Below are positions 1 through 64,000 of a DNA stretch of 64,000 nucleotides, in pieces. This stretch comes from a bacterium. GTDB taxonomy: Bacteria > J088 > JAWLBW01. The stretch spans positions 1 through 64,000 of the forward strand of contig JAWLHK010000015.1 of NCBI GenBank assembly GCA_041690355.1, read 5' to 3'. The notes beneath the pieces were generated by a model. That model was not told the origin of the DNA. It ran no database searches and was given only the letters and a program-made list of their open reading frames with translations. The position numbers and the translations under genes are program-made. Every line of letters begins with the position of its first letter. Position 1 is the first letter of the stretch.

Positions 1-374
1 GCGATGGCGTGCAGGTCACGACGGGAGAGGAGAAGGTCGCCGCCTGATCGAATTTACACACAATTTGACGGAAGCTCTAGAATTCGGTCGACAGTATATG
101 TGCCCTGCCTTGAAACTAAGGTTAGGCAAAAGCGAGGGCCTGGAACTATTCTTTAAGACTTGGATTCTCTAGCCAGTAACCACTAGCTCATTGATTTCAG
201 CCGCTAGTTTTTGTTTTTCTTGGCAGAACCATTTTTTACACCAAGTCCTCTGGTTTGAACTGCGGCCTCCTCCAGCCCAATATCGCCCCTTCACGGAGGG
301 TATATGTTCTAGAATCGACCTATGCTTGGCCTGTTCATCGCTTACGCAGGGCGTTAGACGGCTTTGTTGCAATT

Positions 375-403
375 ACTATACTGGGAGGCCGCTGGGAAGG
401 CAA
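375..403 (-). promoter_or_regulatory. sigma70-like promoter in duplicated module (copy 1)
   Basis: Minus strand TTGCCT-N17-TATAGT; both hexamers conserved in the second copy at 9532..9561. Confidence 0.5.
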
Positions 404-605
404 AGCCCTTAGATATTCGAGCGGCCTTCCAGAGGACTAGGGCTGGGAAAAGGAGAGGCTGGGGGCGCGGCAGGGAGTGGGAGACAAAGCAAGGGCGAAA
501 CAAGAGCCAGACAAGGGCTGCGAGGTTGCTCTTGGTGCTCTCCGCGGCTCCGCGCTGAAAGGTCTTTAAGGCGAGCAGCACGGCGGTCCGGCCGGTTCCG
601 GGCCG

Positions 606-884
606 ATGGCCCGCAAGGGGCGCCAGGCCGTGGTGCACTATACCGGCTGGCTCACGAACGGCCGCAAGTTCGACAGCTCGCGCGGCCGCAACCCCTTCAC
701 GTTTCTGCTCGGCGCCGGCCCGGTTATCAAAGGCTCTGACGCGGGCGTCAACGGCATGAAGGTCGGCGAAATCCGCAAGCTCACCATCCCCCCGCACCTG
801 GGCTACGGCGCCCGTGGCGCGGGCGGCGTGATTCCGCCCAATGCGACGCTGGTGTTCGAGGTGGAGCTGCTCGAGGTGAAGTGA
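606..884 (+). pseudogene. FKBP-type peptidyl-prolyl isomerase, probably 5'-truncated
   Basis: [36 protein letters not shown] motifs; in-frame TAA at 567-569 and the first FKBP strand appears missing. Confidence 0.65.
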
Positions 885-903
885 GGGGAGGGGGGGAGCC
901 CTC

Positions 904-1226
904 TCACAACTTCTTACGACTTTCGCGTGCTCCCGTGCGGCCACGTGTCAAAAAGCGCTGCTTTCGAGCAGCGCTTTTTGTTTTTGGGGGGCTACTTCCC
1001 CGTTCCGGCTGCGGAGCGAGGCTTCCAGTCGATCCGCGGGCTTTCCCGTGCGCCGCGCAATCTTTCAGATAGAAGCTGTTGAGGGTCTGGTACGGAATCT
1101 CCACCTCTTCGGCGAGATTCTTGAAGTAGGTCAACGTATCTTCGTCGATACGTATGGTGACCTGCTTCTTCAGCCGCCTGGCGTACGGATTCTTCCGCGC
1201 CTCTGAAAGTCGTAGTGCTTTCTCAT
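904..1226 (-). pseudogene. BrnA/CopG-like antitoxin, frameshifted
   Basis: ATG at 1226 reads MRKHYDF, then a 1-nt frameshift leads into EARKNPYARRLKKQVTIRIDEDTLTYFK..IPYQTL; no adjacent toxin gene. Confidence 0.75.
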
Positions 1227-1310
1227 GTTTTCGGCTTGTCCACGGAACCGGGAGCAGCCCAATCCGCCTTCCGGTAAAGGTAGGAGAACCAAGTTTGTTT
1301 GCAGGCCGAG

Positions 1311-1856
1311 CTAGTTTTTGGGAACCGGGTTATCTTGCTTGCCGGTAGAAAAACTTGCTAACTCCATTTTCAACGCTGAGTCACCATATAGTAGCTGAAG
1401 CAACCCGCGTCGCAAAAGCATGTTCTCGTTCTCTATCTGTCCATGTGCTTCTGGTGCGTAAACGCCTTTTTTTACGTGCACCTCATCGAACTCGTAACCA
1501 AGACATTTTCCCATTTCCATCAACAGCGTTGTGAGGCGGTCAACCCGCCTATCTGCCCACTGTTGTTGGGCAGGTTCTCCTGCTTCCTTCGGAAAACTAG
1601 CGAGGTGGTCCAAGTAAGCCTTCCAGGCATCAGTGACGGACTTGTACCGCTTCCCGTGAAATTCAAGATCAATCATGTTCAGAGCCTGTACGTGTTCAGG
1701 CGATACCGTCGCAGCTCGAGTTGCCATCAGTGTCTTGAAGACATGTAGTCTCCTCCCGCGCTCCTCACGAAACACCTCTAGCCACCTCTGCACCTGTACG
1801 GCAACTAATGGCGCAAGCAAAATCGCAAGGATCGATAGTATTTCATTCAAGGTCAC
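1311..1856 (-). CDS. DUF6680-like protein with N-terminal TM helix
   Basis: 181 aa; AILLAPLVAVQVQ..FKTLMATRA..HVQALNMIDLEF pattern; lower GC; GGAG RBS upstream. Confidence 0.7.
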   Translation of the reverse strand: MTLNEILSILAILLAPLVAVQVQRWLEVFREERGRRLHVFKTLMATRAATVSPEHVQALNMIDLEFHGKRYKSVTDAWKAYLDHLASFPKEAGEPAQQQWADRRVDRLTTLLMEMGKCLGYEFDEVHVKKGVYAPEAHGQIENENMLLRRGLLQLLYGDSALKMELASFSTGKQDNPVPKN

Positions 1857-1952
1857 TTCGTTCTCCTATCTCAGAAGCACGCTGATACTAAGGCGCGGCT
1901 GCGGTGAGGACCATCTCTTAAAAGAGCCGGGAGTTGGGCAGTACTTTGCGAA

Positions 1953-2052
1953 ATCTAACGGCCAGCTTTCACCGGCGAGGCTTCAGTTTAATTTGATAGC
2001 TTAGCACGCAACACCGGGTGGGAGCCGTCCGCGTGAGAACTCTCTGCTAGGC
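1953..2052 (+). other. degenerate attC-like site
   Basis: ATCTAAC (RYYYAAC) ... GCTAGGC (near GTTRRRY) with imperfect inner complementarity TTTCACCGG / CCGCGTGAGAA. Confidence 0.4.
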
Positions 2053-2190
2053 GTCTCACATCCTGGTGTCGTCGTGTCCTGCCAGCAATCCAGGAACACA
2101 CTTCAAGTGTTGTCTCACGTGTGCTCTGCTGGGTGGCTCGGGCCGTCGTCGCAACACACAGTACGGAACTAGTGAGTGGGCGTCGGCCGA

Positions 2191-4239
2191 TCACCAGTCC
2201 TCCAGGAGCGCATCGCGCTGCTCGCGGGAGCCGATCGACGACACTTCGACCGCGTGCCGGAGCGAGTTCAGGTACGGCCGCGTGTCGCTGTCGTTCTCAA
2301 GGACGGCAGCGACCTTCCTGATCGCCGGGGGGCTGTGAAGGATCGAGAAGAGCGTCTCCAGCGACGCGTTCTGGTTCTCAAGCAGGCGGGCCATCGCCTT
2401 GGCCAGACGCTCGCACTTGTCCCAATCCCTCCAGTACGACGACGAGGGAGCGTACTCCAGCAGCCACTCCCATTCGTCGTACTCGAGGCGCGAGTTCCCA
2501 GCGGCGTCGTAGGTGGGCTGGAAGCACGATGCGAAGAGTGGCGACTCCAATTTGCCTTCCCAGAACGCCAGCGTCAGACCGAATGCAGCCACCCGCGACG
2601 GGAGTTCCATGGCGGCGGCGGTGCCGGCCTTCCACACCGTCACTAGCCGCGACTGGGTGTACTTTGGGCTCAAGAATCGGCTGCCGAGCGCGAGCTCGGC
2701 GAGCGATGGAGCAGAGAAACTCTCAAGCCACTCGAGCACGGCGTCGCGTTGACCACCGAGAGCGTACCGCCAGGGCCACGAGAGGTGGAGCTTCCCCGAC
2801 GCGATCGCGGTGAGGCATCGAAAGACAGCCGCCTTTCCTCCGAAGCGGATGAGCCCGTCCACCGACACATCGCACCCCGCGGAAATTATGGCGTCTATGA
2901 TCGATGCGCGTTCTTCGTCGGCGAGGTTCATGCCACCAAGCTGCGAGAGAACCTCCCTACTTCGAGCGCCCACTCTTTTCCACAAAATGGGCGATGATGC
3001 GAGTTGGTGGTTCGCACCAACGATGGTCGGCAGATACGGTGCCTGCGTATCGCCGAAGGATTCGAGGTCGGTCGGCGTGAGTAGGAGCACGGTGGCGTGA
3101 AGTATGCGTTCTCCAACCTCCGTCAGGGGCCCGCCCAAGAGCGATTGGACAAAAATCACAGCGTCCTTTCGAGAGTCCTCAAAGAGCTGCCGCGCCTGTT
3201 CCTCGAGGGTCGTAGCGAACGGGGCGAGGTCGTTCTCTCGATGTCCACTGAGGTCTCGAAGAAGCGCACTTCGCGCAGGGGCGCCGAACTCCGCGTTCGC
3301 CCGGTCGAAGACCATGCCGACGAGTCGATTACGCACGACGGGGTCGAGGTCGTTCGCGGCGAGGACGCTCGCGAGAGCAGTCTGCGCCGACGAGCCTGGT
3401 GCGTTCCATGCGCAGAAAACCGGAGCGAGACTCGGCACCACGCCTCTTGGCGCGCAGGTGCCAGCAGCGGCATCAAGCCATGAGCGAAACGTCGAGTCGC
3501 CTCGCCTGGCGCCTTCAACAAAGAGCTCGACCCAATTCTCAATGGTTCCGGGGGTTCGAAGATCGAGCACGAGCGCCGCGCCTGCGCTCTTGCGAAACTG
3601 CGACGTCGGGACCGCTCGCGGGACAGCCTGAAGGTCCATCAGCGCACCGGCCACAGAGCGGGGCATCAGCGCACCTGTGCAGAACGAGAAGCGGGCCTTG
3701 GCCGTCGGCCAAAGCTCCTCCCACAACCGCAGGATCGAGAGTTCGAGCTGACCAGCATTCTCCACGGTTACGATCACCGGGCGCGCCTGTCCAAGCACAG
3801 CTCCAACAAGAGTGGCGGCCACCGCCGGATCCGCGAATCCGTCGATCTTGCCGCTACCGGCCGCTTCGTCGATCTCAATCGGCATTCTGGCTGCGCTTTC
3901 CACGCCCTCGCGTTGAGGCCGTCGGAACTTCGAGAGGAGGGCCGATGCGGACGTCTGCGATATCTGCTCACGAGACAGCAAGAGGGAGTGGGTCCATACG
4001 CAGCCAGGCCGCTGCATCTCAGGTGCGGACCAAGTCTTGGCGAAGACGAAGAACTCACTCTCCGGCAACGGATATCCAGTGATGTATTCGTCGAAGCCCG
4101 GATACATGGCGGGACCGGACATGTCGCTCAAAATCAGCATCGTCCTTGCAGTGTCGGCGCTGGGCGACAACGAACTGCTCAGCAGGCGATGTCCATCGCG
4201 GTAGCCGTGAATCGCCTGGTGGATGCTCATGGGAGGCAT
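2191..4239 (-). CDS. GTPase-associated protein 1 (GAP1-N1-like) of a predicted conflict system
   Basis: 682 aa; N-terminal HQAIHGYRDGHRLL..SDMSG..GYPL..AKTWSAPEMQRPGCVWTHSLL; last gene of the coupled operon. Confidence 0.75.
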   Translation of the reverse strand: MPPMSIHQAIHGYRDGHRLLSSSLSPSADTARTMLILSDMSGPAMYPGFDEYITGYPLPESEFFVFAKTWSAPEMQRPGCVWTHSLLLSREQISQTSASALLSKFRRPQREGVESAARMPIEIDEAAGSGKIDGFADPAVAATLVGAVLGQARPVIVTVENAGQLELSILRLWEELWPTAKARFSFCTGALMPRSVAGALMDLQAVPRAVPTSQFRKSAGAALVLDLRTPGTIENWVELFVEGARRGDSTFRSWLDAAAGTCAPRGVVPSLAPVFCAWNAPGSSAQTALASVLAANDLDPVVRNRLVGMVFDRANAEFGAPARSALLRDLSGHRENDLAPFATTLEEQARQLFEDSRKDAVIFVQSLLGGPLTEVGERILHATVLLLTPTDLESFGDTQAPYLPTIVGANHQLASSPILWKRVGARSREVLSQLGGMNLADEERASIIDAIISAGCDVSVDGLIRFGGKAAVFRCLTAIASGKLHLSWPWRYALGGQRDAVLEWLESFSAPSLAELALGSRFLSPKYTQSRLVTVWKAGTAAAMELPSRVAAFGLTLAFWEGKLESPLFASCFQPTYDAAGNSRLEYDEWEWLLEYAPSSSYWRDWDKCERLAKAMARLLENQNASLETLFSILHSPPAIRKVAAVLENDSDTRPYLNSLRHAVEVSSIGSREQRDALLEDW

Positions 4240-4242
4240 AGC

Positions 4243-5109
4243 CTACATCTGCTCCAAGAGCCAGGCGATCGGCATGGTGATGTCCTGACTGGCCTCGTTG
4301 CCGTGCAGTACCTTGATTCGTTTTAGTGCGTCGTCCAGATCGAGCAGCGCCTTTTTTTGCTCCCCCACCATAATGTCACCGCCTTGCGCACTCACGCCGA
4401 AAACCGTGTGATCAAGGCGGTCATTGTTCGATTCTAGGAACTGACGCAGCAGCGGCAATTCGCGTGCCATGTACTCGTGCGGCGTTCCCTTGAACGATGC
4501 GTGCTCGACGAGATCCCATGCCGAGAATATTACCGCGACCCGCACCTTGCTCACGGCGCAATCGAGGGCAAACTGCAGCAGTTCGACGAGAGCCACCTGC
4601 GTCGGCAGCTTCTCGATCGACCACGGCTCGCTGGCGCTAAGCGGCGCGCTACCTGCCATAGCGGGCTGGGAAGCATCGTTGAGTATGGTTCTAAGTTGCC
4701 GCGAGTACGTGAGCCTTGTGCCCTCCTTCATCCGAGGGTGGACAAACAGCACGAATCCCGTCGCTCGCTGGATGATCTCGTGGTGGCCAACGGCGATTTT
4801 CCGGTCACTGAGTTGCTGCTCGAACCCCTCACCCGAGAGGTCCGGGACGGTTAGTTCGAAGTCGGAATTGCCGCTCGCAAGGCTAAGAACCACTGACTGC
4901 TCGTGTTCAAGCTTTGTGCGCTGGACTTGGGAACACGCCCGCCAGTCCGTTGCGATCTGGTGGAGGTACGTCCGATCGATGCTAAGCCCCTTGAGCTTCA
5001 GGCGCGTCTCACTGCTGCGGTCATCCAGTACATGCCAGAGCGCTGCTAGGAAGGTCGTTTTCCCCGAGCCCGGCAGACCCATGAAGAGTAGATTTGCTTC
5101 AGCGCTCAA
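4243..5109 (-). CDS. TRAFAC-clade (double-GTPase type) GTPase 2
   Basis: GLPGSGKTT, DLSGE, FSAWD, VSA; TTG start at 5109 after AAGGAGG overlaps the upstream TGA. Confidence 0.8.
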   Translation of the reverse strand: MSAEANLLFMGLPGSGKTTFLAALWHVLDDRSSETRLKLKGLSIDRTYLHQIATDWRACSQVQRTKLEHEQSVVLSLASGNSDFELTVPDLSGEGFEQQLSDRKIAVGHHEIIQRATGFVLFVHPRMKEGTRLTYSRQLRTILNDASQPAMAGSAPLSASEPWSIEKLPTQVALVELLQFALDCAVSKVRVAVIFSAWDLVEHASFKGTPHEYMARELPLLRQFLESNNDRLDHTVFGVSAQGGDIMVGEQKKALLDLDDALKRIKVLHGNEASQDITMPIAWLLEQM

Positions 5110-6041
5110 GACTCCCTCCTTACGGCGTGCCGCCAACCATACTTTGCGAACTCACGGCCGTCGATCGGAGGGTCGTTTTGGAGCGCCGCGTCTGCGCCCA
5201 CAGCGACGGGCGTCGTCCAAGAAATGAAGGCGTCTTCCAAGCCGTCGTTGAGGGAAGCCTGCCTCTGGTCGACTTCGGGTCGTGCGGCGATACGCCGGAA
5301 TCCAAGGTGGGGGACTCGACCCCCGAACTTCGCTCTAAGTTTCTTTTCGGTCCTGTTCAGGAACTCGACGGCTGCTTCACCTGCCTCGATAACGCGATCG
5401 AGTTTCGAGAAGACAAACTCTACCCGGCAGCGGCTCCCGATCATCTTCGCGTCGAGGAAGCTCTCTAAGATGCTTGATGCATCCGACTGTGCGTTCGTCC
5501 TCTGCGCGTTGATGGCGAGCCGCGCACCGTCCACGAGTACGACGACAGTGTTGGCGCGATGGAGGAAGGTCAGTCGCTCGCATTCCTCTCGTGAATACTT
5601 CGCCAGTCGAAAGAATTCCCCTGAGATCGCCGAGAGTAGGACATGGCGCCGCTTCGCAGTGGGATCGGTGCCGCGCAAAGCGAGGTGGTAGTAGGCGGCT
5701 TCGTCGGAAACCCGGGTATGAGGCGTATCAGGGTATTCGCGGCCGGACGCGAGGCGGTTGAGGTAGCAGATTTGTTCGAAGCCAAGCAGCGAGCGCGACC
5801 CTGCGAACTGGAATCCAGCGAACGGACCGTCGCAAAATCGCTCGTAGAGTGAGGCAAGGACCGTCGTCTTTCCACTCTCTGAAGCCCCTGCGAAGACAAC
5901 GAGATGAGCCGGCGATCGCAGGGTAACCGCATCGGCATCCTCGATGCTAAGCTCCTTGCCCGCGTAAACATCGATGAAGGCCGGCGTGGGCTCATCTACC
6001 TGGGCGTTGGCAGCAGACTCTGCGGGAGGGGCACCAGCCAT
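5106..6041 (-). CDS. TRAFAC-clade (double-GTPase type) GTPase 1
   Basis: GASESGKTT Walker A, SAISGE (degenerate G3), FSKLD G4. Confidence 0.8.
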   Translation of the reverse strand: MAGAPPAESAANAQVDEPTPAFIDVYAGKELSIEDADAVTLRSPAHLVVFAGASESGKTTVLASLYERFCDGPFAGFQFAGSRSLLGFEQICYLNRLASGREYPDTPHTRVSDEAAYYHLALRGTDPTAKRRHVLLSAISGEFFRLAKYSREECERLTFLHRANTVVVLVDGARLAINAQRTNAQSDASSILESFLDAKMIGSRCRVEFVFSKLDRVIEAGEAAVEFLNRTEKKLRAKFGGRVPHLGFRRIAARPEVDQRQASLNDGLEDAFISWTTPVAVGADAALQNDPPIDGREFAKYGWRHAVRRES

Positions 6042-6042
6042 A

Positions 6043-7128
6043 TCAGTCCTCTGTGACTGTGAGGGCGCGCAGCAAGACGGCTTCTACGTACGCCTGCTTT
6101 GCAACGACCTTCGGTGAGAGCGGTTTCGTGGCAGCAACGCCGCCGGTCTTCTCGAAGTACTGCTGCCAGTTCGCCGTACCACTCTTTGCCCGCTGCAATA
6201 GAGCGAGCGACAATGGCGTGAGGTCCAACGCGTGCTCGGGTAGGTCAGCGGTCCGTGTCTTCGCCCATTCGTCGGAGACGGCATTCACGTACACGTTGAG
6301 CGGCTGGTCCTTGTTTCTCCCCTTGGTCAAGCTTACGACCCTCTCCAAGAACGCATCGACCTCACGCGGCCCTAAGGCGGCGTCAGTGAGGTCGGCCAGC
6401 TCCCACCCAGCAGTGAGGGGCACCTCGTCTTTCAGCGCATGCCACGGCTTGTGTAGGTCCCGACTGCATCCGCCCTCCAGCCACCACAGGATGTTGGTCT
6501 CCTCATCGGCGCACCGAAGGTCGTGAGCAGCGTCGGCGAGTGCGTCCTCCGAACGATGCACGGCTTTCAATATGGTTTGAAAGGCGGTCGCGAAACTTTG
6601 GCGCAGTTGATTATGATCGGGCATGTTGGTCTCGATCGTCTTCGCGAAGGCTTTCTCTTCCTCGGCGGTCAGGAGGAGCGAGTCGAAGCCCTTTCGGCGT
6701 CGCTGACGCCTCGCCAGATCCTCGATAGCGGCGAGCACCTCCTGGCTGATCTCCTCCAGAGGGCCTTCCTCTATGCGGAGGCGTGAAGCGGCGATAGCAG
6801 CACCTGCGAGAATTGCCGTGTGCAGGTCGTCGTCCTCTTCATTGCATGTAACAATGTGGACCAGTGTGGCTCCAGCGAGCACCTGCTGCTCAAGTTCGTT
6901 GTTGCGCTGCTGGAAGGCAGGATCGTGCTTGCGAAACGCCGCCAAGAAGGGCTCGCGCGACGCAACCTCAGGCAGTCCCTGAAAGACGCGAACCGTCTCG
7001 AGAACCGCATCGGCCTCGTCGTGGAGGGTCGCGCTCCACTCCTCGACTCCGGCCCAGCGGCTTTTGAGTACGTCACCGTTCGGTTCAATGCGGACCAGCC
7101 GATACCACTCTGCGAAGTTCTTATGCAT
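6043..7128 (-). CDS. GTPase-associated all-helical protein (GASH-like)
   Basis: 361 aa, predicted helical; FAEWY..RWAGVE and EETNILWWL motifs; position between effector and GTPases. Confidence 0.7.
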   Translation of the reverse strand: MHKNFAEWYRLVRIEPNGDVLKSRWAGVEEWSATLHDEADAVLETVRVFQGLPEVASREPFLAAFRKHDPAFQQRNNELEQQVLAGATLVHIVTCNEEDDDLHTAILAGAAIAASRLRIEEGPLEEISQEVLAAIEDLARRQRRRKGFDSLLLTAEEEKAFAKTIETNMPDHNQLRQSFATAFQTILKAVHRSEDALADAAHDLRCADEETNILWWLEGGCSRDLHKPWHALKDEVPLTAGWELADLTDAALGPREVDAFLERVVSLTKGRNKDQPLNVYVNAVSDEWAKTRTADLPEHALDLTPLSLALLQRAKSGTANWQQYFEKTGGVAATKPLSPKVVAKQAYVEAVLLRALTVTED

Positions 7129-7133
7129 GGGCG

Positions 7134-8480
7134 CTACTCTCCGACCTGCGAGTTACGAAAAGGGTTAAAGTGCGTCCGGTCGTCATGGTGCAGTTCGGTC
7201 TCGTCCCACAGCTCTGCGAGACGCCGTGCCTCCACCGCCCGCTGAAAAACCTCGAGGAAGACGGTGTTGGGAGGTAAGGCATCATCGCCCTCGCGCATCA
7301 GCCCAAGTTTCAGCGCGATTTGGTACCGATCAAGCGTCGATAGCCTGAGGAAACGGAACGTGAGTCTCTGCTTGTGGTCCTCCGCACTTGGGCTTGCGAC
7401 GGCACTCGATGTTGCTGTGACTTCCAGCGGAGTGGAAACAGGCCGAGCGACCTGGACAACCTTGGACGCAAGAGACGGCGGACTCGCCGTTGCGGGAATG
7501 CGGCGAGGAAATCCAGGCCACTTGTAGTCGCGATACTCCTCGTCGGTGTTTGGATCGCGTTCTGCGGTGAAGCTCGTCTCAGGCTGGTTCCATCGGCGCT
7601 GATACAATCGCAGACCGATGTGCTCCTCGTCGCGACGTTGGATCTCCAGAACATTGTAGGTGGGGACCCAGGCGAGGTCGCGGCGCTCGGGATGCATGGC
7701 GCCCGCGACAACACGAACCTTGCCATTGATCGCGTCCACCCGCTGGGCGTGCTTGTGCCCGAAGAGCTGGATGTGAACCATGGACTTCAGGTGGTCCTCC
7801 ACGGGATCTTGGTCGAGGAGCCACTCAGGCGGGTGGTGACATAGCGTCAGGTGCAGGACGCCGTTTTCACGCTGCACACCAGCGTAGGCGGTCCCGAGGA
7901 TCATCTTCCCCTTCTCGTCCTCAGCATTCGACACGTAGGCACTGCAGAGACCGCGCATGCGGATCGTCGTACCACACGAGAGACGGAGATCGCGCTGCCA
8001 GTAAGGCGCCTTGGCAGAGATCTCACACCCGTAGGGTTGAGCGAACACGTTGTACTCCGCCAATGGCGCAAGGAGCGCGTTCGCCGACTGGACGTCGGAG
8101 AAATACTCGCGCAGCTTCAAATCGATGGCGGGGCCAGCGAGGACACGGATGCTCTGGTGAAGCATCTTCGTGAACATGCCATTAGCGAGCTTCCGGTTAA
8201 CGTCGTGATTGCCCGGAACGACGGAGACGTGTTGTTCCTCGCATCCGACGGCATCGCAGACCTTGCGCAGCCACTCGGCTGCGTGCTGATACTCCTCCTT
8301 CTTCCCCGAAAAGGCGATGTCGCCGGTGACCAACACGCCGGTGGCAGAACCCAGCCGCTTGGTCAACTCGGTGACGTCCCGGAGCAATTCGTCACGAACG
8401 TTCTGATCGACGTCGTGAACGTTCCCCGACGAGCCGGTGAAATGGATGTCCGAAAGGTGTATGAGGATGAGTTTTTCCAT
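7134..8480 (-). CDS. calcineurin-like metallophosphoesterase with C-terminal helical adaptor domain
   Basis: HLSDIH, TGD, PGNHD, HHP, GHKH motifs; Pro/Ser/Ala linker then a ~70-aa helical tail. Confidence 0.85.
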   Translation of the reverse strand: MEKLILIHLSDIHFTGSSGNVHDVDQNVRDELLRDVTELTKRLGSATGVLVTGDIAFSGKKEEYQHAAEWLRKVCDAVGCEEQHVSVVPGNHDVNRKLANGMFTKMLHQSIRVLAGPAIDLKLREYFSDVQSANALLAPLAEYNVFAQPYGCEISAKAPYWQRDLRLSCGTTIRMRGLCSAYVSNAEDEKGKMILGTAYAGVQRENGVLHLTLCHHPPEWLLDQDPVEDHLKSMVHIQLFGHKHAQRVDAINGKVRVVAGAMHPERRDLAWVPTYNVLEIQRRDEEHIGLRLYQRRWNQPETSFTAERDPNTDEEYRDYKWPGFPRRIPATASPPSLASKVVQVARPVSTPLEVTATSSAVASPSAEDHKQRLTFRFLRLSTLDRYQIALKLGLMREGDDALPPNTVFLEVFQRAVEARRLAELWDETELHHDDRTHFNPFRNSQVGE

Positions 8481-8699
8481 ATAATCAGCCCCTCGAGACC
8501 TTCATCGCGGGGAGCTGAATCAATGCTGGGTAGGTACGTTCCCGCCGGGACTCCATCGCGCTTCTAATGCGGTGGGCAATACTGGCGGCTCTGCGCACGT
8601 ACGATCCACCAGATGCGATTCGAAGTATAGTTTGGTCTGGCATCCTGTCCTCGATATGCATGGAACCCCCTCTCCGCCGGACCTGAGGACGCGGTTTGA

Positions 8700-8745
8700 T
8701 ATCGGGGGCTCGCTTTAGCGAACTCCCTGGGGTGCCTGGTTGGGC
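8700..8745 (-). other. truncated attC-like site at the 3' end of the DUF2971 gene
   Basis: Minus strand GCCCAAC-CAGGCACCCCAG followed by hairpin GGGAGTTCGC-TAAA-GCGAGCCCCC; no R' box found. Confidence 0.4.
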
Positions 8746-9368
8746 GAAGCGAGAGGAGGAACATGGTCTGCGTCTATTCCTTCGTCACCTATCCCGGTTC
8801 TACATAATTCGATTCCTTTGTGGCCGCATATAATGCGCAGCGCCTCAAATAATGCTGGATTCATTCGGTGTCCCGCGATGACGCGTGAAACAGGAGACTC
8901 CAGGCGATACCACTCATTTTCCTGAAGAATTCGCACTTCTTGTTCGTATTGCCACTCGTTGTATTTGGAAGACAGAACTTGCTCCGCCGCCTGAGAGGGG
9001 GAGAGTGTCCCATCAAACGCAACGTAGCCAAAAACTCCACGGTACTCGACATGTTTCACAAACGGTGATTCTTCTGGAAGCTCGACTTCGATGGCTAACC
9101 CATCGAAACCGGATGCGTAATGCGCCCAAAGCAAGTGACAATCGAAAGTCTTTGAAAGGGAGCAAACTTTCAAGCGCTTCTTCTGTCGAACAATTTCGTC
9201 AACGTCCTTTATATAATCGTGCTCGTCTGATGAGCGGTAGGAGTAGACGAACATCCCTTCCATCGGGTCGTTCAAGGTTCGCCAGTCCGAACAATACAAC
9301 CGATTGTTGAAAATAATATCTAATGCAAACGGTATTTGGCTTGAAGCCCGGAATTTGTACGCCTTCAT
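8715..9368 (-). CDS. DUF2971-like protein
   Basis: LNDPMEG, VCSLS..LLWAHYA..G, K..EWQYEQEVR motifs; AT-rich; likely start MKAYKFR at 9368. Confidence 0.8.
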   Translation of the reverse strand: MKAYKFRASSQIPFALDIIFNNRLYCSDWRTLNDPMEGMFVYSYRSSDEHDYIKDVDEIVRQKKRLKVCSLSKTFDCHLLWAHYASGFDGLAIEVELPEESPFVKHVEYRGVFGYVAFDGTLSPSQAAEQVLSSKYNEWQYEQEVRILQENEWYRLESPVSRVIAGHRMNPALFEALRIICGHKGIELCRTGIGDEGIDADHVPPLASPNQAPQGVR

Positions 9369-9387
9369 ATATCCCAATGTATATAAC

Positions 9388-9516
9388 GCATAACCCCTAT
9401 TAAACGACCCCTCGCTGCCTTCGCTCTCCGGCATTGCGCATGCCTTACATGCGGTAGCATCTGTTCGCCTTGCGAACTAGGCTGAACCCTTCCATCACCT
9501 ATGCAGGGCGTTAGGC
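9388..9516 (-). other. degenerate attC-like site upstream of the DUF2971 gene
   Basis: Minus strand GCCTAAC (9510..9516) with candidate R' boxes GTAAGGC (9442..9448) or GTTATGC (9388..9394). Confidence 0.35.
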
Positions 9517-9531
9517 GGTTCTAGTCCAAAT

Positions 9532-9561
9532 ACTATACCGGGAGACCGCTGAGAAAGGCAA
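9532..9561 (-). promoter_or_regulatory. sigma70-like promoter in duplicated module (copy 2)
   Basis: Minus strand TTGCCT-N18-TATAGT pointing at the DUF2971 gene and GTPase operon. Confidence 0.5.
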
Positions 9562-9626
9562 AGCACTTTGGGTACCCACGTAGCTTTCACGCGGACTGGG
9601 GGGACTGGGGAGAGGGGGGACTGGGG

Positions 9627-10954
9627 CATAAGCGCTAACTTAAGTATTGACTGAGCACCCGGGTTCCGATACGCTTTAGGCCATGGAGGGTTCGGACCTC
9701 GAGCAAGAATGGGCTATCTTGGCCAGCATGTTGCCGCCGGGCTGGCGAGAAGCCGCACGCACGGATGGCGCACTCGTTCGTGCAAGAGAGATAGATTCTC
9801 CAGATACACTCCTCCGCTTGATTTTGCTGCATGCAGCGGCAGGGCTCTCACTTAGGCAGACTGTGGCCCGAGCCGAATTGGCTGGCCTTGCCAAGGTTTC
9901 AGACGTCGCTCTGTTCAAGAGACTCCGGTCTTCGGAGAGATGGCTTCGGCACCTTTCGCAAGGCCTATTGGAATCCTCTCCCCTTACGTTAACTCTTCCC
10001 GAGAAAATCGTTGGCTATCGCCTACGGGCCATTGATGCGACAACAGTGGATGAGCCCGGCGCCACCGGCACAAGTTGGCGGCTCCATTACAGCATCAGCC
10101 TACCGTCGTTGGAATGCGACTTTTTTGAGGTCACTGACGTTAAGGGCGGTGAGACCTTCCGACGGTTTCCGGCCAAGCACGGCGACATCGTGCTGGCAGA
10201 CCGCGGATATTGCCATCGCCCCGGTGCGTCGGACATCATCGAGCGTGGCGCTCACGTGATCGTTCGTTTGAATTATCAGAATTTTCCGCTTCTGGACTCG
10301 TCAGGGAAAAAGTTTCCGATTCTGAGCCGGCTTGCTCGACTGAAAGACTTCAGGCCCGGAGAATGGGATGTTGCTTTTGAAGCCGAGGGAAAGCGCTACG
10401 CAGGGCGGATCTGCGCCATACGCAAGAGTGTGGCGGCAACAGAGCGCAGCCGAAGGGAAATCATTCGAGAGGCAGGCAGAAAGGGGAAAACCCCGAGCCA
10501 GGGGACGCTAGATGCCGCAGCGTTCATCTTTGTATTCACGACCTTGCCAACCCGAGAGTTTTCGGCAAGCGATGTGCTCAATCTTTATCGGGCGCGCTGG
10601 CAGATCGAGCTGGCATTCAAGCGACTGAAGTCACTCTTCGGAGCCGGGCATGTGCCAAAATACGACCCGGAATCGGCACGAGCTTGGATCCAAGCCAAGC
10701 TTCTGGCCGCACTGATGATCGAACGATTAGAGCAGGAAGCTGCTCATTTTTCCCCCTGGGGCTACTCACTCCCCTTGGCGTAGTCCCTGGAGAGAGTTTG
10801 TAGAAGCGAGAGATTCGTTTCTTTCCGTCATATCTTTCCCAATCAAGCCCTCTAGATATGTTCGGCTTGGCCACTGCCTTCCGAACATGCTCGCTGAAAG
10901 GCCTCGCAAAAGACGTCCTCAAATGGCATCCGCTTTGCTAAGTTAGCGCTTATG
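9627..10954 (+). mobile_element. IS4-family insertion sequence, 1328 bp
   Basis: 16-bp terminal inverted repeats CATAAGCGCTAACTTA; 11-bp target duplication GGGGACTGGGG at 9616..9626 and 10955..10965. Confidence 0.93.
9683..10783 (+). CDS. IS4-family DDE transposase
   Basis: AIDAT, LADRGY, YRARWQIELAFKRLKS (YREK) motifs. Confidence 0.93.
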   Translation: MEGSDLEQEWAILASMLPPGWREAARTDGALVRAREIDSPDTLLRLILLHAAAGLSLRQTVARAELAGLAKVSDVALFKRLRSSERWLRHLSQGLLESSPLTLTLPEKIVGYRLRAIDATTVDEPGATGTSWRLHYSISLPSLECDFFEVTDVKGGETFRRFPAKHGDIVLADRGYCHRPGASDIIERGAHVIVRLNYQNFPLLDSSGKKFPILSRLARLKDFRPGEWDVAFEAEGKRYAGRICAIRKSVAATERSRREIIREAGRKGKTPSQGTLDAAAFIFVFTTLPTREFSASDVLNLYRARWQIELAFKRLKSLFGAGHVPKYDPESARAWIQAKLLAALMIERLEQEAAHFSPWGYSLPLA

Positions 10955-11191
10955 GGGGACTGGGGGGACGAAACAAGGGACAGGCAAGAACCTAGACAAA
11001 AGCCAGGGTTGCAGACCGCCGGCTGTTGGTTCTCTCCGCGGCTCCGCGCCTCCGCGTGGAATCGTTTTTAAGCGCCACTGCCCATGAAACGGGAGCGCAC
11101 GGGGCGCTGGCCCTTCGACCCTTCGGCAAGCTCAGGACAGGCCAGCACAGGGCGAACGGTGGCGCCGGTCTGGCAGAGGCCGGGAGGGGGC

Positions 11192-13258
11192 TCAGGAGAG
11201 CTTGAATCCGTCGACGGCTTCGGAGAGGTGGGCGACGGCGTTGTTGACTTCGCGCAGCAGCTCGTCGAGGGCCGCCAGGCGGCGCTCGTTCTCGTGGAGC
11301 AGCGACTGGTTGTCCTGGATGGAACCCAGAACGGCTTCGCCTTCGTTCTTGAAGCGGGCCGCGCTGTCGCTGATGGCCGTCACGGCAGAGGAAAGGCGCT
11401 GCATGCCGTCGTTGATGCGGCGGTTGCCTTCGCCCTGCTCCTCAGAGCGGCGCAGGACGTTGGCGGCCAGCTCTTCCATGTTCGCAATGGCGCGCTGAAT
11501 CTGGTTCGAGGCCGAGGCTTCCTGCTGCGTCGCCGAGGCGATCTGGTGGCTGATGTTGGCGACGCGCGTGCTCGATTCCGCCAGCGCCTGCGTGCTCTTC
11601 TTCTGCTCTGACATGGCCGTGGCGATGAGCTGGGCCATCTCTTCGCTGCGCACGCTCGTGTCGAAGATCTGCTTGAGCTTCTCGCGGGCCGAGGCGCTCT
11701 GCTTTTCGCCCTCGTCGACGATGGCCAGGCCGTTGCCGACCCGCTCTTCCGCACGCCGGGTCTCTTTCTGCACGCCCTGGACGAGCCCCTCGATTTCGCG
11801 CGTCTTGGCCGCCACCTGGCGGGCCAGATCACGGATGCCGTCGGCGACGACCGCGAAGCTCGCCCCCGATTCACCCGCCGCCGCCGCGATGATGGCCGCG
11901 TTGAGCGCGAGCAGGTTCGTCTTCTCGGTGACCTGGTTGATGACGGTGACGATCTCGCCGATCTCCTGGCTGCGGTTGCCGAGCTCGCTGATGACGTCGG
12001 CCGTCTCGCGCACGGCCGACTTGATGCGCCCCATGACGTCGCCGTTCTTCTGCACCGCCTCGAGCCCCTCGCGGGCGCTCTTGCTGACTTCCTTGGAGAG
12101 TTCGGTGCTGAGCTGCGCATTCCCCTCGACGTCGTTGACGGTCGTCGAGATTTCCTGCAGGGCCTGGCTCATGTCGTCGGTGTTGCGCGCCAGGTCACGC
12201 GAGCGGTCGGCGACTTCCGTAATCGAGCGGCTGATCTCGAGCACCGAGCTCGAGGTCTCGGCCACCGATTCGTTCAGGCGCGCGATGTGCTGCTCGACTT
12301 CTTCGATGGCGCCGCCAATCTGGAGAACCGACGAGCTGGTCTCCTGGGCGATGACGAACAACTCTTCCACACGGTGCTGAATGTCGGCCGTGCCGGCGTC
12401 AATCGTCTCCATGCTGCGGATGCTGCGCAGCATGGCCTCGTTCTGGGCGCGAATCGTCTGGGCGAGGGCGGTCGACTCCTTGCGCAGCCGCTCGGTGTGC
12501 CCCGAGACGCTGCCCGCCATCTCGTCGATGCGGCTCACGATGCCGCGCACGCCGTCGGTCATGTTGGCGAAGGCTTCAGAAAGCTTGCCCATCTCGTCGC
12601 GGACGCCGCCGCCGCTGCCGGCGTGCTGAAAACCGACCGTCAGATCGCCCGAGGCGACGCGCGACGCGTCGCGCCCCAACGTCTGCAGGGGGAGCTCGAT
12701 GCCCTCGTGCACGATGTAATTCGTGAGCAGATAAAGGATGACGAGGGCCCCCAGCCCCACGAAGATGAGCGTGAGCAGGGTGCGCATCATCTTGCGGGCG
12801 AACCGCGTGTTGTCGAAGGCGATCTGGACCAGATACTCGCTGCCGGGGATCTGCGTGTAGACCTCGACGTTCTCGCCGGCGTCGACGAGAAAACTCTCCG
12901 ACCCTCCGGCCTCGGTGGGCGCGACCCGTTTGCCCACCTCATCGACCAGGTGCGAAGCCACGATCAGGCCGTTCGGGCGGATAACGCGGGCGTGGCGCAC
13001 GTTCTGATTGCCGTTGGCGAGCTTCTTCAAATCGAGCGAGAGAACTTCGAGGCTCGAATCTTCGGCCCCGAACATCTGCAGGCTGCTCTGCGCGCGCTCC
13101 CGCACCATGACCGCCAGGGCTTCGCCCTTCTCGCGCACCCCTTCGCGGAACTCGGAGCGCAGGATCAGGTAGAAGAAGACCATGATGAGCGCGAAGACGA
13201 GCGTCAACGCGATCGCCATGGATCGGAGAAAGCGGACCTTCAGGGAGTTCCCACGCAT
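11192..13258 (-). CDS. methyl-accepting chemotaxis protein
   Basis: Two TM helices, HAMP (RDEMGKL), hairpin tip [24 protein letters not shown]. Confidence 0.92.
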   Translation of the reverse strand: MRGNSLKVRFLRSMAIALTLVFALIMVFFYLILRSEFREGVREKGEALAVMVRERAQSSLQMFGAEDSSLEVLSLDLKKLANGNQNVRHARVIRPNGLIVASHLVDEVGKRVAPTEAGGSESFLVDAGENVEVYTQIPGSEYLVQIAFDNTRFARKMMRTLLTLIFVGLGALVILYLLTNYIVHEGIELPLQTLGRDASRVASGDLTVGFQHAGSGGGVRDEMGKLSEAFANMTDGVRGIVSRIDEMAGSVSGHTERLRKESTALAQTIRAQNEAMLRSIRSMETIDAGTADIQHRVEELFVIAQETSSSVLQIGGAIEEVEQHIARLNESVAETSSSVLEISRSITEVADRSRDLARNTDDMSQALQEISTTVNDVEGNAQLSTELSKEVSKSAREGLEAVQKNGDVMGRIKSAVRETADVISELGNRSQEIGEIVTVINQVTEKTNLLALNAAIIAAAAGESGASFAVVADGIRDLARQVAAKTREIEGLVQGVQKETRRAEERVGNGLAIVDEGEKQSASAREKLKQIFDTSVRSEEMAQLIATAMSEQKKSTQALAESSTRVANISHQIASATQQEASASNQIQRAIANMEELAANVLRRSEEQGEGNRRINDGMQRLSSAVTAISDSAARFKNEGEAVLGSIQDNQSLLHENERRLAALDELLREVNNAVAHLSEAVDGFKLS

Positions 13259-13374
13259 GGATATCCTTCGGAAGCAGCCCGTGAGCGGGGCTGTCTTAGT
13301 TTACCCAAGGGAACACCAAGGTTCAAACCGCCAAGGCCTTTGCTATAATAAAGGTTTGCCTTCAGGAAGACGCC

Positions 13375-14400
13375 ATGCAGTTCCTCATTGACGCCACCGG
13401 ATCTCCGGCCCTCGCCTGGGCCCTCGTCATCGCCATCGCGCTCGTCGTGCTCATCGCCATCGCCCTCTGGGTCAGGGCGTCGGCGCGCACCCGCCCGGGC
13501 GAGCCCGCCGTGGCGCGCAAGGGGCTCGACCTGCAGCTCGCGCGGGCGCGGGAGGGACTGCTCGGGCGCCTGCGCGAGGCCGTCAGCGGAGCCTCAGGGG
13601 CGGAACTGTTCTCCAACCTCGAAGAAGTTCTGGTCACGGCCGATTTCGGCCTCGACACCACCTCGGCCCTGCTCAAGAAGGTCAAGGAGAAGGATGCGGG
13701 CGCCGAGCACGTCGACGAAGCCCTGCGCGAGGCCATCCTCGAGATCTTCGACCGGGTGCAGCGCCCCTTCGAGCCCACCGCCAAGCCGACGGTCATCATG
13801 GTCGTGGGGATCAACGGGGTCGGCAAGACGACCAGCATCGGCAAGGTGGCCGCCCACTTCAGCCGCCAGGGGCGCACCGTGCTGCTGGGGGCGGGCGATA
13901 CCTTTCGAGCCGCCGCCATCGAGCAGCTGGGCATCTGGGCCGAGCGCTCGGGGAGCGACATCGTGAAGGGCCAGCCTGAGGGTGACCCGGCGGCCGTCTG
14001 CTTCGACGCCGTGAAGGCCGGCCAGGCCCGCGGGGTCGATCTGGTGATCTGCGACACCGCCGGCCGCCTGCACACGAAGAGCAACCTCATGGAAGAGCTC
14101 AAGAAGGTCAAGCGGGTCATGGCCAAGGCGCTGCCCGAAGCGCCCCATGAGATCTGGCTCGTCGTCGACGCCACGACCGGCCAGAACGCCATGCAGCAGG
14201 CCCGCCTTTTCCACGAAGCCGTCGGCCTGACCGGCCTGGTCATGACCAAGCTCGACGGCACCGCCAAAGGGGGCACGCTCGTCGGCATGGTGCGCGAGCT
14301 CGACGTGCCCGTGCGCTTCATCGGCGTGGGCGAGACGATCGACGACCTGCGCCCCTTCGACCCGCGCGCCTACGTCGAAGCCATCCTCGGCGAAGAGTAA
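13375..14400 (+). CDS. ftsY: signal recognition particle receptor FtsY
   Basis: [38 protein letters not shown]. Confidence 0.97.
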
Positions 14401-14444
14401 CCGCGCCGCTTTTCATCCTGCCGCCGGGTCTGATAGACTCTGGC

Positions 14445-15383
14445 ATGCCTTGGAAAGCGCTTGCTGTCCTCCTGATCTGCCTGGCGGCCGCCGAGCCCGC
14501 GTCTGCCGCAGACAAACCTGCCGAGCCGGTCCCCAGCCTGAGCGGGCTCGACCCCGCGCTCGTGAAAAGCATCGATATGCTGGCGGCCTACGTCGTGCGG
14601 GCCGTGGGCAAGGCCGATGTGCCCGTGGGCATCGCCCGATTCGCCAATCTGGGCGACGAGGCCCGCAAGCTGCGCATCGGCGAGACCGTGAGCGCCTTTC
14701 TGCAGCAGCGCCTCGCGGCGAGCAAGCAGGTGCAGCTTGCCGAAATCGAGGACATCGACCGCATTCTCGAGCAGATCAAGCTCGGCAAGCTGGGGCTCGT
14801 CGACTCGGCCTCGGCCGTCGAGGTGGGCAAGCTGGTCGGGGCGCGCATCATGGTCTCGGGCACGGTCGTGCCGGTCGGCGAATCGTACCAGATCGCCATC
14901 CGCCTGAACGACGTCGCCACCGGGCGCACGCTGGGCGCCACGACGGTCGAGATGCCGCGCCGGCTCATGATCGCCTTGACGCGTGACATCTACAACCTGC
15001 ACCAGGGCTGGTACGAAGCGCCCATGCGCTCGCTGCTCGTGCCGGGGTGGGGCCACTTCTACAACGAGCGGCCGGTGCGGGGATCGTTTTATCTCACCGG
15101 CGCCGTCGCCCTGTTCGCGGGGGCCGGCTATTCAGCCTTCGCCGCCGACGCCCGCCTTGCAGACTACCGGCTGGCCGGACGCGACGAAGCCGCGGCGCGC
15201 TACGGTGATTATCAGCAGGCGGTGCGGCGCACGAACCTGCTGCTCGGCCTCGGCGCGCTCATCTGGACCGTCAATGTGCTCGATGCCGGCATCAGCGGAC
15301 CGGCCGGCGAAGAATGGTCGGTGGCGTTCGGCCCCGGCCTCGACGACCTGTCGGGGGAGGTGAGGCTTGCGTATCGTTTCTGA
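14445..15383 (+). CDS. secreted CsgG/FlgO-like domain protein with DUF5683-like C-terminus
   Basis: Signal peptide; EQIKLG.LGLVD..SAVEVGKLVGA..G.V; RSLLVPGWGHFYN; ends VRLAYRF. Confidence 0.7.
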   Translation: MPWKALAVLLICLAAAEPASAADKPAEPVPSLSGLDPALVKSIDMLAAYVVRAVGKADVPVGIARFANLGDEARKLRIGETVSAFLQQRLAASKQVQLAEIEDIDRILEQIKLGKLGLVDSASAVEVGKLVGARIMVSGTVVPVGESYQIAIRLNDVATGRTLGATTVEMPRRLMIALTRDIYNLHQGWYEAPMRSLLVPGWGHFYNERPVRGSFYLTGAVALFAGAGYSAFAADARLADYRLAGRDEAAARYGDYQQAVRRTNLLLGLGALIWTVNVLDAGISGPAGEEWSVAFGPGLDDLSGEVRLAYRF

Positions 15384-15621
15384 TGGCTTGCGGAATGCGG
15401 GCTTGTGCCTCCGCCGGGGCTTCCTCGGACTTTCGCTTATGGGCCAGTCCTGTCCAGACCGGGTTCACCGGGTGACCGTTCGCCCTGAGGAGCCGGGCCT
15501 TGGGAATCGAAGCCCGATGCAGCGCCATGGTATCGCAAGGAGCTCCAATCCGGCGTCTCGAAGGGCCGGAACCGCTCGAACGGCGCGTTCGGGGCTTGAA
15601 AACACGCAATCGGCTCAGGCT

Positions 15622-17526
15622 GTGAGCAAGTTCTTGCAGACGTTCTGGCCCCTCGACAAGCTCGGGGCGAACGGATCTCGTGCCGGTTTCCTCTTGTGGA
15701 CAGTCGTGTTCCTGTTCCTCGCTTCCTGTTCGGTGGCCGATCGCGACAATCCGCTCGACCCCGAGTACCAGGGCCCGCGCGGCCACGTCGGCGGAAGGGT
15801 GGAACTGTTGAGCGGCGCCGCGGTGACCGTCGCCGACGGCCGCATCACGGTCGACTATGGCGGCGCCTTCATCCGCGTGAGCGAGATGCCCGAGCTGGTC
15901 ACGACCTCGAGCGCCGACGGCGGGTTCGTCCTGACCGATGTCCCCACCGGTTCCTGGTCGCTCTCGATCACTGCCCCCGGCTACGTGTCGGCCGCCGTCA
16001 ACGCCGTCGTCGTCCTGGCCGACCGCAGGACACAAGTCGAGGCCCCCGTGCGCTTGCAGGAGGATATCGAGGGCGATCTTCTGTTCGGCAGCCGGCGCAG
16101 CGGGTTCCCCGGCGTGTTCCGCGCCGACGCCGGCGGCACGCGCATCGAATCGCTGACGCCGCTCCCGTTCGTCATGGACGCGTGCCGCTACATGCAGGTG
16201 GGCGAACGCGGCCTGCTCGCCGTGCGCAGCTCGTACTTTGCCTACAAGGACGAAGACGGCTACCGCGAAGCTTCGGGCGTGGCCGTGTTTCAGTATCCGG
16301 AACTCAAACCGGTGACCCTGATCGAATCGGGCGACAAGCTCGATCGCCCGGCGCTGATGCCCGACGGCGACCTGATCGTCGAGGTGCACGAGGGCGAAGA
16401 CGTCTACCTTGCCCGCATTCCGCCGCGCTCGGTTCTGCGGGCCGCGACGCTCGACAGCCTCGAAGAGTTCCGCATCCGCCTCGACGGCGCGACGCCGCTG
16501 GGCGCCCCCGGTCCGTCGCAGAAGGAGTACAGCCCGACCGTGAGCCCCGACGGCCGGCTCGCCTTTCTGCGCTCGCGCGAGCTCTCGGGCAGCGGCGATA
16601 CGCCCCTTTTCGAGATTGTCGTCGACGATCGCAGCGCCGAGGGTAAAGCCGTATTTTCCGTCGCCCTTTCGACCCTGCTCGAGGATCTCTCGGACAAGGG
16701 ATACTTCGACATTGACGGCAACGGCAACGACGACCTCGAGAAGTTCGGCGTCCTGCTGCAGGGGTACTTCCGCGGTTGGATTCCGCCCATGTTCGCGGGG
16801 GTCGACTGGTCGCAGCCGCTCAGTCTGAGCGGCATTTCGACCGAGGCGCAGTTGAAGGCGCTCCTGCTCGATTATCTCGAAGGCGAGCAGCCCGACGGCA
16901 TCGACTTCAACGTGCTCGCCTTTCTGCTGCAGATGCTCGATCTGGCGACGCTGCGCGACCTGAGCTGGCTCCCGGATGGAAAATCGCTCGTCTACGTGGA
17001 TCGGTATGACAGCCTGCCGCGCGTGCAGCGCGAGCTCACGATGCCAATCACGAATGCCCTGGCCCCGGTGACCGACGCGGCCGCGTCGCCGCTTCTGAAC
17101 CCCAAGACCGGCCGGCCGACGGCGTACTACTTCGACCTGAACGGCAACGGCGTCTGGGAATACGGCTTCGACCAGCCGTTCTGGTACGACGATCGCTCGA
17201 GCTACGTGCCCGCGCTCACGCTGACGCAGAATCCGTTCGAGGTGCAGACGCTGCGCCGCATCGCGGCCGACGCCCCCGGTGACGAGCGCGGCAGCGTTCT
17301 CTATCAGGGCTCGGGCGACGAGTTTCTCTTCAGCCCGACCGTGTCGCCCGACGGCAAGCGCGTGGCCATGGCCGTCGGTCCGGTCAAGCAGCTGTTCGAC
17401 ACGTTCAACCTGTTTCCCATCATGACGAAGGGCGACATCCTGACGGTCGATCCGCGCAACTCCTACGTCACCCGCATCACGCAGGACGGCCTCGACAACA
17501 AGCCCCCGTGCTGGGTTCCGCGCTGA
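15622..17526 (+). CDS. lipoprotein with carboxypeptidase-regulatory-like domain and TolB/PD40-like repeats
   Basis: Lipobox FLASC; TTSSADGGFVLTDVPTGSWSLSITAPGY; repeated SPTVSPDG; start uncertain (ORF open from 15367). Confidence 0.7.
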   Translation: MSKFLQTFWPLDKLGANGSRAGFLLWTVVFLFLASCSVADRDNPLDPEYQGPRGHVGGRVELLSGAAVTVADGRITVDYGGAFIRVSEMPELVTTSSADGGFVLTDVPTGSWSLSITAPGYVSAAVNAVVVLADRRTQVEAPVRLQEDIEGDLLFGSRRSGFPGVFRADAGGTRIESLTPLPFVMDACRYMQVGERGLLAVRSSYFAYKDEDGYREASGVAVFQYPELKPVTLIESGDKLDRPALMPDGDLIVEVHEGEDVYLARIPPRSVLRAATLDSLEEFRIRLDGATPLGAPGPSQKEYSPTVSPDGRLAFLRSRELSGSGDTPLFEIVVDDRSAEGKAVFSVALSTLLEDLSDKGYFDIDGNGNDDLEKFGVLLQGYFRGWIPPMFAGVDWSQPLSLSGISTEAQLKALLLDYLEGEQPDGIDFNVLAFLLQMLDLATLRDLSWLPDGKSLVYVDRYDSLPRVQRELTMPITNALAPVTDAAASPLLNPKTGRPTAYYFDLNGNGVWEYGFDQPFWYDDRSSYVPALTLTQNPFEVQTLRRIAADAPGDERGSVLYQGSGDEFLFSPTVSPDGKRVAMAVGPVKQLFDTFNLFPIMTKGDILTVDPRNSYVTRITQDGLDNKPPCWVPR

Positions 17527-17533
17527 CCCCGAA

Positions 17534-18887
17534 CCGCTGTAGCGGCCCCCACCTGGTGCACATCGTGAACCATGGCTCCCCGAGGGGAGCAAACGGGAGC
17601 TGAAGCGTGAGCTCTGAGCCCTGAAGGGGCGACGGCTGTCTGCCCAGGGCAGGGCCCTGGGTGGCGGCAGGAATTCGCGATTTTTTTTCTTTTTGCTCTT
17701 CCCGCGAGCGCCGGCGAGCAGCGTACACCGCTGTCGCGGCCCCCACCTGGTGCACCTTGTGAAGCATGGCTCCCCGAGGGGAGCAACTTGTGATTGCCGT
17801 GCGGAAGGGCCCGCTGTCGCGGCCCCCACCTGGTGCACATCGTGAACCATGGCTCCCCGAGGGGAGCAACTTGTGATTGCCGTGCGGAAGGGCCCGCTGT
17901 CGCGGCCCCCACCCGGTGCACCTTGTGAAGCATGGCTCCCCGAGGGGAGCAAATTGTGATTGCCGTGCGGAAGGACCCGCTGTCGCGGCCCCCACCCGGT
18001 GCACCTTGTGAAGCATGGCTCCCCGAGGGGAGCAACTTGTGATTGCCGTGCGGAAGGACCCGCTGTCGCGGCCCCCACTCAGTGCACATCGTGAACCATG
18101 GCTCCCCGAGGGGAGCAAACCGGCGCTTCGCGATGACAAATGACAGATCGCAGATGGCTCCTCGCGATGACAAATGGCAGATCGCAGATGGCAGATTCCG
18201 GCAAGTACCCGGTTTCACCTGAGCCCTGCCGGGTAGCCCGTGGACCACTTCCCGATCATGGATTGCAGGCCGTGGATAGACTTCCCGTTTCCCTGGAGCC
18301 CTGAAGGGGCGACGGCTGTCTGCCCAGGGCAGGGCCCTGGGTAGCGGCAGGAATTCCCGATTTTTTTTCTTTTTGCTCTTCCCGCGAGCGCCGGCGAGCA
18401 GCGTGCACCGCTGTCGCGGCCCCCACCCGGTGCACCTTGTGAAGCATGGCTCCCCGAGGGGAGCAAACGGGAGCTGAAGCGTGAGCTCTGGGACGCAGTT
18501 GCCTACGATGTTCCCTCGGGTCACGCGGGGGCCCATGCATTCCGGAGGGAAGCTCCTCGCTGGCCCGGGACGTGAGTCCCAGGATCATCGCGGCGTAGAC
18601 GCGTTCCCCCGGGCTCGGAAGCGCCGGCACGGCGCGCGCGAGCCGTCCTTCGGGCCCCCAGCAATCCCATCCCGGTGTCCTCTTGCCCGCTTACGCGGCC
18701 GAATCATGGATCGCAGCCCGGGGACCCCTTTCCCGAGCTTTGGAATGCCGGCCGTGGATGGACTGCCCGTCTTCCTGGAGCCCTGAAGGGGCGACGGCTG
18801 TCTGCCCAGGGCAGGGCCCTGGGTAGCGGCAGGAATTCCCGATTCCTTTCTTTTGCTCTTCCCGCGAGCGCCGGCGAGCAGCGTGCA
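17534..18887. repeat. mosaic REP/BIME-like repeat cluster
   Basis: 59-bp unit A ending in hairpin GCTCCCCGAGGGGAGC at 17534, 17728, 17811, 17894, 17977, 18060, 18408 (83-bp period in the core); ~110-bp unit B starting GAGCCCTGAAGGGGC at 17616, 18296, 18778. Confidence 0.9.
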
Positions 18888-18941
18888 CCGCCCCCACCTC
18901 TTGCGCCACGCATGGCAGAAGGATTGGGAAGCTGACGGAAT

Positions 18942-19784
18942 TCAGACCGTCGTCGCGAGCGACAGGCGGATCGTCTGGATGATGCTCTCGGCCTGCGAGC
19001 CGAAGGGGAGCTGCTTGCCGTTCAGGTGCGTGATCGGGGCGGCGTCGATGAGCGAGTTCGTGACGAAGGCCCCTTCGCAGTGGTTCTGCAGGTCGTCGAC
19101 GTTGAAGACGCCATACTCCACGGGCACGCCGATTTTGCCCGCCAGCCGGATGACCGCGTCCCGGGCCGTGCCGGGCAGGATCCCCATCTCGAGCGGCGGC
19201 GTGATCAGTTTTCCGTCCCGGAACGCGAAGATGTTCGTCGTCGCCCCCTCACGGATGTTGCCGATCATGTCGACGAAGAGGGCTTCGTCGTAGCCGCGCC
19301 GCTCGGCTTCCTGAATGCCCCAGAGCGAAGGAAGGTAGTTCAGCGTCTTCAGATGCGGAAACGTGCGCCGGATCTCGGGCGAGAGGGTGAACGCCTTCAT
19401 GCCCCGGCGCCGCCGGTTCACCGTCTCGGGGAGCGGGCGCGCCACGATGAGCGTGTTGCCCGGCTGGTTGCGCAGGCTCATGGCGGCCAGGCCCCCCGTC
19501 AGCGTGATGCGGATGTAGCTGTCGGTATACGTGAGCCCGTTCTGCTCGAGCAGGCTCGCGATTGCGTCGGTCCAGAAGGCGAAATCCATCTCGACCTGGA
19601 TCCCGAGAAAGTCGGCTCCCAGAAAGAGCCGCTCGAGATGCCGCTCGAGGCGGATCACCTGTCCGTTGACGCCGCGCATCGTCTCGAATAGCCCGAAGCC
19701 ATAGAGCAGGCCGCGGTCGTGGTGGCTGACCTTGCACTGGGCCGATTCGAGAAGACCGCCGTTGAAGAAAACGTACTCCTGCAC
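18942..19784 (-). CDS. class IV aminotransferase (PabC/IlvE family)
   Basis: DRGLLYGFGLFETM, HLERL, LKTLNYL, EGATTNIF, ILPGTAR. Confidence 0.9.
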   Translation of the reverse strand: MQEYVFFNGGLLESAQCKVSHHDRGLLYGFGLFETMRGVNGQVIRLERHLERLFLGADFLGIQVEMDFAFWTDAIASLLEQNGLTYTDSYIRITLTGGLAAMSLRNQPGNTLIVARPLPETVNRRRRGMKAFTLSPEIRRTFPHLKTLNYLPSLWGIQEAERRGYDEALFVDMIGNIREGATTNIFAFRDGKLITPPLEMGILPGTARDAVIRLAGKIGVPVEYGVFNVDDLQNHCEGAFVTNSLIDAAPITHLNGKQLPFGSQAESIIQTIRLSLATTV

Positions 19785-19933
19785 GCGATCACCGTAAAGG
19801 GTACTACTATAGCAATGCAGGCGACTGCTTTCAATCGGACGGGGGCCGAGCCCGGTCTACCGCCCGGTCGGTCGAACTGTTACCATGACGGCAGTTCGCG
19901 CGGCGCCTGCCCGGCGCAGGCTGTCGCACGCGC

Positions 19934-21202
19934 ATGCAGGGGTTATCCATGACGCCGACCGAATCCAGCACCCGCCGCCCCACCGTCGACGAAGTCTCGT
20001 TCGCCGCGCTCTACCGCAAATCGGAGTATCCGGTCGACACCGGCGACGGCTGGCGGCTCATGATCACCCGCTACGAACCGGTGCGCCAGTCCTTCGACCA
20101 GCCGCTGTTCATGCAGCCGATCATGCTCGTGCACGGCTTCACCCAGAACCGTCACTGCTGGAGCGCGGGCGAGTTCGTCAAGAACCTGCTCTACTTCGGC
20201 TTCGACGTGCACATCGTGGAACTGCGCGGGCATGGCCGCAGCTCGCGCAAGCTGCAGTTCGACCTGCAGAAACGCGAGGGGCGACCCCTGCCGGCCGACA
20301 TCGACTTTGACTGGGACCTCGATTCCTATTTCCTCTACGACCTGCCGGCGACCGTGGCCGCGGTCAAGAAGACGACCGGATTCGAGAAGGTCTTCTACTG
20401 CGGCCACAGCATGGGGGGCATGCTGGCCTACGGCTACGCGGGGCTGCACGACGACTTCAAGGGGATCATCACGATCGGTTCGCCCAGTCAGCTCGGCAAG
20501 GGATTTCTCCCGATTCGCCTCGTGGCCGAAGCCGACCGGCTCACCCCGGTCGCCCTCGAGGGGCTCGCCGTGGCCGACCGCGTGCGCCAGGCGCTCGGCA
20601 ACCGTAAGCGGCGCAAGACCGAGGCACTCAAGATTCGCTACCTGCCGTTCGACTTCCTGCTGCGCGTCTGGGGAAATCTGTTTTCGGGCGAAGGGCGCAT
20701 GGGGATGAACTGGGTGAACGCGCGCCTGCGTTTTCTCTACAATCCCGACCGTACGCCGTCGGAGGCGATCTTCTGGCTGCTCACGTGGGGCGGCGAGAAA
20801 GAGCCGCTCAAGGTGACGCGGCAGTTCGCGCGCTGGATTCGCGAGGGGGCGCTGATCTGTTACCGCACCGGCTACCGGTTCAGCACCAACTTCTCGCGCA
20901 TCGACGTGCCCATGGCCATCATTTTCGGCGACGAAGATCGGCTGGCCAACCTGGCGAGCACGCAGCAGATCTATCGGGCCGTGAACTCCGAGTACCTGCT
21001 CTGGCGCCCCGTGCGCGGCAACTCGCACATGGAGCTCACGATGGGGCACGATATCCGCCAGATCTGCTACGACATCAAGAACCTGGCGGAATATGCCGTG
21101 ACCCACGAAGCCCGCACCCCTTCGCTCCCCAAGCGTGAGGGCGAACCGGTGCGCACCGACGCGGCGAGCCGGCGCGTGCGGCGCCTGCGCATCGTGCGCT
21201 GA
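19934..21202 (+). CDS. alpha/beta hydrolase (lipase/esterase-like)
   Basis: LVHGF, GHSMGG nucleophile elbow, GDEDRLA, SHMEL. Confidence 0.85.
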   Translation: MQGLSMTPTESSTRRPTVDEVSFAALYRKSEYPVDTGDGWRLMITRYEPVRQSFDQPLFMQPIMLVHGFTQNRHCWSAGEFVKNLLYFGFDVHIVELRGHGRSSRKLQFDLQKREGRPLPADIDFDWDLDSYFLYDLPATVAAVKKTTGFEKVFYCGHSMGGMLAYGYAGLHDDFKGIITIGSPSQLGKGFLPIRLVAEADRLTPVALEGLAVADRVRQALGNRKRRKTEALKIRYLPFDFLLRVWGNLFSGEGRMGMNWVNARLRFLYNPDRTPSEAIFWLLTWGGEKEPLKVTRQFARWIREGALICYRTGYRFSTNFSRIDVPMAIIFGDEDRLANLASTQQIYRAVNSEYLLWRPVRGNSHMELTMGHDIRQICYDIKNLAEYAVTHEARTPSLPKREGEPVRTDAASRRVRRLRIVR

Positions 21203-21236
21203 ACCCGTCGTTCCGGCCTCGCGCCGGACGGTTCCA

Positions 21237-22178
21237 TCAACTCAGGGCTGTTTCGACCGCGGGGGCCGTCTCGGGTGCCGGCGCCGACTCTCCGTGCCAG
21301 CGGCGCAGAAAGCGCTCGTACGACACGTTGAACTCTGCCCCCAGCAGCACGGCCAGCGACGTCAGGTACATCCAGATGAGCAGCAGGATGGCGCCGGCCA
21401 GCGTGCCGTAGGTGGCGTTGAGCTGGCCGAACCGTTCCACATAGAGGCTGAAGCCGAACGACATCGTCAGCCACATGAGGGTGGCGAACAGGGCCCCCGG
21501 CCAGACGGGATAGTGCCACTCGCGGCGGCTCACGTCGGGCCCGACCCGGTAGAGCAGGGCGAGCACCGGCGTGATCATGATGATGCCGAGGGGAAAACGG
21601 ATGGCGCGGAAGAGGAGCACGAAGGCGTCGCCCAGGCCGACGACGTCGAAAACCCGCGCCAGCAGCGGGGCGAAGGCGACGCTCAGAAACGCGGCCACCA
21701 TGACGCCCCCCGTGCAGAGCACGAGCAGCACCCCGAGCAGGCGGGTGCGCACCCAGCCGCGGCGGTCGGGGGCTCCGTAGGCAACAATGGTCCCCTTCAC
21801 ATAGGTGGCGAAGACCCCCGAGGCGGGCCAGAGCAGAAAGAGCAGCGAGAGCGAGATGTCGCGGTGCGGGTTCAGCGGACGCAGCCGCACGAGGGCTTCC
21901 TGAATCGTCTGCACGGTCACGGCGGGCATGAGCCGCGAGAGAAACTCGATGAAGCCGCCGCTCAGGGTCGGGTCCTGCCCGAGCAGCCCCATGGCGATGA
22001 CGAGCAGCAGCAGGGCGGGAAACAGCGCCAGCGCGAACGAAAAGGCCGCTTCGGCCGCGTGCGAAAAACTGTCGTGCCGCCAGAGGGCGCGCCCGGTCTC
22101 AATGAACAGGCGCACGGCGGCCCGCGCACGGCGGGTGCGGAAGTGTCGGACGACGGTCTCTTCTTCGAGCAGATCCAT
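21237..22178 (-). CDS. YihY/BrkB family membrane protein
   Basis: AAEAAFSFALALFP, WPGALFAT, YGTLAGAILLLIWMY..GAEFN. Confidence 0.9.
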   Translation of the reverse strand: MDLLEEETVVRHFRTRRARAAVRLFIETGRALWRHDSFSHAAEAAFSFALALFPALLLLVIAMGLLGQDPTLSGGFIEFLSRLMPAVTVQTIQEALVRLRPLNPHRDISLSLLFLLWPASGVFATYVKGTIVAYGAPDRRGWVRTRLLGVLLVLCTGGVMVAAFLSVAFAPLLARVFDVVGLGDAFVLLFRAIRFPLGIIMITPVLALLYRVGPDVSRREWHYPVWPGALFATLMWLTMSFGFSLYVERFGQLNATYGTLAGAILLLIWMYLTSLAVLLGAEFNVSYERFLRRWHGESAPAPETAPAVETALS

Positions 22179-22319
22179 GGAATTGCGATGATCCGGTCGC
22201 CGCAACGCAAAGCAGAGCCCGGAAATCCAATCTATCGCAAACCCCTGTTTTCCTCCACAAAATCTATCGCCCCCGGCGAATCGAGCGCCTCGCAACGCTA
22301 TCGCCCGCACGCCGGTCGG

Positions 22320-23168
22320 TCAGGCTGTACCCCGGGTCCGGCGCAGCCAGCGCGCGAACGAGGCGTTGAACTCGGCCCCGGCCACGACGGTGAGCGAAGT
22401 CAGGTACATCCAGAGCAGGAGAATGATCAGGCTGCCGAGGGCGCCGTAGGTCTTGTTGTAGTTGGCGAACTCCCTGAGGTAGTAGGAGAACAGGCTCGAC
22501 ACGGTGATCCAGAGAAAGGTCGCCACCATGGCGCCGGGCACGATCTGCGAGCGGGGATGGTCGCGGCAATCGGGTCCGAAGCGGTAGACCAGCACGAAGA
22601 GGGGGGTGACGAGCAGAATGGCGAGCGGATAGCGCAGGATCTCGACCACGGTCACCCAGACGTGCCTGAGGCCGAGCCCGGTGGCCAGTTCGGCCGCGAG
22701 GGGCGCCACGATCACTCCGAGAAAGGCCAGGATGCCGAACACGGTGGTGAGCAGAACGAGGCCGATGGCGATCAGGCGGTTCTTCCAGAACGGCCGGCGG
22801 TTGGGGGCCTCATAGGCGCGCATGGTCGCCTTGATGAAGGCGGCGAAGACCCGCGACGCGGGCAGCAGAACGAGCGCCAGGCTGGCGATGAGCTGCAGCT
22901 CCAGGTGCGCTTCGCCGAGGTTGCGGATGTAGTCGGTGATGAGGCGCTTCGATTCGAGCGGCAGAAAGGGGTCGAGAAAGAGCACCAGCCGCTCGCGGAA
23001 CCCCGGATCGCGCGTGATGATGCCGAACAGGGTGACGAGAAAGAGCAGGAGGGGAAACAGGCTGAAGGCGAAGTTGAACGCGGCCTCGGAGGCGAGGCCG
23101 TTGCCGTCGTCGCGGCGCCAGCCGCGGGCGGCGTCGTGCAGTACCCAGGCGAGATCGCGCAAGCGCAT
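22320..23168 (-). CDS. YihY/BrkB family membrane protein (tandem paralog)
   Basis: ASEAAFNFAFSLFP, YNKTYGALGSLIILLLWMY..GAEFN. Confidence 0.9.
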   Translation of the reverse strand: MRLRDLAWVLHDAARGWRRDDGNGLASEAAFNFAFSLFPLLLFLVTLFGIITRDPGFRERLVLFLDPFLPLESKRLITDYIRNLGEAHLELQLIASLALVLLPASRVFAAFIKATMRAYEAPNRRPFWKNRLIAIGLVLLTTVFGILAFLGVIVAPLAAELATGLGLRHVWVTVVEILRYPLAILLVTPLFVLVYRFGPDCRDHPRSQIVPGAMVATFLWITVSSLFSYYLREFANYNKTYGALGSLIILLLWMYLTSLTVVAGAEFNASFARWLRRTRGTA

Positions 23169-23222
23169 GCCAGCTCCCGTTGTGCCCGGCACGCCGCTCC
23201 GTTTACAATGCGGTATCGGGCC

Positions 23223-23705
23223 ATGCGCATCGTTACCCTGCTTTTCGCCATCCTGCTTTGTTCCGCCTCGTCGGCCGGGGCCGACGTCCTGTTTCGCTTC
23301 GGCTACGGTTCGCACGAAGATCGCGACGGCGACTCCCGGCCGGTGGTGAGCCTGGATGCCCGCTACCGCGCGGGCACGCCGGTCTCGGTGGGCCTCGGCG
23401 GGGCATGGATGGACGACTCGGGCGGCGCGCCCGCATACACCCAGTATCGCATCGAAGCGGGGGCCGACTACCACTTCGGCGGCTGGTGTCTGCTGCCGCT
23501 CGAAATCGTGCCCGGATTCGGCGTAGAATACGTCCTGCGCCGCGGTGGCCCCGACCCGGACGAGGCGGTGGGCGTGTTCGGCCACGCCCTGGGCATGGTC
23601 ACCCTGTTTCCGGCCCTCTCGGCCGGCGGCCGTTTCCGCATCGGGTGGAACTCGATGACCTCCCGCAGCGAAGAGCTCGCCGTGGTGGTCCAGGTGCGCC
23701 TCTGA
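23223..23705 (+). CDS. small secreted protein, probable outer-membrane beta-barrel
   Basis: Signal peptide then alternating amphipathic strands; ends VVVQVRL. Confidence 0.6.
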   Translation: MRIVTLLFAILLCSASSAGADVLFRFGYGSHEDRDGDSRPVVSLDARYRAGTPVSVGLGGAWMDDSGGAPAYTQYRIEAGADYHFGGWCLLPLEIVPGFGVEYVLRRGGPDPDEAVGVFGHALGMVTLFPALSAGGRFRIGWNSMTSRSEELAVVVQVRL

Positions 23706-23953
23706 ACGATTGACGAATTACGATTGACGATTGACGATTTCCCCGAGGGTCGCGGTCCCCACCTTGGCGCCTGATGGAATCAGGGCTCCCCCGGGGGAGC
23801 ACTCAGTGTACGCCGTGCCTGCTGACCCGCAGTCGCGGCCCCCACCTTGCGGAACCATTGGCGCAAGGCTCCCCGAGGGGAGCATCCTGTGAGTACCGTG
23901 CCTGCTCGTCGCTCTTGTTTCAAATCGTCAATCGTAAATTGTCAATCGTCAAT
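23706..23953. repeat. inverted (GACGATT)n arrays enclosing two REP-like unit A variants
   Basis: 23706..23740 and 23921..23953 are imperfect reverse complements; GCTCCCC..GGGGAGC hairpins at ~23785 and ~23868. Confidence 0.8.
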
Positions 23954-24685
23954 TCACGCGACGTCTTTTTTCGGCGGTTCCGCCGGAGCCGGCTTGCGGG
24001 GGGCGCGGCGGGTGATTCCCCCCAGGAGGGTGTCTTCGCCGGCGTTGTCGGGATTCACGATGCCGCCCGAGATGATGACCTTGAAGGCGTCTTCGACGCT
24101 CATGCGCAGGGGAACGATCTCGTCGTCCGGCACGATGAGCAGAAAGCCGCTCGTCGGGTTCGGCGACGTCGGCACGAAGACGTGCAGAACCCGCTTGTGG
24201 GTGAAATCCTGAATCTCACCCTGCGCCGCCCCGGTCAGAAAGCCGATGGAATAGATCCCCTTGCGCGGATACTCGATCAGCACGACCTTGCGGAAGTTCT
24301 GGCCGCTCGAGACGAACGTGTGCAGCGTCTGCTTGACCGTCTTGTAGAGGCCGCGCACGACCGGGATGCTGCTCATGGCCCGGTCGCCGGCGTCGTAGGC
24401 ATAGCGCCCCATGACGTTGCTCATGAAGGCGCCGACCCCGAGCACGAGCACGAACGTGATGACCGCGCCCACGCCCGGGATGGGCACGTAGGTCTGCGGC
24501 CGGTACGTCTCGGGAATGCCCGCAAAGAAGCCGTCCACGAAATCGAGCACCCCCATCAGCACCCAGATGGTGATGAAGGCGGGCACGATGACCAGCAGGC
24601 CGGTCAGAAACCAGCGCTTGAGCCGGGCCTGGGCGCTTTCGCGCTGGGGAACTTCGGCGGAAGACGGTGCGTCCATAGTCCTCAA
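23954..24685 (-). CDS. DUF502 membrane protein
   Basis: FLTGLLVIVP, IPVVRGLY, VLIEYPRKG, FVPTSPNPTSGF. Confidence 0.9.
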   Translation of the reverse strand: MRTMDAPSSAEVPQRESAQARLKRWFLTGLLVIVPAFITIWVLMGVLDFVDGFFAGIPETYRPQTYVPIPGVGAVITFVLVLGVGAFMSNVMGRYAYDAGDRAMSSIPVVRGLYKTVKQTLHTFVSSGQNFRKVVLIEYPRKGIYSIGFLTGAAQGEIQDFTHKRVLHVFVPTSPNPTSGFLLIVPDDEIVPLRMSVEDAFKVIISGGIVNPDNAGEDTLLGGITRRAPRKPAPAEPPKKDVA

Positions 24686-24695
24686 AAGCGGTCGT

Positions 24696-25070
24696 TCAAA
24701 CGACCGCGTGCAGATGACCGAGCGGAACCATTTCGTTCTTTTCGTCGACGAAAACGATGCGCGGCTTGTGGCGTTCGACTTCGGCCTGGTCGAGCTGGCA
24801 GTAGCTGACGATGATGACCAGGTCGCCCTTGTGCACGAGCCGGGCGGCCGCGCCGTTCAGGCAGATCTCGCCGCTGCCGCGCGGCCCTTCGATGACGTAG
24901 GTCTCGAAGCGGGCGCCATTGTTGATGTCGAGTATGCCCACCTTCTCGAATTCCACCAGATCAGCCGCGTCCATGAGGTTGCGATCGATCGTGATGCTCC
25001 CTTCATAGTGAAGGTTGGCGTCGGTGACGGTGGCACGGTGGATCTTGCTCTTGAGCAGTTCACGTTGCAC
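24696..25070 (-). CDS. panD: aspartate 1-decarboxylase
   Basis: [40 protein letters not shown] start. Confidence 0.97.
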
Positions 25071-25953
25071 GGGTAACTCCTTCGTTGCGATCTGCCGGCC
25101 CGGAGGCAAGCGGGGCAACCAGCGTGAGGTTGTCGATGAGCCGGGTGGTGCCGATGCGCGCCGCAACGAGCATGACGGCAGTCTCCTCGAGAACGCCGAT
25201 GCGCGCCAGACTGCGCGGATCGACGAGATGAACGTAGTCGACCTGGGCGTCGACTTCGGACAGGCGGTGCAGGACGATGCCGATGAGCTCCTCCGCCGTG
25301 CGGAGGCCGCGGGCAACGGCTGCTTCTGCTTCCCGGAGGCCGCGGGAGAGGGCGAGTGCCCGATCCCGTTCCCCGGGAGAAAGGTATTTGTTGCGGGAGC
25401 TGAGGGCGAGGCCGTCGGCTTCGCGCACGGTGGGCACGCCCACGATGCGGATGCCGAAGTTCAGATCGCGCTCGAGCTGCCGGATGACGGCGAGCTGCTG
25501 AAAGTCTTTCTCGCCGAAGAAGGCCATGTCGGGGCGCACGGCGTGAAAGAGCTTCGTCACGACGGTGGCCACGCCTCGGAAGTGTCCCGGGCGGTCGGCG
25601 CCGCAGTGATCCTGGCTCAGTTCGCTCACGTCGACCCAGGTCTGCGCCCCGGCCGGGTACATCTCGGCGACGGAGGGAAAGAAGACGGCGGCCACCCCCT
25701 CGCGGGTGCACAGGGCGCGGTCGCCCTCGGGGTTGCGCGGATACTTGTCGAAGTCTTCGGTCGGGCCGAACTGGGTCGGATTGACGAAGATGCTCACGAC
25801 GACCCGGTCGCATGCCTTGGCGGCTTCGCGCATGAGCTGGGCGTGCCCGTCGTGCAGAAAGCCCATCGTCGGCACGAAGCCGATGCGGTGCCCCGCCCGC
25901 CGCGCGGCGTCGCTCCAGGCCTGCATTTCTGCGATGGTTTCCAGAACGTGCAT
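25060..25953 (-). CDS. panC: pantoate--beta-alanine ligase
   Basis: [45 protein letters not shown]. Confidence 0.97.
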
Positions 25954-25957
25954 CGGC

Positions 25958-26785
25958 TTACTTGTAGCTGTGCTCAGGGTCGGGAAAACGGCCGGCGCGC
26001 ACGTCGTCGATGAAGGCCGCCGTCGCGTCGCGGGTGGCCACCCCGAGTTCTGCATACCGTTTGACGAACCTGGGCGAGAGGTCGCCGAAGAGGCCCAGCA
26101 GGTCGTAGCAGACCAGCACCTGGCCGTCACAGTCGACCCCGGCGCCGATGCCGATGGTGGGCACCGAGACGGCCGCCGAGATTTCGCGCGCCAGCTCTGC
26201 CGGCAGCCCTTCGAGCACGAGCGAGAAGACTCCCGCTTCTTCGAGCAGGCGGGCGTCGCGCAGCAGCTGCGAGGCCTGGCCGGGGTCGCGCCCCTGCACC
26301 TTGTATCCGCCCATGCGGTGCACGCTCTGCGGGGTCAGTCCCAGATGCCCCATGACGGGAATGTCGGCGCCCACGAGCCGGCGCACCGCGTCGAGGATGG
26401 GCGCGGTAGCCCCTTCGACCTTCACGGCCTCGGCCCCCGCCTGCAGCAGGCGGCCGGCGTTGCGCAGGGCGTCTTCGGGCGAGACCTGGTAGCTGAGAAA
26501 CGGCATGTCGGCGACGAGAAACGCGCGCTTGCGTCCCCGGGCGACGGCCTGCACGTGGTAGGCCATCATGTCGACGGTGACCGTGAGGGTCGTGTCGTGG
26601 CCGCAGATGACGGTGCCGAGCGAATCGCCAACGAGCAGCATGTCTGCCCCGGCGTCATCGAGCAGGCGCGCGAAGGTGTAGTCGTACGCCGTGAGCACGA
26701 CGATCTTCTCGCGCCGCTCTTTCATGGCGCCGAAGTCGAGGATGGTGCGCTTGGCGCCTGTCGAACCGGCCGGACGTGCACTCAT
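25958..26785 (-). CDS. panB: 3-methyl-2-oxobutanoate hydroxymethyltransferase
   Basis: [38 protein letters not shown]. Confidence 0.97.
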
Positions 26786-26800
26786 GGCAACCCTGCGGTA

Positions 26801-26836
26801 CGAAAAAACCCTCGCCTGGAGAAGGGAGGGTTTTCG
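26801..26836 (-). terminator. terminator-like hairpin in the panB leader
   Basis: Minus strand AAAACCCTC...GAGGGTTTTTT just upstream of the panB start. Confidence 0.55.
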
Positions 26837-26876
26837 GCACACGCAAGGCGGGGCCACCGCTTGCGGCTTGCGTCAC

Positions 26877-26912
26877 CCGTCCCGGTCTGCCCACCTCGGC
26901 AGCTCCAAGCGG
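26877..26912 (-). ncRNA. pan RNA motif-like cis-regulatory hairpin
   Basis: CCGCTTGGAGCTGCC-GAGGTG-GGCAGACCGGGACGG bulged stem directly upstream of panBCD. Confidence 0.65.
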
Positions 26913-27071
26913 TATCGTATCGACTCCTGCGGCTCCATCGGCGGTTGGACCTCGTCTCGCGGGTATCCTCCGCAGCCGACTGGGAATCGATGTTCGTTCG
27001 ACGTTAAGGGTATCAGGATTGTAATTGTTCTGTCAAACGGCCGGTCGGCAACCAGAGCGGCTGGGGGAATT

Positions 27072-27215
27072 ACGAGTGGCGAGTGACGAGTGACGAGTGA
27101 CGAATTTTTCAGCAAGGGACACGGGAACCGATGGCGGGTTCGTGTCTCCTCGGCGCTCGGCGCTTGGCACTTGGTGCTCGGTGCTTGGCGCTTGGCGCTC
27201 AGTGCCTGGCGCTCG
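27072..27215. repeat. heptamer arrays (GACGAGT)n and (TGGCGCT)n
   Basis: Tandem 7-mers; similar composite at 52112..52208. Confidence 0.85.
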
Positions 27216-27296
27216 GAATTTTCCGCGTCCCCAGCGACCAGTGCCCAAGTTTTACCTGAGATATCAGCTGGTAGTCTGCTGAAATCAAAGGGTTTT

Positions 27297-27659
27297 CTAG
27301 TTTTCCACGGGAAGCAGCTGCTCGACCCGGTCGTCCTTGACGTACATGACGACGCCGTTCGAGAGATAGATCTCGGCGCGCAGGGTGACCCGCTCGGTAT
27401 AGGGGCGGCGGAAGAGGAGAAAGTCGCGCTCGACCGGTCGCGTATACTGCACCGCGTAGACGAACAGATCCGGCTTCGTAACGTATGGTGTGCCCAGCAG
27501 GGCGACCACCTCGCCGGCCGTCGTCTTCTGCCGCTCGATGGCAGAGACCTTGGTTTCGGGGAACACGGATCCCTGTGCGACCGTCCAGTCGCCCCCCGGC
27601 CGCGTGCATGCAGCCGAAGCCAGACCCAGGGTGAGCAGAAAAGAGAACCGGAGACTCAT
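27297..27659 (-). CDS. small lipoprotein (BamE/SmpA-like)
   Basis: Lipobox SAAC; TTAGEVVALLGTP motif. Confidence 0.6.
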   Translation of the reverse strand: MSLRFSFLLTLGLASAACTRPGGDWTVAQGSVFPETKVSAIERQKTTAGEVVALLGTPYVTKPDLFVYAVQYTRPVERDFLLFRRPYTERVTLRAEIYLSNGVVMYVKDDRVEQLLPVEN

Positions 27660-27750
27660 GGGGCTACAGGGTACCAGAGCCCGCACGGCAATTCATGACG
27701 TTGCGGCCGTCTTGCCGCATGTGCCCTGACTACGACGACCGGGGAGCCGG

Positions 27751-28431
27751 TTACAGGTTCGCTTCGAGGAAATCGGTCTCGCGAGCCTGCAAGGATTCGG
27801 CCTGGGCGAGAAAGCCCCGGTAGGCCGCATTCACGCGCCCCGAATAGATGCCGTACGGGCGAAAGCCCCGCGACATCTTCTCTTCGAGCAGGGTAGGCCC
27901 CATGTTGTAGGCGGCCAGGGCCAGGTCGAGGTTGCCGAAGCGCTCTTCGAGCCGGCGCAGGTAGAAGAGGCCGAGCTCCACATTCAGCTCGGGCTGGTGC
28001 AGGCTCTCGACCCCGCGCCAGGGGAGGCCCGCATCCCGGGCCAGCGCTTCGCCGACAAAGGGCATGATCTGCATGAGCCCCCTCGCTCCCACGCTGCTTA
28101 CGGCCCGGTTGTTGAACGAGCTCTCGGTGTCGATGAGTCCGGCGACAAAGAAGGGGTCGTACCCGTACTGGCGGCTCAAATCGACGATGAGGTAGGGGAG
28201 GGAGCCTTTTTCTTCAGGGGTGAGCGACGTGCGGTACGAACCGATGATTTCACGCAGCGCTTCAACCTCGAACTCGCGGCGCGGGTCTTCAGACACGAGC
28301 GGCGCCGGCATCTCGACCGCATCGCTGGCGCCGGCAGGCTCGTTCTGGAGCGCAGACATGATCCAGACGGCCCCCGAAAGGGAAGCCAGCCAGAACGTGA
28401 GCGTTCGCTTTCGCATGCGTGGCAGAGTCAT
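27751..28431 (-). CDS. lytic transglycosylase (SLT domain)
   Basis: TESSFNNRAVSSVGARGLMQIMP, ALAAYNMGP. Confidence 0.92.
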   Translation of the reverse strand: MTLPRMRKRTLTFWLASLSGAVWIMSALQNEPAGASDAVEMPAPLVSEDPRREFEVEALREIIGSYRTSLTPEEKGSLPYLIVDLSRQYGYDPFFVAGLIDTESSFNNRAVSSVGARGLMQIMPFVGEALARDAGLPWRGVESLHQPELNVELGLFYLRRLEERFGNLDLALAAYNMGPTLLEEKMSRGFRPYGIYSGRVNAAYRGFLAQAESLQARETDFLEANL

Positions 28432-28786
28432 CGTAAATTCCTCCTCCCCCTGCCCGGCGGCCACCGGCCGGCCGAGCCTTCACCTGAACTCAACGGTAGC
28501 ACCGACTGGATAATTTGTCAATGTGTTTTGCCGCGCCGCGTCGAGATCGCATAACGTGTTGAAAAGGCTGGGGAATATGCCGCGCGTGTTTTTGGATTCC
28601 CCCGCCGTTTCGGCCGGATTTCCGGTGGTGCGTCATGGGCGGGCGGCAGGGGCGGACGGGCAGGGGCAAGTGCTGAATCCATGATTGGCGGAAACGAGGG
28701 TTTCCGTCAAGGAAGGGGGCGGCGCGTCGGCCGTCGGGGCAGAAGTCGAACCGGTACGGCGGCCCGGCGCCCGCGGGAATTCCCCG

Positions 28787-28815
28787 CAAAAAAAAGCCCC
28801 GGGTTTCCCCGGGGC
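28787..28815 (-). terminator. intrinsic terminator after the SDR gene
   Basis: GCCCCGGG-GAAA-CCCGGGGC then T-run on minus strand. Confidence 0.8.
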
Positions 28816-28831
28816 ATCTGGTGAAGCCTGC

Positions 28832-29731
28832 TCAGCTCGCGAAGGGTGCCGCGGCGGCTTCCATCGCGCTCCCGAAGGGTCGCGCCTGCGACATGTCGTT
28901 GATTTCGGACCACTTGGCCACGATGTCTTCGGGGGTGATGTCCTTGGAGGTATCCAGGCGAACCCCCTTGCCCTCTTCGATCTGGACCCGGCTGTAGTAG
29001 CCGCCGCCCACTTCGTAGATAGCGCCGCTGTCGTTGAACTGCTCGCTGGCCAGGTAGGTGACCAGGGCCGAAACGTACTCGGGCTTGAGCATGGCGAGCA
29101 CGTCGGGCGGCATGACGGTCTCGGTCATGCGGCTGGCGGCGAGGGGGGCGATGGTCGCCACCTTGATGTTCTTGCGTTCGCCTTCGATTTTAATGGCGTT
29201 CGCAATACCCACGATGCCCAGCTTGGCGGCGGCGTAGTTGACCTGGCCGAAGTTGCCGTAGAGGCCGGCGGCCGAGGTCGTGAAGATATAGCGTCCGTAC
29301 TGCTTTTCCTGCATGTAGGGATAGGCGGCCTTCGAGACGAGGTACGAGCCGGTCAGGTGAACGGCAATGATCTTGTCCCAGTCTTCCTGCGTCATCTTGT
29401 GAAAGGAGATGTCGCGCAGAATGCCGGCGTTGTTGACGACGATGTCGATCTGGCCGAACGCGTCGATGGCCGTCTTGATCATGTTGGCCGCCCCTTCGGG
29501 CGACGACACGCTGTCATAGTTGGCCACGGCTTCGCCGCCCAGAGCCTTGATCTCGTCGACGACCTTGTCGGCGGCCGACTTGTCGGCCCCTTCGCCCTTG
29601 AACGAACCGCCGAGATCGTTGATGACGACCTTGGCGCCGCGCTTGGCGAAGGCGAGGGCATGCGAACGGCCGAGACCGCCGCCGGAACCGGTGATGAGGG
29701 CTACACGTCCATCGAGGCGAACTTCACTCAT
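28832..29731 (-). CDS. SDR oxidoreductase (MFE-2-like 3-hydroxyacyl-CoA dehydrogenase)
   Basis: TGSGGGLG, VINDLGG, NNAGILRD, GNFGQVNYAAAK. Confidence 0.9.
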   Translation of the reverse strand: MSEVRLDGRVALITGSGGGLGRSHALAFAKRGAKVVINDLGGSFKGEGADKSAADKVVDEIKALGGEAVANYDSVSSPEGAANMIKTAIDAFGQIDIVVNNAGILRDISFHKMTQEDWDKIIAVHLTGSYLVSKAAYPYMQEKQYGRYIFTTSAAGLYGNFGQVNYAAAKLGIVGIANAIKIEGERKNIKVATIAPLAASRMTETVMPPDVLAMLKPEYVSALVTYLASEQFNDSGAIYEVGGGYYSRVQIEEGKGVRLDTSKDITPEDIVAKWSEINDMSQARPFGSAMEAAAAPFAS

Positions 29732-29974
29732 ACGCTTGAGTCCTTACTTAAGGGTTGAATAACCGATTGGATTCCGCCATTGGGAACCGGCGGAGACAGC
29801 GTTGCGCGCCCCGCGGGAATGGAGAGCGACACGGCGCGTTACCGAAGAAAAGTACCAGATGTCGACTGAACGGTCAACCATCCGGTAGGCAACCCCCGAA
29901 GGTGCGCACTGGAGAGCGGAGCGTACAGGGGGTAAACTTAGGGAACCTTTTGCACGAACTCGTTTGGAGGTTTC

Positions 29975-31021
29975 ATGTTGACCCAGCTTCTACTTGCAGC
30001 GCTCGTGGTTGCCGCCGCGCCCGCGGGTACGTCCGTTCCGCAGGGACAGGAAACGGTTGCCATCGGGCAGCGCGAGGCCTGGCGGGCCACCGCCGCGCAG
30101 CCGCTCGAAGTCGCGGTCGCCGGTACCGGTAAGCTGCGCATCTCCTATTACCCGCTACTCGACGCCGCGCGGCCCGATGCCCCGTACAAGCTGATCGTGA
30201 CGCACAAGGGGCGGCGCTCTGCTCTCAACGTGCCGGTTCGTGCGAGCGCCGCGCGGGCGGGTGCTTTGACGATTGGCCAGCCCGTCGCGTTTGCGCTGAG
30301 CGTCAGCGACGGTGATCGCCTGCGGTTCGAGCCGCAGGGCTCGGCCACCGGCGGCGCGCTTCTCTGGAGCTGGTCTGAAGGGGGCCCCGCGGCCGCACCC
30401 GCAACGGCCGGGGCGCGAGACGCCCGCGACACCGAAGACGAGGCCGATGCCGAGGAAGAAGATGCGGATGACGCGCCGCGAAACGACTGGGCCCGCAGCA
30501 AGACGCTGGCGGCGCTCGCGGCCGGCTATCAGTTGTCTACGGGCGAAGCCGACGGCCCGCAGGTCGAACTGCGCGGCGGATATCGGCTGGCGGCCCTCTC
30601 GCACCGTCTGATTCTCGCCGGCGGCATCGGCTGGTTCGGGGCGTCGGGTGATCGGCTCGTTCGCGAAGCGACCGGATTCGTCACCTCAGACTGGACGTTG
30701 AGCGTCATCCCGATCTCGCTCGGCGCCGAGTTTGAACAGCCGGTGGGCCCGATCGCGGTCTATGCCGGTGCGGCCGTCGAGTTTGCGGTCACGCTGCTCA
30801 GCGTCGATTCCACCGACGCGTTCGGCGAAGCCACGACGCTCGACGATACGGCGCTCGCCATCGGGCCGCGCGGGTACGGCGGCGTGCGCGCTCCTGCGGG
30901 GCCGGGAAGCGTTTTCGTCGAAGGCGGCTATACCTATCGCGACGCCATGTACGACCAGAGCCGGTACACGGGGCGGATTTCGGGAACGCACATCCTGGCG
31001 GGCTACCGCCTGGAGATGTAG
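29975..31021 (+). CDS. secreted protein with C-terminal beta-barrel-like domain
   Basis: GGAGG RBS, signal peptide, acidic linker, amphipathic strands ending LAGYRLEM. Confidence 0.65.
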   Translation: MLTQLLLAALVVAAAPAGTSVPQGQETVAIGQREAWRATAAQPLEVAVAGTGKLRISYYPLLDAARPDAPYKLIVTHKGRRSALNVPVRASAARAGALTIGQPVAFALSVSDGDRLRFEPQGSATGGALLWSWSEGGPAAAPATAGARDARDTEDEADAEEEDADDAPRNDWARSKTLAALAAGYQLSTGEADGPQVELRGGYRLAALSHRLILAGGIGWFGASGDRLVREATGFVTSDWTLSVIPISLGAEFEQPVGPIAVYAGAAVEFAVTLLSVDSTDAFGEATTLDDTALAIGPRGYGGVRAPAGPGSVFVEGGYTYRDAMYDQSRYTGRISGTHILAGYRLEM

Positions 31022-31044
31022 GCGCAACGCCGCGATTTCAACGG

Positions 31045-31073
31045 GGCGGTTCCTGCGGGAACCGCCTTTTTTT
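31045..31073 (+). terminator. intrinsic terminator
   Basis: GGCGGTTCC-TGCG-GGAACCGCC-TTTTTTT. Confidence 0.85.
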
Positions 31074-31209
31074 GCGTCCGTTCGCCGGGCGGCCGGGCGC
31101 TGCCGTTCATGCCCCGTCGTAGTGCGCATCCCTCAGAAGAGTCGTGAAAACAGTGGGTTAGGGCGGAATGCTTCGGTCCCCTAGCGGAAACGTCGGGAAT
31201 CTGCCATGA

Positions 31210-31249
31210 TGAATGAACAACCATTCAGTGCTGAATGAGTGTTCGTTCA
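31210..31249. promoter_or_regulatory. two tandem 18-bp TetR/FadR-like operators
   Basis: TGAATGAACAACCATTCA (31210..31227) and TGAATGAGTGTTCGTTCA (31232..31249). Confidence 0.7.
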
Positions 31250-31297
31250 GCCGCGAACTTCGCGCACCCAACCCTGCGCAAACATCACAGGTGTAGC

Positions 31298-33166
31298 ATG
31301 GCACGACTCTATGACCGCCGCGATCTCGACTTCGTTCTGAACGACGTGCTGAACGTCGCTCAGCTGACCCGTTTCCCCCGTTACAAAGAGCATTCGTCTG
31401 AGGTCTTCGAGATGATTCTCGACGCCGCCGACAAGCTGGCGCATGAAGTCATCGCGCCGACGAACATTGACGGCGATCGCATCGGGGTCAAGTACGACAA
31501 CGGCAAGGTCATCGTGCCCGACTCGTTCGGCAAGGCGCTCGAAGCCGTGCGCGACGGCTCCTGGATTACGCTGATGGACGACGAGAAGGTCGGCGGCCAG
31601 CAGATTCCCTTCGTCGTCGGCGTCAACACCAGCTCGGGCATGTTCGCCTCGGCCAACTTCTCGTTCATGATGCTCGTCGGCATGATGCACGGCGCCGGCA
31701 AGCTCGTCGAAGAGTACGGCACCGATCGGCAGAAGAAGCTCTTCATGGATCCGATGTACGCCGGCAAGTGGGGGGGCACGATGTGTCTCACCGAGCCGCA
31801 CGCCGGCAGCGACGTCGGCGCCATCAACACGACGGCCCGCCGCAACGCCGACGGCACGTTCTCCATCAAGGGGACGAAGATCTTCATCACCTGGGGTGAA
31901 CACGAACTGACCGAAAACATCGTCTACCCGGTGCTCGCCCGCATCGAAGGCGATCCGATGGGCACGAAGGGGATCTCGATTTTCCTCGTCACCAAGTACC
32001 GCGTGAACGAAGACGGTTCGCTGGGTAAGCGCAACGACGTGCACTGCGCCGGCACCGAACACAAGATGGGCATCCACGGCTCGCCCACCTGCACGATGGT
32101 CTTCGGCGACAACGACGAGTGCATCGGCGAGCTGCTCGGCGAAGAGCGCTCGGGCATGAAGATCATGTTCAAGATGATGAACGAAGCCCGCCTCGGCGTC
32201 GGCGCCCAGGGGCTGAACATGGGCGAACCGGCCTTCCAGTACGCTCTCGAATACGCCATGGAGCGCAAGCAGGGTTCATCGGTGCGCGAGTTCAAGAACC
32301 CCGACGCGCCGCGTGTGGCCATCATTGAACACCCCGATGTGCGCCGCATGCTCATGGACATGAAGGCCAAGGTCGAGGCGATGCGCATGCTGCTCTCCTA
32401 CGTCGCCTTCAACATGGACGTCGAGCACGCCGCTGAGGACGGCGCCGAGAAGCAGGCGGCCAAGGGGGTCGTCGAGCTGCTGATCCCGATTCTCAAGGCC
32501 TGGTGCACCGACGTCGGCTTCGACGTCACCGAAACCGCCATTCAGGTGCTCGGCGGGCACGGCTTCCTGCGCGACCATCCGGTCGAGCAGTACATGCGCG
32601 ACCTGAAAATCGGCTCGATCTACGAAGGTACCAACGGCATCCAGGCCATGGACCTTCTCGGCCGCAAGCTGGGCATGCAGGGGGGCATGGTCTTCATGAG
32701 CTTCCTGAGCCGCATCGACGAGCTGACCGAGCGCCTCGCCAAGAGCGCGAACGTGAAGGGCGAAGCGGCCCTGCTGAACGAACTGCGGGCGGCCCTGGCC
32801 GAAACCGCCATGGGGCTCGGCATGAGCTTCAGCGGCGGCGATCTCGACCTTCCGCTGCTCAACGCAAAGCCGTTTCTCGACGCCATGGGCGACATCGTCG
32901 CCTCGTACCTGCTGCTCTGGCAGGCCGAAGTCGCCGAAAAGAAGCTGGCCGAGCTGGCGGCGGCCAAGGGGATCAGCGACGACGCCCGCGCCGGATGGGT
33001 GCGCGGCGACGCCGATGCGGCCTTCTTCGACACGAAGATCAAGACGGCCAAGTATTTCGCGGGCCGGTACCTGCCCATGTCGCGCGCCCGGCTGGAAATC
33101 ATTCGCAACGGTGAGCGCAACGCCCTCGACGCGACCCTCGCGCCGACCGAACTCGCCGCCGTCTGA
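31298..33166 (+). CDS. acyl-CoA dehydrogenase
   Basis: GTMCLTEPHAGSDVG, GTKIFIT, EHKMGIHGSPT, IYEGTNGIQAMDL. Confidence 0.95.
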   Translation: MARLYDRRDLDFVLNDVLNVAQLTRFPRYKEHSSEVFEMILDAADKLAHEVIAPTNIDGDRIGVKYDNGKVIVPDSFGKALEAVRDGSWITLMDDEKVGGQQIPFVVGVNTSSGMFASANFSFMMLVGMMHGAGKLVEEYGTDRQKKLFMDPMYAGKWGGTMCLTEPHAGSDVGAINTTARRNADGTFSIKGTKIFITWGEHELTENIVYPVLARIEGDPMGTKGISIFLVTKYRVNEDGSLGKRNDVHCAGTEHKMGIHGSPTCTMVFGDNDECIGELLGEERSGMKIMFKMMNEARLGVGAQGLNMGEPAFQYALEYAMERKQGSSVREFKNPDAPRVAIIEHPDVRRMLMDMKAKVEAMRMLLSYVAFNMDVEHAAEDGAEKQAAKGVVELLIPILKAWCTDVGFDVTETAIQVLGGHGFLRDHPVEQYMRDLKIGSIYEGTNGIQAMDLLGRKLGMQGGMVFMSFLSRIDELTERLAKSANVKGEAALLNELRAALAETAMGLGMSFSGGDLDLPLLNAKPFLDAMGDIVASYLLLWQAEVAEKKLAELAAAKGISDDARAGWVRGDADAAFFDTKIKTAKYFAGRYLPMSRARLEIIRNGERNALDATLAPTELAAV

Positions 33167-33194
33167 GCCGCTGCGCGCCACGGCCTGTTATCAC

Positions 33195-33226
33195 AAGGCC
33201 CCTCCGGAATCCGGAGGGGCCTTTTT
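33195..33226 (+). terminator. intrinsic terminator
   Basis: AAGGCCCCTCCGGA-A-TCCGGAGGGGCCTT-TTT. Confidence 0.85.
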
Positions 33227-33409
33227 CGTGGGCCGACCGTCTCCGGGGGGGCGGGCGGGGGACTGCCGGTGCGTTGCCCCCGGTATCGAAAAGCAATCGG
33301 TGTCCGGAAATGCTTTACAGTCGCCCAGTAATATGATACCGTTTAGCGCGATGTGTGGGACCCGTCGGCATACGGAGGTTCTGCCATCGAATCCAACTTG
33401 AGGGAGTGT

Positions 33410-33733
33410 ATGAACGAAATCGGTGATCGCATCAAGAAACTGCGCACCAGCCTCGGGCTGAAGCAGGTGCAGTTCTCGCAGCAAATCCGGGTGAGCCAGG
33501 GATATCTGGCCGAAGTGGAAAAGGGAAAGAAGATCCCCTCGTCCCGTGTTCTCCTGGCCGTCTCGACGGTCTTCGGCATCGACGAAGACTGGCTGCGCAC
33601 GGGCCGCGGCCGCAAGAGCCGCGCTGAGGACATGCAGCTGTCGAAGGAAGAGCGGGAGATCGTCAATCTCTTCCGCCGCCTCCGTCCGCCGGCCCAGACG
33701 GCCATCATGAAGCAGATGAAGGCCGCCGTCTGA
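33410..33733 (+). CDS. XRE-family HTH transcriptional regulator
   Basis: IGDRIKKLR..LGLKQ..F...VSQGYLAEVEKG..WLRTG. Confidence 0.88.
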   Translation: MNEIGDRIKKLRTSLGLKQVQFSQQIRVSQGYLAEVEKGKKIPSSRVLLAVSTVFGIDEDWLRTGRGRKSRAEDMQLSKEEREIVNLFRRLRPPAQTAIMKQMKAAV

Positions 33734-33752
33734 GGCGAACCTTTCGAGGTCC

Positions 33753-33789
33753 GGCCGACGGAGGGGAGACTCTTCGTCGGCTTTTTTTT
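33753..33789 (+). terminator. intrinsic terminator
   Basis: GCCGACGGAG...CTTCGTCGGC-TTTTTTTT. Confidence 0.75.
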
Positions 33790-34840
33790 GTCTGCCCATG
33801 GTGAACGCGTGCCCAAGGCTGGTCCCCTGATCCTGACCCTTCTCTTTGCGGTACTCCCGCTGCAGGCCGCGGCGAGTGAACTCGTGCCCGTGCGCATCGG
33901 CACCGAACCTCCGGGGGCGCGGGTCTACATCGACGGCGTGCTGCGCGGTGAAACCCCGGCGTCGCTGCAGATGCCCGCGGGCGAACACGATATCTTCCTC
34001 TACAAGCCGGGGATGCTCCCCGTGGCGCGGCGTGAGGTCTGGTCGGCAGACGAGCGGCCGATTCTGCGCGAGACGCTGCGGACGCAGCGGGGCGGCGTCG
34101 TCGTCCTCTCCGATCCGCCGCGCGCCGAGGTGGTCATCGACGGGCGCGCCGTGGGGGTGACGCCGATCGCTTTCGAAGACATGCCGCCCGGCCGCTACCG
34201 GATCGAACTGCGGCGGAAAGGGTTCGAGCCCTGGCGCTCCGAAATCGACGTCGGGGGGGGCCAGCCCGCCTTGGTCGACGTGCGCCTGGTGGGACCGCCG
34301 GTCTATCTCTGGGTCGAGGCCGCGCGGGGTTCGGCCGTATACCTCGACGGCTCCTATGCGGGTGACGTGACGGGCGACTCTCTCGGTTTGCGCGTGCGCC
34401 CGGGCACGCATGAGCTGCGCATCGTGCGCGGCGGTTTCGCCTCGGTGCAGCAGCTCGTCATCGAGCCGGGGCGCGACGCCTTCGCGCAGGAAGGCGAGAT
34501 GCAGCGTATCCCCAACGCCGCCGTACCCGAGCGTGCCGCCTTGAATCCGCGCTGGTACGCCGTCGCCGGCGGCTCGGCCGTGGCCCTGGGGGGGGCGACC
34601 CTCGCCGTCGTGTCGGCCGTGCAGGCTTCGGGCGCCCGCGACGACTACGAGAGCGCCTGGCGCCGTGCCGAGATTGCCGATGCGCGCGGGCGCATCGTCT
34701 CGGCCAACCGGCTCATCTGGGTCGGCAGCGGCCTGGCCGCGCTGGGGGCCGCCGGGGTCTGGTGGGCCTGGCCGAGCGCACCGGCGGCCATCGGATTTCG
34801 CACCGACGGCGTTACGCTCACGTGGAGGATGGCGCCATGA
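33788..34840 (+). CDS. PEGA-domain protein
   Basis: Repeated TEPPGARVYIDG..GETP / SDPPRAEVVIDG..GVTP; C-terminal hydrophobic helices; start uncertain. Confidence 0.85.
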   Translation: MSAHGERVPKAGPLILTLLFAVLPLQAAASELVPVRIGTEPPGARVYIDGVLRGETPASLQMPAGEHDIFLYKPGMLPVARREVWSADERPILRETLRTQRGGVVVLSDPPRAEVVIDGRAVGVTPIAFEDMPPGRYRIELRRKGFEPWRSEIDVGGGQPALVDVRLVGPPVYLWVEAARGSAVYLDGSYAGDVTGDSLGLRVRPGTHELRIVRGGFASVQQLVIEPGRDAFAQEGEMQRIPNAAVPERAALNPRWYAVAGGSAVALGGATLAVVSAVQASGARDDYESAWRRAEIADARGRIVSANRLIWVGSGLAALGAAGVWWAWPSAPAAIGFRTDGVTLTWRMAP

Positions 34841-35418
34841 TCCGCTTTTGGATTCTCTCCCTGGCCTGGCTGGCGATGACGGCCTGCGCGTCGGAGACCT
34901 TCGACAATCCCTACGACCCCGAAGGGAGCGCCTTTGTCGATGCCTGCGCCGAGGCGCCCGCCGAAGCCGCGGAAAACTGCATTCTCTGGTTCGATGCGAA
35001 GCGCCTCGACGGGTGGCACGTCGTCGAATCGAGCTCCACGTACAGCGTACGCGTGCGCAACGACGATCCGTTGCATCCCGGCGTCCTGATCCTCCCCGCC
35101 TGTGAAAATACGTGGATCGAACGCGAGGTTCCGGTCTCGGGCGCGGCGGCCGAGCTGCGCGTCGTCTGGCAGCTGCCGGCCGATTCGACGGCCGGGTTCG
35201 AGCTGTCGCTCAATCGCCGTCCGCAGCCGCTCGACACCGTGGGTCTCGTGGGCGACGATGCCGGGTGGAATGAGAGCACTCTCGTCATTCCGGCCGGAAC
35301 ATTCCGCGCCGGCGACGTCGCGCAGGTGCGGCTCGCTGCGGCCGGACTTCTCGGCCCCGATTGCGGAAGCACGATCGCCGTGGATCGGGTGCGCATGACG
35401 GCGCTCGCAGGTCAGTGA
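34837..35418 (+). CDS. lipoprotein, unknown function
   Basis: ATGA overlap with the PEGA gene; signal peptide ending MTAC. Confidence 0.7.
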   Translation: MIRFWILSLAWLAMTACASETFDNPYDPEGSAFVDACAEAPAEAAENCILWFDAKRLDGWHVVESSSTYSVRVRNDDPLHPGVLILPACENTWIEREVPVSGAAAELRVVWQLPADSTAGFELSLNRRPQPLDTVGLVGDDAGWNESTLVIPAGTFRAGDVAQVRLAAAGLLGPDCGSTIAVDRVRMTALAGQ

Positions 35419-35419
35419 T

Positions 35420-35530
35420 AGCTGGGCGCTGGTTGCTGGTCGCTGGACGCTGGACGCCGGGCGCCCGACTCTGGACTCTCGACTCTCGACTCTTGACTCT
35501 TGACTCTGGACTCTGGACTCCGGACGCTGA
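35420..35530. repeat. heptamer arrays (CGCTGGN)n and (GACTCTN)n
   Basis: About 8 tandem GACTCT(G/C/T) units preceded by CGCTGG-type units. Confidence 0.85.
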
Positions 35531-35533
35531 CTG

Positions 35534-36835
35534 ATGCCTGACGACCTCGCCATACCCCCAGGGGCCCTGAAGGTCATGAACGTGCTCCGTGCGGCGGGCC
35601 ATACTGCAGTGCTCGCGGGGGGCTCGGTGCGCGACGTCGTGCTCGGGCGCGCCCCGCGCGACTGGGACGTCGCCACGTCGGCCCCCGGCGAACAGGTGCA
35701 GTCCCTTTTCCCCCGCGTCAATCCGGTCGGTCTGCGCCACAACACCGTCGGGGTATTCGAGGAGGAGAGCTGGATCGAGGTCACGACCTTTCGCGACCGC
35801 CAGCGTACGCTCGAGGGGGATCTGGCCTTGCGCGACTTCACCGTCAACGCCATGGCCCTGGATCCCGAAACCGGCCGGATCATCGATCCGCTCGGCGGAC
35901 GGGCCGACCTCGGGGCCGGGGTGCTGCGCGCCTGCGGAAGTGCGCTCGATCGCTTCACTGACGATCCGCTGCGCATTCTTCGCGCGGCCCGCTTTCTGGC
36001 CGAGCTGGGGCTCGAGCCGGATGCGGACGTCACGCAGGCCGCCGCCGCGCTGGCGGCCCGTCTCGAGTCGATCGCCCCCGAGCGCATCCGCGACGAATGG
36101 CTGAAACTGCTTGTCGGCCCCGAGACCCGGCGCGCCTTCGCCTGGCTCGAGCGCACGGGGGTGACCGCCGTGATTCTCCCGCCCCTGGCCGTGACGGTCG
36201 GGGTCGCCCAGAACCGCTGGCATCGATTCGACGTCTACGGACACACGGTCGAAACAGTAGCCCGCGCCGACGCCGACGTCGAGGTGCGTCTGGCCGGCCT
36301 CTTTCACGATCTGGGGAAGCCGGCCGTGCGCCAGTGGCGGAATAATGACTACACCTTCTACAACCACGAGCGGATCAGCGCCGAGATCGCCTCGGCGACG
36401 CTGACCGCGTGGCGGCTGCCCCAGCGGCTGCGCGACCGCGTCGTATCGCTGGTCGCGAACCACATGTTCCACTACGACCCGGCGTGGACCGACGCGGCCG
36501 TACGCCGTTTTCTGCGCCGTGTGAGCCCCGAACTGCTCGATCCCCAGTTCCGCCTGCGCCTGGCCGACAGCGCGGCGGCCGGTCTCGGGGGCGAAGCCGA
36601 GGCGGCGCAGAACCTGGCCGAGTTGCGGGGGCGCATCGAGCGGGAGATGGCCGCCCGTCGCGCGCTGCGCATCACCGATCTCCCCGTCGACGGCCACGAC
36701 GTCATGCGCGTGACCGGGGCGACCGGCCCCCGCATCGGCGTCGTCCTGCGCATGCTGCTCGAGCGGGTGACCGACGATCCGGCCTTGAACGATCGCGACC
36801 GGCTGCTGCGCGAGCTCGAAACGCTCGCCGAATAG
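35534..36835 (+). CDS. class II tRNA nucleotidyltransferase with HD domain (probably CC-adding)
   Basis: GGSVRD..DWDVAT, RDFTVNAMA, DDPLRILRAARF, ERIRDE, FHDLGK. Confidence 0.88.
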   Translation: MPDDLAIPPGALKVMNVLRAAGHTAVLAGGSVRDVVLGRAPRDWDVATSAPGEQVQSLFPRVNPVGLRHNTVGVFEEESWIEVTTFRDRQRTLEGDLALRDFTVNAMALDPETGRIIDPLGGRADLGAGVLRACGSALDRFTDDPLRILRAARFLAELGLEPDADVTQAAAALAARLESIAPERIRDEWLKLLVGPETRRAFAWLERTGVTAVILPPLAVTVGVAQNRWHRFDVYGHTVETVARADADVEVRLAGLFHDLGKPAVRQWRNNDYTFYNHERISAEIASATLTAWRLPQRLRDRVVSLVANHMFHYDPAWTDAAVRRFLRRVSPELLDPQFRLRLADSAAAGLGGEAEAAQNLAELRGRIEREMAARRALRITDLPVDGHDVMRVTGATGPRIGVVLRMLLERVTDDPALNDRDRLLRELETLAE

Positions 36836-36948
36836 ACGGTTCCGCCTCGAATCCGCCCCCTGTCAAGCCCGGGGGCCTCGCTGAAGGCCCGCCCCGGCCT
36901 GGCCCGCAGTTTTCCCCCTAGACTGAGAAGGAAGGGCCGCACAGGTTC

Positions 36949-37395
36949 GTGCGGCGGGGAGGGGTGCGTAGCGTGGACCTGCGAAGCCGGTATCTGCTCT
37001 GGATCAATATCCTGATGTTCTTTCTCGGCTTCGGCCTCGTGTTTCGCGTGGCGGCCATCTGGGCGACCTCGGATAGCGAGCGCGCCGGGACCACGTCGGA
37101 TGCAGAGTGGGAGCGCAGCCTGCGCTCGGCCGATCCCGTGGCCGCAGACATGAGCCTGACCTCGGCCGTGCAGACCGCCCTGCAGCTCGATCCCGAACTG
37201 GCGGGCCTGCCGCTCAGCGTGACCACGCGCGCGCGGGTCGTTCACCTGGCCGGCGCCGTGGCCGACGAAGCCCAGCGCCGGCGCGCCGGGCTGCTTGCCC
37301 GCGGCGTCCCCGGCGTGCGCGCCGTCGAAAACCGGCTGCGCACCGATCCGGCGGTGCGGCGCATGCCCCCCGGAACACCCCGGGCCGGACGGTGA
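36949..37395 (+). CDS. BON domain protein
   Basis: N-terminal TM; D..LTSAVQTAL..VVHLAGAV..VPGVRAVENRL. Confidence 0.8.
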   Translation: MRRGGVRSVDLRSRYLLWINILMFFLGFGLVFRVAAIWATSDSERAGTTSDAEWERSLRSADPVAADMSLTSAVQTALQLDPELAGLPLSVTTRARVVHLAGAVADEAQRRRAGLLARGVPGVRAVENRLRTDPAVRRMPPGTPRAGR

Positions 37396-37622
37396 GGGCA
37401 TGACAACCTTTCTACGCCTGATGGAACGGATGCCCGAAGCCGACGGCTCGCCCACGCCGCGGGGTGAACCGTGGGCCTGGCGGGGGATCGCGGGGAGCCC
37501 GCTGACCTGCAGGCAAGCGGCGGCCCCTTGGGCGTTCGATCCGGTCGTCCCCCCCGTTGTGTGAATCCGCGATGCGTTGCTAAACTGGCAATATATTTCT
37601 ACCCGTACCAAGAGGGCACGTT

Positions 37623-37919
37623 ATGGCAGCTGATACCGTCCGCGGCAGGCAGGGTGAGTCCGAAGCAGAAGAGGCCGGGTTTCAGGATCGGTTGAACCGG
37701 CAGGTCGAGCAGGCGCGCCAGCGCTTCAACGAGGGGATGCTGACCGCCCGCGACCGGCTGGGGGATGCGCGGCTGCGGGCCGGCGACGCCTGGGACGACG
37801 CCGTCGATTTCGTGCGCGAGAATCCCGGCAAGATCATCGTTGCGTCACTCGGGCTCGGGGTTGCCGTGGGGCTTACCGTGCGCTTCCTGCGCATGCGAAG
37901 CGGCGAAGACATCGAGTGA
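37623..37919 (+). CDS. DUF883/ElaB-like tail-anchored protein
   Basis: DFVRENPGKIIVASLGLGVAVG. Confidence 0.8.
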   Translation: MAADTVRGRQGESEAEEAGFQDRLNRQVEQARQRFNEGMLTARDRLGDARLRAGDAWDDAVDFVRENPGKIIVASLGLGVAVGLTVRFLRMRSGEDIE

Positions 37920-37999
37920 CGTAAGCCGGGCCGAAGCGGCGCGACTTCCGGGCCCGGGTCTGGCGGCGCGCCGTTTCAACCGGCCACCAGGGGGGACCT

Positions 38000-38305
38000 A
38001 TGCAACGTGAGTTTCGTGGCGTCGTCTGCGCGGGGCTGCTCGCCTTGGCCTCGGCGTGTGCGACGGGCTCGGGTACGCGTCAGGGGGATGTCGAAGTCTC
38101 CGACGGCTGGATCAACACCCGCGTGCGCACCGAGATTGAGCAGATCGCCGATGCCCGCGACCGGGTTTCGGTCCGCACGCAGAACGGCGTCGTCTACTTG
38201 TCGGGAACGGTCGACAGCGTGGCCGATATCGAAAAAATCGAAGAGCGGGCGACCGCCGTGCGCGGCGTGCGCGAAGTCAAGAACGATCTGCGGGTCATAC
38301 AATGA
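38000..38305 (+). CDS. BON domain lipoprotein
   Basis: Lipobox ASAC; DGWINTRVR..NGVVYLSGTV..GVREVKNDL. Confidence 0.85.
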   Translation: MQREFRGVVCAGLLALASACATGSGTRQGDVEVSDGWINTRVRTEIEQIADARDRVSVRTQNGVVYLSGTVDSVADIEKIEERATAVRGVREVKNDLRVIQ

Positions 38306-38599
38306 CGCTCGCGCGCCTCTTCTGGCTGCTGACCGCCTCGGGCGGCGAAGTAATGGGGCGCGAACTCGTCTACGGGGTGGCCGCGCTGTCGCTGCAGGTG
38401 TCGCTGGCCATGCTCATCCTCACCGCGCTGCTGGCGCCGCCGGTTCCCCGGCGCGCGCCCTCCGCGTCGCTCTCCGGGCGCGCGCATACCACACCGGCCT
38501 TGCCTCCGGCGCCTCTCCGGTGACGGCGTCCGCGTCACTTTTCCAGGGTCCTCACGTTTCCCACATCCCTCATGCCGGAGCCCCGCGCCTGCCGGCTCT

Positions 38600-38965
38600 T
38601 CAGGACGCCTGTCCGCCGAGCCCCGGCGCGGCGGCGAAAATCTCGGCGAGCCGCAGCAGGTAGCGGCGGCTCGCGGGAGACAGATCGACCGACGTCAGCC
38701 CGCGCTCGCGGGCCGGGTCGGCGGCCTCGCGCGACTCGGCGCGCACGATGCGCCCGCGCAGGGGTACCACCTCGCTCGCCAGAATGAGCAAGGCCTCGAC
38801 CGGGCCTTCGGGCGGGGCCTCTCCGGCATGCTCGAGGCGGATACCCGTCAGGCTCAGGTCGAGCGTACAGCCGTGCACGATCTGGCCGGCCTGGGTCTGC
38901 AGACAGATGAAATGCCGGCTGGCGACGCGCGGAAAGCGCCGCCGGTTCATGCGCCCGATGTTCAT
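38600..38965 (-). CDS. PilZ domain protein
   Basis: RRRFPR and DLSLTG c-di-GMP-binding motifs. Confidence 0.85.
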   Translation of the reverse strand: MNIGRMNRRRFPRVASRHFICLQTQAGQIVHGCTLDLSLTGIRLEHAGEAPPEGPVEALLILASEVVPLRGRIVRAESREAADPARERGLTSVDLSPASRRYLLRLAEIFAAAPGLGGQAS

Positions 38966-39094
38966 GCTTCGCCCCTCTCTGTGTTCAGGATAACCGGCGA
39001 GCGGCGGGTCGCCTGACCGTGCGCCCGAGTGAAGGCCCGGGCGGGTGACAGGGCGCCGCCGGCTGGGGTACAGTGATCGTCAGGGTTTTTCTTC

Positions 39095-39754
39095 ATGCAC
39101 AACCTTCCCATCCGGGCGGCCGTCTTTGACATGGACGGCACGCTGGCCGACACGTTCCCCGACATTCTCGACCAGTTCAACCGGATCCTCGTGCGGCACG
39201 GCCGGCCGGCCATCGATTTTCCGACGATGGTCAGCCTGCTCGGTCCCACCGAGGCCGAGATACTGCACGGCCTGCTTCCGCACCGGCCCGTGGGCGAATG
39301 CGAATCTGAAATCGTGGCGGCCATGGAAGCGGGCGCGCCGATTGCGCTCTTCGACGGCATGCGCGAGGTGCTCGCGGCGGCCCGGGACTCCGGCCTGCGC
39401 ATCGGCCTGTACACCGGCGCGGGACGGGGCTGCGGCGCGGCGCGCCTGCGCCGGATGGGGCTCGCCGGCGACGTTGACGCCTTTCTGACCGGCGACGACG
39501 TCACCCGCTCGAAGCCCGCGCCAGACGGGCTGCTGCACATGGCCGGCCTGCTGGGCGTGGCGCCGGAGCATTCGGTCTACATCGGCGACTCGCACCTCGA
39601 CGTGCAGGCCGCCCGTGCGGCCGGCATGCGGGCCCTGGGCGTGCTCTGGGGGGTCAGCGACCGGGCGCGGCTCGCCGCCGAAGCGCCGGATGCCATCGCC
39701 GAGGCGCCGGCCGAGCTGCTGGCCTGGCTGCGTGACCGCGCCGGGGCGGAATGA
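39095..39754 (+). CDS. HAD-family hydrolase
   Basis: FDMDGTL, KPAPDG, YIGDS..D. Confidence 0.9.
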   Translation: MHNLPIRAAVFDMDGTLADTFPDILDQFNRILVRHGRPAIDFPTMVSLLGPTEAEILHGLLPHRPVGECESEIVAAMEAGAPIALFDGMREVLAAARDSGLRIGLYTGAGRGCGAARLRRMGLAGDVDAFLTGDDVTRSKPAPDGLLHMAGLLGVAPEHSVYIGDSHLDVQAARAAGMRALGVLWGVSDRARLAAEAPDAIAEAPAELLAWLRDRAGAE

Positions 39755-40385
39755 GGGAAGGGTGGCGCCGCGCAAACCGCTCGTCATCTTCGATCTCGAT
39801 GGCACGCTGCTCGACAGCGCCGCCTGGCTTCTGGCGGCCGTGAACCAGGTGCTGGCCCCCTTTGTGTCCGTGTCGTGGACGGTCGAGGATCTGGTCGCGA
39901 CGGCCGGCGGCGCCGAGCACCATGTGTTCGCACGCGTGGTTCCCCCCGAGGCCTTGACCGGCGTGCTCGAGGCCTACGGGCATGCGTTGCGGGAACCCGG
40001 ACGGCTGCGGCCCCATGCGGGCGCCGAAGGCGTTCTCGAGCAGCTTGCGGCGCGCGGGCACCGGCTGGCGCTCTTCTCGGGCGCGGGTACGGCGCTGGGC
40101 GAACTGCGGTTGCGCCACGTGGGCTGGTCTCATCGCTTCTCGCCGCGCGTCTGGGGCGATCAGGTCGCCGCCAAGCCGGCGCCCGACGGTATCCGGCGTG
40201 TCATCGAATTTGCCGGCGCCGCCGCGGGACAGGCCATCTATGTCGGCGATACGCCCAAAGACGCCCAGGCGGCAGCGGCGGCCGGCGTCGACTTCGTCGG
40301 GTGCGCCTGGGGCGACGTGCCCGGGGGACCCGCGTGCGCGTCGCTCGCCGCGCGCCTCGAAGACCTGCTCACGCTGATCGATTGA
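39751..40385 (+). CDS. HAD-family hydrolase (tandem paralog)
   Basis: FDLDGTL, KPAPDG, YVGDT..D; start at the ATGA overlap is approximate. Confidence 0.85.
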
Positions 40386-41550
40386 CCGCGCGCGGCTGTG
40401 AGAGCACGGCCGCCACGGTCGCCAGCACCCCCACGGTTCCCCCGATGAGAAACATGGTCGAGTTTCCCCAGTGATCGTAGGCGTAGCCGGCGACCAGCAT
40501 GCCGGTCATCTGGCCGAATCCGGTCGCCATCGCCGCCAGACCCTGACCGGTGGCGCGCAGCCGATCGGGAACAAGCGCGGCAATCTGCCGCACGCTGGCC
40601 ACGTAGAGCAGGGCAAAGGCGATGCCGTGCAGCGGCGCTAGCACGAGCAGCATGGCGGCGCCCGGCTGCGTGGCATATGCGAACCAGCGCAGGGTTTCGA
40701 GCAGGAAACCGGCCGCGAGCACCCGCCGGGTGCCGATGCGCTCGATGAAGCGGTCGACACCGTACATGACGAGCACCTCGATGGTCACCGCGATGCCCCA
40801 CGTCCAGGCCACGATGCGGCCGCTGTAGCCGAGGTCCTGCACGAAGAGCGTGTAAAAGCCGTTGAACGGCGCCCCGGCCATGCGGTTGAAGAAGAGGGCC
40901 ACGAGCAGGATCAGGACGGGCGCGGTGCGCAGCAGGGCGCCCACCTCGCGCGGGGCCGGAGCCCCGGCGAGCGACCCCTGGGGTCCGGCGGCGGCCGTCA
41001 TGTAGATGGCGAAAAGGACGTGTCCGGCGAGCAGGCCGCCGGCGATGGCCGCGGTCGGCAGCGACGGAAACAGGGTGCCGAGGGCGAAGCTGGTGACGAT
41101 GAAACCCACCGAGCCCCAGAGGCGGATGCGACCGTAGCGTCCGCTGTAGGTCGACAGGTGGCTCAGCGTGGCGGCGTCGAGCAGGGGAATGAGCGGCGCG
41201 ATGGCGGCGTAGTAGAGCAGGCCGCCGGCGAAGAGCCCCGCCCGCGACTCCGTCGCCATGAGCACGCCGAGCCCCCCCACGGCGGCCCAGGCCGCCAGCA
41301 CGGTCCAGAAGCGGGGCCCCCGCCATCGATCGGCGGCATAGCCCCAGACCGGCGGCATGACCGCCCGCAGAAGGGGGCCCGCGGCGAGCAGGAGGCCGAT
41401 GAGCGACCCGTCGATGCCGCGCCCTTTGAGATAGGCGGGAAAATAGGGAACGTAGATGCCGAACGTGCCGAAGAAGAGCAGAAACGCGATGACCAGGTGG
41501 CGGCGTTCCTGCAATTGACGAGTGGCGATGGACGATTGACGATTGGTCAA
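40369..41550 (-). CDS. MFS transporter (HcaT/nucleoside-symporter-like)
   Basis: About 12 TM segments; WGYAADR, YGRIRLWGSVGF, LRATGQG; start uncertain. Confidence 0.85.
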   Translation of the reverse strand: MTNRQSSIATRQLQERRHLVIAFLLFFGTFGIYVPYFPAYLKGRGIDGSLIGLLLAAGPLLRAVMPPVWGYAADRWRGPRFWTVLAAWAAVGGLGVLMATESRAGLFAGGLLYYAAIAPLIPLLDAATLSHLSTYSGRYGRIRLWGSVGFIVTSFALGTLFPSLPTAAIAGGLLAGHVLFAIYMTAAAGPQGSLAGAPAPREVGALLRTAPVLILLVALFFNRMAGAPFNGFYTLFVQDLGYSGRIVAWTWGIAVTIEVLVMYGVDRFIERIGTRRVLAAGFLLETLRWFAYATQPGAAMLLVLAPLHGIAFALLYVASVRQIAALVPDRLRATGQGLAAMATGFGQMTGMLVAGYAYDHWGNSTMFLIGGTVGVLATVAAVLSQPRAVNRSA

Positions 41551-41695
41551 GGGAATGGGCCGTGAAACGTCCCGGTATGAAGCGCCGAAGAACCCGTTTG
41601 CAGGTACTCAGCGCTTGGCGCTTGGGCTCGCTGTGCGGGCGGTTGGAGCCTTACGGTGGCCGATGTGCGGGAACCCTCAGTATAATGGATCAATT

Positions 41696-43467
<1,772 letters not shown>

Positions 43468-43521
43468 GGCCATGTGAGCCGAACGGCTTCCACAGCGAGG
43501 TACACGGCGCCGGAGAACGTC

Positions 43522-43643
43522 CATCCCGGAGGGATGGTCTGCGGTAGCCCGGGACGCGAGTCCCGGGAACGTCGCGGCGCAGACGCGATTCCCCGGGCTC
43601 GGAAGCACCGGAACGGCGCGCGCGAGCCGTCCTTCGGGCCCCC
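43522..43643. repeat. ~120-bp dispersed repeat (second copy at 18538..18659)
   Basis: Shared CCCGGGACG.GAGTCCC, CCCCGGGCTCGGAAGC, CGGCGCGCGCGAGCCGTCCTTCGGGCCCCC. Confidence 0.85.
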
Positions 43644-43657
43644 GGGAGAGGCCTGAA

Positions 43658-44362
43658 TCACCGCTTGGCCGCGCGCTTTCTCGCTTTCGGCGCCGCCACC
43701 GGCATGGCCGTGCGGCTCTTGTCGGCCATTTTCTTGAGCGCCAGCGCACGCTGCTGCACGACGTCGAACTCTCTCCGGTTGACCAGTCCGTCGTTGACCA
43801 GCCAGGTGTCGACCCCCACCGCGCGCGCGCCGGCCTTGAGCAGGGCGCCCGCCATCTGGTCGTCGATCCCGCCGGTGGGAATCAGCCGGATGTTCCCATA
43901 CGTGAACAGCAGCGACTCGAGATAAGCCGGCCCGTAGAAGTTGGCGGGCGTGACGGTGACGTAGTCGGCCCCCGTCTGATAGGCGCGGAAAACTTCGTTC
44001 GGGGTCATCCCCCCCTGCATGACGACGGTCGTTTCTTCTTTGCACAGCTCGACGATCCCGCGCTCGGTATGCGGGCTCGAAACGTAGTCGGCTCCGGCCT
44101 GGATGGCGTCGAGCGCGCCGCGGCGATCGAGAATGCCGCAGACGCCCAGGATGATGTCGTTGCCGAACTCCTGCCGCGCCTTGCGGACGATTTCTTCCCA
44201 CTTGGGCGCCTGGATGGGAATCTCAAAGACGTTCAGGCCGCCGAGGAGAATACTGTTGAAGGCCCGTACCAGGTGGGCGGTCTGGGTCAGGCGGATGCTG
44301 GCGATGATGCCTTCTTTTTCCAACGCAAGCGTAACCCGCTCTATTCGTTCGATGACAGGCAT
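43658..44362 (-). CDS. KDPG/KHG aldolase (Eda)-like protein
   Basis: GADYVSSP, GGMTPNEV, LIPTGGI pattern; catalytic Lys apparently replaced. Confidence 0.8.
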   Translation of the reverse strand: MPVIERIERVTLALEKEGIIASIRLTQTAHLVRAFNSILLGGLNVFEIPIQAPKWEEIVRKARQEFGNDIILGVCGILDRRGALDAIQAGADYVSSPHTERGIVELCKEETTVVMQGGMTPNEVFRAYQTGADYVTVTPANFYGPAYLESLLFTYGNIRLIPTGGIDDQMAGALLKAGARAVGVDTWLVNDGLVNRREFDVVQQRALALKKMADKSRTAMPVAAPKARKRAAKR

Positions 44363-44402
44363 GGTACAGCTCCTTGCTTGCTGAGGGGGTGCCTATCGGC
44401 CG

Positions 44403-44432
44403 ATCATAGGACGGTTTGACGCGCAATGTCAA
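44403..44432 (-). promoter_or_regulatory. sigma70 promoter of the eda-like gene
   Basis: Minus strand TTGACA-N18-TATGAT; overlaps palindrome TTGAC-N7-GTCAA. Confidence 0.6.
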
Positions 44433-44681
44433 CAGCCACTTATGTTTCAGTGTGAGCCAAACCTTCGCTGAGCAGGTCGGGTCATGGGTGAAAAGCTCTC
44501 TCAATCATTTTTTTTGGACTTGAACCGGGACGGCCTGGTTGCAGACTCGGGGGCAGTTGAGAAACGAAACCGGCCGACCCGTTGATTTCCGACAACCCCC
44601 ATCGATAGGTGAAGAGTGAAGGTGGTGGAGAAATCCCGAGAAGGCTCGACCCAGATGCGAAAGTGCAAGCCCGGCGGCAGA

Positions 44682-45989
44682 TCAGCCCGTGGCCCGCAGC
44701 ATGCGCATCCCCTTGTGGATCCCATCCACCACGGGTTCGACGAGTTCAGGGGATACTTGTTCCGTCAGCGTCTTGGCAAATGCGGGGAGGGTTGCCGCCC
44801 GAGCCTCGATGTCCTGGAGGAGCTCTTCGAAATCTATCAGGGGAAAGCCTGCCGCGCGTGCGGTCTGTGTCCAGTGTCGGCGCTGGATATCTGCGAGTCG
44901 ATAGTGGCGCCGCTCGCCGATAGCCATGGCGAGCCTGGCTTCCTTGATCTCCAGCTGTCGTGCGGCAAGGGCGGGGTGCACGGTCATGATGTCGTACAGG
45001 GGCGTCAGGCAGAAGCCGCCCGGGCGAAGAAAGATGCTGAAGTTCTTGGCGTGTCCGTCGATGGCGCCAAGCAGGTAAAAGACCAACTGTGCCCGCAGGA
45101 AGGATATCCGGTCGTGATCGCGGTAATCGGATGCGTCCAGGAACCCCAGGATGGCGGAAATGCCGGGGCCTCCCTCGGCTTCGTACTTGCGCGTCGGCGA
45201 TTCGCCCAGTGCCTGGCAGAGGTCCTCCTGGGGAACGCGGTGCAGGACAGTGCCCTCGGCGTTCCACCGTCTGTCGAAACGTTCGACCACCAGGCACGAA
45301 AGCCCGTCAAACTCGGCGAGCTCCGCGGTCGCCACGTCCAGACCGAACCAGGATGCGAACCGCAGGCAAAGCCACTCGTTCGCCGGACTCTGTCGAAGGT
45401 CGATTCCGTTAGGCAGAAGTCCGATCGCCGGCTTGAGAATGTGCGACGTCGGTGTGGTGCCATGCGGTTCATGCCAGGCGCCATTCATTCGAAGCAGGGC
45501 CGTCTTTTCCTGGGCGCCGGCCAGTGAAATTCGAAATCCGGCATCAGGTCGAACGCCCAGAGGCGAGGTTTGCAGGTTGCGCAGCCTCTCACCGATCTCC
45601 TTGTCTGAAAGAGGTGATGCGTCGACTTCGTCCGGGGAGACTCGTTCGATTTCATCCGGCAGGAATTGCAGGGCGCCCACGCAGTCGCGCCCGATAGCGG
45701 CCAGGAGCTCGAATGGGCCGGTGCCGTCGGCCCGCGTCTTCTCGGCCAGCCGGCGCCGGAAGCGATCATTGTCGGGAAGTAGATTGTCGAAGAAGGCGTA
45801 GACGGTCGCTCCCCGCCATGGGTCTTCCCGCAGAGGCAGCGAGAGCGAGACCGGCACGGCGTCGTCTCGCTGCAGCCAGTCGGACGCGTACTGAAACGAC
45901 AATGCCCCGGCGGTCTCGCGCACCAGGCGGCCGACGCGGTCGCCGTTCAGAAACACCCCCAGAGCCCGGCGTTTAGGACGTCGGCCCAT
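44682..45989 (-). CDS. hipA: HipA family toxin kinase
   Basis: SLSLP..FFDNLLP, ISLAGAQEK, ERFDR, DGHAKNFS, PLYD. Confidence 0.95.
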   Translation of the reverse strand: MGRRPKRRALGVFLNGDRVGRLVRETAGALSFQYASDWLQRDDAVPVSLSLPLREDPWRGATVYAFFDNLLPDNDRFRRRLAEKTRADGTGPFELLAAIGRDCVGALQFLPDEIERVSPDEVDASPLSDKEIGERLRNLQTSPLGVRPDAGFRISLAGAQEKTALLRMNGAWHEPHGTTPTSHILKPAIGLLPNGIDLRQSPANEWLCLRFASWFGLDVATAELAEFDGLSCLVVERFDRRWNAEGTVLHRVPQEDLCQALGESPTRKYEAEGGPGISAILGFLDASDYRDHDRISFLRAQLVFYLLGAIDGHAKNFSIFLRPGGFCLTPLYDIMTVHPALAARQLEIKEARLAMAIGERRHYRLADIQRRHWTQTARAAGFPLIDFEELLQDIEARAATLPAFAKTLTEQVSPELVEPVVDGIHKGMRMLRATG

Positions 45990-46227
45990 CGGTGCCCTTC
46001 TTGCGGCGCCGAACGACGAGTTCCAGATCCAGAGCCGCGAGTACGCGGAACAGGGTTCCCAAGCGAACGCCCGATGCCCCTCTTTCGAGCGTAGAAATGG
46101 CGCCCTGTTTGACTCCGGCGCGGGAACCGATTGCTGCCTGGGTCGCGTTGGCTTGACGTCGGAAGCGAAGCAGCGCGTTTCCGAGTTGACCAGCGCTACG
46201 GATCGGTATATTGAGGTCCTCTTTCAT
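45973..46227 (-). CDS. hipB: HipB-like HTH antitoxin
   Basis: QLGNALLRFRR..TQ..AGVKQGAISTLE; overlaps the hipA start. Confidence 0.9.
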   Translation of the reverse strand: MKEDLNIPIRSAGQLGNALLRFRRQANATQAAIGSRAGVKQGAISTLERGASGVRLGTLFRVLAALDLELVVRRRKKGTDGPTS

Positions 46228-46299
46228 TATCCCTTCAGCGGTATATTTACATTTTATCCTTTTTCGGGGATATTTCAAGCTTATCCCGTTCGTGGGATA
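46228..46299. promoter_or_regulatory. three HipB operators
   Basis: TATCC-N8-GGATA at 46255..46272 and 46282..46299; TATCC-N8-GTATA at 46228..46245. Confidence 0.85.
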
Positions 46300-46460
46300 T
46301 CCGGCTGGTCAATCCGGGTCTTCGGGGGAGCTTGAAGCGTACCAGGCTGTGGTTCTCAGAATGCAGACTGAACGGCGGTGCGATGCGAAGGCTTGGGCAT
46401 TCCGGCGATCCGTTGCTACACTGAAGGTTTCCACTTTCTTTACCAAGGCAATCCGTCGCC

Positions 46461-48185
46461 ATGCGCTACGCCAGTCTGCTCATTCCCACGCTGAAGGAAA
46501 CCCCCAAGGAAGCCGAGATCGTCAGCCATCAACTGATGATGCGCGCCGGCATGATCCGCCGCGTCGCCGCGGGTATCTATGAATACCTGCCGCTCGGGCT
46601 GCGCGTCCTGCGCAATGTGGAGACCATCCTGCGCGAAGAGCTGAACCGCGCCGGGTGCCAGGAGGTTCTGCTGCCCATGGTCATCCCGGCCGAACTCTGG
46701 CAGGAGAGCGGCCGCTGGGAATTCTACGGCAAGGAGCTGCTGCGCCTCAAGGATCGGCACGATCGGGAATACTGCCTGGGACCGACGCACGAGGAAGTCA
46801 TGACCGACCTGGTGCGCCGCGAGGTCAATTCCTACCGCCAGCTGCCCCTGAACCTCTATCAGATTCAGACCAAGTTCCGTGACGAGATCCGCCCGCGCTT
46901 CGGGCTCATGCGCGGGCGCGAGTTCCTCATGAAAGACGGCTACTCGTTCGACGTCGACGAGGCCGGCCTCGATAAATCCTATGATGCGATGTACGAGGCG
47001 TACTCCCGCATCTTCCGCCGCTGCGGGCTCGACTTTCGCGCCGTCGAGGCCGACACGGGGGCCATCGGGGGCAAGTCGAGCCACGAGTTCATGGTGCTTG
47101 CCGAATCGGGGGAAGACGCGGTTTTCAGCTGCACGCATGCGGAATGCCGTTACGGCGCGAACGCTGAAAAGGCCGAGAGCCGGATGGCGTGGTCGGCTGG
47201 CACCCCCGTATCCGCCCCGATGGAGACGGTCGACACGCCGAACGTGGGGACGATTGAGGACGTCGCGAAGTTCCTTTCCCGTCCGGCTGCGGATTTCATC
47301 AAGACGCTCGTCTACGATACCGACCAGGGGCCGCTCGTCGTGCTCATCCGCGGCGATCAGACGGTGAACGAGGCCAAGGTGGCCGCCCGCCTCGGGCTGA
47401 ACCGGCTCGAGATGGCTTCAGATCGGCTCGTCGAGGAGGTGACCGGCGCGCCGGTCGGTTTCGCCGGGCCGGTCGGGCTGAAGAACGTGCGCATCGTCGC
47501 CGACCACAGCGTGTCGTCCATCGCCGATGCGGTGACCGGCGCCAACGAGAAGGACAAGCACCTCGTGCACGTTGTTGCCGGACGCGACTTCCCGATCGAG
47601 CGGACCGACGACTTTCGCCTCGTGCAGGTCGGCGAGGCGTGTCCGCGGTGCGAGCAGGGTACGCTGCGCCAGGATCGCGGCGTTGAAGTCGGCCACATCT
47701 TCAAGCTCGGGCTCAAATACAGCGAGAAACTGCAGTGCAACTTTCTCGATCGCGACGGTCAGCTTCAGCCGATGGTCATGGGCACCTACGGCATCGGCGT
47801 CGGGCGCACCGCGGCGGCGAGCATCGAGCAGAACCACGACGACAAGGGGATCATCTGGTCCGTCAATCTGGCCCCGTTTCCCGTCCAGCTGGTTCCGCTC
47901 GGCACCGGCGACGCCCTCGCGAAGGCCGTCGAGATCGAGAAGGAACTTGCCGCCCTGGGCATCGAGTGTCTGGTCGACGATCGCGAAGAGCGTCCGGGGG
48001 TCAAGTTCAACGACGCCGACCTCATCGGCATTCCGTTGCGCGTGACCATCGGCGAGAAGGGGCTCAAGGAGGGGATTACCGAGCTCAAGCTGCGCCGTTC
48101 GGGCGAGATGGAGAAGATACCCGTGGCCGACACGGCGCGCGTCGTGCGCGAACGGATCGAGGCCCTGCGCGCGGAGTCGGCGTGA
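46461..48185 (+). CDS. proS: proline--tRNA ligase (with INS editing domain)
   Basis: LGPTHEE, QIQTKFRDEIRPRFGLMRGREF, VEVGHIFKLG, GVKFNDADLIG. Confidence 0.98.
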   Translation: MRYASLLIPTLKETPKEAEIVSHQLMMRAGMIRRVAAGIYEYLPLGLRVLRNVETILREELNRAGCQEVLLPMVIPAELWQESGRWEFYGKELLRLKDRHDREYCLGPTHEEVMTDLVRREVNSYRQLPLNLYQIQTKFRDEIRPRFGLMRGREFLMKDGYSFDVDEAGLDKSYDAMYEAYSRIFRRCGLDFRAVEADTGAIGGKSSHEFMVLAESGEDAVFSCTHAECRYGANAEKAESRMAWSAGTPVSAPMETVDTPNVGTIEDVAKFLSRPAADFIKTLVYDTDQGPLVVLIRGDQTVNEAKVAARLGLNRLEMASDRLVEEVTGAPVGFAGPVGLKNVRIVADHSVSSIADAVTGANEKDKHLVHVVAGRDFPIERTDDFRLVQVGEACPRCEQGTLRQDRGVEVGHIFKLGLKYSEKLQCNFLDRDGQLQPMVMGTYGIGVGRTAAASIEQNHDDKGIIWSVNLAPFPVQLVPLGTGDALAKAVEIEKELAALGIECLVDDREERPGVKFNDADLIGIPLRVTIGEKGLKEGITELKLRRSGEMEKIPVADTARVVRERIEALRAESA

Positions 48186-48226
48186 GCGGCTTCGGCCGAT
48201 TCGCCGCTCTGCCCGGTCTGTGGTAA

Positions 48227-49612
<1,386 letters not shown>

Positions 49613-49960
49613 GCTGCGCTTCAGTCGTCAGTCAGCAGTCATCAGTCTGCCGTGCGCAGCAGTCCACCGTTCGTGTCGAGCCGACGGTGGGCGGCAGCGC
49701 CGGACACGACGGCGAGACAGGCCCGTGGATACCCATGTGCGCCCCCTCGCTGTCGGCCGGAATTGATCCCGACGAACGGAGGGACCTTCTCTACGGCCCG
49801 TCAGCTCGGGACGAACGGTGAAGTCGTCGATCGCCAATTGACGCCCTCTCGCTGTCGCCCTCCACTCTGTTTCGCGCTGTCCGCTCGAGGCGAACGGGGT
49901 ACTCGCCCGCAAATCGTCAATCGTAAATTGTAAATCGTCAATTGTCCTGACTCGTCACTT

Positions 49961-50566
49961 TCAGGGACGCCCCTCGGTTCCTTCGGCCGTCGCAGGAGGG
50001 TGCTGTTTCTCCTGCGCTCGGATGCGCGCGGCGACGCGGTCGACGAAGGAATCCGTAAAACGGTCAACGGCGTCCCAGTCGGTGAACTCGAAGTCTGCGT
50101 CGGTATCCGTCGGCCCGCCTTTGCGACGGGTAATCAGCTTCATGATGAAGCGCTTGAAGAAATCGTACTGCGTGTAGAGCAGGGCGCCCGCCAGCGAGAG
50201 GGTCTCCTGCGGCTTCCACCCGGTCGCATCCTCGAATTCCCGCATGTATCGTTCGGCCTCTTCCCGGTCTTCGGCTTCGTCGCCGGCGGCGGCCAGCGAG
50301 ACCGATAGGAAAGCGTTCGGACGCAGGTCGAGGTTCCGGCGGTTGTCTTCGACGAACTGGCGCAGCGCGGGCTGATGCTTGCCCTGATGCACCGAGCCGG
50401 CGACGAGCACGGCATCGGGATCGCCCGCGAACGCGTCTTCATCCCGGTTACTGCTGTCGAAGAGGATCGCATCCTCGTCCCGTTCGCGAATTCGGTCTGC
50501 AATGCGGGCGACGATCTTTCGGGTCTGCCCCTCGGTGGTGCCGTAGGCGATGAGAAATCTGGCCAT
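49961..50566 (-). CDS. HemG-like flavodoxin-domain protein
   Basis: AYGTTEGQTRKI, AGALLYTQY, EFTDWDAV. Confidence 0.85.
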   Translation of the reverse strand: MARFLIAYGTTEGQTRKIVARIADRIRERDEDAILFDSSNRDEDAFAGDPDAVLVAGSVHQGKHQPALRQFVEDNRRNLDLRPNAFLSVSLAAAGDEAEDREEAERYMREFEDATGWKPQETLSLAGALLYTQYDFFKRFIMKLITRRKGGPTDTDADFEFTDWDAVDRFTDSFVDRVAARIRAQEKQHPPATAEGTEGRP

Positions 50567-50696
50567 GGTTACCTCGCTGCAGTCACGATAGCGTCTGCCG
50601 CGCCATCGCGGAATGCCGGGAGCCTGGCAGGTCACGGCGTACGGCTTGGCCGCCGTGGTTCCCTGGAACCGCGGAGGGAAGGCCGAAGGGCATTTC

Positions 50697-50941
50697 CCAC
50701 GCGGAGGCGCGGAGTCGCGGAGAGAAACAAGAACCCGATTCAATTTCGGAAACAAGTACCAGATAGGCATGAAACTATTTCGAGATTACGCTGGTCCGAA
50801 ATAGACCGCTCGCCCCTTGAGGAGCCGGGCCATGAGAATCGAAATTCAGTCCAGCGTCCTTGTCTCCGGCAAAGATGAAAGTGCCAATCTGCTGGAATTC
50901 CGTCTGGTTTCTCCTCGCCGCGTCTCCGCGCCTCCGCGTGG
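50697..50941. repeat. 24-bp inverted repeat built of CTCCGCGN octamers
   Basis: 50697..50720 vs 50918..50941 match 23/24; related copy at 11036..11059. Confidence 0.8.
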
Positions 50942-51007
50942 AATGTTTTTGGTCCTTCAGCCCTTCAGCCTCCGCTATACTGTTTGTGCTATCTTCGAGG
51001 AGAGCTC

Positions 51008-52108
51008 ATGCTTCGTCGCCTGCTTCTGCCCCTCCTGTTGCTGACCGCCGCCTGCGAAGAGGAACCGCTGCGGGATCCCTTCGTTCAAGTCGCCGACCCG
51101 GGGCCGTGGACCGCGGTGGCGGTCGGCGGCGAGCAATCCTGCGGATTGAAGACCGACCAGAGCCTCTGGTGCTGGGGCGACTACGGCGTGGTCCGCGGCA
51201 ACACGGCGTACCGCACCAAGCCGGTGCGCGTCGACGCGCCGGCCCGATGGTCGCAGATCTCCCTCGGCAACGGCATGGGTTGCGGCGTGAGCGACGACGC
51301 CCGGCTGTACTGTTGGGGAAATCTGCCGGTGCCAGGCGGTAGCGAGTTCGCCGGCGCGCCGAAGCCCGAAGACTTTCCCGAACCCGTCAGCGCGGTATCC
51401 GTCGGCGAAGGGCACTGGTGCGTCGTGACGACCGCCAACGGCGTCTTCTGCCGCGGCCGCATCTGGATGAACGGCAGCCGCGCCGACGCCCTCGCTCCCG
51501 AGCCGGCGTTCGTGCGCGCCCTGGCGGTTGCATCAGGCCGCGGCTTCGCGTGCGCCATCGACCTGGAGCGGCAGATGCAGTGCTGGTCCTCCGGAGACGT
51601 ATACGGCGACGGCGCGACCATCGTCACCTCCGCGGTACGGGGCTGGTCTTCGGCAGGCGCTGGTCGCGAGTTCATCTGCGCGGTCGACCTCGATCGCAAA
51701 CTCTGGTGCTGGGGAGCGACCCCGTTCCACTACGACGATCTGTATTCGCAGCACTTTGAGACGCTGCCCGAAAAGATCGACGACGCCGACTGGCTCCACT
51801 TCGCCGGCGGTTGGCAGCACGCCTGTGGCATCCGCGCCGACGGCGGGCTCTACTGCTGGGGGATGAACACCGACGGGCAGCTCGCGTTCGGCTGGGGCGG
51901 CACCGAGGACGCGTTTGTTTCAGAACCGCGTAAAGTGGGCTCTGCGCAATGGGCGCAGGTTGCGGTCGGCTTCTCGCACACCTGCGCGCTCAAGTCTGAC
52001 GCTACGATCTGGTGCGCCGGACAGAACAGTGAAGGGCAGCTCGGCATCGGGGTCACCGACGAGGGCGAGTATCCCGACGGCGGCGGGGGCGGCGGATGGG
52101 ACGATTAG
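51008..52108 (+). CDS. RCC1-repeat lipoprotein
   Basis: Lipobox TAAC; repeated G..HxC...G.LxCWG.N..GQL. Confidence 0.88.
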   Translation: MLRRLLLPLLLLTAACEEEPLRDPFVQVADPGPWTAVAVGGEQSCGLKTDQSLWCWGDYGVVRGNTAYRTKPVRVDAPARWSQISLGNGMGCGVSDDARLYCWGNLPVPGGSEFAGAPKPEDFPEPVSAVSVGEGHWCVVTTANGVFCRGRIWMNGSRADALAPEPAFVRALAVASGRGFACAIDLERQMQCWSSGDVYGDGATIVTSAVRGWSSAGAGREFICAVDLDRKLWCWGATPFHYDDLYSQHFETLPEKIDDADWLHFAGGWQHACGIRADGGLYCWGMNTDGQLAFGWGGTEDAFVSEPRKVGSAQWAQVAVGFSHTCALKSDATIWCAGQNSEGQLGIGVTDEGEYPDGGGGGGWDD

Positions 52109-52326
52109 AAATGACGAGTGACGAGTGACGAGTGACGAATTTCGGCAAGGGCGTGGGAACCTTCCTCAGTGCTTGGCGCTCGGCGCTTGGCGCTCGGCGC
52201 CTTGGCGCTTTGCCCGTGACGAGTGAATCAGAGCATGGACGGCTCACGACTTTTCCGATCCGCTCCAAGGCCCCTAAGCCGATTCTGCATTTCCGTGTGA
52301 ACCCCGCCCGAGCGTCAACTTGCGTA

Positions 52327-52779
52327 TCAGGATGCCGACGCCCATTTCCGAAGACGCACGTCAAAATTCGCTTCGAAGTCGAGCACCAGGGACTTGTTGC
52401 GATATGCCGGGCAGAGCCGGCACCGATTGCGCGCGCCGTCTTTGTCGGCGCAGGCAAGCCAGCAGATCGCTTCGCGGGTCTCATCGCCGCAAGCCTCGCC
52501 CAGTTCGTCGCGGCGAAGCCTCGAAAGGTTGGCAATCCTGATCAGCCAGGCCAGCCCCACCGGACCAAGGAGATTGGACCGAAGATAATCGCGAACGGCC
52601 TGCAGCCACTGAACGTCGCTGATGGAATATAGACGAAGGCCCGATGTCTCGCGGCAGGGCAGCACGATCCCGAGTTCTTCATACTGGCGCACGGTCGACT
52701 GGGACAGCCGGGCCAGGCGCGAGGCTTCTCCGATTCGCAGGATGGGGAGATTGACATCGGAGAGGATGGATTCGGTCAT
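52327..52779 (-). CDS. MerR-family regulator with Cys-rich C-terminus
   Basis: IGEASRLARLSQSTVRQYEELG..RLYS; tail C..EAICW..CRLCPAY. Confidence 0.85.
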   Translation of the reverse strand: MTESILSDVNLPILRIGEASRLARLSQSTVRQYEELGIVLPCRETSGLRLYSISDVQWLQAVRDYLRSNLLGPVGLAWLIRIANLSRLRRDELGEACGDETREAICWLACADKDGARNRCRLCPAYRNKSLVLDFEANFDVRLRKWASAS

Positions 52780-52829
52780 AACGCTTCGAACCCCGTGATC
52801 GGAAACAGTTCAGTGAACCACAAACCCCG

Positions 52830-53282
52830 TCATCGGTCGACCCGCAGGCGAATCGAAAAGGAGGCGCACGGCGTCATCGCCATCGCCTTTCGCCGATAGG
52901 TCGGACAGCTGCGACAGACGCTTACTTCTTCGGGGTTCGCTCGCACCCGCGTCTGCCAGCAAATCGCTTCGTCGGTGCCGAAAATCGTGCAGTCGGACAG
53001 CCCCGCATACAATTGCCTGATCTCGATGCCCGGCAGGCAGCGCAGCAACTGCGCAAGGGCGTGCGGCCCCGTGTGCGTGCTTCGAAAATATTCGCGCATG
53101 GAGCGAATCCACTCGATGTCCGACAGGGAATAGAACCTTCGCCCCCTTCTCTTGTTGGGCAGAACAAGGCCCAGCGACTCGTATTGCCGGATCGAAGAAG
53201 GAGAGAGCCCGGTCAGTTTGGCGACTTCGCCAACCGTGATCATGGCCAGGTCCCGATCCTCGGTATCTTGCAACAACGGCAT
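52830..53282 (-). CDS. MerR-family regulator with Cys-rich C-terminus (paralog)
   Basis: VGEVAKLTGLSPSSIRQYESLG..RRFYS; tail C..EAICW..CRSCPTY. Confidence 0.85.
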   Translation of the reverse strand: MPLLQDTEDRDLAMITVGEVAKLTGLSPSSIRQYESLGLVLPNKRRGRRFYSLSDIEWIRSMREYFRSTHTGPHALAQLLRCLPGIEIRQLYAGLSDCTIFGTDEAICWQTRVRANPEEVSVCRSCPTYRRKAMAMTPCASFSIRLRVDR

Positions 53283-53442
53283 GGCTACAGCCTATCTGCG
53301 TTGAGAATTCTGCACAGATAGCTACCGCGCCCTGAGGAACTATCTTGCAGTTTAAATTGCGGCATGTCTGTTTGCCGCACACGCAGAAAAGTGGCGGTCC
53401 GCCAAGCGGGGGGTTAAGATCGAGCCCGAATTGCGAGGCATT

Positions 53443-53814
53443 ATGGCCGACATTCTCGTCATCGATGATAGTCTGACCGCCTTCATGGGGCTCGTAAGGG
53501 ATCTCGGCGTCGACGGACACCAGGTGCGCCGATTGGACAAATTTGTCGATCTTCCGCGCGCGCTGAAGACTTGCCCGTCGCTCATTCTTCTCGATCTCGA
53601 GATGCCCGCGCTTCCCGGGCGAACGGTCGCGCAGTACATCCGGAAATACCAGCCGCGGGAGATCCCGCTCGTTCTGTACAGCTCGGTCGGCGACCAGGAA
53701 CTCGAGCAGGCCGCACGTGAAATCGGCGCTGTCGCCTGGATTCCCAAGCGGTGCACGACCGACGTGTTACGGCGGTCGGTGTCGCGGATACTGCATGCCG
53801 GGATTGCCGTATGA
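53443..53814 (+). CDS. single-domain response regulator (CheY-like)
   Basis: ILVIDD, LLDLEMP, YSS, WIPK. Confidence 0.88.
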   Translation: MADILVIDDSLTAFMGLVRDLGVDGHQVRRLDKFVDLPRALKTCPSLILLDLEMPALPGRTVAQYIRKYQPREIPLVLYSSVGDQELEQAAREIGAVAWIPKRCTTDVLRRSVSRILHAGIAV

Positions 53815-54212
53815 GCGGCGAGCGTTTGTCGTTCCTCCTCGTGTCTGCCGCCGATCGCCGCCATCTGCTTCCGCTTACGCAGGTGCGCGAGATTCTGCCC
53901 ATGCTTGCCCTGCAGCAGCGCGAAGAGAGACGGGGGCGCTTTCAGGGCGCGATGAACCTGCGCGGCGAGATCGTGCCCGTGCTCTGCTTCGCAGAGAACG
54001 AAACACCAGTCACCCCCGCCCAGTTCATTGTCGTGCTGCTGGCCGCCGGGCGGTCGATCGGCGTCGTTGTCGATGAGGTGCACGACCTGATCACACTGCC
54101 GCCGGATGGCCTGATCCGAAGGGAGCTTGATCACGGCGACGCGATACAGCTCGCGCGAATCGGAAACGAACTTCTTTCTGTGACCGATGTCGAACGCCAT
54201 TTTCATGTCTAG
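53811..54212 (+). CDS. cheW: CheW-like adaptor
   Basis: VREIL, GAMNLRGEIVPV, GVVVDEV. Confidence 0.85.
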   Translation: MSGERLSFLLVSAADRRHLLPLTQVREILPMLALQQREERRGRFQGAMNLRGEIVPVLCFAENETPVTPAQFIVVLLAAGRSIGVVVDEVHDLITLPPDGLIRRELDHGDAIQLARIGNELLSVTDVERHFHV

Positions 54213-55452
54213 CGGCGACAGGCTTGCCGCGCTTTCAGACTTGCTGCGAACCCGGTTCGGGCTCGCCATCGAACGGTATTCCGAGCGACTGGTCGCCGGC
54301 GTGCTCGATCGCTGTCTGCGCACCCGTGGCGCGCTGACCAAGGATACCATTGATTCGCTCGTGCTGTCGTTCAGCATCGGAGAAACGACATTTTTGCGTC
54401 ATCTGGAGCACTTTCAGTGTCTGGCACGGCTGCTTCCGCACTTCTCTGAATCGCCGTTGAGAATCTGGAGCGCCGGATGCGCCACCGGAGAAGAAGCGTG
54501 GAGCCTCGCCGCAGTCTGCCGGCAGGTCGTGGGCGCACGTCCGTACTCAGTTCTCGGCACCGACCTCAACGCTCGCTTTCTCGAGCACGCCCGCAGAGGG
54601 CAGTACCGGCGCTGGTCGCTGCGGGGGGTGGCTCCGGAGTGCATCCGTGGCTGGCTTCGCGTGTCTGGGTTTGACATCGAGGTCGAGGCTGCGTTGCGTC
54701 CCAACGTTTCGTTTCAGGCCCTGAACCTCATCGGCGGACGTTTTCCGGTCGGCATGCATATCGTGTTCTGCCGTAACGTGCTTCTCTACTTTGACGCCGA
54801 GGCGGCGGCTTCAGTCCTGCGCAGATTGGCCTCATCGCTGGTGCCGGGGGGTTACCTGTTTCTCGGCTATACCGATCCGCGGCCTCCGGAGGATTCGGAG
54901 CTCGTTCCGGTTGAGATTGACGGGACGCTCGCCTACCGAAAGCCGGCGTCCTTTGCCGCACGGATCAGTGAGGATGCCGCGCACGTCACCGAGTGCTTCG
55001 CCGCCGACCGTACAGTCGCGAGTGAGCAGGCCGTGGCTGACGTGCGCCCCGGTATCGATGCCGTCATGGAAGTCGCGCGCGGACTTTCGATGCAGCATCT
55101 GGTCGACGAAGCCCTGGGCATCCTTCAGGAAGCCGTTACCGAGTCGCCGCTCGAAGCAGAGGCGTGTGTTCTCGGTGCGTTGATTGCAACGGAGCACGGG
55201 CGCTGGAGCGACGGGGCGCGGTTTGCGCGAAGAGCCTGCTTTCTGGTCCCCGAAGCGCCCTTGCCGCACTACCTGCTCGCCTGGTGCCTGTGCGAAGAAG
55301 GAGAGCTTCATCTCGCCCGACACCGCTTCACCGACGCGTATGAGCTGGTGGCGGCCGGCAACGATGTTGAAGCCGTGCGTTTCGGCGAGGGGGTGACGGT
55401 GGGGCAACTCAAAAGACTCATTGAGATCCGCAGAGAGGCATGTCTTTCATGA
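54205..55452 (+). CDS. cheR: CheR methyltransferase with C-terminal TPR-like region
   Basis: IGETTFLR, RIWSAGCATGEEAWS, GTDLN, IVFCRNVLLYF. Confidence 0.9.
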   Translation: MSSGDRLAALSDLLRTRFGLAIERYSERLVAGVLDRCLRTRGALTKDTIDSLVLSFSIGETTFLRHLEHFQCLARLLPHFSESPLRIWSAGCATGEEAWSLAAVCRQVVGARPYSVLGTDLNARFLEHARRGQYRRWSLRGVAPECIRGWLRVSGFDIEVEAALRPNVSFQALNLIGGRFPVGMHIVFCRNVLLYFDAEAAASVLRRLASSLVPGGYLFLGYTDPRPPEDSELVPVEIDGTLAYRKPASFAARISEDAAHVTECFAADRTVASEQAVADVRPGIDAVMEVARGLSMQHLVDEALGILQEAVTESPLEAEACVLGALIATEHGRWSDGARFARRACFLVPEAPLPHYLLAWCLCEEGELHLARHRFTDAYELVAAGNDVEAVRFGEGVTVGQLKRLIEIRREACLS

Positions 55453-55961
55453 AACGGCGCGAAGAGAAGTCCGACGCAGCCATCCTGCATCGCCGCGCGG
55501 CACGGTACGCGGCGCAACCCGAGGGCATCAGCGGCGCCTTGCAGGAGGCGATTCGATTTCGGCGCGGCGAGTCGGTCTACGCGTTGCCGCTCGGCGACCT
55601 CAGAGAAGTGCGCCCGATGGCGCGAATGAGTCATCTGCCCGGCGCATTTGCCATCGTTCCGGGGGTGGTGCATTACCGCGGCGAGCTCATGAGCGTTCAT
55701 GACCTCGGCGCCTATTTCGGCGGCCATGAATCGCGCAACCCGGCTGCGTGGATGGTCGTCGTCGATACGCCTGTGGCGCGTCTGGCGCTGTTGGCCGATG
55801 CGGTGCTCGACACGGTTTCCTATGCGGCCGACGGCCTGCTGGACATCCCCGTGACGATGGGCGAAAAGAGCGAGTGCCTCACGGGCCTTCTCCAGGACGG
55901 AACGCTGATTCTACACACGCCCCTGTTGTGCCGCAACGCGGGGTTCATGAACGCTTACTGA
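55449..55961 (+). CDS. cheW: CheW-like adaptor
   Basis: [31 protein letters not shown]. Confidence 0.85.
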
Positions 55962-55971
55962 GGAGTTATCG

Positions 55972-57381
55972 ATGGAAAACCGTAGCCAAAGCCCGCTTGA
56001 AGAGAATCTCGTTGATGAAATGGCGCGCCGCCGCAAGTTTCTGCGGATAGATGACAAGGACGAAGCCAATCTGGTTGGCTTTCGTGACTCGGCGCATGCC
56101 TGCATGGAATCGGTGGTCGACACGTTCTACGACCATCTGCGCGGCCACGAGGGTACCCGCCGGCATCTTCTGAACGATCGGCACATCGACAATCTTCGGC
56201 GTACCCAGTCGGCTTACTTTGAACGCCTTTTCGACGGAGACCTGCACGAGGCCTATGGCCGCGATCGCCTGAGAGTCGGACGCACCCATGAGCGCATCGG
56301 CCTCGGGCCCGAATGGTATATCGGTGCGTATGCCCTCTACCTGTGCGAGGTCATGCCGCACGTTCTGGAGGCTTACAAGGGAAAACCAGGCAAGGCAGCC
56401 GCGGTGTTTCAGAGCCTCATCAAAGTCATCTTTCTCGACATGGGGCTTGCCATCGACACCTACATCGAGGCGCTTGACGTAAGGGAAGCAAAGCAGGTGG
56501 GTACCTTCATCGGCGCCCTGAACGATTTTTCGGAGAACCTTGGCGGGGCCACATCGGGCATATCCTCTGCCGTCGCGCAGCAGTCGGCATCGGCGCAGGA
56601 GCAGGCGACCGCCATCGCCGAGGTGACGACGACGTTGAGCGAACTGCGGCACACGTCTGCCCAGGCGCTCGAGAAGGCCGAGGGGGTCATTGCGGTCTCC
56701 GAGAAGGCCATTGCGGCCTCGCAGCTGGGAAGCAAGTCGGTCGCATCGGCGATTGCCGGCATGGATGAAATCCGAAGGCAGGTCGAGTCGATTGCCGCGA
56801 AGATTCTTTCGCTCAGCGAACAGACGCAGCAGATCGGCGACATCATCGCGTCGGTCAACGAGATCTCCGAGCAGTCGAAGCTTCTTGCACTGAACGCCGC
56901 CATCGAAGCCGCCCGGGCCGGCGAGCACGGCAAGGGGTTTGCGGTCGTGGCCACAGAGATTCGCAGTCTGGCCGATCAGTCGAAGGAGGCGACCGGCCAG
57001 GTCAGAAAGATCCTCGGCGACATCCAGAACGCCACCAACTCGGCGGTGGTCGTGACCGAAGAAGGCACCAAGCGGGTCGAGCAGGGGGTCATGCTTACCA
57101 ACGCTGCCGGACAGACCATCAGCGACCTGACGGTATCCATCGAAGAGGCGACTGCCTCGGCGAGGCTGATTTCCAACGCTGCCCGGCAGCAAGGGGCAGG
57201 GATTCAGCAGGTCGCCGACGCCATGGTGTCCATCAACAATGCGACCACCTCGACCGTCGACGCGCTGCGCGCGACCGAAGAGCAGGCGCAGAGCCTCGCG
57301 AATATCACAAGCCGAATGGAAGCGCTCATTGAGGCGTTCTCGAAGCCGCGCGAAAAACAGGCGGAATACCGGATGGCGTGA
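55972..57381 (+). CDS. soluble globin-coupled chemoreceptor (HemAT-like)
   Basis: Sensor globin ([24 protein letters not shown]) fused to MCP domain ([24 protein letters not shown]); no TM segment. Confidence 0.92.
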
Positions 57382-57382
57382 C

Positions 57383-59473
57383 ATGGACGCTCAGAACGAT
57401 CTCATGGCAGAGCGGGTTCGCGCTGCCTTTGCCGAGGAGGTGCGCGAGCTGCTCGCCCGTGCGAACGCCATTCCCGCTCAGACGCAGGAGGCGCTCGCGG
57501 CCGACGGCGACGGGCTGCGGCAATTGCAGCGGATTCTGCATACGTTGAAAGGCGCGGCGGCGGCGGTCGGAAACGAAGATCTGCACACGGCCGTCCACGG
57601 CTTCGAAGACGAAATCGGCGCCAGTGAGTCGCGAGACGGCGGGCTTGCGCCTGAATGGCTTCTCGAGCGTATCGACGCGTTGGCCGCGCTTGCCGGTCTC
57701 GCCGGTGAGGCCGAAGCGGCCGCCCCGCGCCCGATCGGGGCTGCTCCTGATGCTGCGCCAAAACCGGTGCGTGCCCACCCCGGCGAGTCGGTGCGTGTCG
57801 TCAGAGAGCGCGTCGATTCACTTCAGGTTCTGGTCGACGACCTTGTCGTTCTGCGTCTTCGTCAGGAGGCGCTGGCCAGGGAAATGCGCATGCTGGTTCG
57901 CATGCAGGGGGCGGCCTGGGAGGGATGGCGCCAGCTGCCCGTCGCGGCCCGCCGGGACGGCCGCGGTTTTGAGTCAGACCTGCGCGAGGTCGCACGCACC
58001 GCAAAGCGGGTGTCGAGCGAAGCCTCTGTTCTTGCCTCGCAGATTACGGCGCTGACCGGTTCGCTGGATGAGGCGGTGCGCGATCTGCGGCTCGTGCCCA
58101 TGCAGGGCGCGCTCGAGGCGCTGGGGGCCTCGGTTCGGGATGCGGCGCGACGAAGCGGAAAACAAGTGCGATTCGAAGTCGATGCCGAGGGGGTCGAGAT
58201 TGATCGCGCCGTACTCGAACGGCTGACCGAGCCGCTTCTGCACCTGGTCAGAAACGCGGTTGCCCATGGCATCGAGACTCCCGAGCAGCGCGCCCGTGTC
58301 GGAAAGGATCCGGTGGGGACGATACGGCTGGAAGGGGCCGTCGAAGGAGGCGCAGTCCTGCTGCGCATCACCGATGACGGCCGCGGCATCGATGCGAAAG
58401 CCGTGTGCGCCCGCGTGGCCGGTGCCGCCGCCGAAGGCGCCGAGCGCGAGATGGAAGATGACGAGCTTCTGCAGTGCATCACCAGCCCCGGTTTTTCTAC
58501 GGCCTCGACCACCGACGAGCTTGCCGGGCGGGGGGTCGGGCTCGACGTCGTCTCCGCGACCGTCGACCTGCTGGGCGGCGGGATGACCCTCGACAATCTT
58601 CCCGGCGCCGGCTGCGTGTTCACCCTGAAGGTACCCGTCCGATCCTCGACAGGGCACGGCCTCGTGCTTCAGGTCGCCGGATTTCACTGCTGCCTGCTTG
58701 TCCGTTTTGTCGAGCGGGTTCTGCGCATTGCGCCCGGGGATGCGCAAGTCATCGAAGGGCGGACGGCCATTCCGGTCGCAGGGCAGCTGGTCGGGTTACT
58801 CCCGCTAGGGGGAATGCTGGGGTTGGACCAGGAGCCGTGGGAAGAGAAGCGTCCTGCAATCGTGCTTCGGGTTGGCAAACGGCGGCTCGCCGTTCGGGTC
58901 GACGACATTCTCGGAGATCAGCCGCTGGTCATCAAACCGTTGCCGTCTGCGTTCACCGGGGGCCGCCTGTTCGGTGGGGGCGCCGTGAACGCAGACAATT
59001 CCGTTCTCCCGCTGCTCGAGGCTGCGGCGCTTCTCGATCTGGCCGAACGGGGGCAGGTTCGAGAGTCGATTGCGGCGCCGAAGGATGTTGAGGCGCCTGA
59101 GGTTCTCGTCGTCGACGATTCGGTCACGATGCGCACGATGGAGAAGGGGATTCTGACTGCGGCAGGCTATGCCGTTACGGCGGCCGCGTCGGCTTCGCAG
59201 GCGCTCGAGTTGTTCTCCCGGATGGGCGAATGCCGGCTGGTGATTACCGATCTCGAGATGCCCGGAATGGACGGCGTCGAGTTATGCCGCCAGCTGCGCG
59301 TATCGGCACGCCCGCACGTGCCGATACTCATGGTCACGTCGGTCGGTGACCCGGCCGAACGCAGAAAGGCGCTCGAGGCCGGCGCAGATGCCTACCTGAT
59401 CAAGGGCGACTTCGCGCAGGACGGCTTTCTGCAACAGGTCAGCCGCCTGGTGGGCCGATCCGCCGGCGTATGA
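57383..59473 (+). CDS. cheA: hybrid CheA kinase with C-terminal REC domain
   Basis: HPt LHTLKG, HLVRNAVAHGIE, DDGRG, GRGVGLDVV, CheW domain, REC VVDDS..TDLEMP. Confidence 0.93.
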   Translation: MDAQNDLMAERVRAAFAEEVRELLARANAIPAQTQEALAADGDGLRQLQRILHTLKGAAAAVGNEDLHTAVHGFEDEIGASESRDGGLAPEWLLERIDALAALAGLAGEAEAAAPRPIGAAPDAAPKPVRAHPGESVRVVRERVDSLQVLVDDLVVLRLRQEALAREMRMLVRMQGAAWEGWRQLPVAARRDGRGFESDLREVARTAKRVSSEASVLASQITALTGSLDEAVRDLRLVPMQGALEALGASVRDAARRSGKQVRFEVDAEGVEIDRAVLERLTEPLLHLVRNAVAHGIETPEQRARVGKDPVGTIRLEGAVEGGAVLLRITDDGRGIDAKAVCARVAGAAAEGAEREMEDDELLQCITSPGFSTASTTDELAGRGVGLDVVSATVDLLGGGMTLDNLPGAGCVFTLKVPVRSSTGHGLVLQVAGFHCCLLVRFVERVLRIAPGDAQVIEGRTAIPVAGQLVGLLPLGGMLGLDQEPWEEKRPAIVLRVGKRRLAVRVDDILGDQPLVIKPLPSAFTGGRLFGGGAVNADNSVLPLLEAAALLDLAERGQVRESIAAPKDVEAPEVLVVDDSVTMRTMEKGILTAAGYAVTAAASASQALELFSRMGECRLVITDLEMPGMDGVELCRQLRVSARPHVPILMVTSVGDPAERRKALEAGADAYLIKGDFAQDGFLQQVSRLVGRSAGV

Positions 59474-60528
59474 TTCGCGTCCTTCTGGTCGAAGATTCAC
59501 AGACGGTCGCCACCTTCATCGCGACAGTCCTCGCCGGCGAGAGCGACATCGAGCTCCTGCCGGTCGCCCGAGACGGTGTCGCCGCGCTCGAGGCGGTGGC
59601 AGAAACCGATCCGCAGGTCGTGCTCATGGATCTGGAGCTTCCGGGCCTCGACGGCATCGAGGTCATTCGAAGCCTCATGGCTGTCGCGCCCCGGCCGATC
59701 ATCGTTCTCAGCGGCGTGCTCAACGCCGACGGGCGAAACCGAACCTTCGAGGCATTCGAGGTCGGCGCCGTCGACGTCATCGCCAAACCCGGCGGCCTGG
59801 GGGCCGAGCAGGTGCGAACCTTTCGGGGGCGCCTGCTGCAGGCCATTCGCACCATGGTGCACGCCCGGGTCGTACGCCGACGGGATCCGTCGTTGGAGCG
59901 GGGCGACGGGGTCAACGATGAAGTGGCCGCCAGGGGCCTCGGACCCTGCCGGCTGCTTGCGATCGGGGCCTCGACCGGCGGGCCGCCGGTGTTATACGAC
60001 ATCCTGCGCGGCATACGTGAATTTCCTTGTCCGGTCATCATCGGGCAGCATATCGTCAGCGGGTTCGAGGCGGGGCTCGCGCGTTGGCTCGCGTCGACGG
60101 GCCATCGGGTCGAAGTCGCCGACCGGGTGCGCGATACGCCGATTGTGAACGGGCGCATCGTGCTGCTTCCGGCAGAAGGGGTTGCGCGCATCACGGGCGG
60201 GCTCCTCCAAATCGTTCCCGACCAGGTTCCCGACCGGCTCCACGCCATCGACAGCCTGTTCTTCGCGGCCGCCGAGCAGGTCGGCGGCGACGCGGTCGGT
60301 GTGCTGCTCACCGGCATGGGGGCCGACGGCGCGAACGGCCTCGCCGCCTTGCGTCGCGCGGGCGCCATGACCATTACGCAGGCGGGGTCTACGTGCGTGG
60401 TGAACGGCATGCCCGAGGCCGCCCGCAGGCTGGGGGCATCGCGTGTCGAATTGAGTCCCGAAGCGATTACGGCCTATCTGGCAGGAATCTTCCGCGCGCG
60501 CGGAGAGGAGGTCGCTCGCAGCTCATAG
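59470..60528 (+). CDS. cheB: CheB methylesterase
   Basis: REC plus GASTGGP, QH, LTGMGADGA, VVNGMP. Confidence 0.93.
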   Translation: MIRVLLVEDSQTVATFIATVLAGESDIELLPVARDGVAALEAVAETDPQVVLMDLELPGLDGIEVIRSLMAVAPRPIIVLSGVLNADGRNRTFEAFEVGAVDVIAKPGGLGAEQVRTFRGRLLQAIRTMVHARVVRRRDPSLERGDGVNDEVAARGLGPCRLLAIGASTGGPPVLYDILRGIREFPCPVIIGQHIVSGFEAGLARWLASTGHRVEVADRVRDTPIVNGRIVLLPAEGVARITGGLLQIVPDQVPDRLHAIDSLFFAAAEQVGGDAVGVLLTGMGADGANGLAALRRAGAMTITQAGSTCVVNGMPEAARRLGASRVELSPEAITAYLAGIFRARGEEVARSS

Positions 60529-60704
60529 CGGTTGAGGGTCGCTCGCAGCCACCGGACGCGCCAGCAACGCTCACCGGCAATCCTGAATATCCCTGACTCA
60601 GCGACCGTCTATCTTCGACTTTGAGTGGATTCGTCACTCGATACTCGTCACTCGTCACGCTCGATACGGTACTCTTTATTTACGTGACGTGAGGAGGAGC
60701 TCTC

Positions 60705-61670
60705 ATGGGCATGCTCGTGAACGGTGAGTGGACCACGAAGTGGTACGAGCCCGACAAGGAAGGACACTTCGTGCGCAACGATACCCGATTTCGCGACCGC
60801 GTGACGGCCGACGGAAGCTCCGGTTTTCCCGCGGCGGCCGGCCGCTATCACCTTTACGTTTCGCTCGCCTGCCCGTGGGCACACCGCACGCTGATCATGC
60901 GCGCCCGGAAAGGGCTCGAGAAGGCCATTTCACTCTCCATCGTCGATCCGTTCATGGGTGACGACGGCTGGAGCTTTTCGGAATTCCCCGGATCCATTTC
61001 CGACAGCGTCAACGACGCCCGGTTCCTGCGCGAGATCTACCAGAAGGCCGATCCGGAGTATACGGGCCGCGTGACCGTTCCGGTGCTCTGGGACCGAGAG
61101 ACGGAGACGATCGTCAACAACGAGTCGCGTGAGATCCTGCGCATGCTCGACGTGGCGTTCGACGCTTTCGCCGAACATCCTGAGGTGCACGACGTCTGGC
61201 CCGAGATGGAAGCTGAAATCGACGCGACGATCACGGCGCTCTACAAACCGATCAACAACGGTGTCTATCGCGCCGGTTTCGCGGTGAGCCAGCGGGCCTA
61301 TGACGAAGCGGCGGGCGAGCTTTTTCGCGCGCTCGACGGGTGGGATGCGGTTCTCGGCCGCCAGCGCTACCTCACGGGCAACCGGATCAGCGAGGCCGAC
61401 TGGTGCTTCTTCACGACGCTGCTGCGGTTCGACGCCGTCTACTACGTGCACTTCAAGTGCAACTGGAAGCGCATTGCCGACTATCCGAATCTGTCGAATT
61501 ACCTGCGCGATCTGTACCAGCAGCCGGGCGTGGCCGGCACGGTGAATCTCGAGCACATCAAGCAGCACTATTACCGCAGCCATCCGATGATCAATCCCCA
61601 TCGCATCGTGCCCCTCGGGCCGCAGCTCGACTTCGCGGCGCCGCACGACCGGGACCGCTTCGGGAGCTGA
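60705..61670 (+). CDS. glutathionyl-hydroquinone reductase (YqjG/Xi-class GST)
   Basis: RYHLYVSLACPWAHR, RVTVPVLWD, IVNNES, NNGVYRAGFA. Confidence 0.93.
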   Translation: MGMLVNGEWTTKWYEPDKEGHFVRNDTRFRDRVTADGSSGFPAAAGRYHLYVSLACPWAHRTLIMRARKGLEKAISLSIVDPFMGDDGWSFSEFPGSISDSVNDARFLREIYQKADPEYTGRVTVPVLWDRETETIVNNESREILRMLDVAFDAFAEHPEVHDVWPEMEAEIDATITALYKPINNGVYRAGFAVSQRAYDEAAGELFRALDGWDAVLGRQRYLTGNRISEADWCFFTTLLRFDAVYYVHFKCNWKRIADYPNLSNYLRDLYQQPGVAGTVNLEHIKQHYYRSHPMINPHRIVPLGPQLDFAAPHDRDRFGS

Positions 61671-61697
61671 AATCCAACGCCGTCGCGGTTTTTCTCC

Positions 61698-61726
61698 TTG
61701 ACGAGAGAGCGTCTGCTCGATATAAT
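61698..61726 (+). promoter_or_regulatory. sigma70 promoter of the tRNA pair
   Basis: TTGACG-N17-TATAAT. Confidence 0.85.
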
Positions 61727-61752
61727 CTTTTATTTAACTGCTGACGCAGTCT

Positions 61753-61828
61753 GAGCCCTTAGCTCAGTCGGTAGAGCATCTGACTTTTAATCAGAGGGTC
61801 GAAGGTTCGAATCCTTCAGGGCTCACCA
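61753..61828 (+). tRNA. tRNA-Lys(TTT)
   Basis: Cloverleaf; anticodon arm TCTGA-CTTTTAA-TCAGA; GGTTCGAATCC; encoded CCA. Confidence 0.97.
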
Positions 61829-61969
61829 CCTTCGCCCTCGCGGGCGGCATTTCGACCGGTAGTTGCGGGCCGGGCGAAGTGAAATAGTTTCGGACGTATC
61901 CTGGGACGTTCGGCAAATCACAGAACCTTCTGTCATTTGCAATCTGCAATGCGGCATTCGCGCAAGCGA

Positions 61970-62045
61970 GTCCCCATCGTCTAGAGGCCCAGGACATCGC
62001 CCTTTCACGGCGAGGACAGGGGTTCGAATCCCCTTGGGGACGCCA
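61970..62045 (+). tRNA. tRNA-Glu(TTC)
   Basis: Anticodon arm TCGCC-CTTTCAC-GGCGA; GGTTCGAATCC; encoded CCA. Confidence 0.97.
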
Positions 62046-62050
62046 TCTTG

Positions 62051-62084
62051 AGGCCACTCGGAGTTACTTCCGGGTGGCCTTTTT
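62051..62084 (+). terminator. intrinsic terminator after the tRNAs
   Basis: AGGCCACTCGGAG-TTA-CTTCCGGGTGGCCT-TTTT. Confidence 0.8.
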
Positions 62085-62769
62085 ACATTCTTGATAGCCT
62101 TTCGAGACGCTGGCCGACTTTCGCAAAGCGGGTGTCCTCCTGGCCGTCTCTATCCAGCTGTGCGTAAACGAGTTCTTCCCAATACGGCTGGGTCAAGGCG
62201 GCCTGGGCGCGCTCACGAAGGAAATCGCGCACTTCATTCGAGCAGGCCACGATTGCGCTTTCGAAAGGTTCCGCTTCTGCAAGCAGGGTGACGATGTCTT
62301 CCCAATCGTGACTGGCCATGTAGTCCTCTTTGCCGCGATCGAGGAAAGCCTCAAACTTACAAGCGAGAAAGAGGGGCAGCGGAAATACCTGAATTTCAAC
62401 TTCGTCTACCACGCGGGATATCCGTTCCCGCATTCCCTCCGCATACCAGCGATTGCTGAAACCATACTCCTGTCCCACAGGCATGATGTCGACCTTAATC
62501 CCGCGGTATCTCCATCGGCAAATCGGCGCATCTTCAGAGTTGTCATGGGAAAAGCCGAGGCTTCGCAGGCGCTTTTCCACGTTGTGCATCGGCCCAAGCA
62601 TGGCTTCGATAACGCAATCAACGTCATCCGTCACGCGGATATCGACTTGCGCGTGGCTGTCCAGATAGACCCCAATGGCTGCACCACCAACAAATGCGGC
62701 GTGGTGTCGAAGTTCCGCAAGACCCTTCGCAACTTCGACAAGCATATCGAGTGCCGAATTACGACGCAT
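62083..62769 (-). CDS. AbiEii-like nucleotidyltransferase
   Basis: FVGGAA..RVTDDVD (GG..DxD), KVDIMP, KFEAF..R..HDWEDI. Confidence 0.75.
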   Translation of the reverse strand: MRRNSALDMLVEVAKGLAELRHHAAFVGGAAIGVYLDSHAQVDIRVTDDVDCVIEAMLGPMHNVEKRLRSLGFSHDNSEDAPICRWRYRGIKVDIMPVGQEYGFSNRWYAEGMRERISRVVDEVEIQVFPLPLFLACKFEAFLDRGKEDYMASHDWEDIVTLLAEAEPFESAIVACSNEVRDFLRERAQAALTQPYWEELVYAQLDRDGQEDTRFAKVGQRLERLSRM

Positions 62770-63325
62770 AATTGATTGATGATGAAGCGGCAAGCCTTTG
62801 ATGCAGTTCTTCAGCGGCCAGCACGCGTTCACGAGAACGACCGATCCGAAGCGCATCGACAAGGGCAAGCAGTTCGTGTAGTTCTGGGTCTTTCTGCGCG
62901 GCTGGTGGCGCAGAGGGATGCAGGGGAATCAGGATATCGCCTTGTGCGGGCCCACCGGAATATTCCCAGACATAGTTTTCGGATGCCAGTATGCTTCGAT
63001 TCAGGGGGGCGCTTGAGTGTGCCGTGGGGATTCCGCGTCTACATGGGCCGATCGATGCAGGGAAAGCATACTTCATACCATGAAGCAGAAACTCTTCCAG
63101 CGACCTCCGAGCAACCTTTACCTGAGCTTCTTTCGAACCTTTAACGGCTAATCGTGCAGCCTTCGCGCGCGAAATCGCTTCAAAAGCAACTGAACTGCTG
63201 ATGCCTAGTTCATCGGCTAGTGACTGGTAACTCCAGGAGTTCTTTCGATTTTCTTCGACGACCAGTTTCAACAGAACGAAGATGTCTTGTGACTTGAGGG
63301 CCAGTCCTTTTGATTCCTGTCTCAT
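62759..63325 (-). CDS. winged-HTH protein, putative AbiEi-like antitoxin/regulator
   Basis: LKSQDIFVLLKL..SYQSLADELGISSS; overlaps the nucleotidyltransferase start. Confidence 0.7.
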   Translation of the reverse strand: MRQESKGLALKSQDIFVLLKLVVEENRKNSWSYQSLADELGISSSVAFEAISRAKAARLAVKGSKEAQVKVARRSLEEFLLHGMKYAFPASIGPCRRGIPTAHSSAPLNRSILASENYVWEYSGGPAQGDILIPLHPSAPPAAQKDPELHELLALVDALRIGRSRERVLAAEELHQRLAASSSINYAS

Positions 63326-63330
63326 GCGGT

Positions 63331-63360
63331 CATTCTAAATTCGCGAATAAAGAATGTCAA
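63331..63360 (-). promoter_or_regulatory. sigma70 promoter with overlapping palindromic operator
   Basis: TTGACA-N17-TAGAAT, 6 nt before ATG; palindrome CATTCT-AA-ATTCGCGAAT-AA-AGAATG. Confidence 0.8.
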
Positions 63361-63543
63361 CCAGAGCACGCACGAACGCGAGACCCCCCCTGCCGAGCGA
63401 AATTGCTCCGACCCATGGATGGGCTCGGGCGAACGGGATCGACCGTTTCTATTCGTGTTGCCGACGGCTGGAAGCAGCGCCCCCTCCTTTCGTCAGGACA
63501 GGTTCCAACAACCCCGAGCCTGCGAGGCGTCGCTTCGGGCGGA

Positions 63544-63572
63544 TTGCAGCTGGAAACGCCTGCACGTATAAT
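63544..63572 (+). promoter_or_regulatory. sigma70 promoter of the type II TA pair
   Basis: TTGCAG-N17-TATAAT with a CACGTATA direct repeat over the -10. Confidence 0.65.
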
Positions 63573-63588
63573 ACACGTATAGGCTCGC

Positions 63589-63819
63589 GTGCAGAAAAAA
63601 CTCACGATAACAGTTGATGAGTCGGTCTACGAAGGGCTTTACCGGAAAGTGGGTCCGCGGCGAATCAGCCAATTCATTGAGGCGCTCGTCCGCCCCCATG
63701 TGCTCGGCGAAGACCTGGCGTCTGCCTATGCTGAAATGGCCGCTGACGAAGAGCGTGAGACGGTGGCCGAAGACTGGAGCGATGCCTTGATCGAGGATGT
63801 CGCCGATGAGACGCGGTGA
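63589..63819 (+). CDS. RHH-type antitoxin
   Basis: [19 protein letters not shown]; acidic tail; overlaps the toxin start. Confidence 0.85.
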
Positions 63820-64000
63820 GGTCTGGTGGGTTAATTTCGGTCCCTCTGTCGGCGGTGAGATTCAGAAGCAGCGGCCTGCGGTGATTGTCAGCACTGACGC
63901 AGCCAATGAACACCTGAACCGTGTACAGGTCGTTCCTCTGACGAGTAACGTTGCCCGGCTCTTTCCGAGTGAAGCTTTCGTGGAGTTAGGCGGGAAACGC
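63806..64000 (+). CDS. PemK/MazF family toxin (runs off the window end)
   Basis: [35 protein letters not shown]. Confidence 0.93.

Follow-up and report, generated by a model that had tools for sequence, protein, structure and literature searches.

The closest described relatives of the locus analyzed here are the GTPase-centric NTP-dependent conflict systems of the GAP1-N1 type, predicted computationally by Kaur, Burroughs, Iyer and Aravind (eLife 2020, section 28; PMC7159879). According to that section, a calcineurin-type phosphoesterase is the commonest effector and GAAD (GTPase-associated adaptor domain) is its adaptor, and the model offered there has GAP1 sensing, the GTPases switching and the phosphoesterase executing. 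A second point of reference is provided by DS-8 and DS-9, metallophosphatase anti-phage systems of DefensePredictor (Science 2026; PMC13092281), whose description reports that the catalytic/metal-site residues of the metallophosphatase are needed for phage defense in DS-8 and DS-9A. Our literature search returned computational papers only, with no experimental work on a DO-GTPase, GAP1 or GASH system, and no solved structure of the core proteins was found, in agreement with an earlier sequence-only reading of this DNA that knew of no experimental mechanism.

The window, the whole 64,000-nucleotide stretch that was analyzed, carries a minus-strand operon of five genes running from 8480 to 2191 which, judged by its protein profiles, is a new member of this known, computationally predicted system type. 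Families were called by Pfam profile search with curated cut-offs, and all five proteins score above them, each in the gene predicted beforehand. Gene 1 (7134..8480, 448 amino acids) encodes the effector, a metallophosphoesterase (Metallophos, 1.3e-07, residues 7-245) with a C-terminal GAAD (PF19976, 2.8e-12, residues 371-429, 7194..7370), and gene 2 (6043..7128, 361 amino acids) encodes an all-helical GASH protein (PF19994, 8.9e-22, spanning residues 3-354). These are followed by DO-GTPase2 in gene 3 (5106..6041, 311 amino acids; PF19993, 3.1e-38), DO-GTPase1 in gene 4 (4243..5109, 288 amino acids; PF19975, 4.7e-66, whole profile covered) and GAP1 in gene 5 (2191-4239), which contains GAP1-N1 (PF20012, 8.2e-31) at residues 6-98. 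The sequence-only reading had described five co-oriented, tightly packed genes, intact phosphoesterase metal motifs, two P-loop GTPases and the architecture of the Aravind group's GTPase-centered systems, and had named the GAP1-N1, GASH, DO-GTPase and GAAD profiles as the check; the open reading frames, the residues given below, the Pfam matches and section 28 of PMC7159879 bear this out. PADLOC holds no model matching GAP1 or GASH among the five proteins, and GASH has no match in PDB, NCBIfam or Atlas either.

Successive genes are separated by 5 nt (7129-7133) and 1 nt (6042), overlap by 4 nt, and are again separated by 3 nt (4240-4242). The overlap of genes 3 and 4 follows from starting gene 4 at the TTG codon at 5109-5107, which overlaps the DO-GTPase2 stop codon as TTGA, rather than at TTG 5136, where the longest open reading frame (297 amino acids) begins upstream. 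The chosen start is preceded by AGGAGG at 5120-5115 and agrees with the homologues of gene 4, in which the domain begins at residue 5-9.

Among 84 related loci, which include the near-duplicates L014/L015 and L076/L078, 45 were assessable, having 4.7 kb or more of sequence upstream of GAP1. The identical five-gene order occurs in 27 of these 45, two more are complete except for a split DO-GTPase1, and all three genome loci with flanks share the order, which is thus conserved elsewhere. The window's own neighbor genes are missing from every other related locus, indicating that the five genes are the unit. Among GAP1-N1 GTPase-centric conflict systems, the form seen in this operon is the commonest. 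A different effector joined to GAAD is present in 10 of the 45 assessable loci, so that GAAD also occurs on non-phosphoesterase effectors in the matching gene slot, and the phosphoesterase stands without GAAD in 3. The swapped effectors include PNP_UDP_1 with GAAD, which matches the PADLOC effector model 'PN-superfamily' at 5.7e-18, and a GNAT-like domain with GAAD; the swapped effector types are common to CBASS-like systems.

Both GTPases carry the Walker A motif GxxxxGK[ST]. In DO-GTPase2, Walker A (G52..G57K58T59), G141E142 and the [ST]KxD motif at 212-215 are kept in 58-59 of 59 homologues, while Walker A, D99xxG102E103, SAWD 205-208 and SAQ 249-251 of DO-GTPase1 (numbered on the 297-residue frame) are kept in 64-66 of 66. 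DO-GTPase2 has Ala138 in place of the Walker-B aspartate, which is lost from all 13 members of the window's clade. Given this loss, the GTPase pair is probably asymmetric, with one hydrolyzing and one mainly nucleotide-binding subunit.

GAP1 divides into an N-terminal part (residues 1-245, 3505..4239), predicted to form a longin plus DENN-like module that includes GAP1-N1 (AF2 model, pLDDT 92.8, pTM 0.91), and a C-terminal part (residues 246-682, 2191..3504 including the stop codon), predicted to fold as a HEAT/ARM-like alpha-solenoid. With residues 1-245 as query, 20 of the 50 VIA-align rows listed have entry titles that we read as GTPase regulators of the longin, DENN or Roadblock type, and Foldseek, independently, places DENND1A (E = 9.9e-04, prob 0.97) and TagF (1.5e-03, prob 0.99) at the top. 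The DENN module is described as a Rab GEF (PMC3521125), and the words longin, DENN and Roadblock do not occur in the main text of PMC7159879. Residues G12, Y13, G16, H17, D39, G42, T69, W70, R77, P78, C80, V81, W82, T83, H84, F186 and T188 are invariant in 49 GAP1 sequences. On these models, the GAP1 N-terminus has the look of a GTPase-regulator module, not of a sensor. Pfam gives no DENN or longin match in GAP1 at E values up to 0.1. A tentative alternative gives GAP1 no more than a scaffold or sensor role, lacking GEF- or GAP-like action on the GTPases, with its longin/DENN likeness reflecting a widespread alpha/beta arrangement, or with residues 130-230 forming a degenerate STAND/AAA+-like nucleotide-binding domain.

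Predicted together with DO-GTPase1, DO-GTPase2 and two GTP, GAP1 1-245 gave a complex score of 0.57, compared with 0.36 for the best of three controls and 0.00 for the two partner-replaced controls; partner pLDDT was 86, runs shared at least 65% of contacts, and no interface was returned. In calibration, 58 of 80 solved complexes reached the mark, as did 2 of 110 mismatched pairs; only 7 of the 80 solved complexes, but both passing mismatches, did so with a score of 0.60 or under. The prediction lends weak support to docking of GAP1 1-245 on the GTPase pair, a call that by this calibration would be wrong oftener than right unless the prior were high. All-pairs identity is lowest for the GAP1 solenoid (20.7%), followed by GASH (25.8% over 25 loci), and highest for GAP1 1-245 (38.8%), the phosphoesterase (38.5%) and DO-GTPase1 (35.4%). 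The sensor surfaces are therefore likelier to be the GAP1 C-terminal solenoid and GASH, the fastest-evolving parts, although among the proteins of the window's clade GAP1 shows the highest conservation (64-71% versus 49-57% for the others), which at short range is at odds with a sensor that evolves rapidly.

All five metal motifs of the phosphoesterase (D11xH13, G53D54, G90N91H92D93, H215H216 and G241H242xH244) are present and are conserved in 36 homologues. By profile comparison, the domain is homologous to that of the DS-8/DS-9 metallophosphatases: NCBIfam DS8_antiphage matches residues 8-283 at 3.4e-34 over profile positions 1-270 of 994, DS9_1 matches at 1.8e-16, and PADLOC PDC-S60 matches at 5.8e-18. 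The two NCBIfam matches are at the domain level only, and gene 1 was rejected as a DS-8 or DS-9 member, its scores lying far under the cut-offs (117.8 bits versus 790 and 60.1 versus 420). Within the same system, the phosphoesterase could instead be an Mre11/SbcD-type nuclease that breaks down the DNA of phage or host, which we consider unlikely. Degradation of DNA is an output often seen in abortive infection, and a PADLOC model annotated 'Effector, Endonuclease' matches residues 7-102 at 9.4e-14. SbcD and Mre11 chains match the phosphoesterase profile at 2.1e-05 to 5.6e-03, but more weakly than GpdQ (6.8e-09) and the class-III cyclic-nucleotide phosphodiesterase Rv0805 (7.2e-07), the best PDB matches, all of which cover motifs I-III only (~95 residues) and so do not settle the substrate class. 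Further arguing against a nuclease, an NCBIfam cAMP phosphodiesterase matches gene 1 at 0.0031, Pfam gives no Mre11-type capping or DNA-binding domain in it, and the interchangeable effector PNP_UDP_1 is of the nucleoside-phosphorylase type. In addition, DS-8, the closest validated relative, is related by its authors to the cGAMP phosphodiesterase SMPDL3A (PMC13092281), and the activity predicted in section 28 of Kaur et al. is that of a nucleotidyl phosphodiesterase (PMC7159879).

The sequence-only reading had also placed the operon, with a codon style unlike the host core, among mobile DNA, and both observations hold. GC3 of the five genes is 0.68-0.745 versus 0.86-0.92 for five likely core genes, and G+C is 0.585 over 1-11000 versus 0.652 over 11001-64000. 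An insertion sequence at 9627-10954, single-copy within the assembly, has terminal inverted repeats of 16 bp that match perfectly and encodes a 366-residue DDE transposase; the window starts at contig base 1, so the left island border is out of view. The neighbor gene at 8715-9434 is the PADLOC candidate PDC-S31 (8.9e-74). Elsewhere, L004 and L011 have PglZ-BrxL (BREX) stopping 4 nt short of the cassette, HmaC lies upstream of it in L014, and on a Simplicispira plasmid it adjoins gmtX and a VPA1269-family gene (GMT island). Among 41 genomes around the host, the host's own is the only one with GAP1-N1, and among 151 from the order of another carrier, 2 have it. GAP1 identity between Myxococcota, a gammaproteobacterial MAG and a spirochaete MAG is nevertheless 62-82%, and relatives reside on 29 plasmids, of which 23 are conjugative. 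The five genes form a single operon that was acquired horizontally, and the defense context, comprising atypical GC3, the insertion sequence, the PADLOC candidate neighbor, BREX and Hma in other loci and a patchy distribution, is good; from it we infer a defense role. It is improbable that the operon is instead a mobile-element addiction or competition module, or a GTPase-regulated housekeeping or signaling device whose phosphoesterase turns over a second messenger: no phenotype is known for the system, Table 1 of Kaur et al. links GAP1-N1 systems to no particular lifestyle (PMC7159879), GAP1 is unusually conserved between phyla, conjugative plasmids carry relatives, and the eukaryotic relative given for DS-8, SMPDL3A, is an enzyme that degrades a signal (PMC13092281), but the patchy distribution, the foreign composition, the adjoining BREX, Hma, PDC-S31 and GMT-island genes, the swappable effector slot of CBASS-like types, the requirement for the homologous DS-8/DS-9 metallophosphatases in phage defense and the lack by Pfam of any other candidate killing effector among the five genes speak against it.

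With moderate confidence, we favor a horizontally acquired GAP1-N1-type operon that is most likely an anti-phage/anti-mobile-element immune module, and we infer its function and mechanism as follows. DO-GTPase1 and DO-GTPase2 would form a heterodimeric nucleotide switch, held by GAP1 through its N-terminal longin and DENN-like module, and GAP1 would set the nucleotide state of the pair in a GEF- or GAP-like manner, with the invariant R77 as a candidate arginine finger. The GAP1 C-terminal solenoid and GASH may detect an invader component with their fast-evolving helical surfaces, and the same surfaces may dock the effector by its GAAD tail. A change in nucleotide state would then release or activate the metallophosphoesterase to hydrolyze a phosphodiester substrate, likelier a nucleotide or nucleotide-derived molecule than DNA, and the infected cell would be arrested.

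Compared with section 28 of Kaur et al. (PMC7159879), the locus shares all components and their order (calcineurin-type phosphoesterase-GAAD, GASH, two paralogous DO-GTPases with the Walker-B glutamate, and GAP1 with N1), and its relatives share the variable effector slot, with phosphoesterase and PNPase-type effectors. It differs in the Walker-B aspartate missing from DO-GTPase2 of its clade, and the GNAT-like effector of related loci is absent from that section's list. Neither GTPase, here or in related loci, has the N-terminal zinc ribbon that Kaur et al. place on one DO-GTPase: CxxC occurs at 1 of 59 DO-GTPase2 and 0 of 66 DO-GTPase1 N-termini. The phosphoesterase domain shared with DS-8 and DS-9 is fused in DS-8 to a NACHT NTPase and paired in DS-9 with a HAD phosphatase (PMC13092281), whereas in this operon it has GAAD attached and is coupled with a core of GTPases, GAP1 and GASH. 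Relative to STAND/NLR-like anti-phage NTPases (Avs, and the NACHT proteins, DS-8 among them), the succession from effector through NTP switch to variable helical-repeat surface is alike and the effector family is held in common, but the switch is a separate TRAFAC GTPase pair instead of a fused STAND ATPase, and the components are distributed among five polypeptides.

Eukaryotic longin/DENN regulators (DENND1A-Rab35, DENND10, FLCN-FNIP2 and GATOR1 on the Rag heterodimer, and C9orf72-SMCR8) and the bacterial TagF resemble GAP1 1-245 in its predicted longin followed by an alpha/beta DENN-like domain, with the d-DENN part tentative. FLCN-FNIP and GATOR1 are tied to heterodimeric Rags, and GAP1 is likewise tied genetically to a pair of paralogous GTPases. 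In contrast to these regulators, GAP1 shares only 4-11% sequence identity with them, its partners are DO-GTPases instead of Ras-like small GTPases, its GEF/GAP activity is putative, and its C-terminus is a long solenoid absent from DENN proteins. What this locus adds to the described systems is the predicted longin plus DENN-like module and solenoid of GAP1, the clade-wide loss of the DO-GTPase2 Walker-B aspartate, the fastest evolution in the GAP1 solenoid and GASH, and a weakly supported docking of GAP1 on the GTPase pair.

Profile searches place all five genes of the minus-strand operon at 2191-8480 above curated Pfam cut-offs, in agreement with the families named in the sequence-only reading. 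The first gene (7134-8480, 448 aa) encodes a phosphoesterase with a Metallophos domain (1.3e-07) and a C-terminal GAAD domain (2.8e-12, aa 371-429). It is followed on the same strand by GASH (6043-7128, 361 aa; PF19994, E 8.9e-22 over aa 3-354 of 361), DO-GTPase2 (5106-6041, 311 aa; PF19993, 3.1e-38), DO-GTPase1 (4243-5109, 288 aa; PF19975, 4.7e-66) and GAP1 (2191-4239, 682 aa), whose GAP1-N1 domain (PF20012, aa 6-98, E 8.2e-31, 106.7 bits versus a cut-off of 27) is the only copy in the host genome. DO-GTPase1 truly starts at TTG 5109, where its start codon and the DO-GTPase2 stop overlap as TTGA just behind an AGGAGG (5120-5115); this start gives the co-oriented genes spacings of 5, 1, -4 and 3 nt, exactly as first read. 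The proposal that the operon's codon style is unlike that of the host core also holds, as GC3 is 0.68-0.745 in the five operon genes versus 0.86-0.92 in five likely core genes of the window; G+C is 0.585 in 1-11000 versus 0.652 in the rest of the window. A 68-aa ORF at 1988-2194, overlapping the stop codon of GAP1, was considered as a sixth gene and rejected, because nothing conserved corresponds to it in the 84 loci (best E 0.20). Scans for promoter-like sites (3 versus 1.8 +/- 1.2 expected) and terminator-like sites (5 versus 6.5 +/- 2.7 expected) did not rise above chance. A look-up of sequencing runs gave none for the 6.3-kb stretch, RNA included.

The operon had been likened to computationally predicted GTPase-centred conflict systems, and its architecture is exactly that of the 'GAP1-N1' subsystem described in section 28 of Kaur et al. 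2020 (PMC7159879), in which a variable effector accompanies GAP1, GASH and a pair of DO-GTPases. According to that account the effector is mostly a calcineurin-type phosphoesterase, often coupled via GAAD, with EAD1 or fusion to GAP1 as the other modes of coupling. Present here are the GAP1-N1 domain, GASH, paired DO-GTPases with the Walker B glutamate, a GAAD-coupled effector and a conserved neighbourhood. The operon almost certainly belongs to the GAP1-N1 GTPase-centric conflict family, and the locus is a canonical, intact example of a system known solely from comparative genomics; that its role is one of immunity or conflict is likely. Neither PADLOC nor NCBIfam has a model that covers GAP1 or GASH. 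In the PDB, each of the five protein sequences and the profiles built for the two DO-GTPases met P-loop-level or chance matches only and no solved relative, and GASH gave no usable match in the ESM Atlas.

Three genome loci for which flanks are available keep all five genes in the operon's order, at 49-71% identity per protein; they come from Pyxidicoccus fallax (DSM 14698, L005), a Polyangiaceae genome and a gammaproteobacterial MAG. An alignment-based scan of metagenome contigs supplied 80 further loci (related loci carry L-numbers), and the ORFs of related loci were classified by HMMs built iteratively from the window's proteins. Thirty-nine of 84 loci were left out for having under 4.7 kb of sequence upstream of GAP1, leaving 45 assessable, among which the near-duplicate pairs L014/L015 and L076/L078 are each counted twice. 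Conservation of the gene order elsewhere, on which the sequence-only reading depended, is borne out: 27/45 loci carry phosphoesterase+GAAD, GASH, DO-GTPase2, DO-GTPase1 and GAP1, and a further 15/45 keep the order GASH, DO-GTPase2, DO-GTPase1, GAP1 (two of them with a split DO-GTPase1). By type, the loci outside the 27 have another N-terminal domain with GAAD in the first slot (10/45), a phosphoesterase without GAAD (3/45), a phosphoesterase without GAAD together with a split DO-GTPase1 (1/45), another effector with GAAD and a split DO-GTPase1 (1/45), no detected effector (1/45), no detected GASH (1/45), or DO-GTPase1 and GAP1 only (1/45, L021). Since none of the window's operon neighbours recurs in other loci, the mobile unit is the five genes themselves.

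The effectors that take the place of the phosphoesterase fall into two types. L066, L076 and L078 carry PNP_UDP_1+GAAD there (Pfam tested on L066), and the L066 protein (5751-6944) matches PNP_UDP_1 at 5.2e-15, the PADLOC effector model 'PN-superfamily' at 5.7e-18 and PDC-M60C at 1.2e-23. Eight of the 10 alternative GAAD effectors scanned share the feature of a ~240-aa N-terminal domain with no match in Pfam or PADLOC (L023:3223-4221, L024:6079-7086, L027:800-1765, L036:6175-7116, L037:6138-7088, L044:995-2074, L050:5766-6713 and L052:429-1418). The ESM Atlas neighbours of the L024 domain are GNAT acetyltransferases (feature score 0.96, structural TM 0.47-0.58), so that a GNAT-like nature of this domain is a lead only; the effector list in section 28 of PMC7159879, by comparison, contains no GNAT-type effector.

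Other departures from the standard layout were also observed. The first gene of L058, L060, L061, L072 and L082 is a phosphoesterase of 335-354 aa without the GAAD tail; at these loci the lengths of GASH, the two GTPases and GAP1 are normal. DO-GTPase1 is split into two ORFs at the metagenome loci L036 (9101-9968) and L060 (4036-4943), by a frameshift or a sequencing error. L021 retains a GAP1 that is 78% identical over the part present and a DO-GTPase1 fragment, the other genes being absent from the 7.3 kb upstream.

Both proteins recognized at the outset as P-loop GTPases retain Walker A, as do all the homologues compared. In DO-GTPase1 (numbered on a 297-aa ORF), Walker A residues G20, G25 and K26 are present in 66/66 homologues, and in the D99xxG102E103 motif D99 and G102 are each found in 66/66 and E103 in 65/66; an invariant SAWD replaces NKxD, and SAQ is kept too. 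DO-GTPase2 keeps Walker A in 59/59 homologues, G141 and E142 in 58/59 and 59/59, and the K and D of [ST]KxD in 58/59 and 59/59. The Walker-B Asp position of DO-GTPase2 is Ala138 in the window. This residue is A, S or G in 13/13 members of the window's clade, ordered by identity and at least 48% identical (the window plus L003-L005, L007-L011, L013, L014, L017 and L018), and D in all 46 more distant homologues. Judged from this alignment, the loss of the Asp is clade-wide and derived, amid otherwise strong conservation, and suggests an asymmetric GTPase pair. No Cys precedes Walker A in the window's DO-GTPase1 or DO-GTPase2, and CxxC occurs in the N-termini of 1/59 DO-GTPase2 and 0/66 DO-GTPase1 proteins from related loci. 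The systems of section 28 of PMC7159879 differ in bearing an N-terminal zinc ribbon on one DO-GTPase, which is absent from both GTPases here; the same source describes the ribbon as typical (60% of all DO-GTPases) and not obligatory.

The full-length AlphaFold2 model of GAP1 (pLDDT 91.0, pTM 0.75, from a 50-sequence alignment reaching 21% identity) is alpha/beta over residues 1-230 and all helical from 235 on. Foldseek returned only weak HEAT/ARM-type repeat matches for this model (best E 1.9e-03). VIA-align matched DENND1A, a lokiarchaeal longin domain, DENND10 and TagF on residues 1-250, amid solenoid matches. As to a d-DENN helical part, the DENND1A alignment extends to residue 321, but the region merges into the solenoid. 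Because of these DENN, longin and TagF matches we folded residues 1-245 alone (pLDDT 92.8, pTM 0.91). The top Foldseek matches of this module were DENND1A (9.9e-04, probability 0.97), TagF (1.5e-03, probability 0.99) and C9orf72:SMCR8 (3.8e-03); its VIA-align search covered 48,161 chains. DENN modules, which consist of longin, DENN and d-DENN parts and act as Rab GEFs, contain longin domains, and these are described as derived from prokaryotic MglB-like GAPs in Zhang et al. 2012 (PMC3521125). The predicted GAP1 structure has the N-terminal longin fold of such a module, and Pfam DENN, uDENN and longin gave no match in GAP1 at E up to 0.1. On the strength of the models, GAP1-N1 quite probably adopts a longin fold.

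The invariant residues of the GAP1 module (G12, Y13, G16, H17, D39 and the run R77 P78 G79 C80 V81 W82 T83 H84) lie in its first hairpin and in one strand of the longin part. An arginine finger is used by the longin-domain GAPs FLCN, Nprl2 and SMCR8, and by analogy R77 is a candidate for one in GAP1. The words longin, DENN and Roadblock are all absent from the main text of Kaur et al. (PMC7159879). A literature search for the whole words 'DENN' and 'anti-phage' together found no paper, and the 'DENN' matches in PMC6612558 proved to be the surname Dennis. A 2026 ParA preprint (10.64898/2026.10.19.760177), citing unpublished observations, states that GTPases of potential anti-selfish-element systems are often found together with profilin-longin-like domains; GAP1 is not named in that passage.

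We then modeled DO-GTPase1 and DO-GTPase2 with two GTP and GAP1 1-245 as the partner, using a separate alignment for each protein. The median score of 0.57 (runs of 0.61, 0.52 and 0.57) is classed as 'weak support'. The score mark is reached by 58/80 solved complexes and 2/110 mismatched pairs, and with a score of at most 0.60 by only 7/80 solved complexes and by both mismatches that passed. The best of three controls, in which DO-GTPase2 was replaced, scored 0.36, and both partner-replaced controls scored 0.00; in the prediction itself the partner pLDDT is 86 and the runs share at least 65% of contacts. This predicted docking raises only a little the odds that GAP1 1-245 binds the GTPase pair. 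Mean all-pairs identities across the 25 loci that carry every part rise from GAP1 246-682 (20.7%) and GASH (25.8%) through DO-GTPase2 (31.2%), GAAD (33.9%), DO-GTPase1 (35.4%) and the phosphoesterase (38.5%) to GAP1 1-245 (38.8%). The fastest divergence of the two helical components, GAP1 246-682 and GASH, would fit recognition or docking surfaces. Against a fast-evolving sensor, however, whole GAP1 is the best-conserved protein within the window's close clade.

The surroundings of the operon are consistent with the mobile setting originally ascribed to it. Directly upstream, a 239-aa gene on the minus strand (8715-9434) matches the PADLOC defence candidate PDC-S31 over the full profile (8.9e-74) and, weakly, Pfam DUF2971; its GC (0.487) and GC3 (0.521) fall below those of both operon and host core, and at other loci it is not found alongside the cassette. 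Beyond it lies an intact 1,328-bp plus-strand IS (9627-10954), single-copy in the 42-contig assembly. It is bounded by perfect 16-bp terminal inverted repeats at 9627-9642 and 10939-10954 and encodes a DDE_Tnp_1 transposase of 366 aa (9683-10783). Core-like genes begin at ~11.2 kb with a chemotaxis receptor. Downstream of the operon, where the window starts at contig base 1, a minus-strand DUF6680 gene (1311-1856; Pfam 3.6e-60, GC 0.498) has no PADLOC match, and no tRNA was found in 1-20000.

At other loci the cassette appears to have inserted just behind other defence operons. It begins 4 nt after the brxL of a BREX PglZ-BrxL pair in the Polyangiaceae genome (L004:2-4714) and in a metagenome contig (L011:929-5712), and HmaC lies upstream of it in L014 (1-3276). 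In a scan of 120/242 candidate flank ORFs, from loci L002-L043, BrxL models matched 4/120 and PglZ, HmaC, PDC-S05, mad2 and PDC-S23 2/120 each. On a Simplicispira suum plasmid (L086; NZ_CP027671.1, 691-10052), where NCBI names 'metallophosphoesterase' and 'GTPase-associated system all-helical protein GASH' and lists the other three as hypothetical proteins, the cassette lies behind two short gmtX CDS and a gene of the VPA1269 family, a placement that marks it as cargo of a Gamma-Mobile-Trio island. Such islands are described as rich in defensive tools (10.1101/2023.03.28.534373); the main text of that preprint makes no mention of GTPase or metallophosph*, and lists the candidates GAPS3, GAPS5 and GAPS8 without defining them there, one of which may be a system of the GAP1/GTPase type.

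GAP1-N1 was found in 1/41 genomes sampled around the host, namely the host alone, in a thinly sampled lineage (one other genome of the family, three of the phylum), and in 2/151 genomes of the order to which the Pyxidicoccus carrier belongs, the carrier included. Among the matches listed (the best 120 of 282), GAP1 proteins 62-82% identical occur in Sorangium, Pyxidicoccus, Myxococcus, Corallococcus and Archangium, and in a gammaproteobacterial and a Rectinemataceae MAG. More distant relatives (<60% identity) are present in 29/72,556 plasmid records, 23 of the 29 conjugative, and in none of 50,697 phage records. The N-terminal module, always N-terminal and mostly in proteins of 650-740 aa, has 2,462 representatives of 50%-identity clusters at E <=0.001 among 1.84 billion, and 1,769 at E <=1e-30. 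The pattern is, on these counts, that of an accessory system that moves horizontally.

The sequence-only reading knew of no experimental mechanism for this system, and our literature and structure searches likewise found no test; no published phenotype, biochemistry or structure for DO-GTPase/GAP1 systems was found, and supplements may hold relevant lists. Among predicted immune systems of prokaryotes, the DO-GTPase/GAP1 systems rank with the larger families. The present locus is compact, intact and canonical, and its relatives in culturable hosts and on plasmids open the system to direct testing. Should the longin/DENN-like fold predicted for GAP1 prove right, the 'third component' would have its first concrete biochemical hypothesis, as regulator of the GTPase pair, and a bacterial conflict system would be linked to the architecture of eukaryotic Rab/Rag regulators. 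A bolder proposal, which we regard as rather doubtful when taken as a whole, is that GAP1 could be a true prokaryotic DENN/longin-type GEF or GAP of a heterodimeric, functionally asymmetric GTPase pair, and that the GTPase switch would license a nucleotide-depleting metallophosphoesterase as an abortive-infection effector. Were GAP1 of this DENN type, such immune operons would share regulatory logic with the FLCN-FNIP/GATOR1-Rag and DENN-Rab modules of eukaryotes, whose ancestors may be their relatives.

The metal motifs that had been called intact in the phosphoesterase are so: D11xH13, G53D54, G90N91H92D93, H215H216 and G241H242xH244 are all present and are conserved in 36 homologues. Searched against the PDB, the family profile matches GpdQ (6.8e-09) and Rv0805 (7.2e-07), then SbcD/Mre11 (2.1e-05 and weaker), all over the first ~95 residues only. 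Because GpdQ and Rv0805 outrank SbcD/Mre11, and a PNP-type effector shares the slot, we infer that a nucleotide would be a more likely substrate than DNA. The catalytic domain also matches NCBIfam DS8_antiphage (NF053861) at 3.4e-34, with aa 8-283 aligned to profile positions 1-270 of 994, and DS9_1 at 1.8e-16. As described in PMC13092281, DS-8 (metallophosphatase+NACHT) and DS-9 (metallophosphatase with a HAD phosphatase) protect E. coli against phages, and mutation of metallophosphatase catalytic residues abolishes this defence; the authors give the substrate as unknown and point to the cGAMP phosphodiesterase SMPDL3A as a relative of the domain. Full-length membership in DS-8 or DS-9A does not extend to gene 1, which scores 117.8 bits versus a cut-off of 790 (NF053861) and 60.1 versus 420 (NF053862). 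It is the catalytic domain alone that gene 1 has in common with DS-8 and DS-9A; this common metallophosphatase links the operon to DS-8 and DS-9, and a substrate solved on one side would inform the other.
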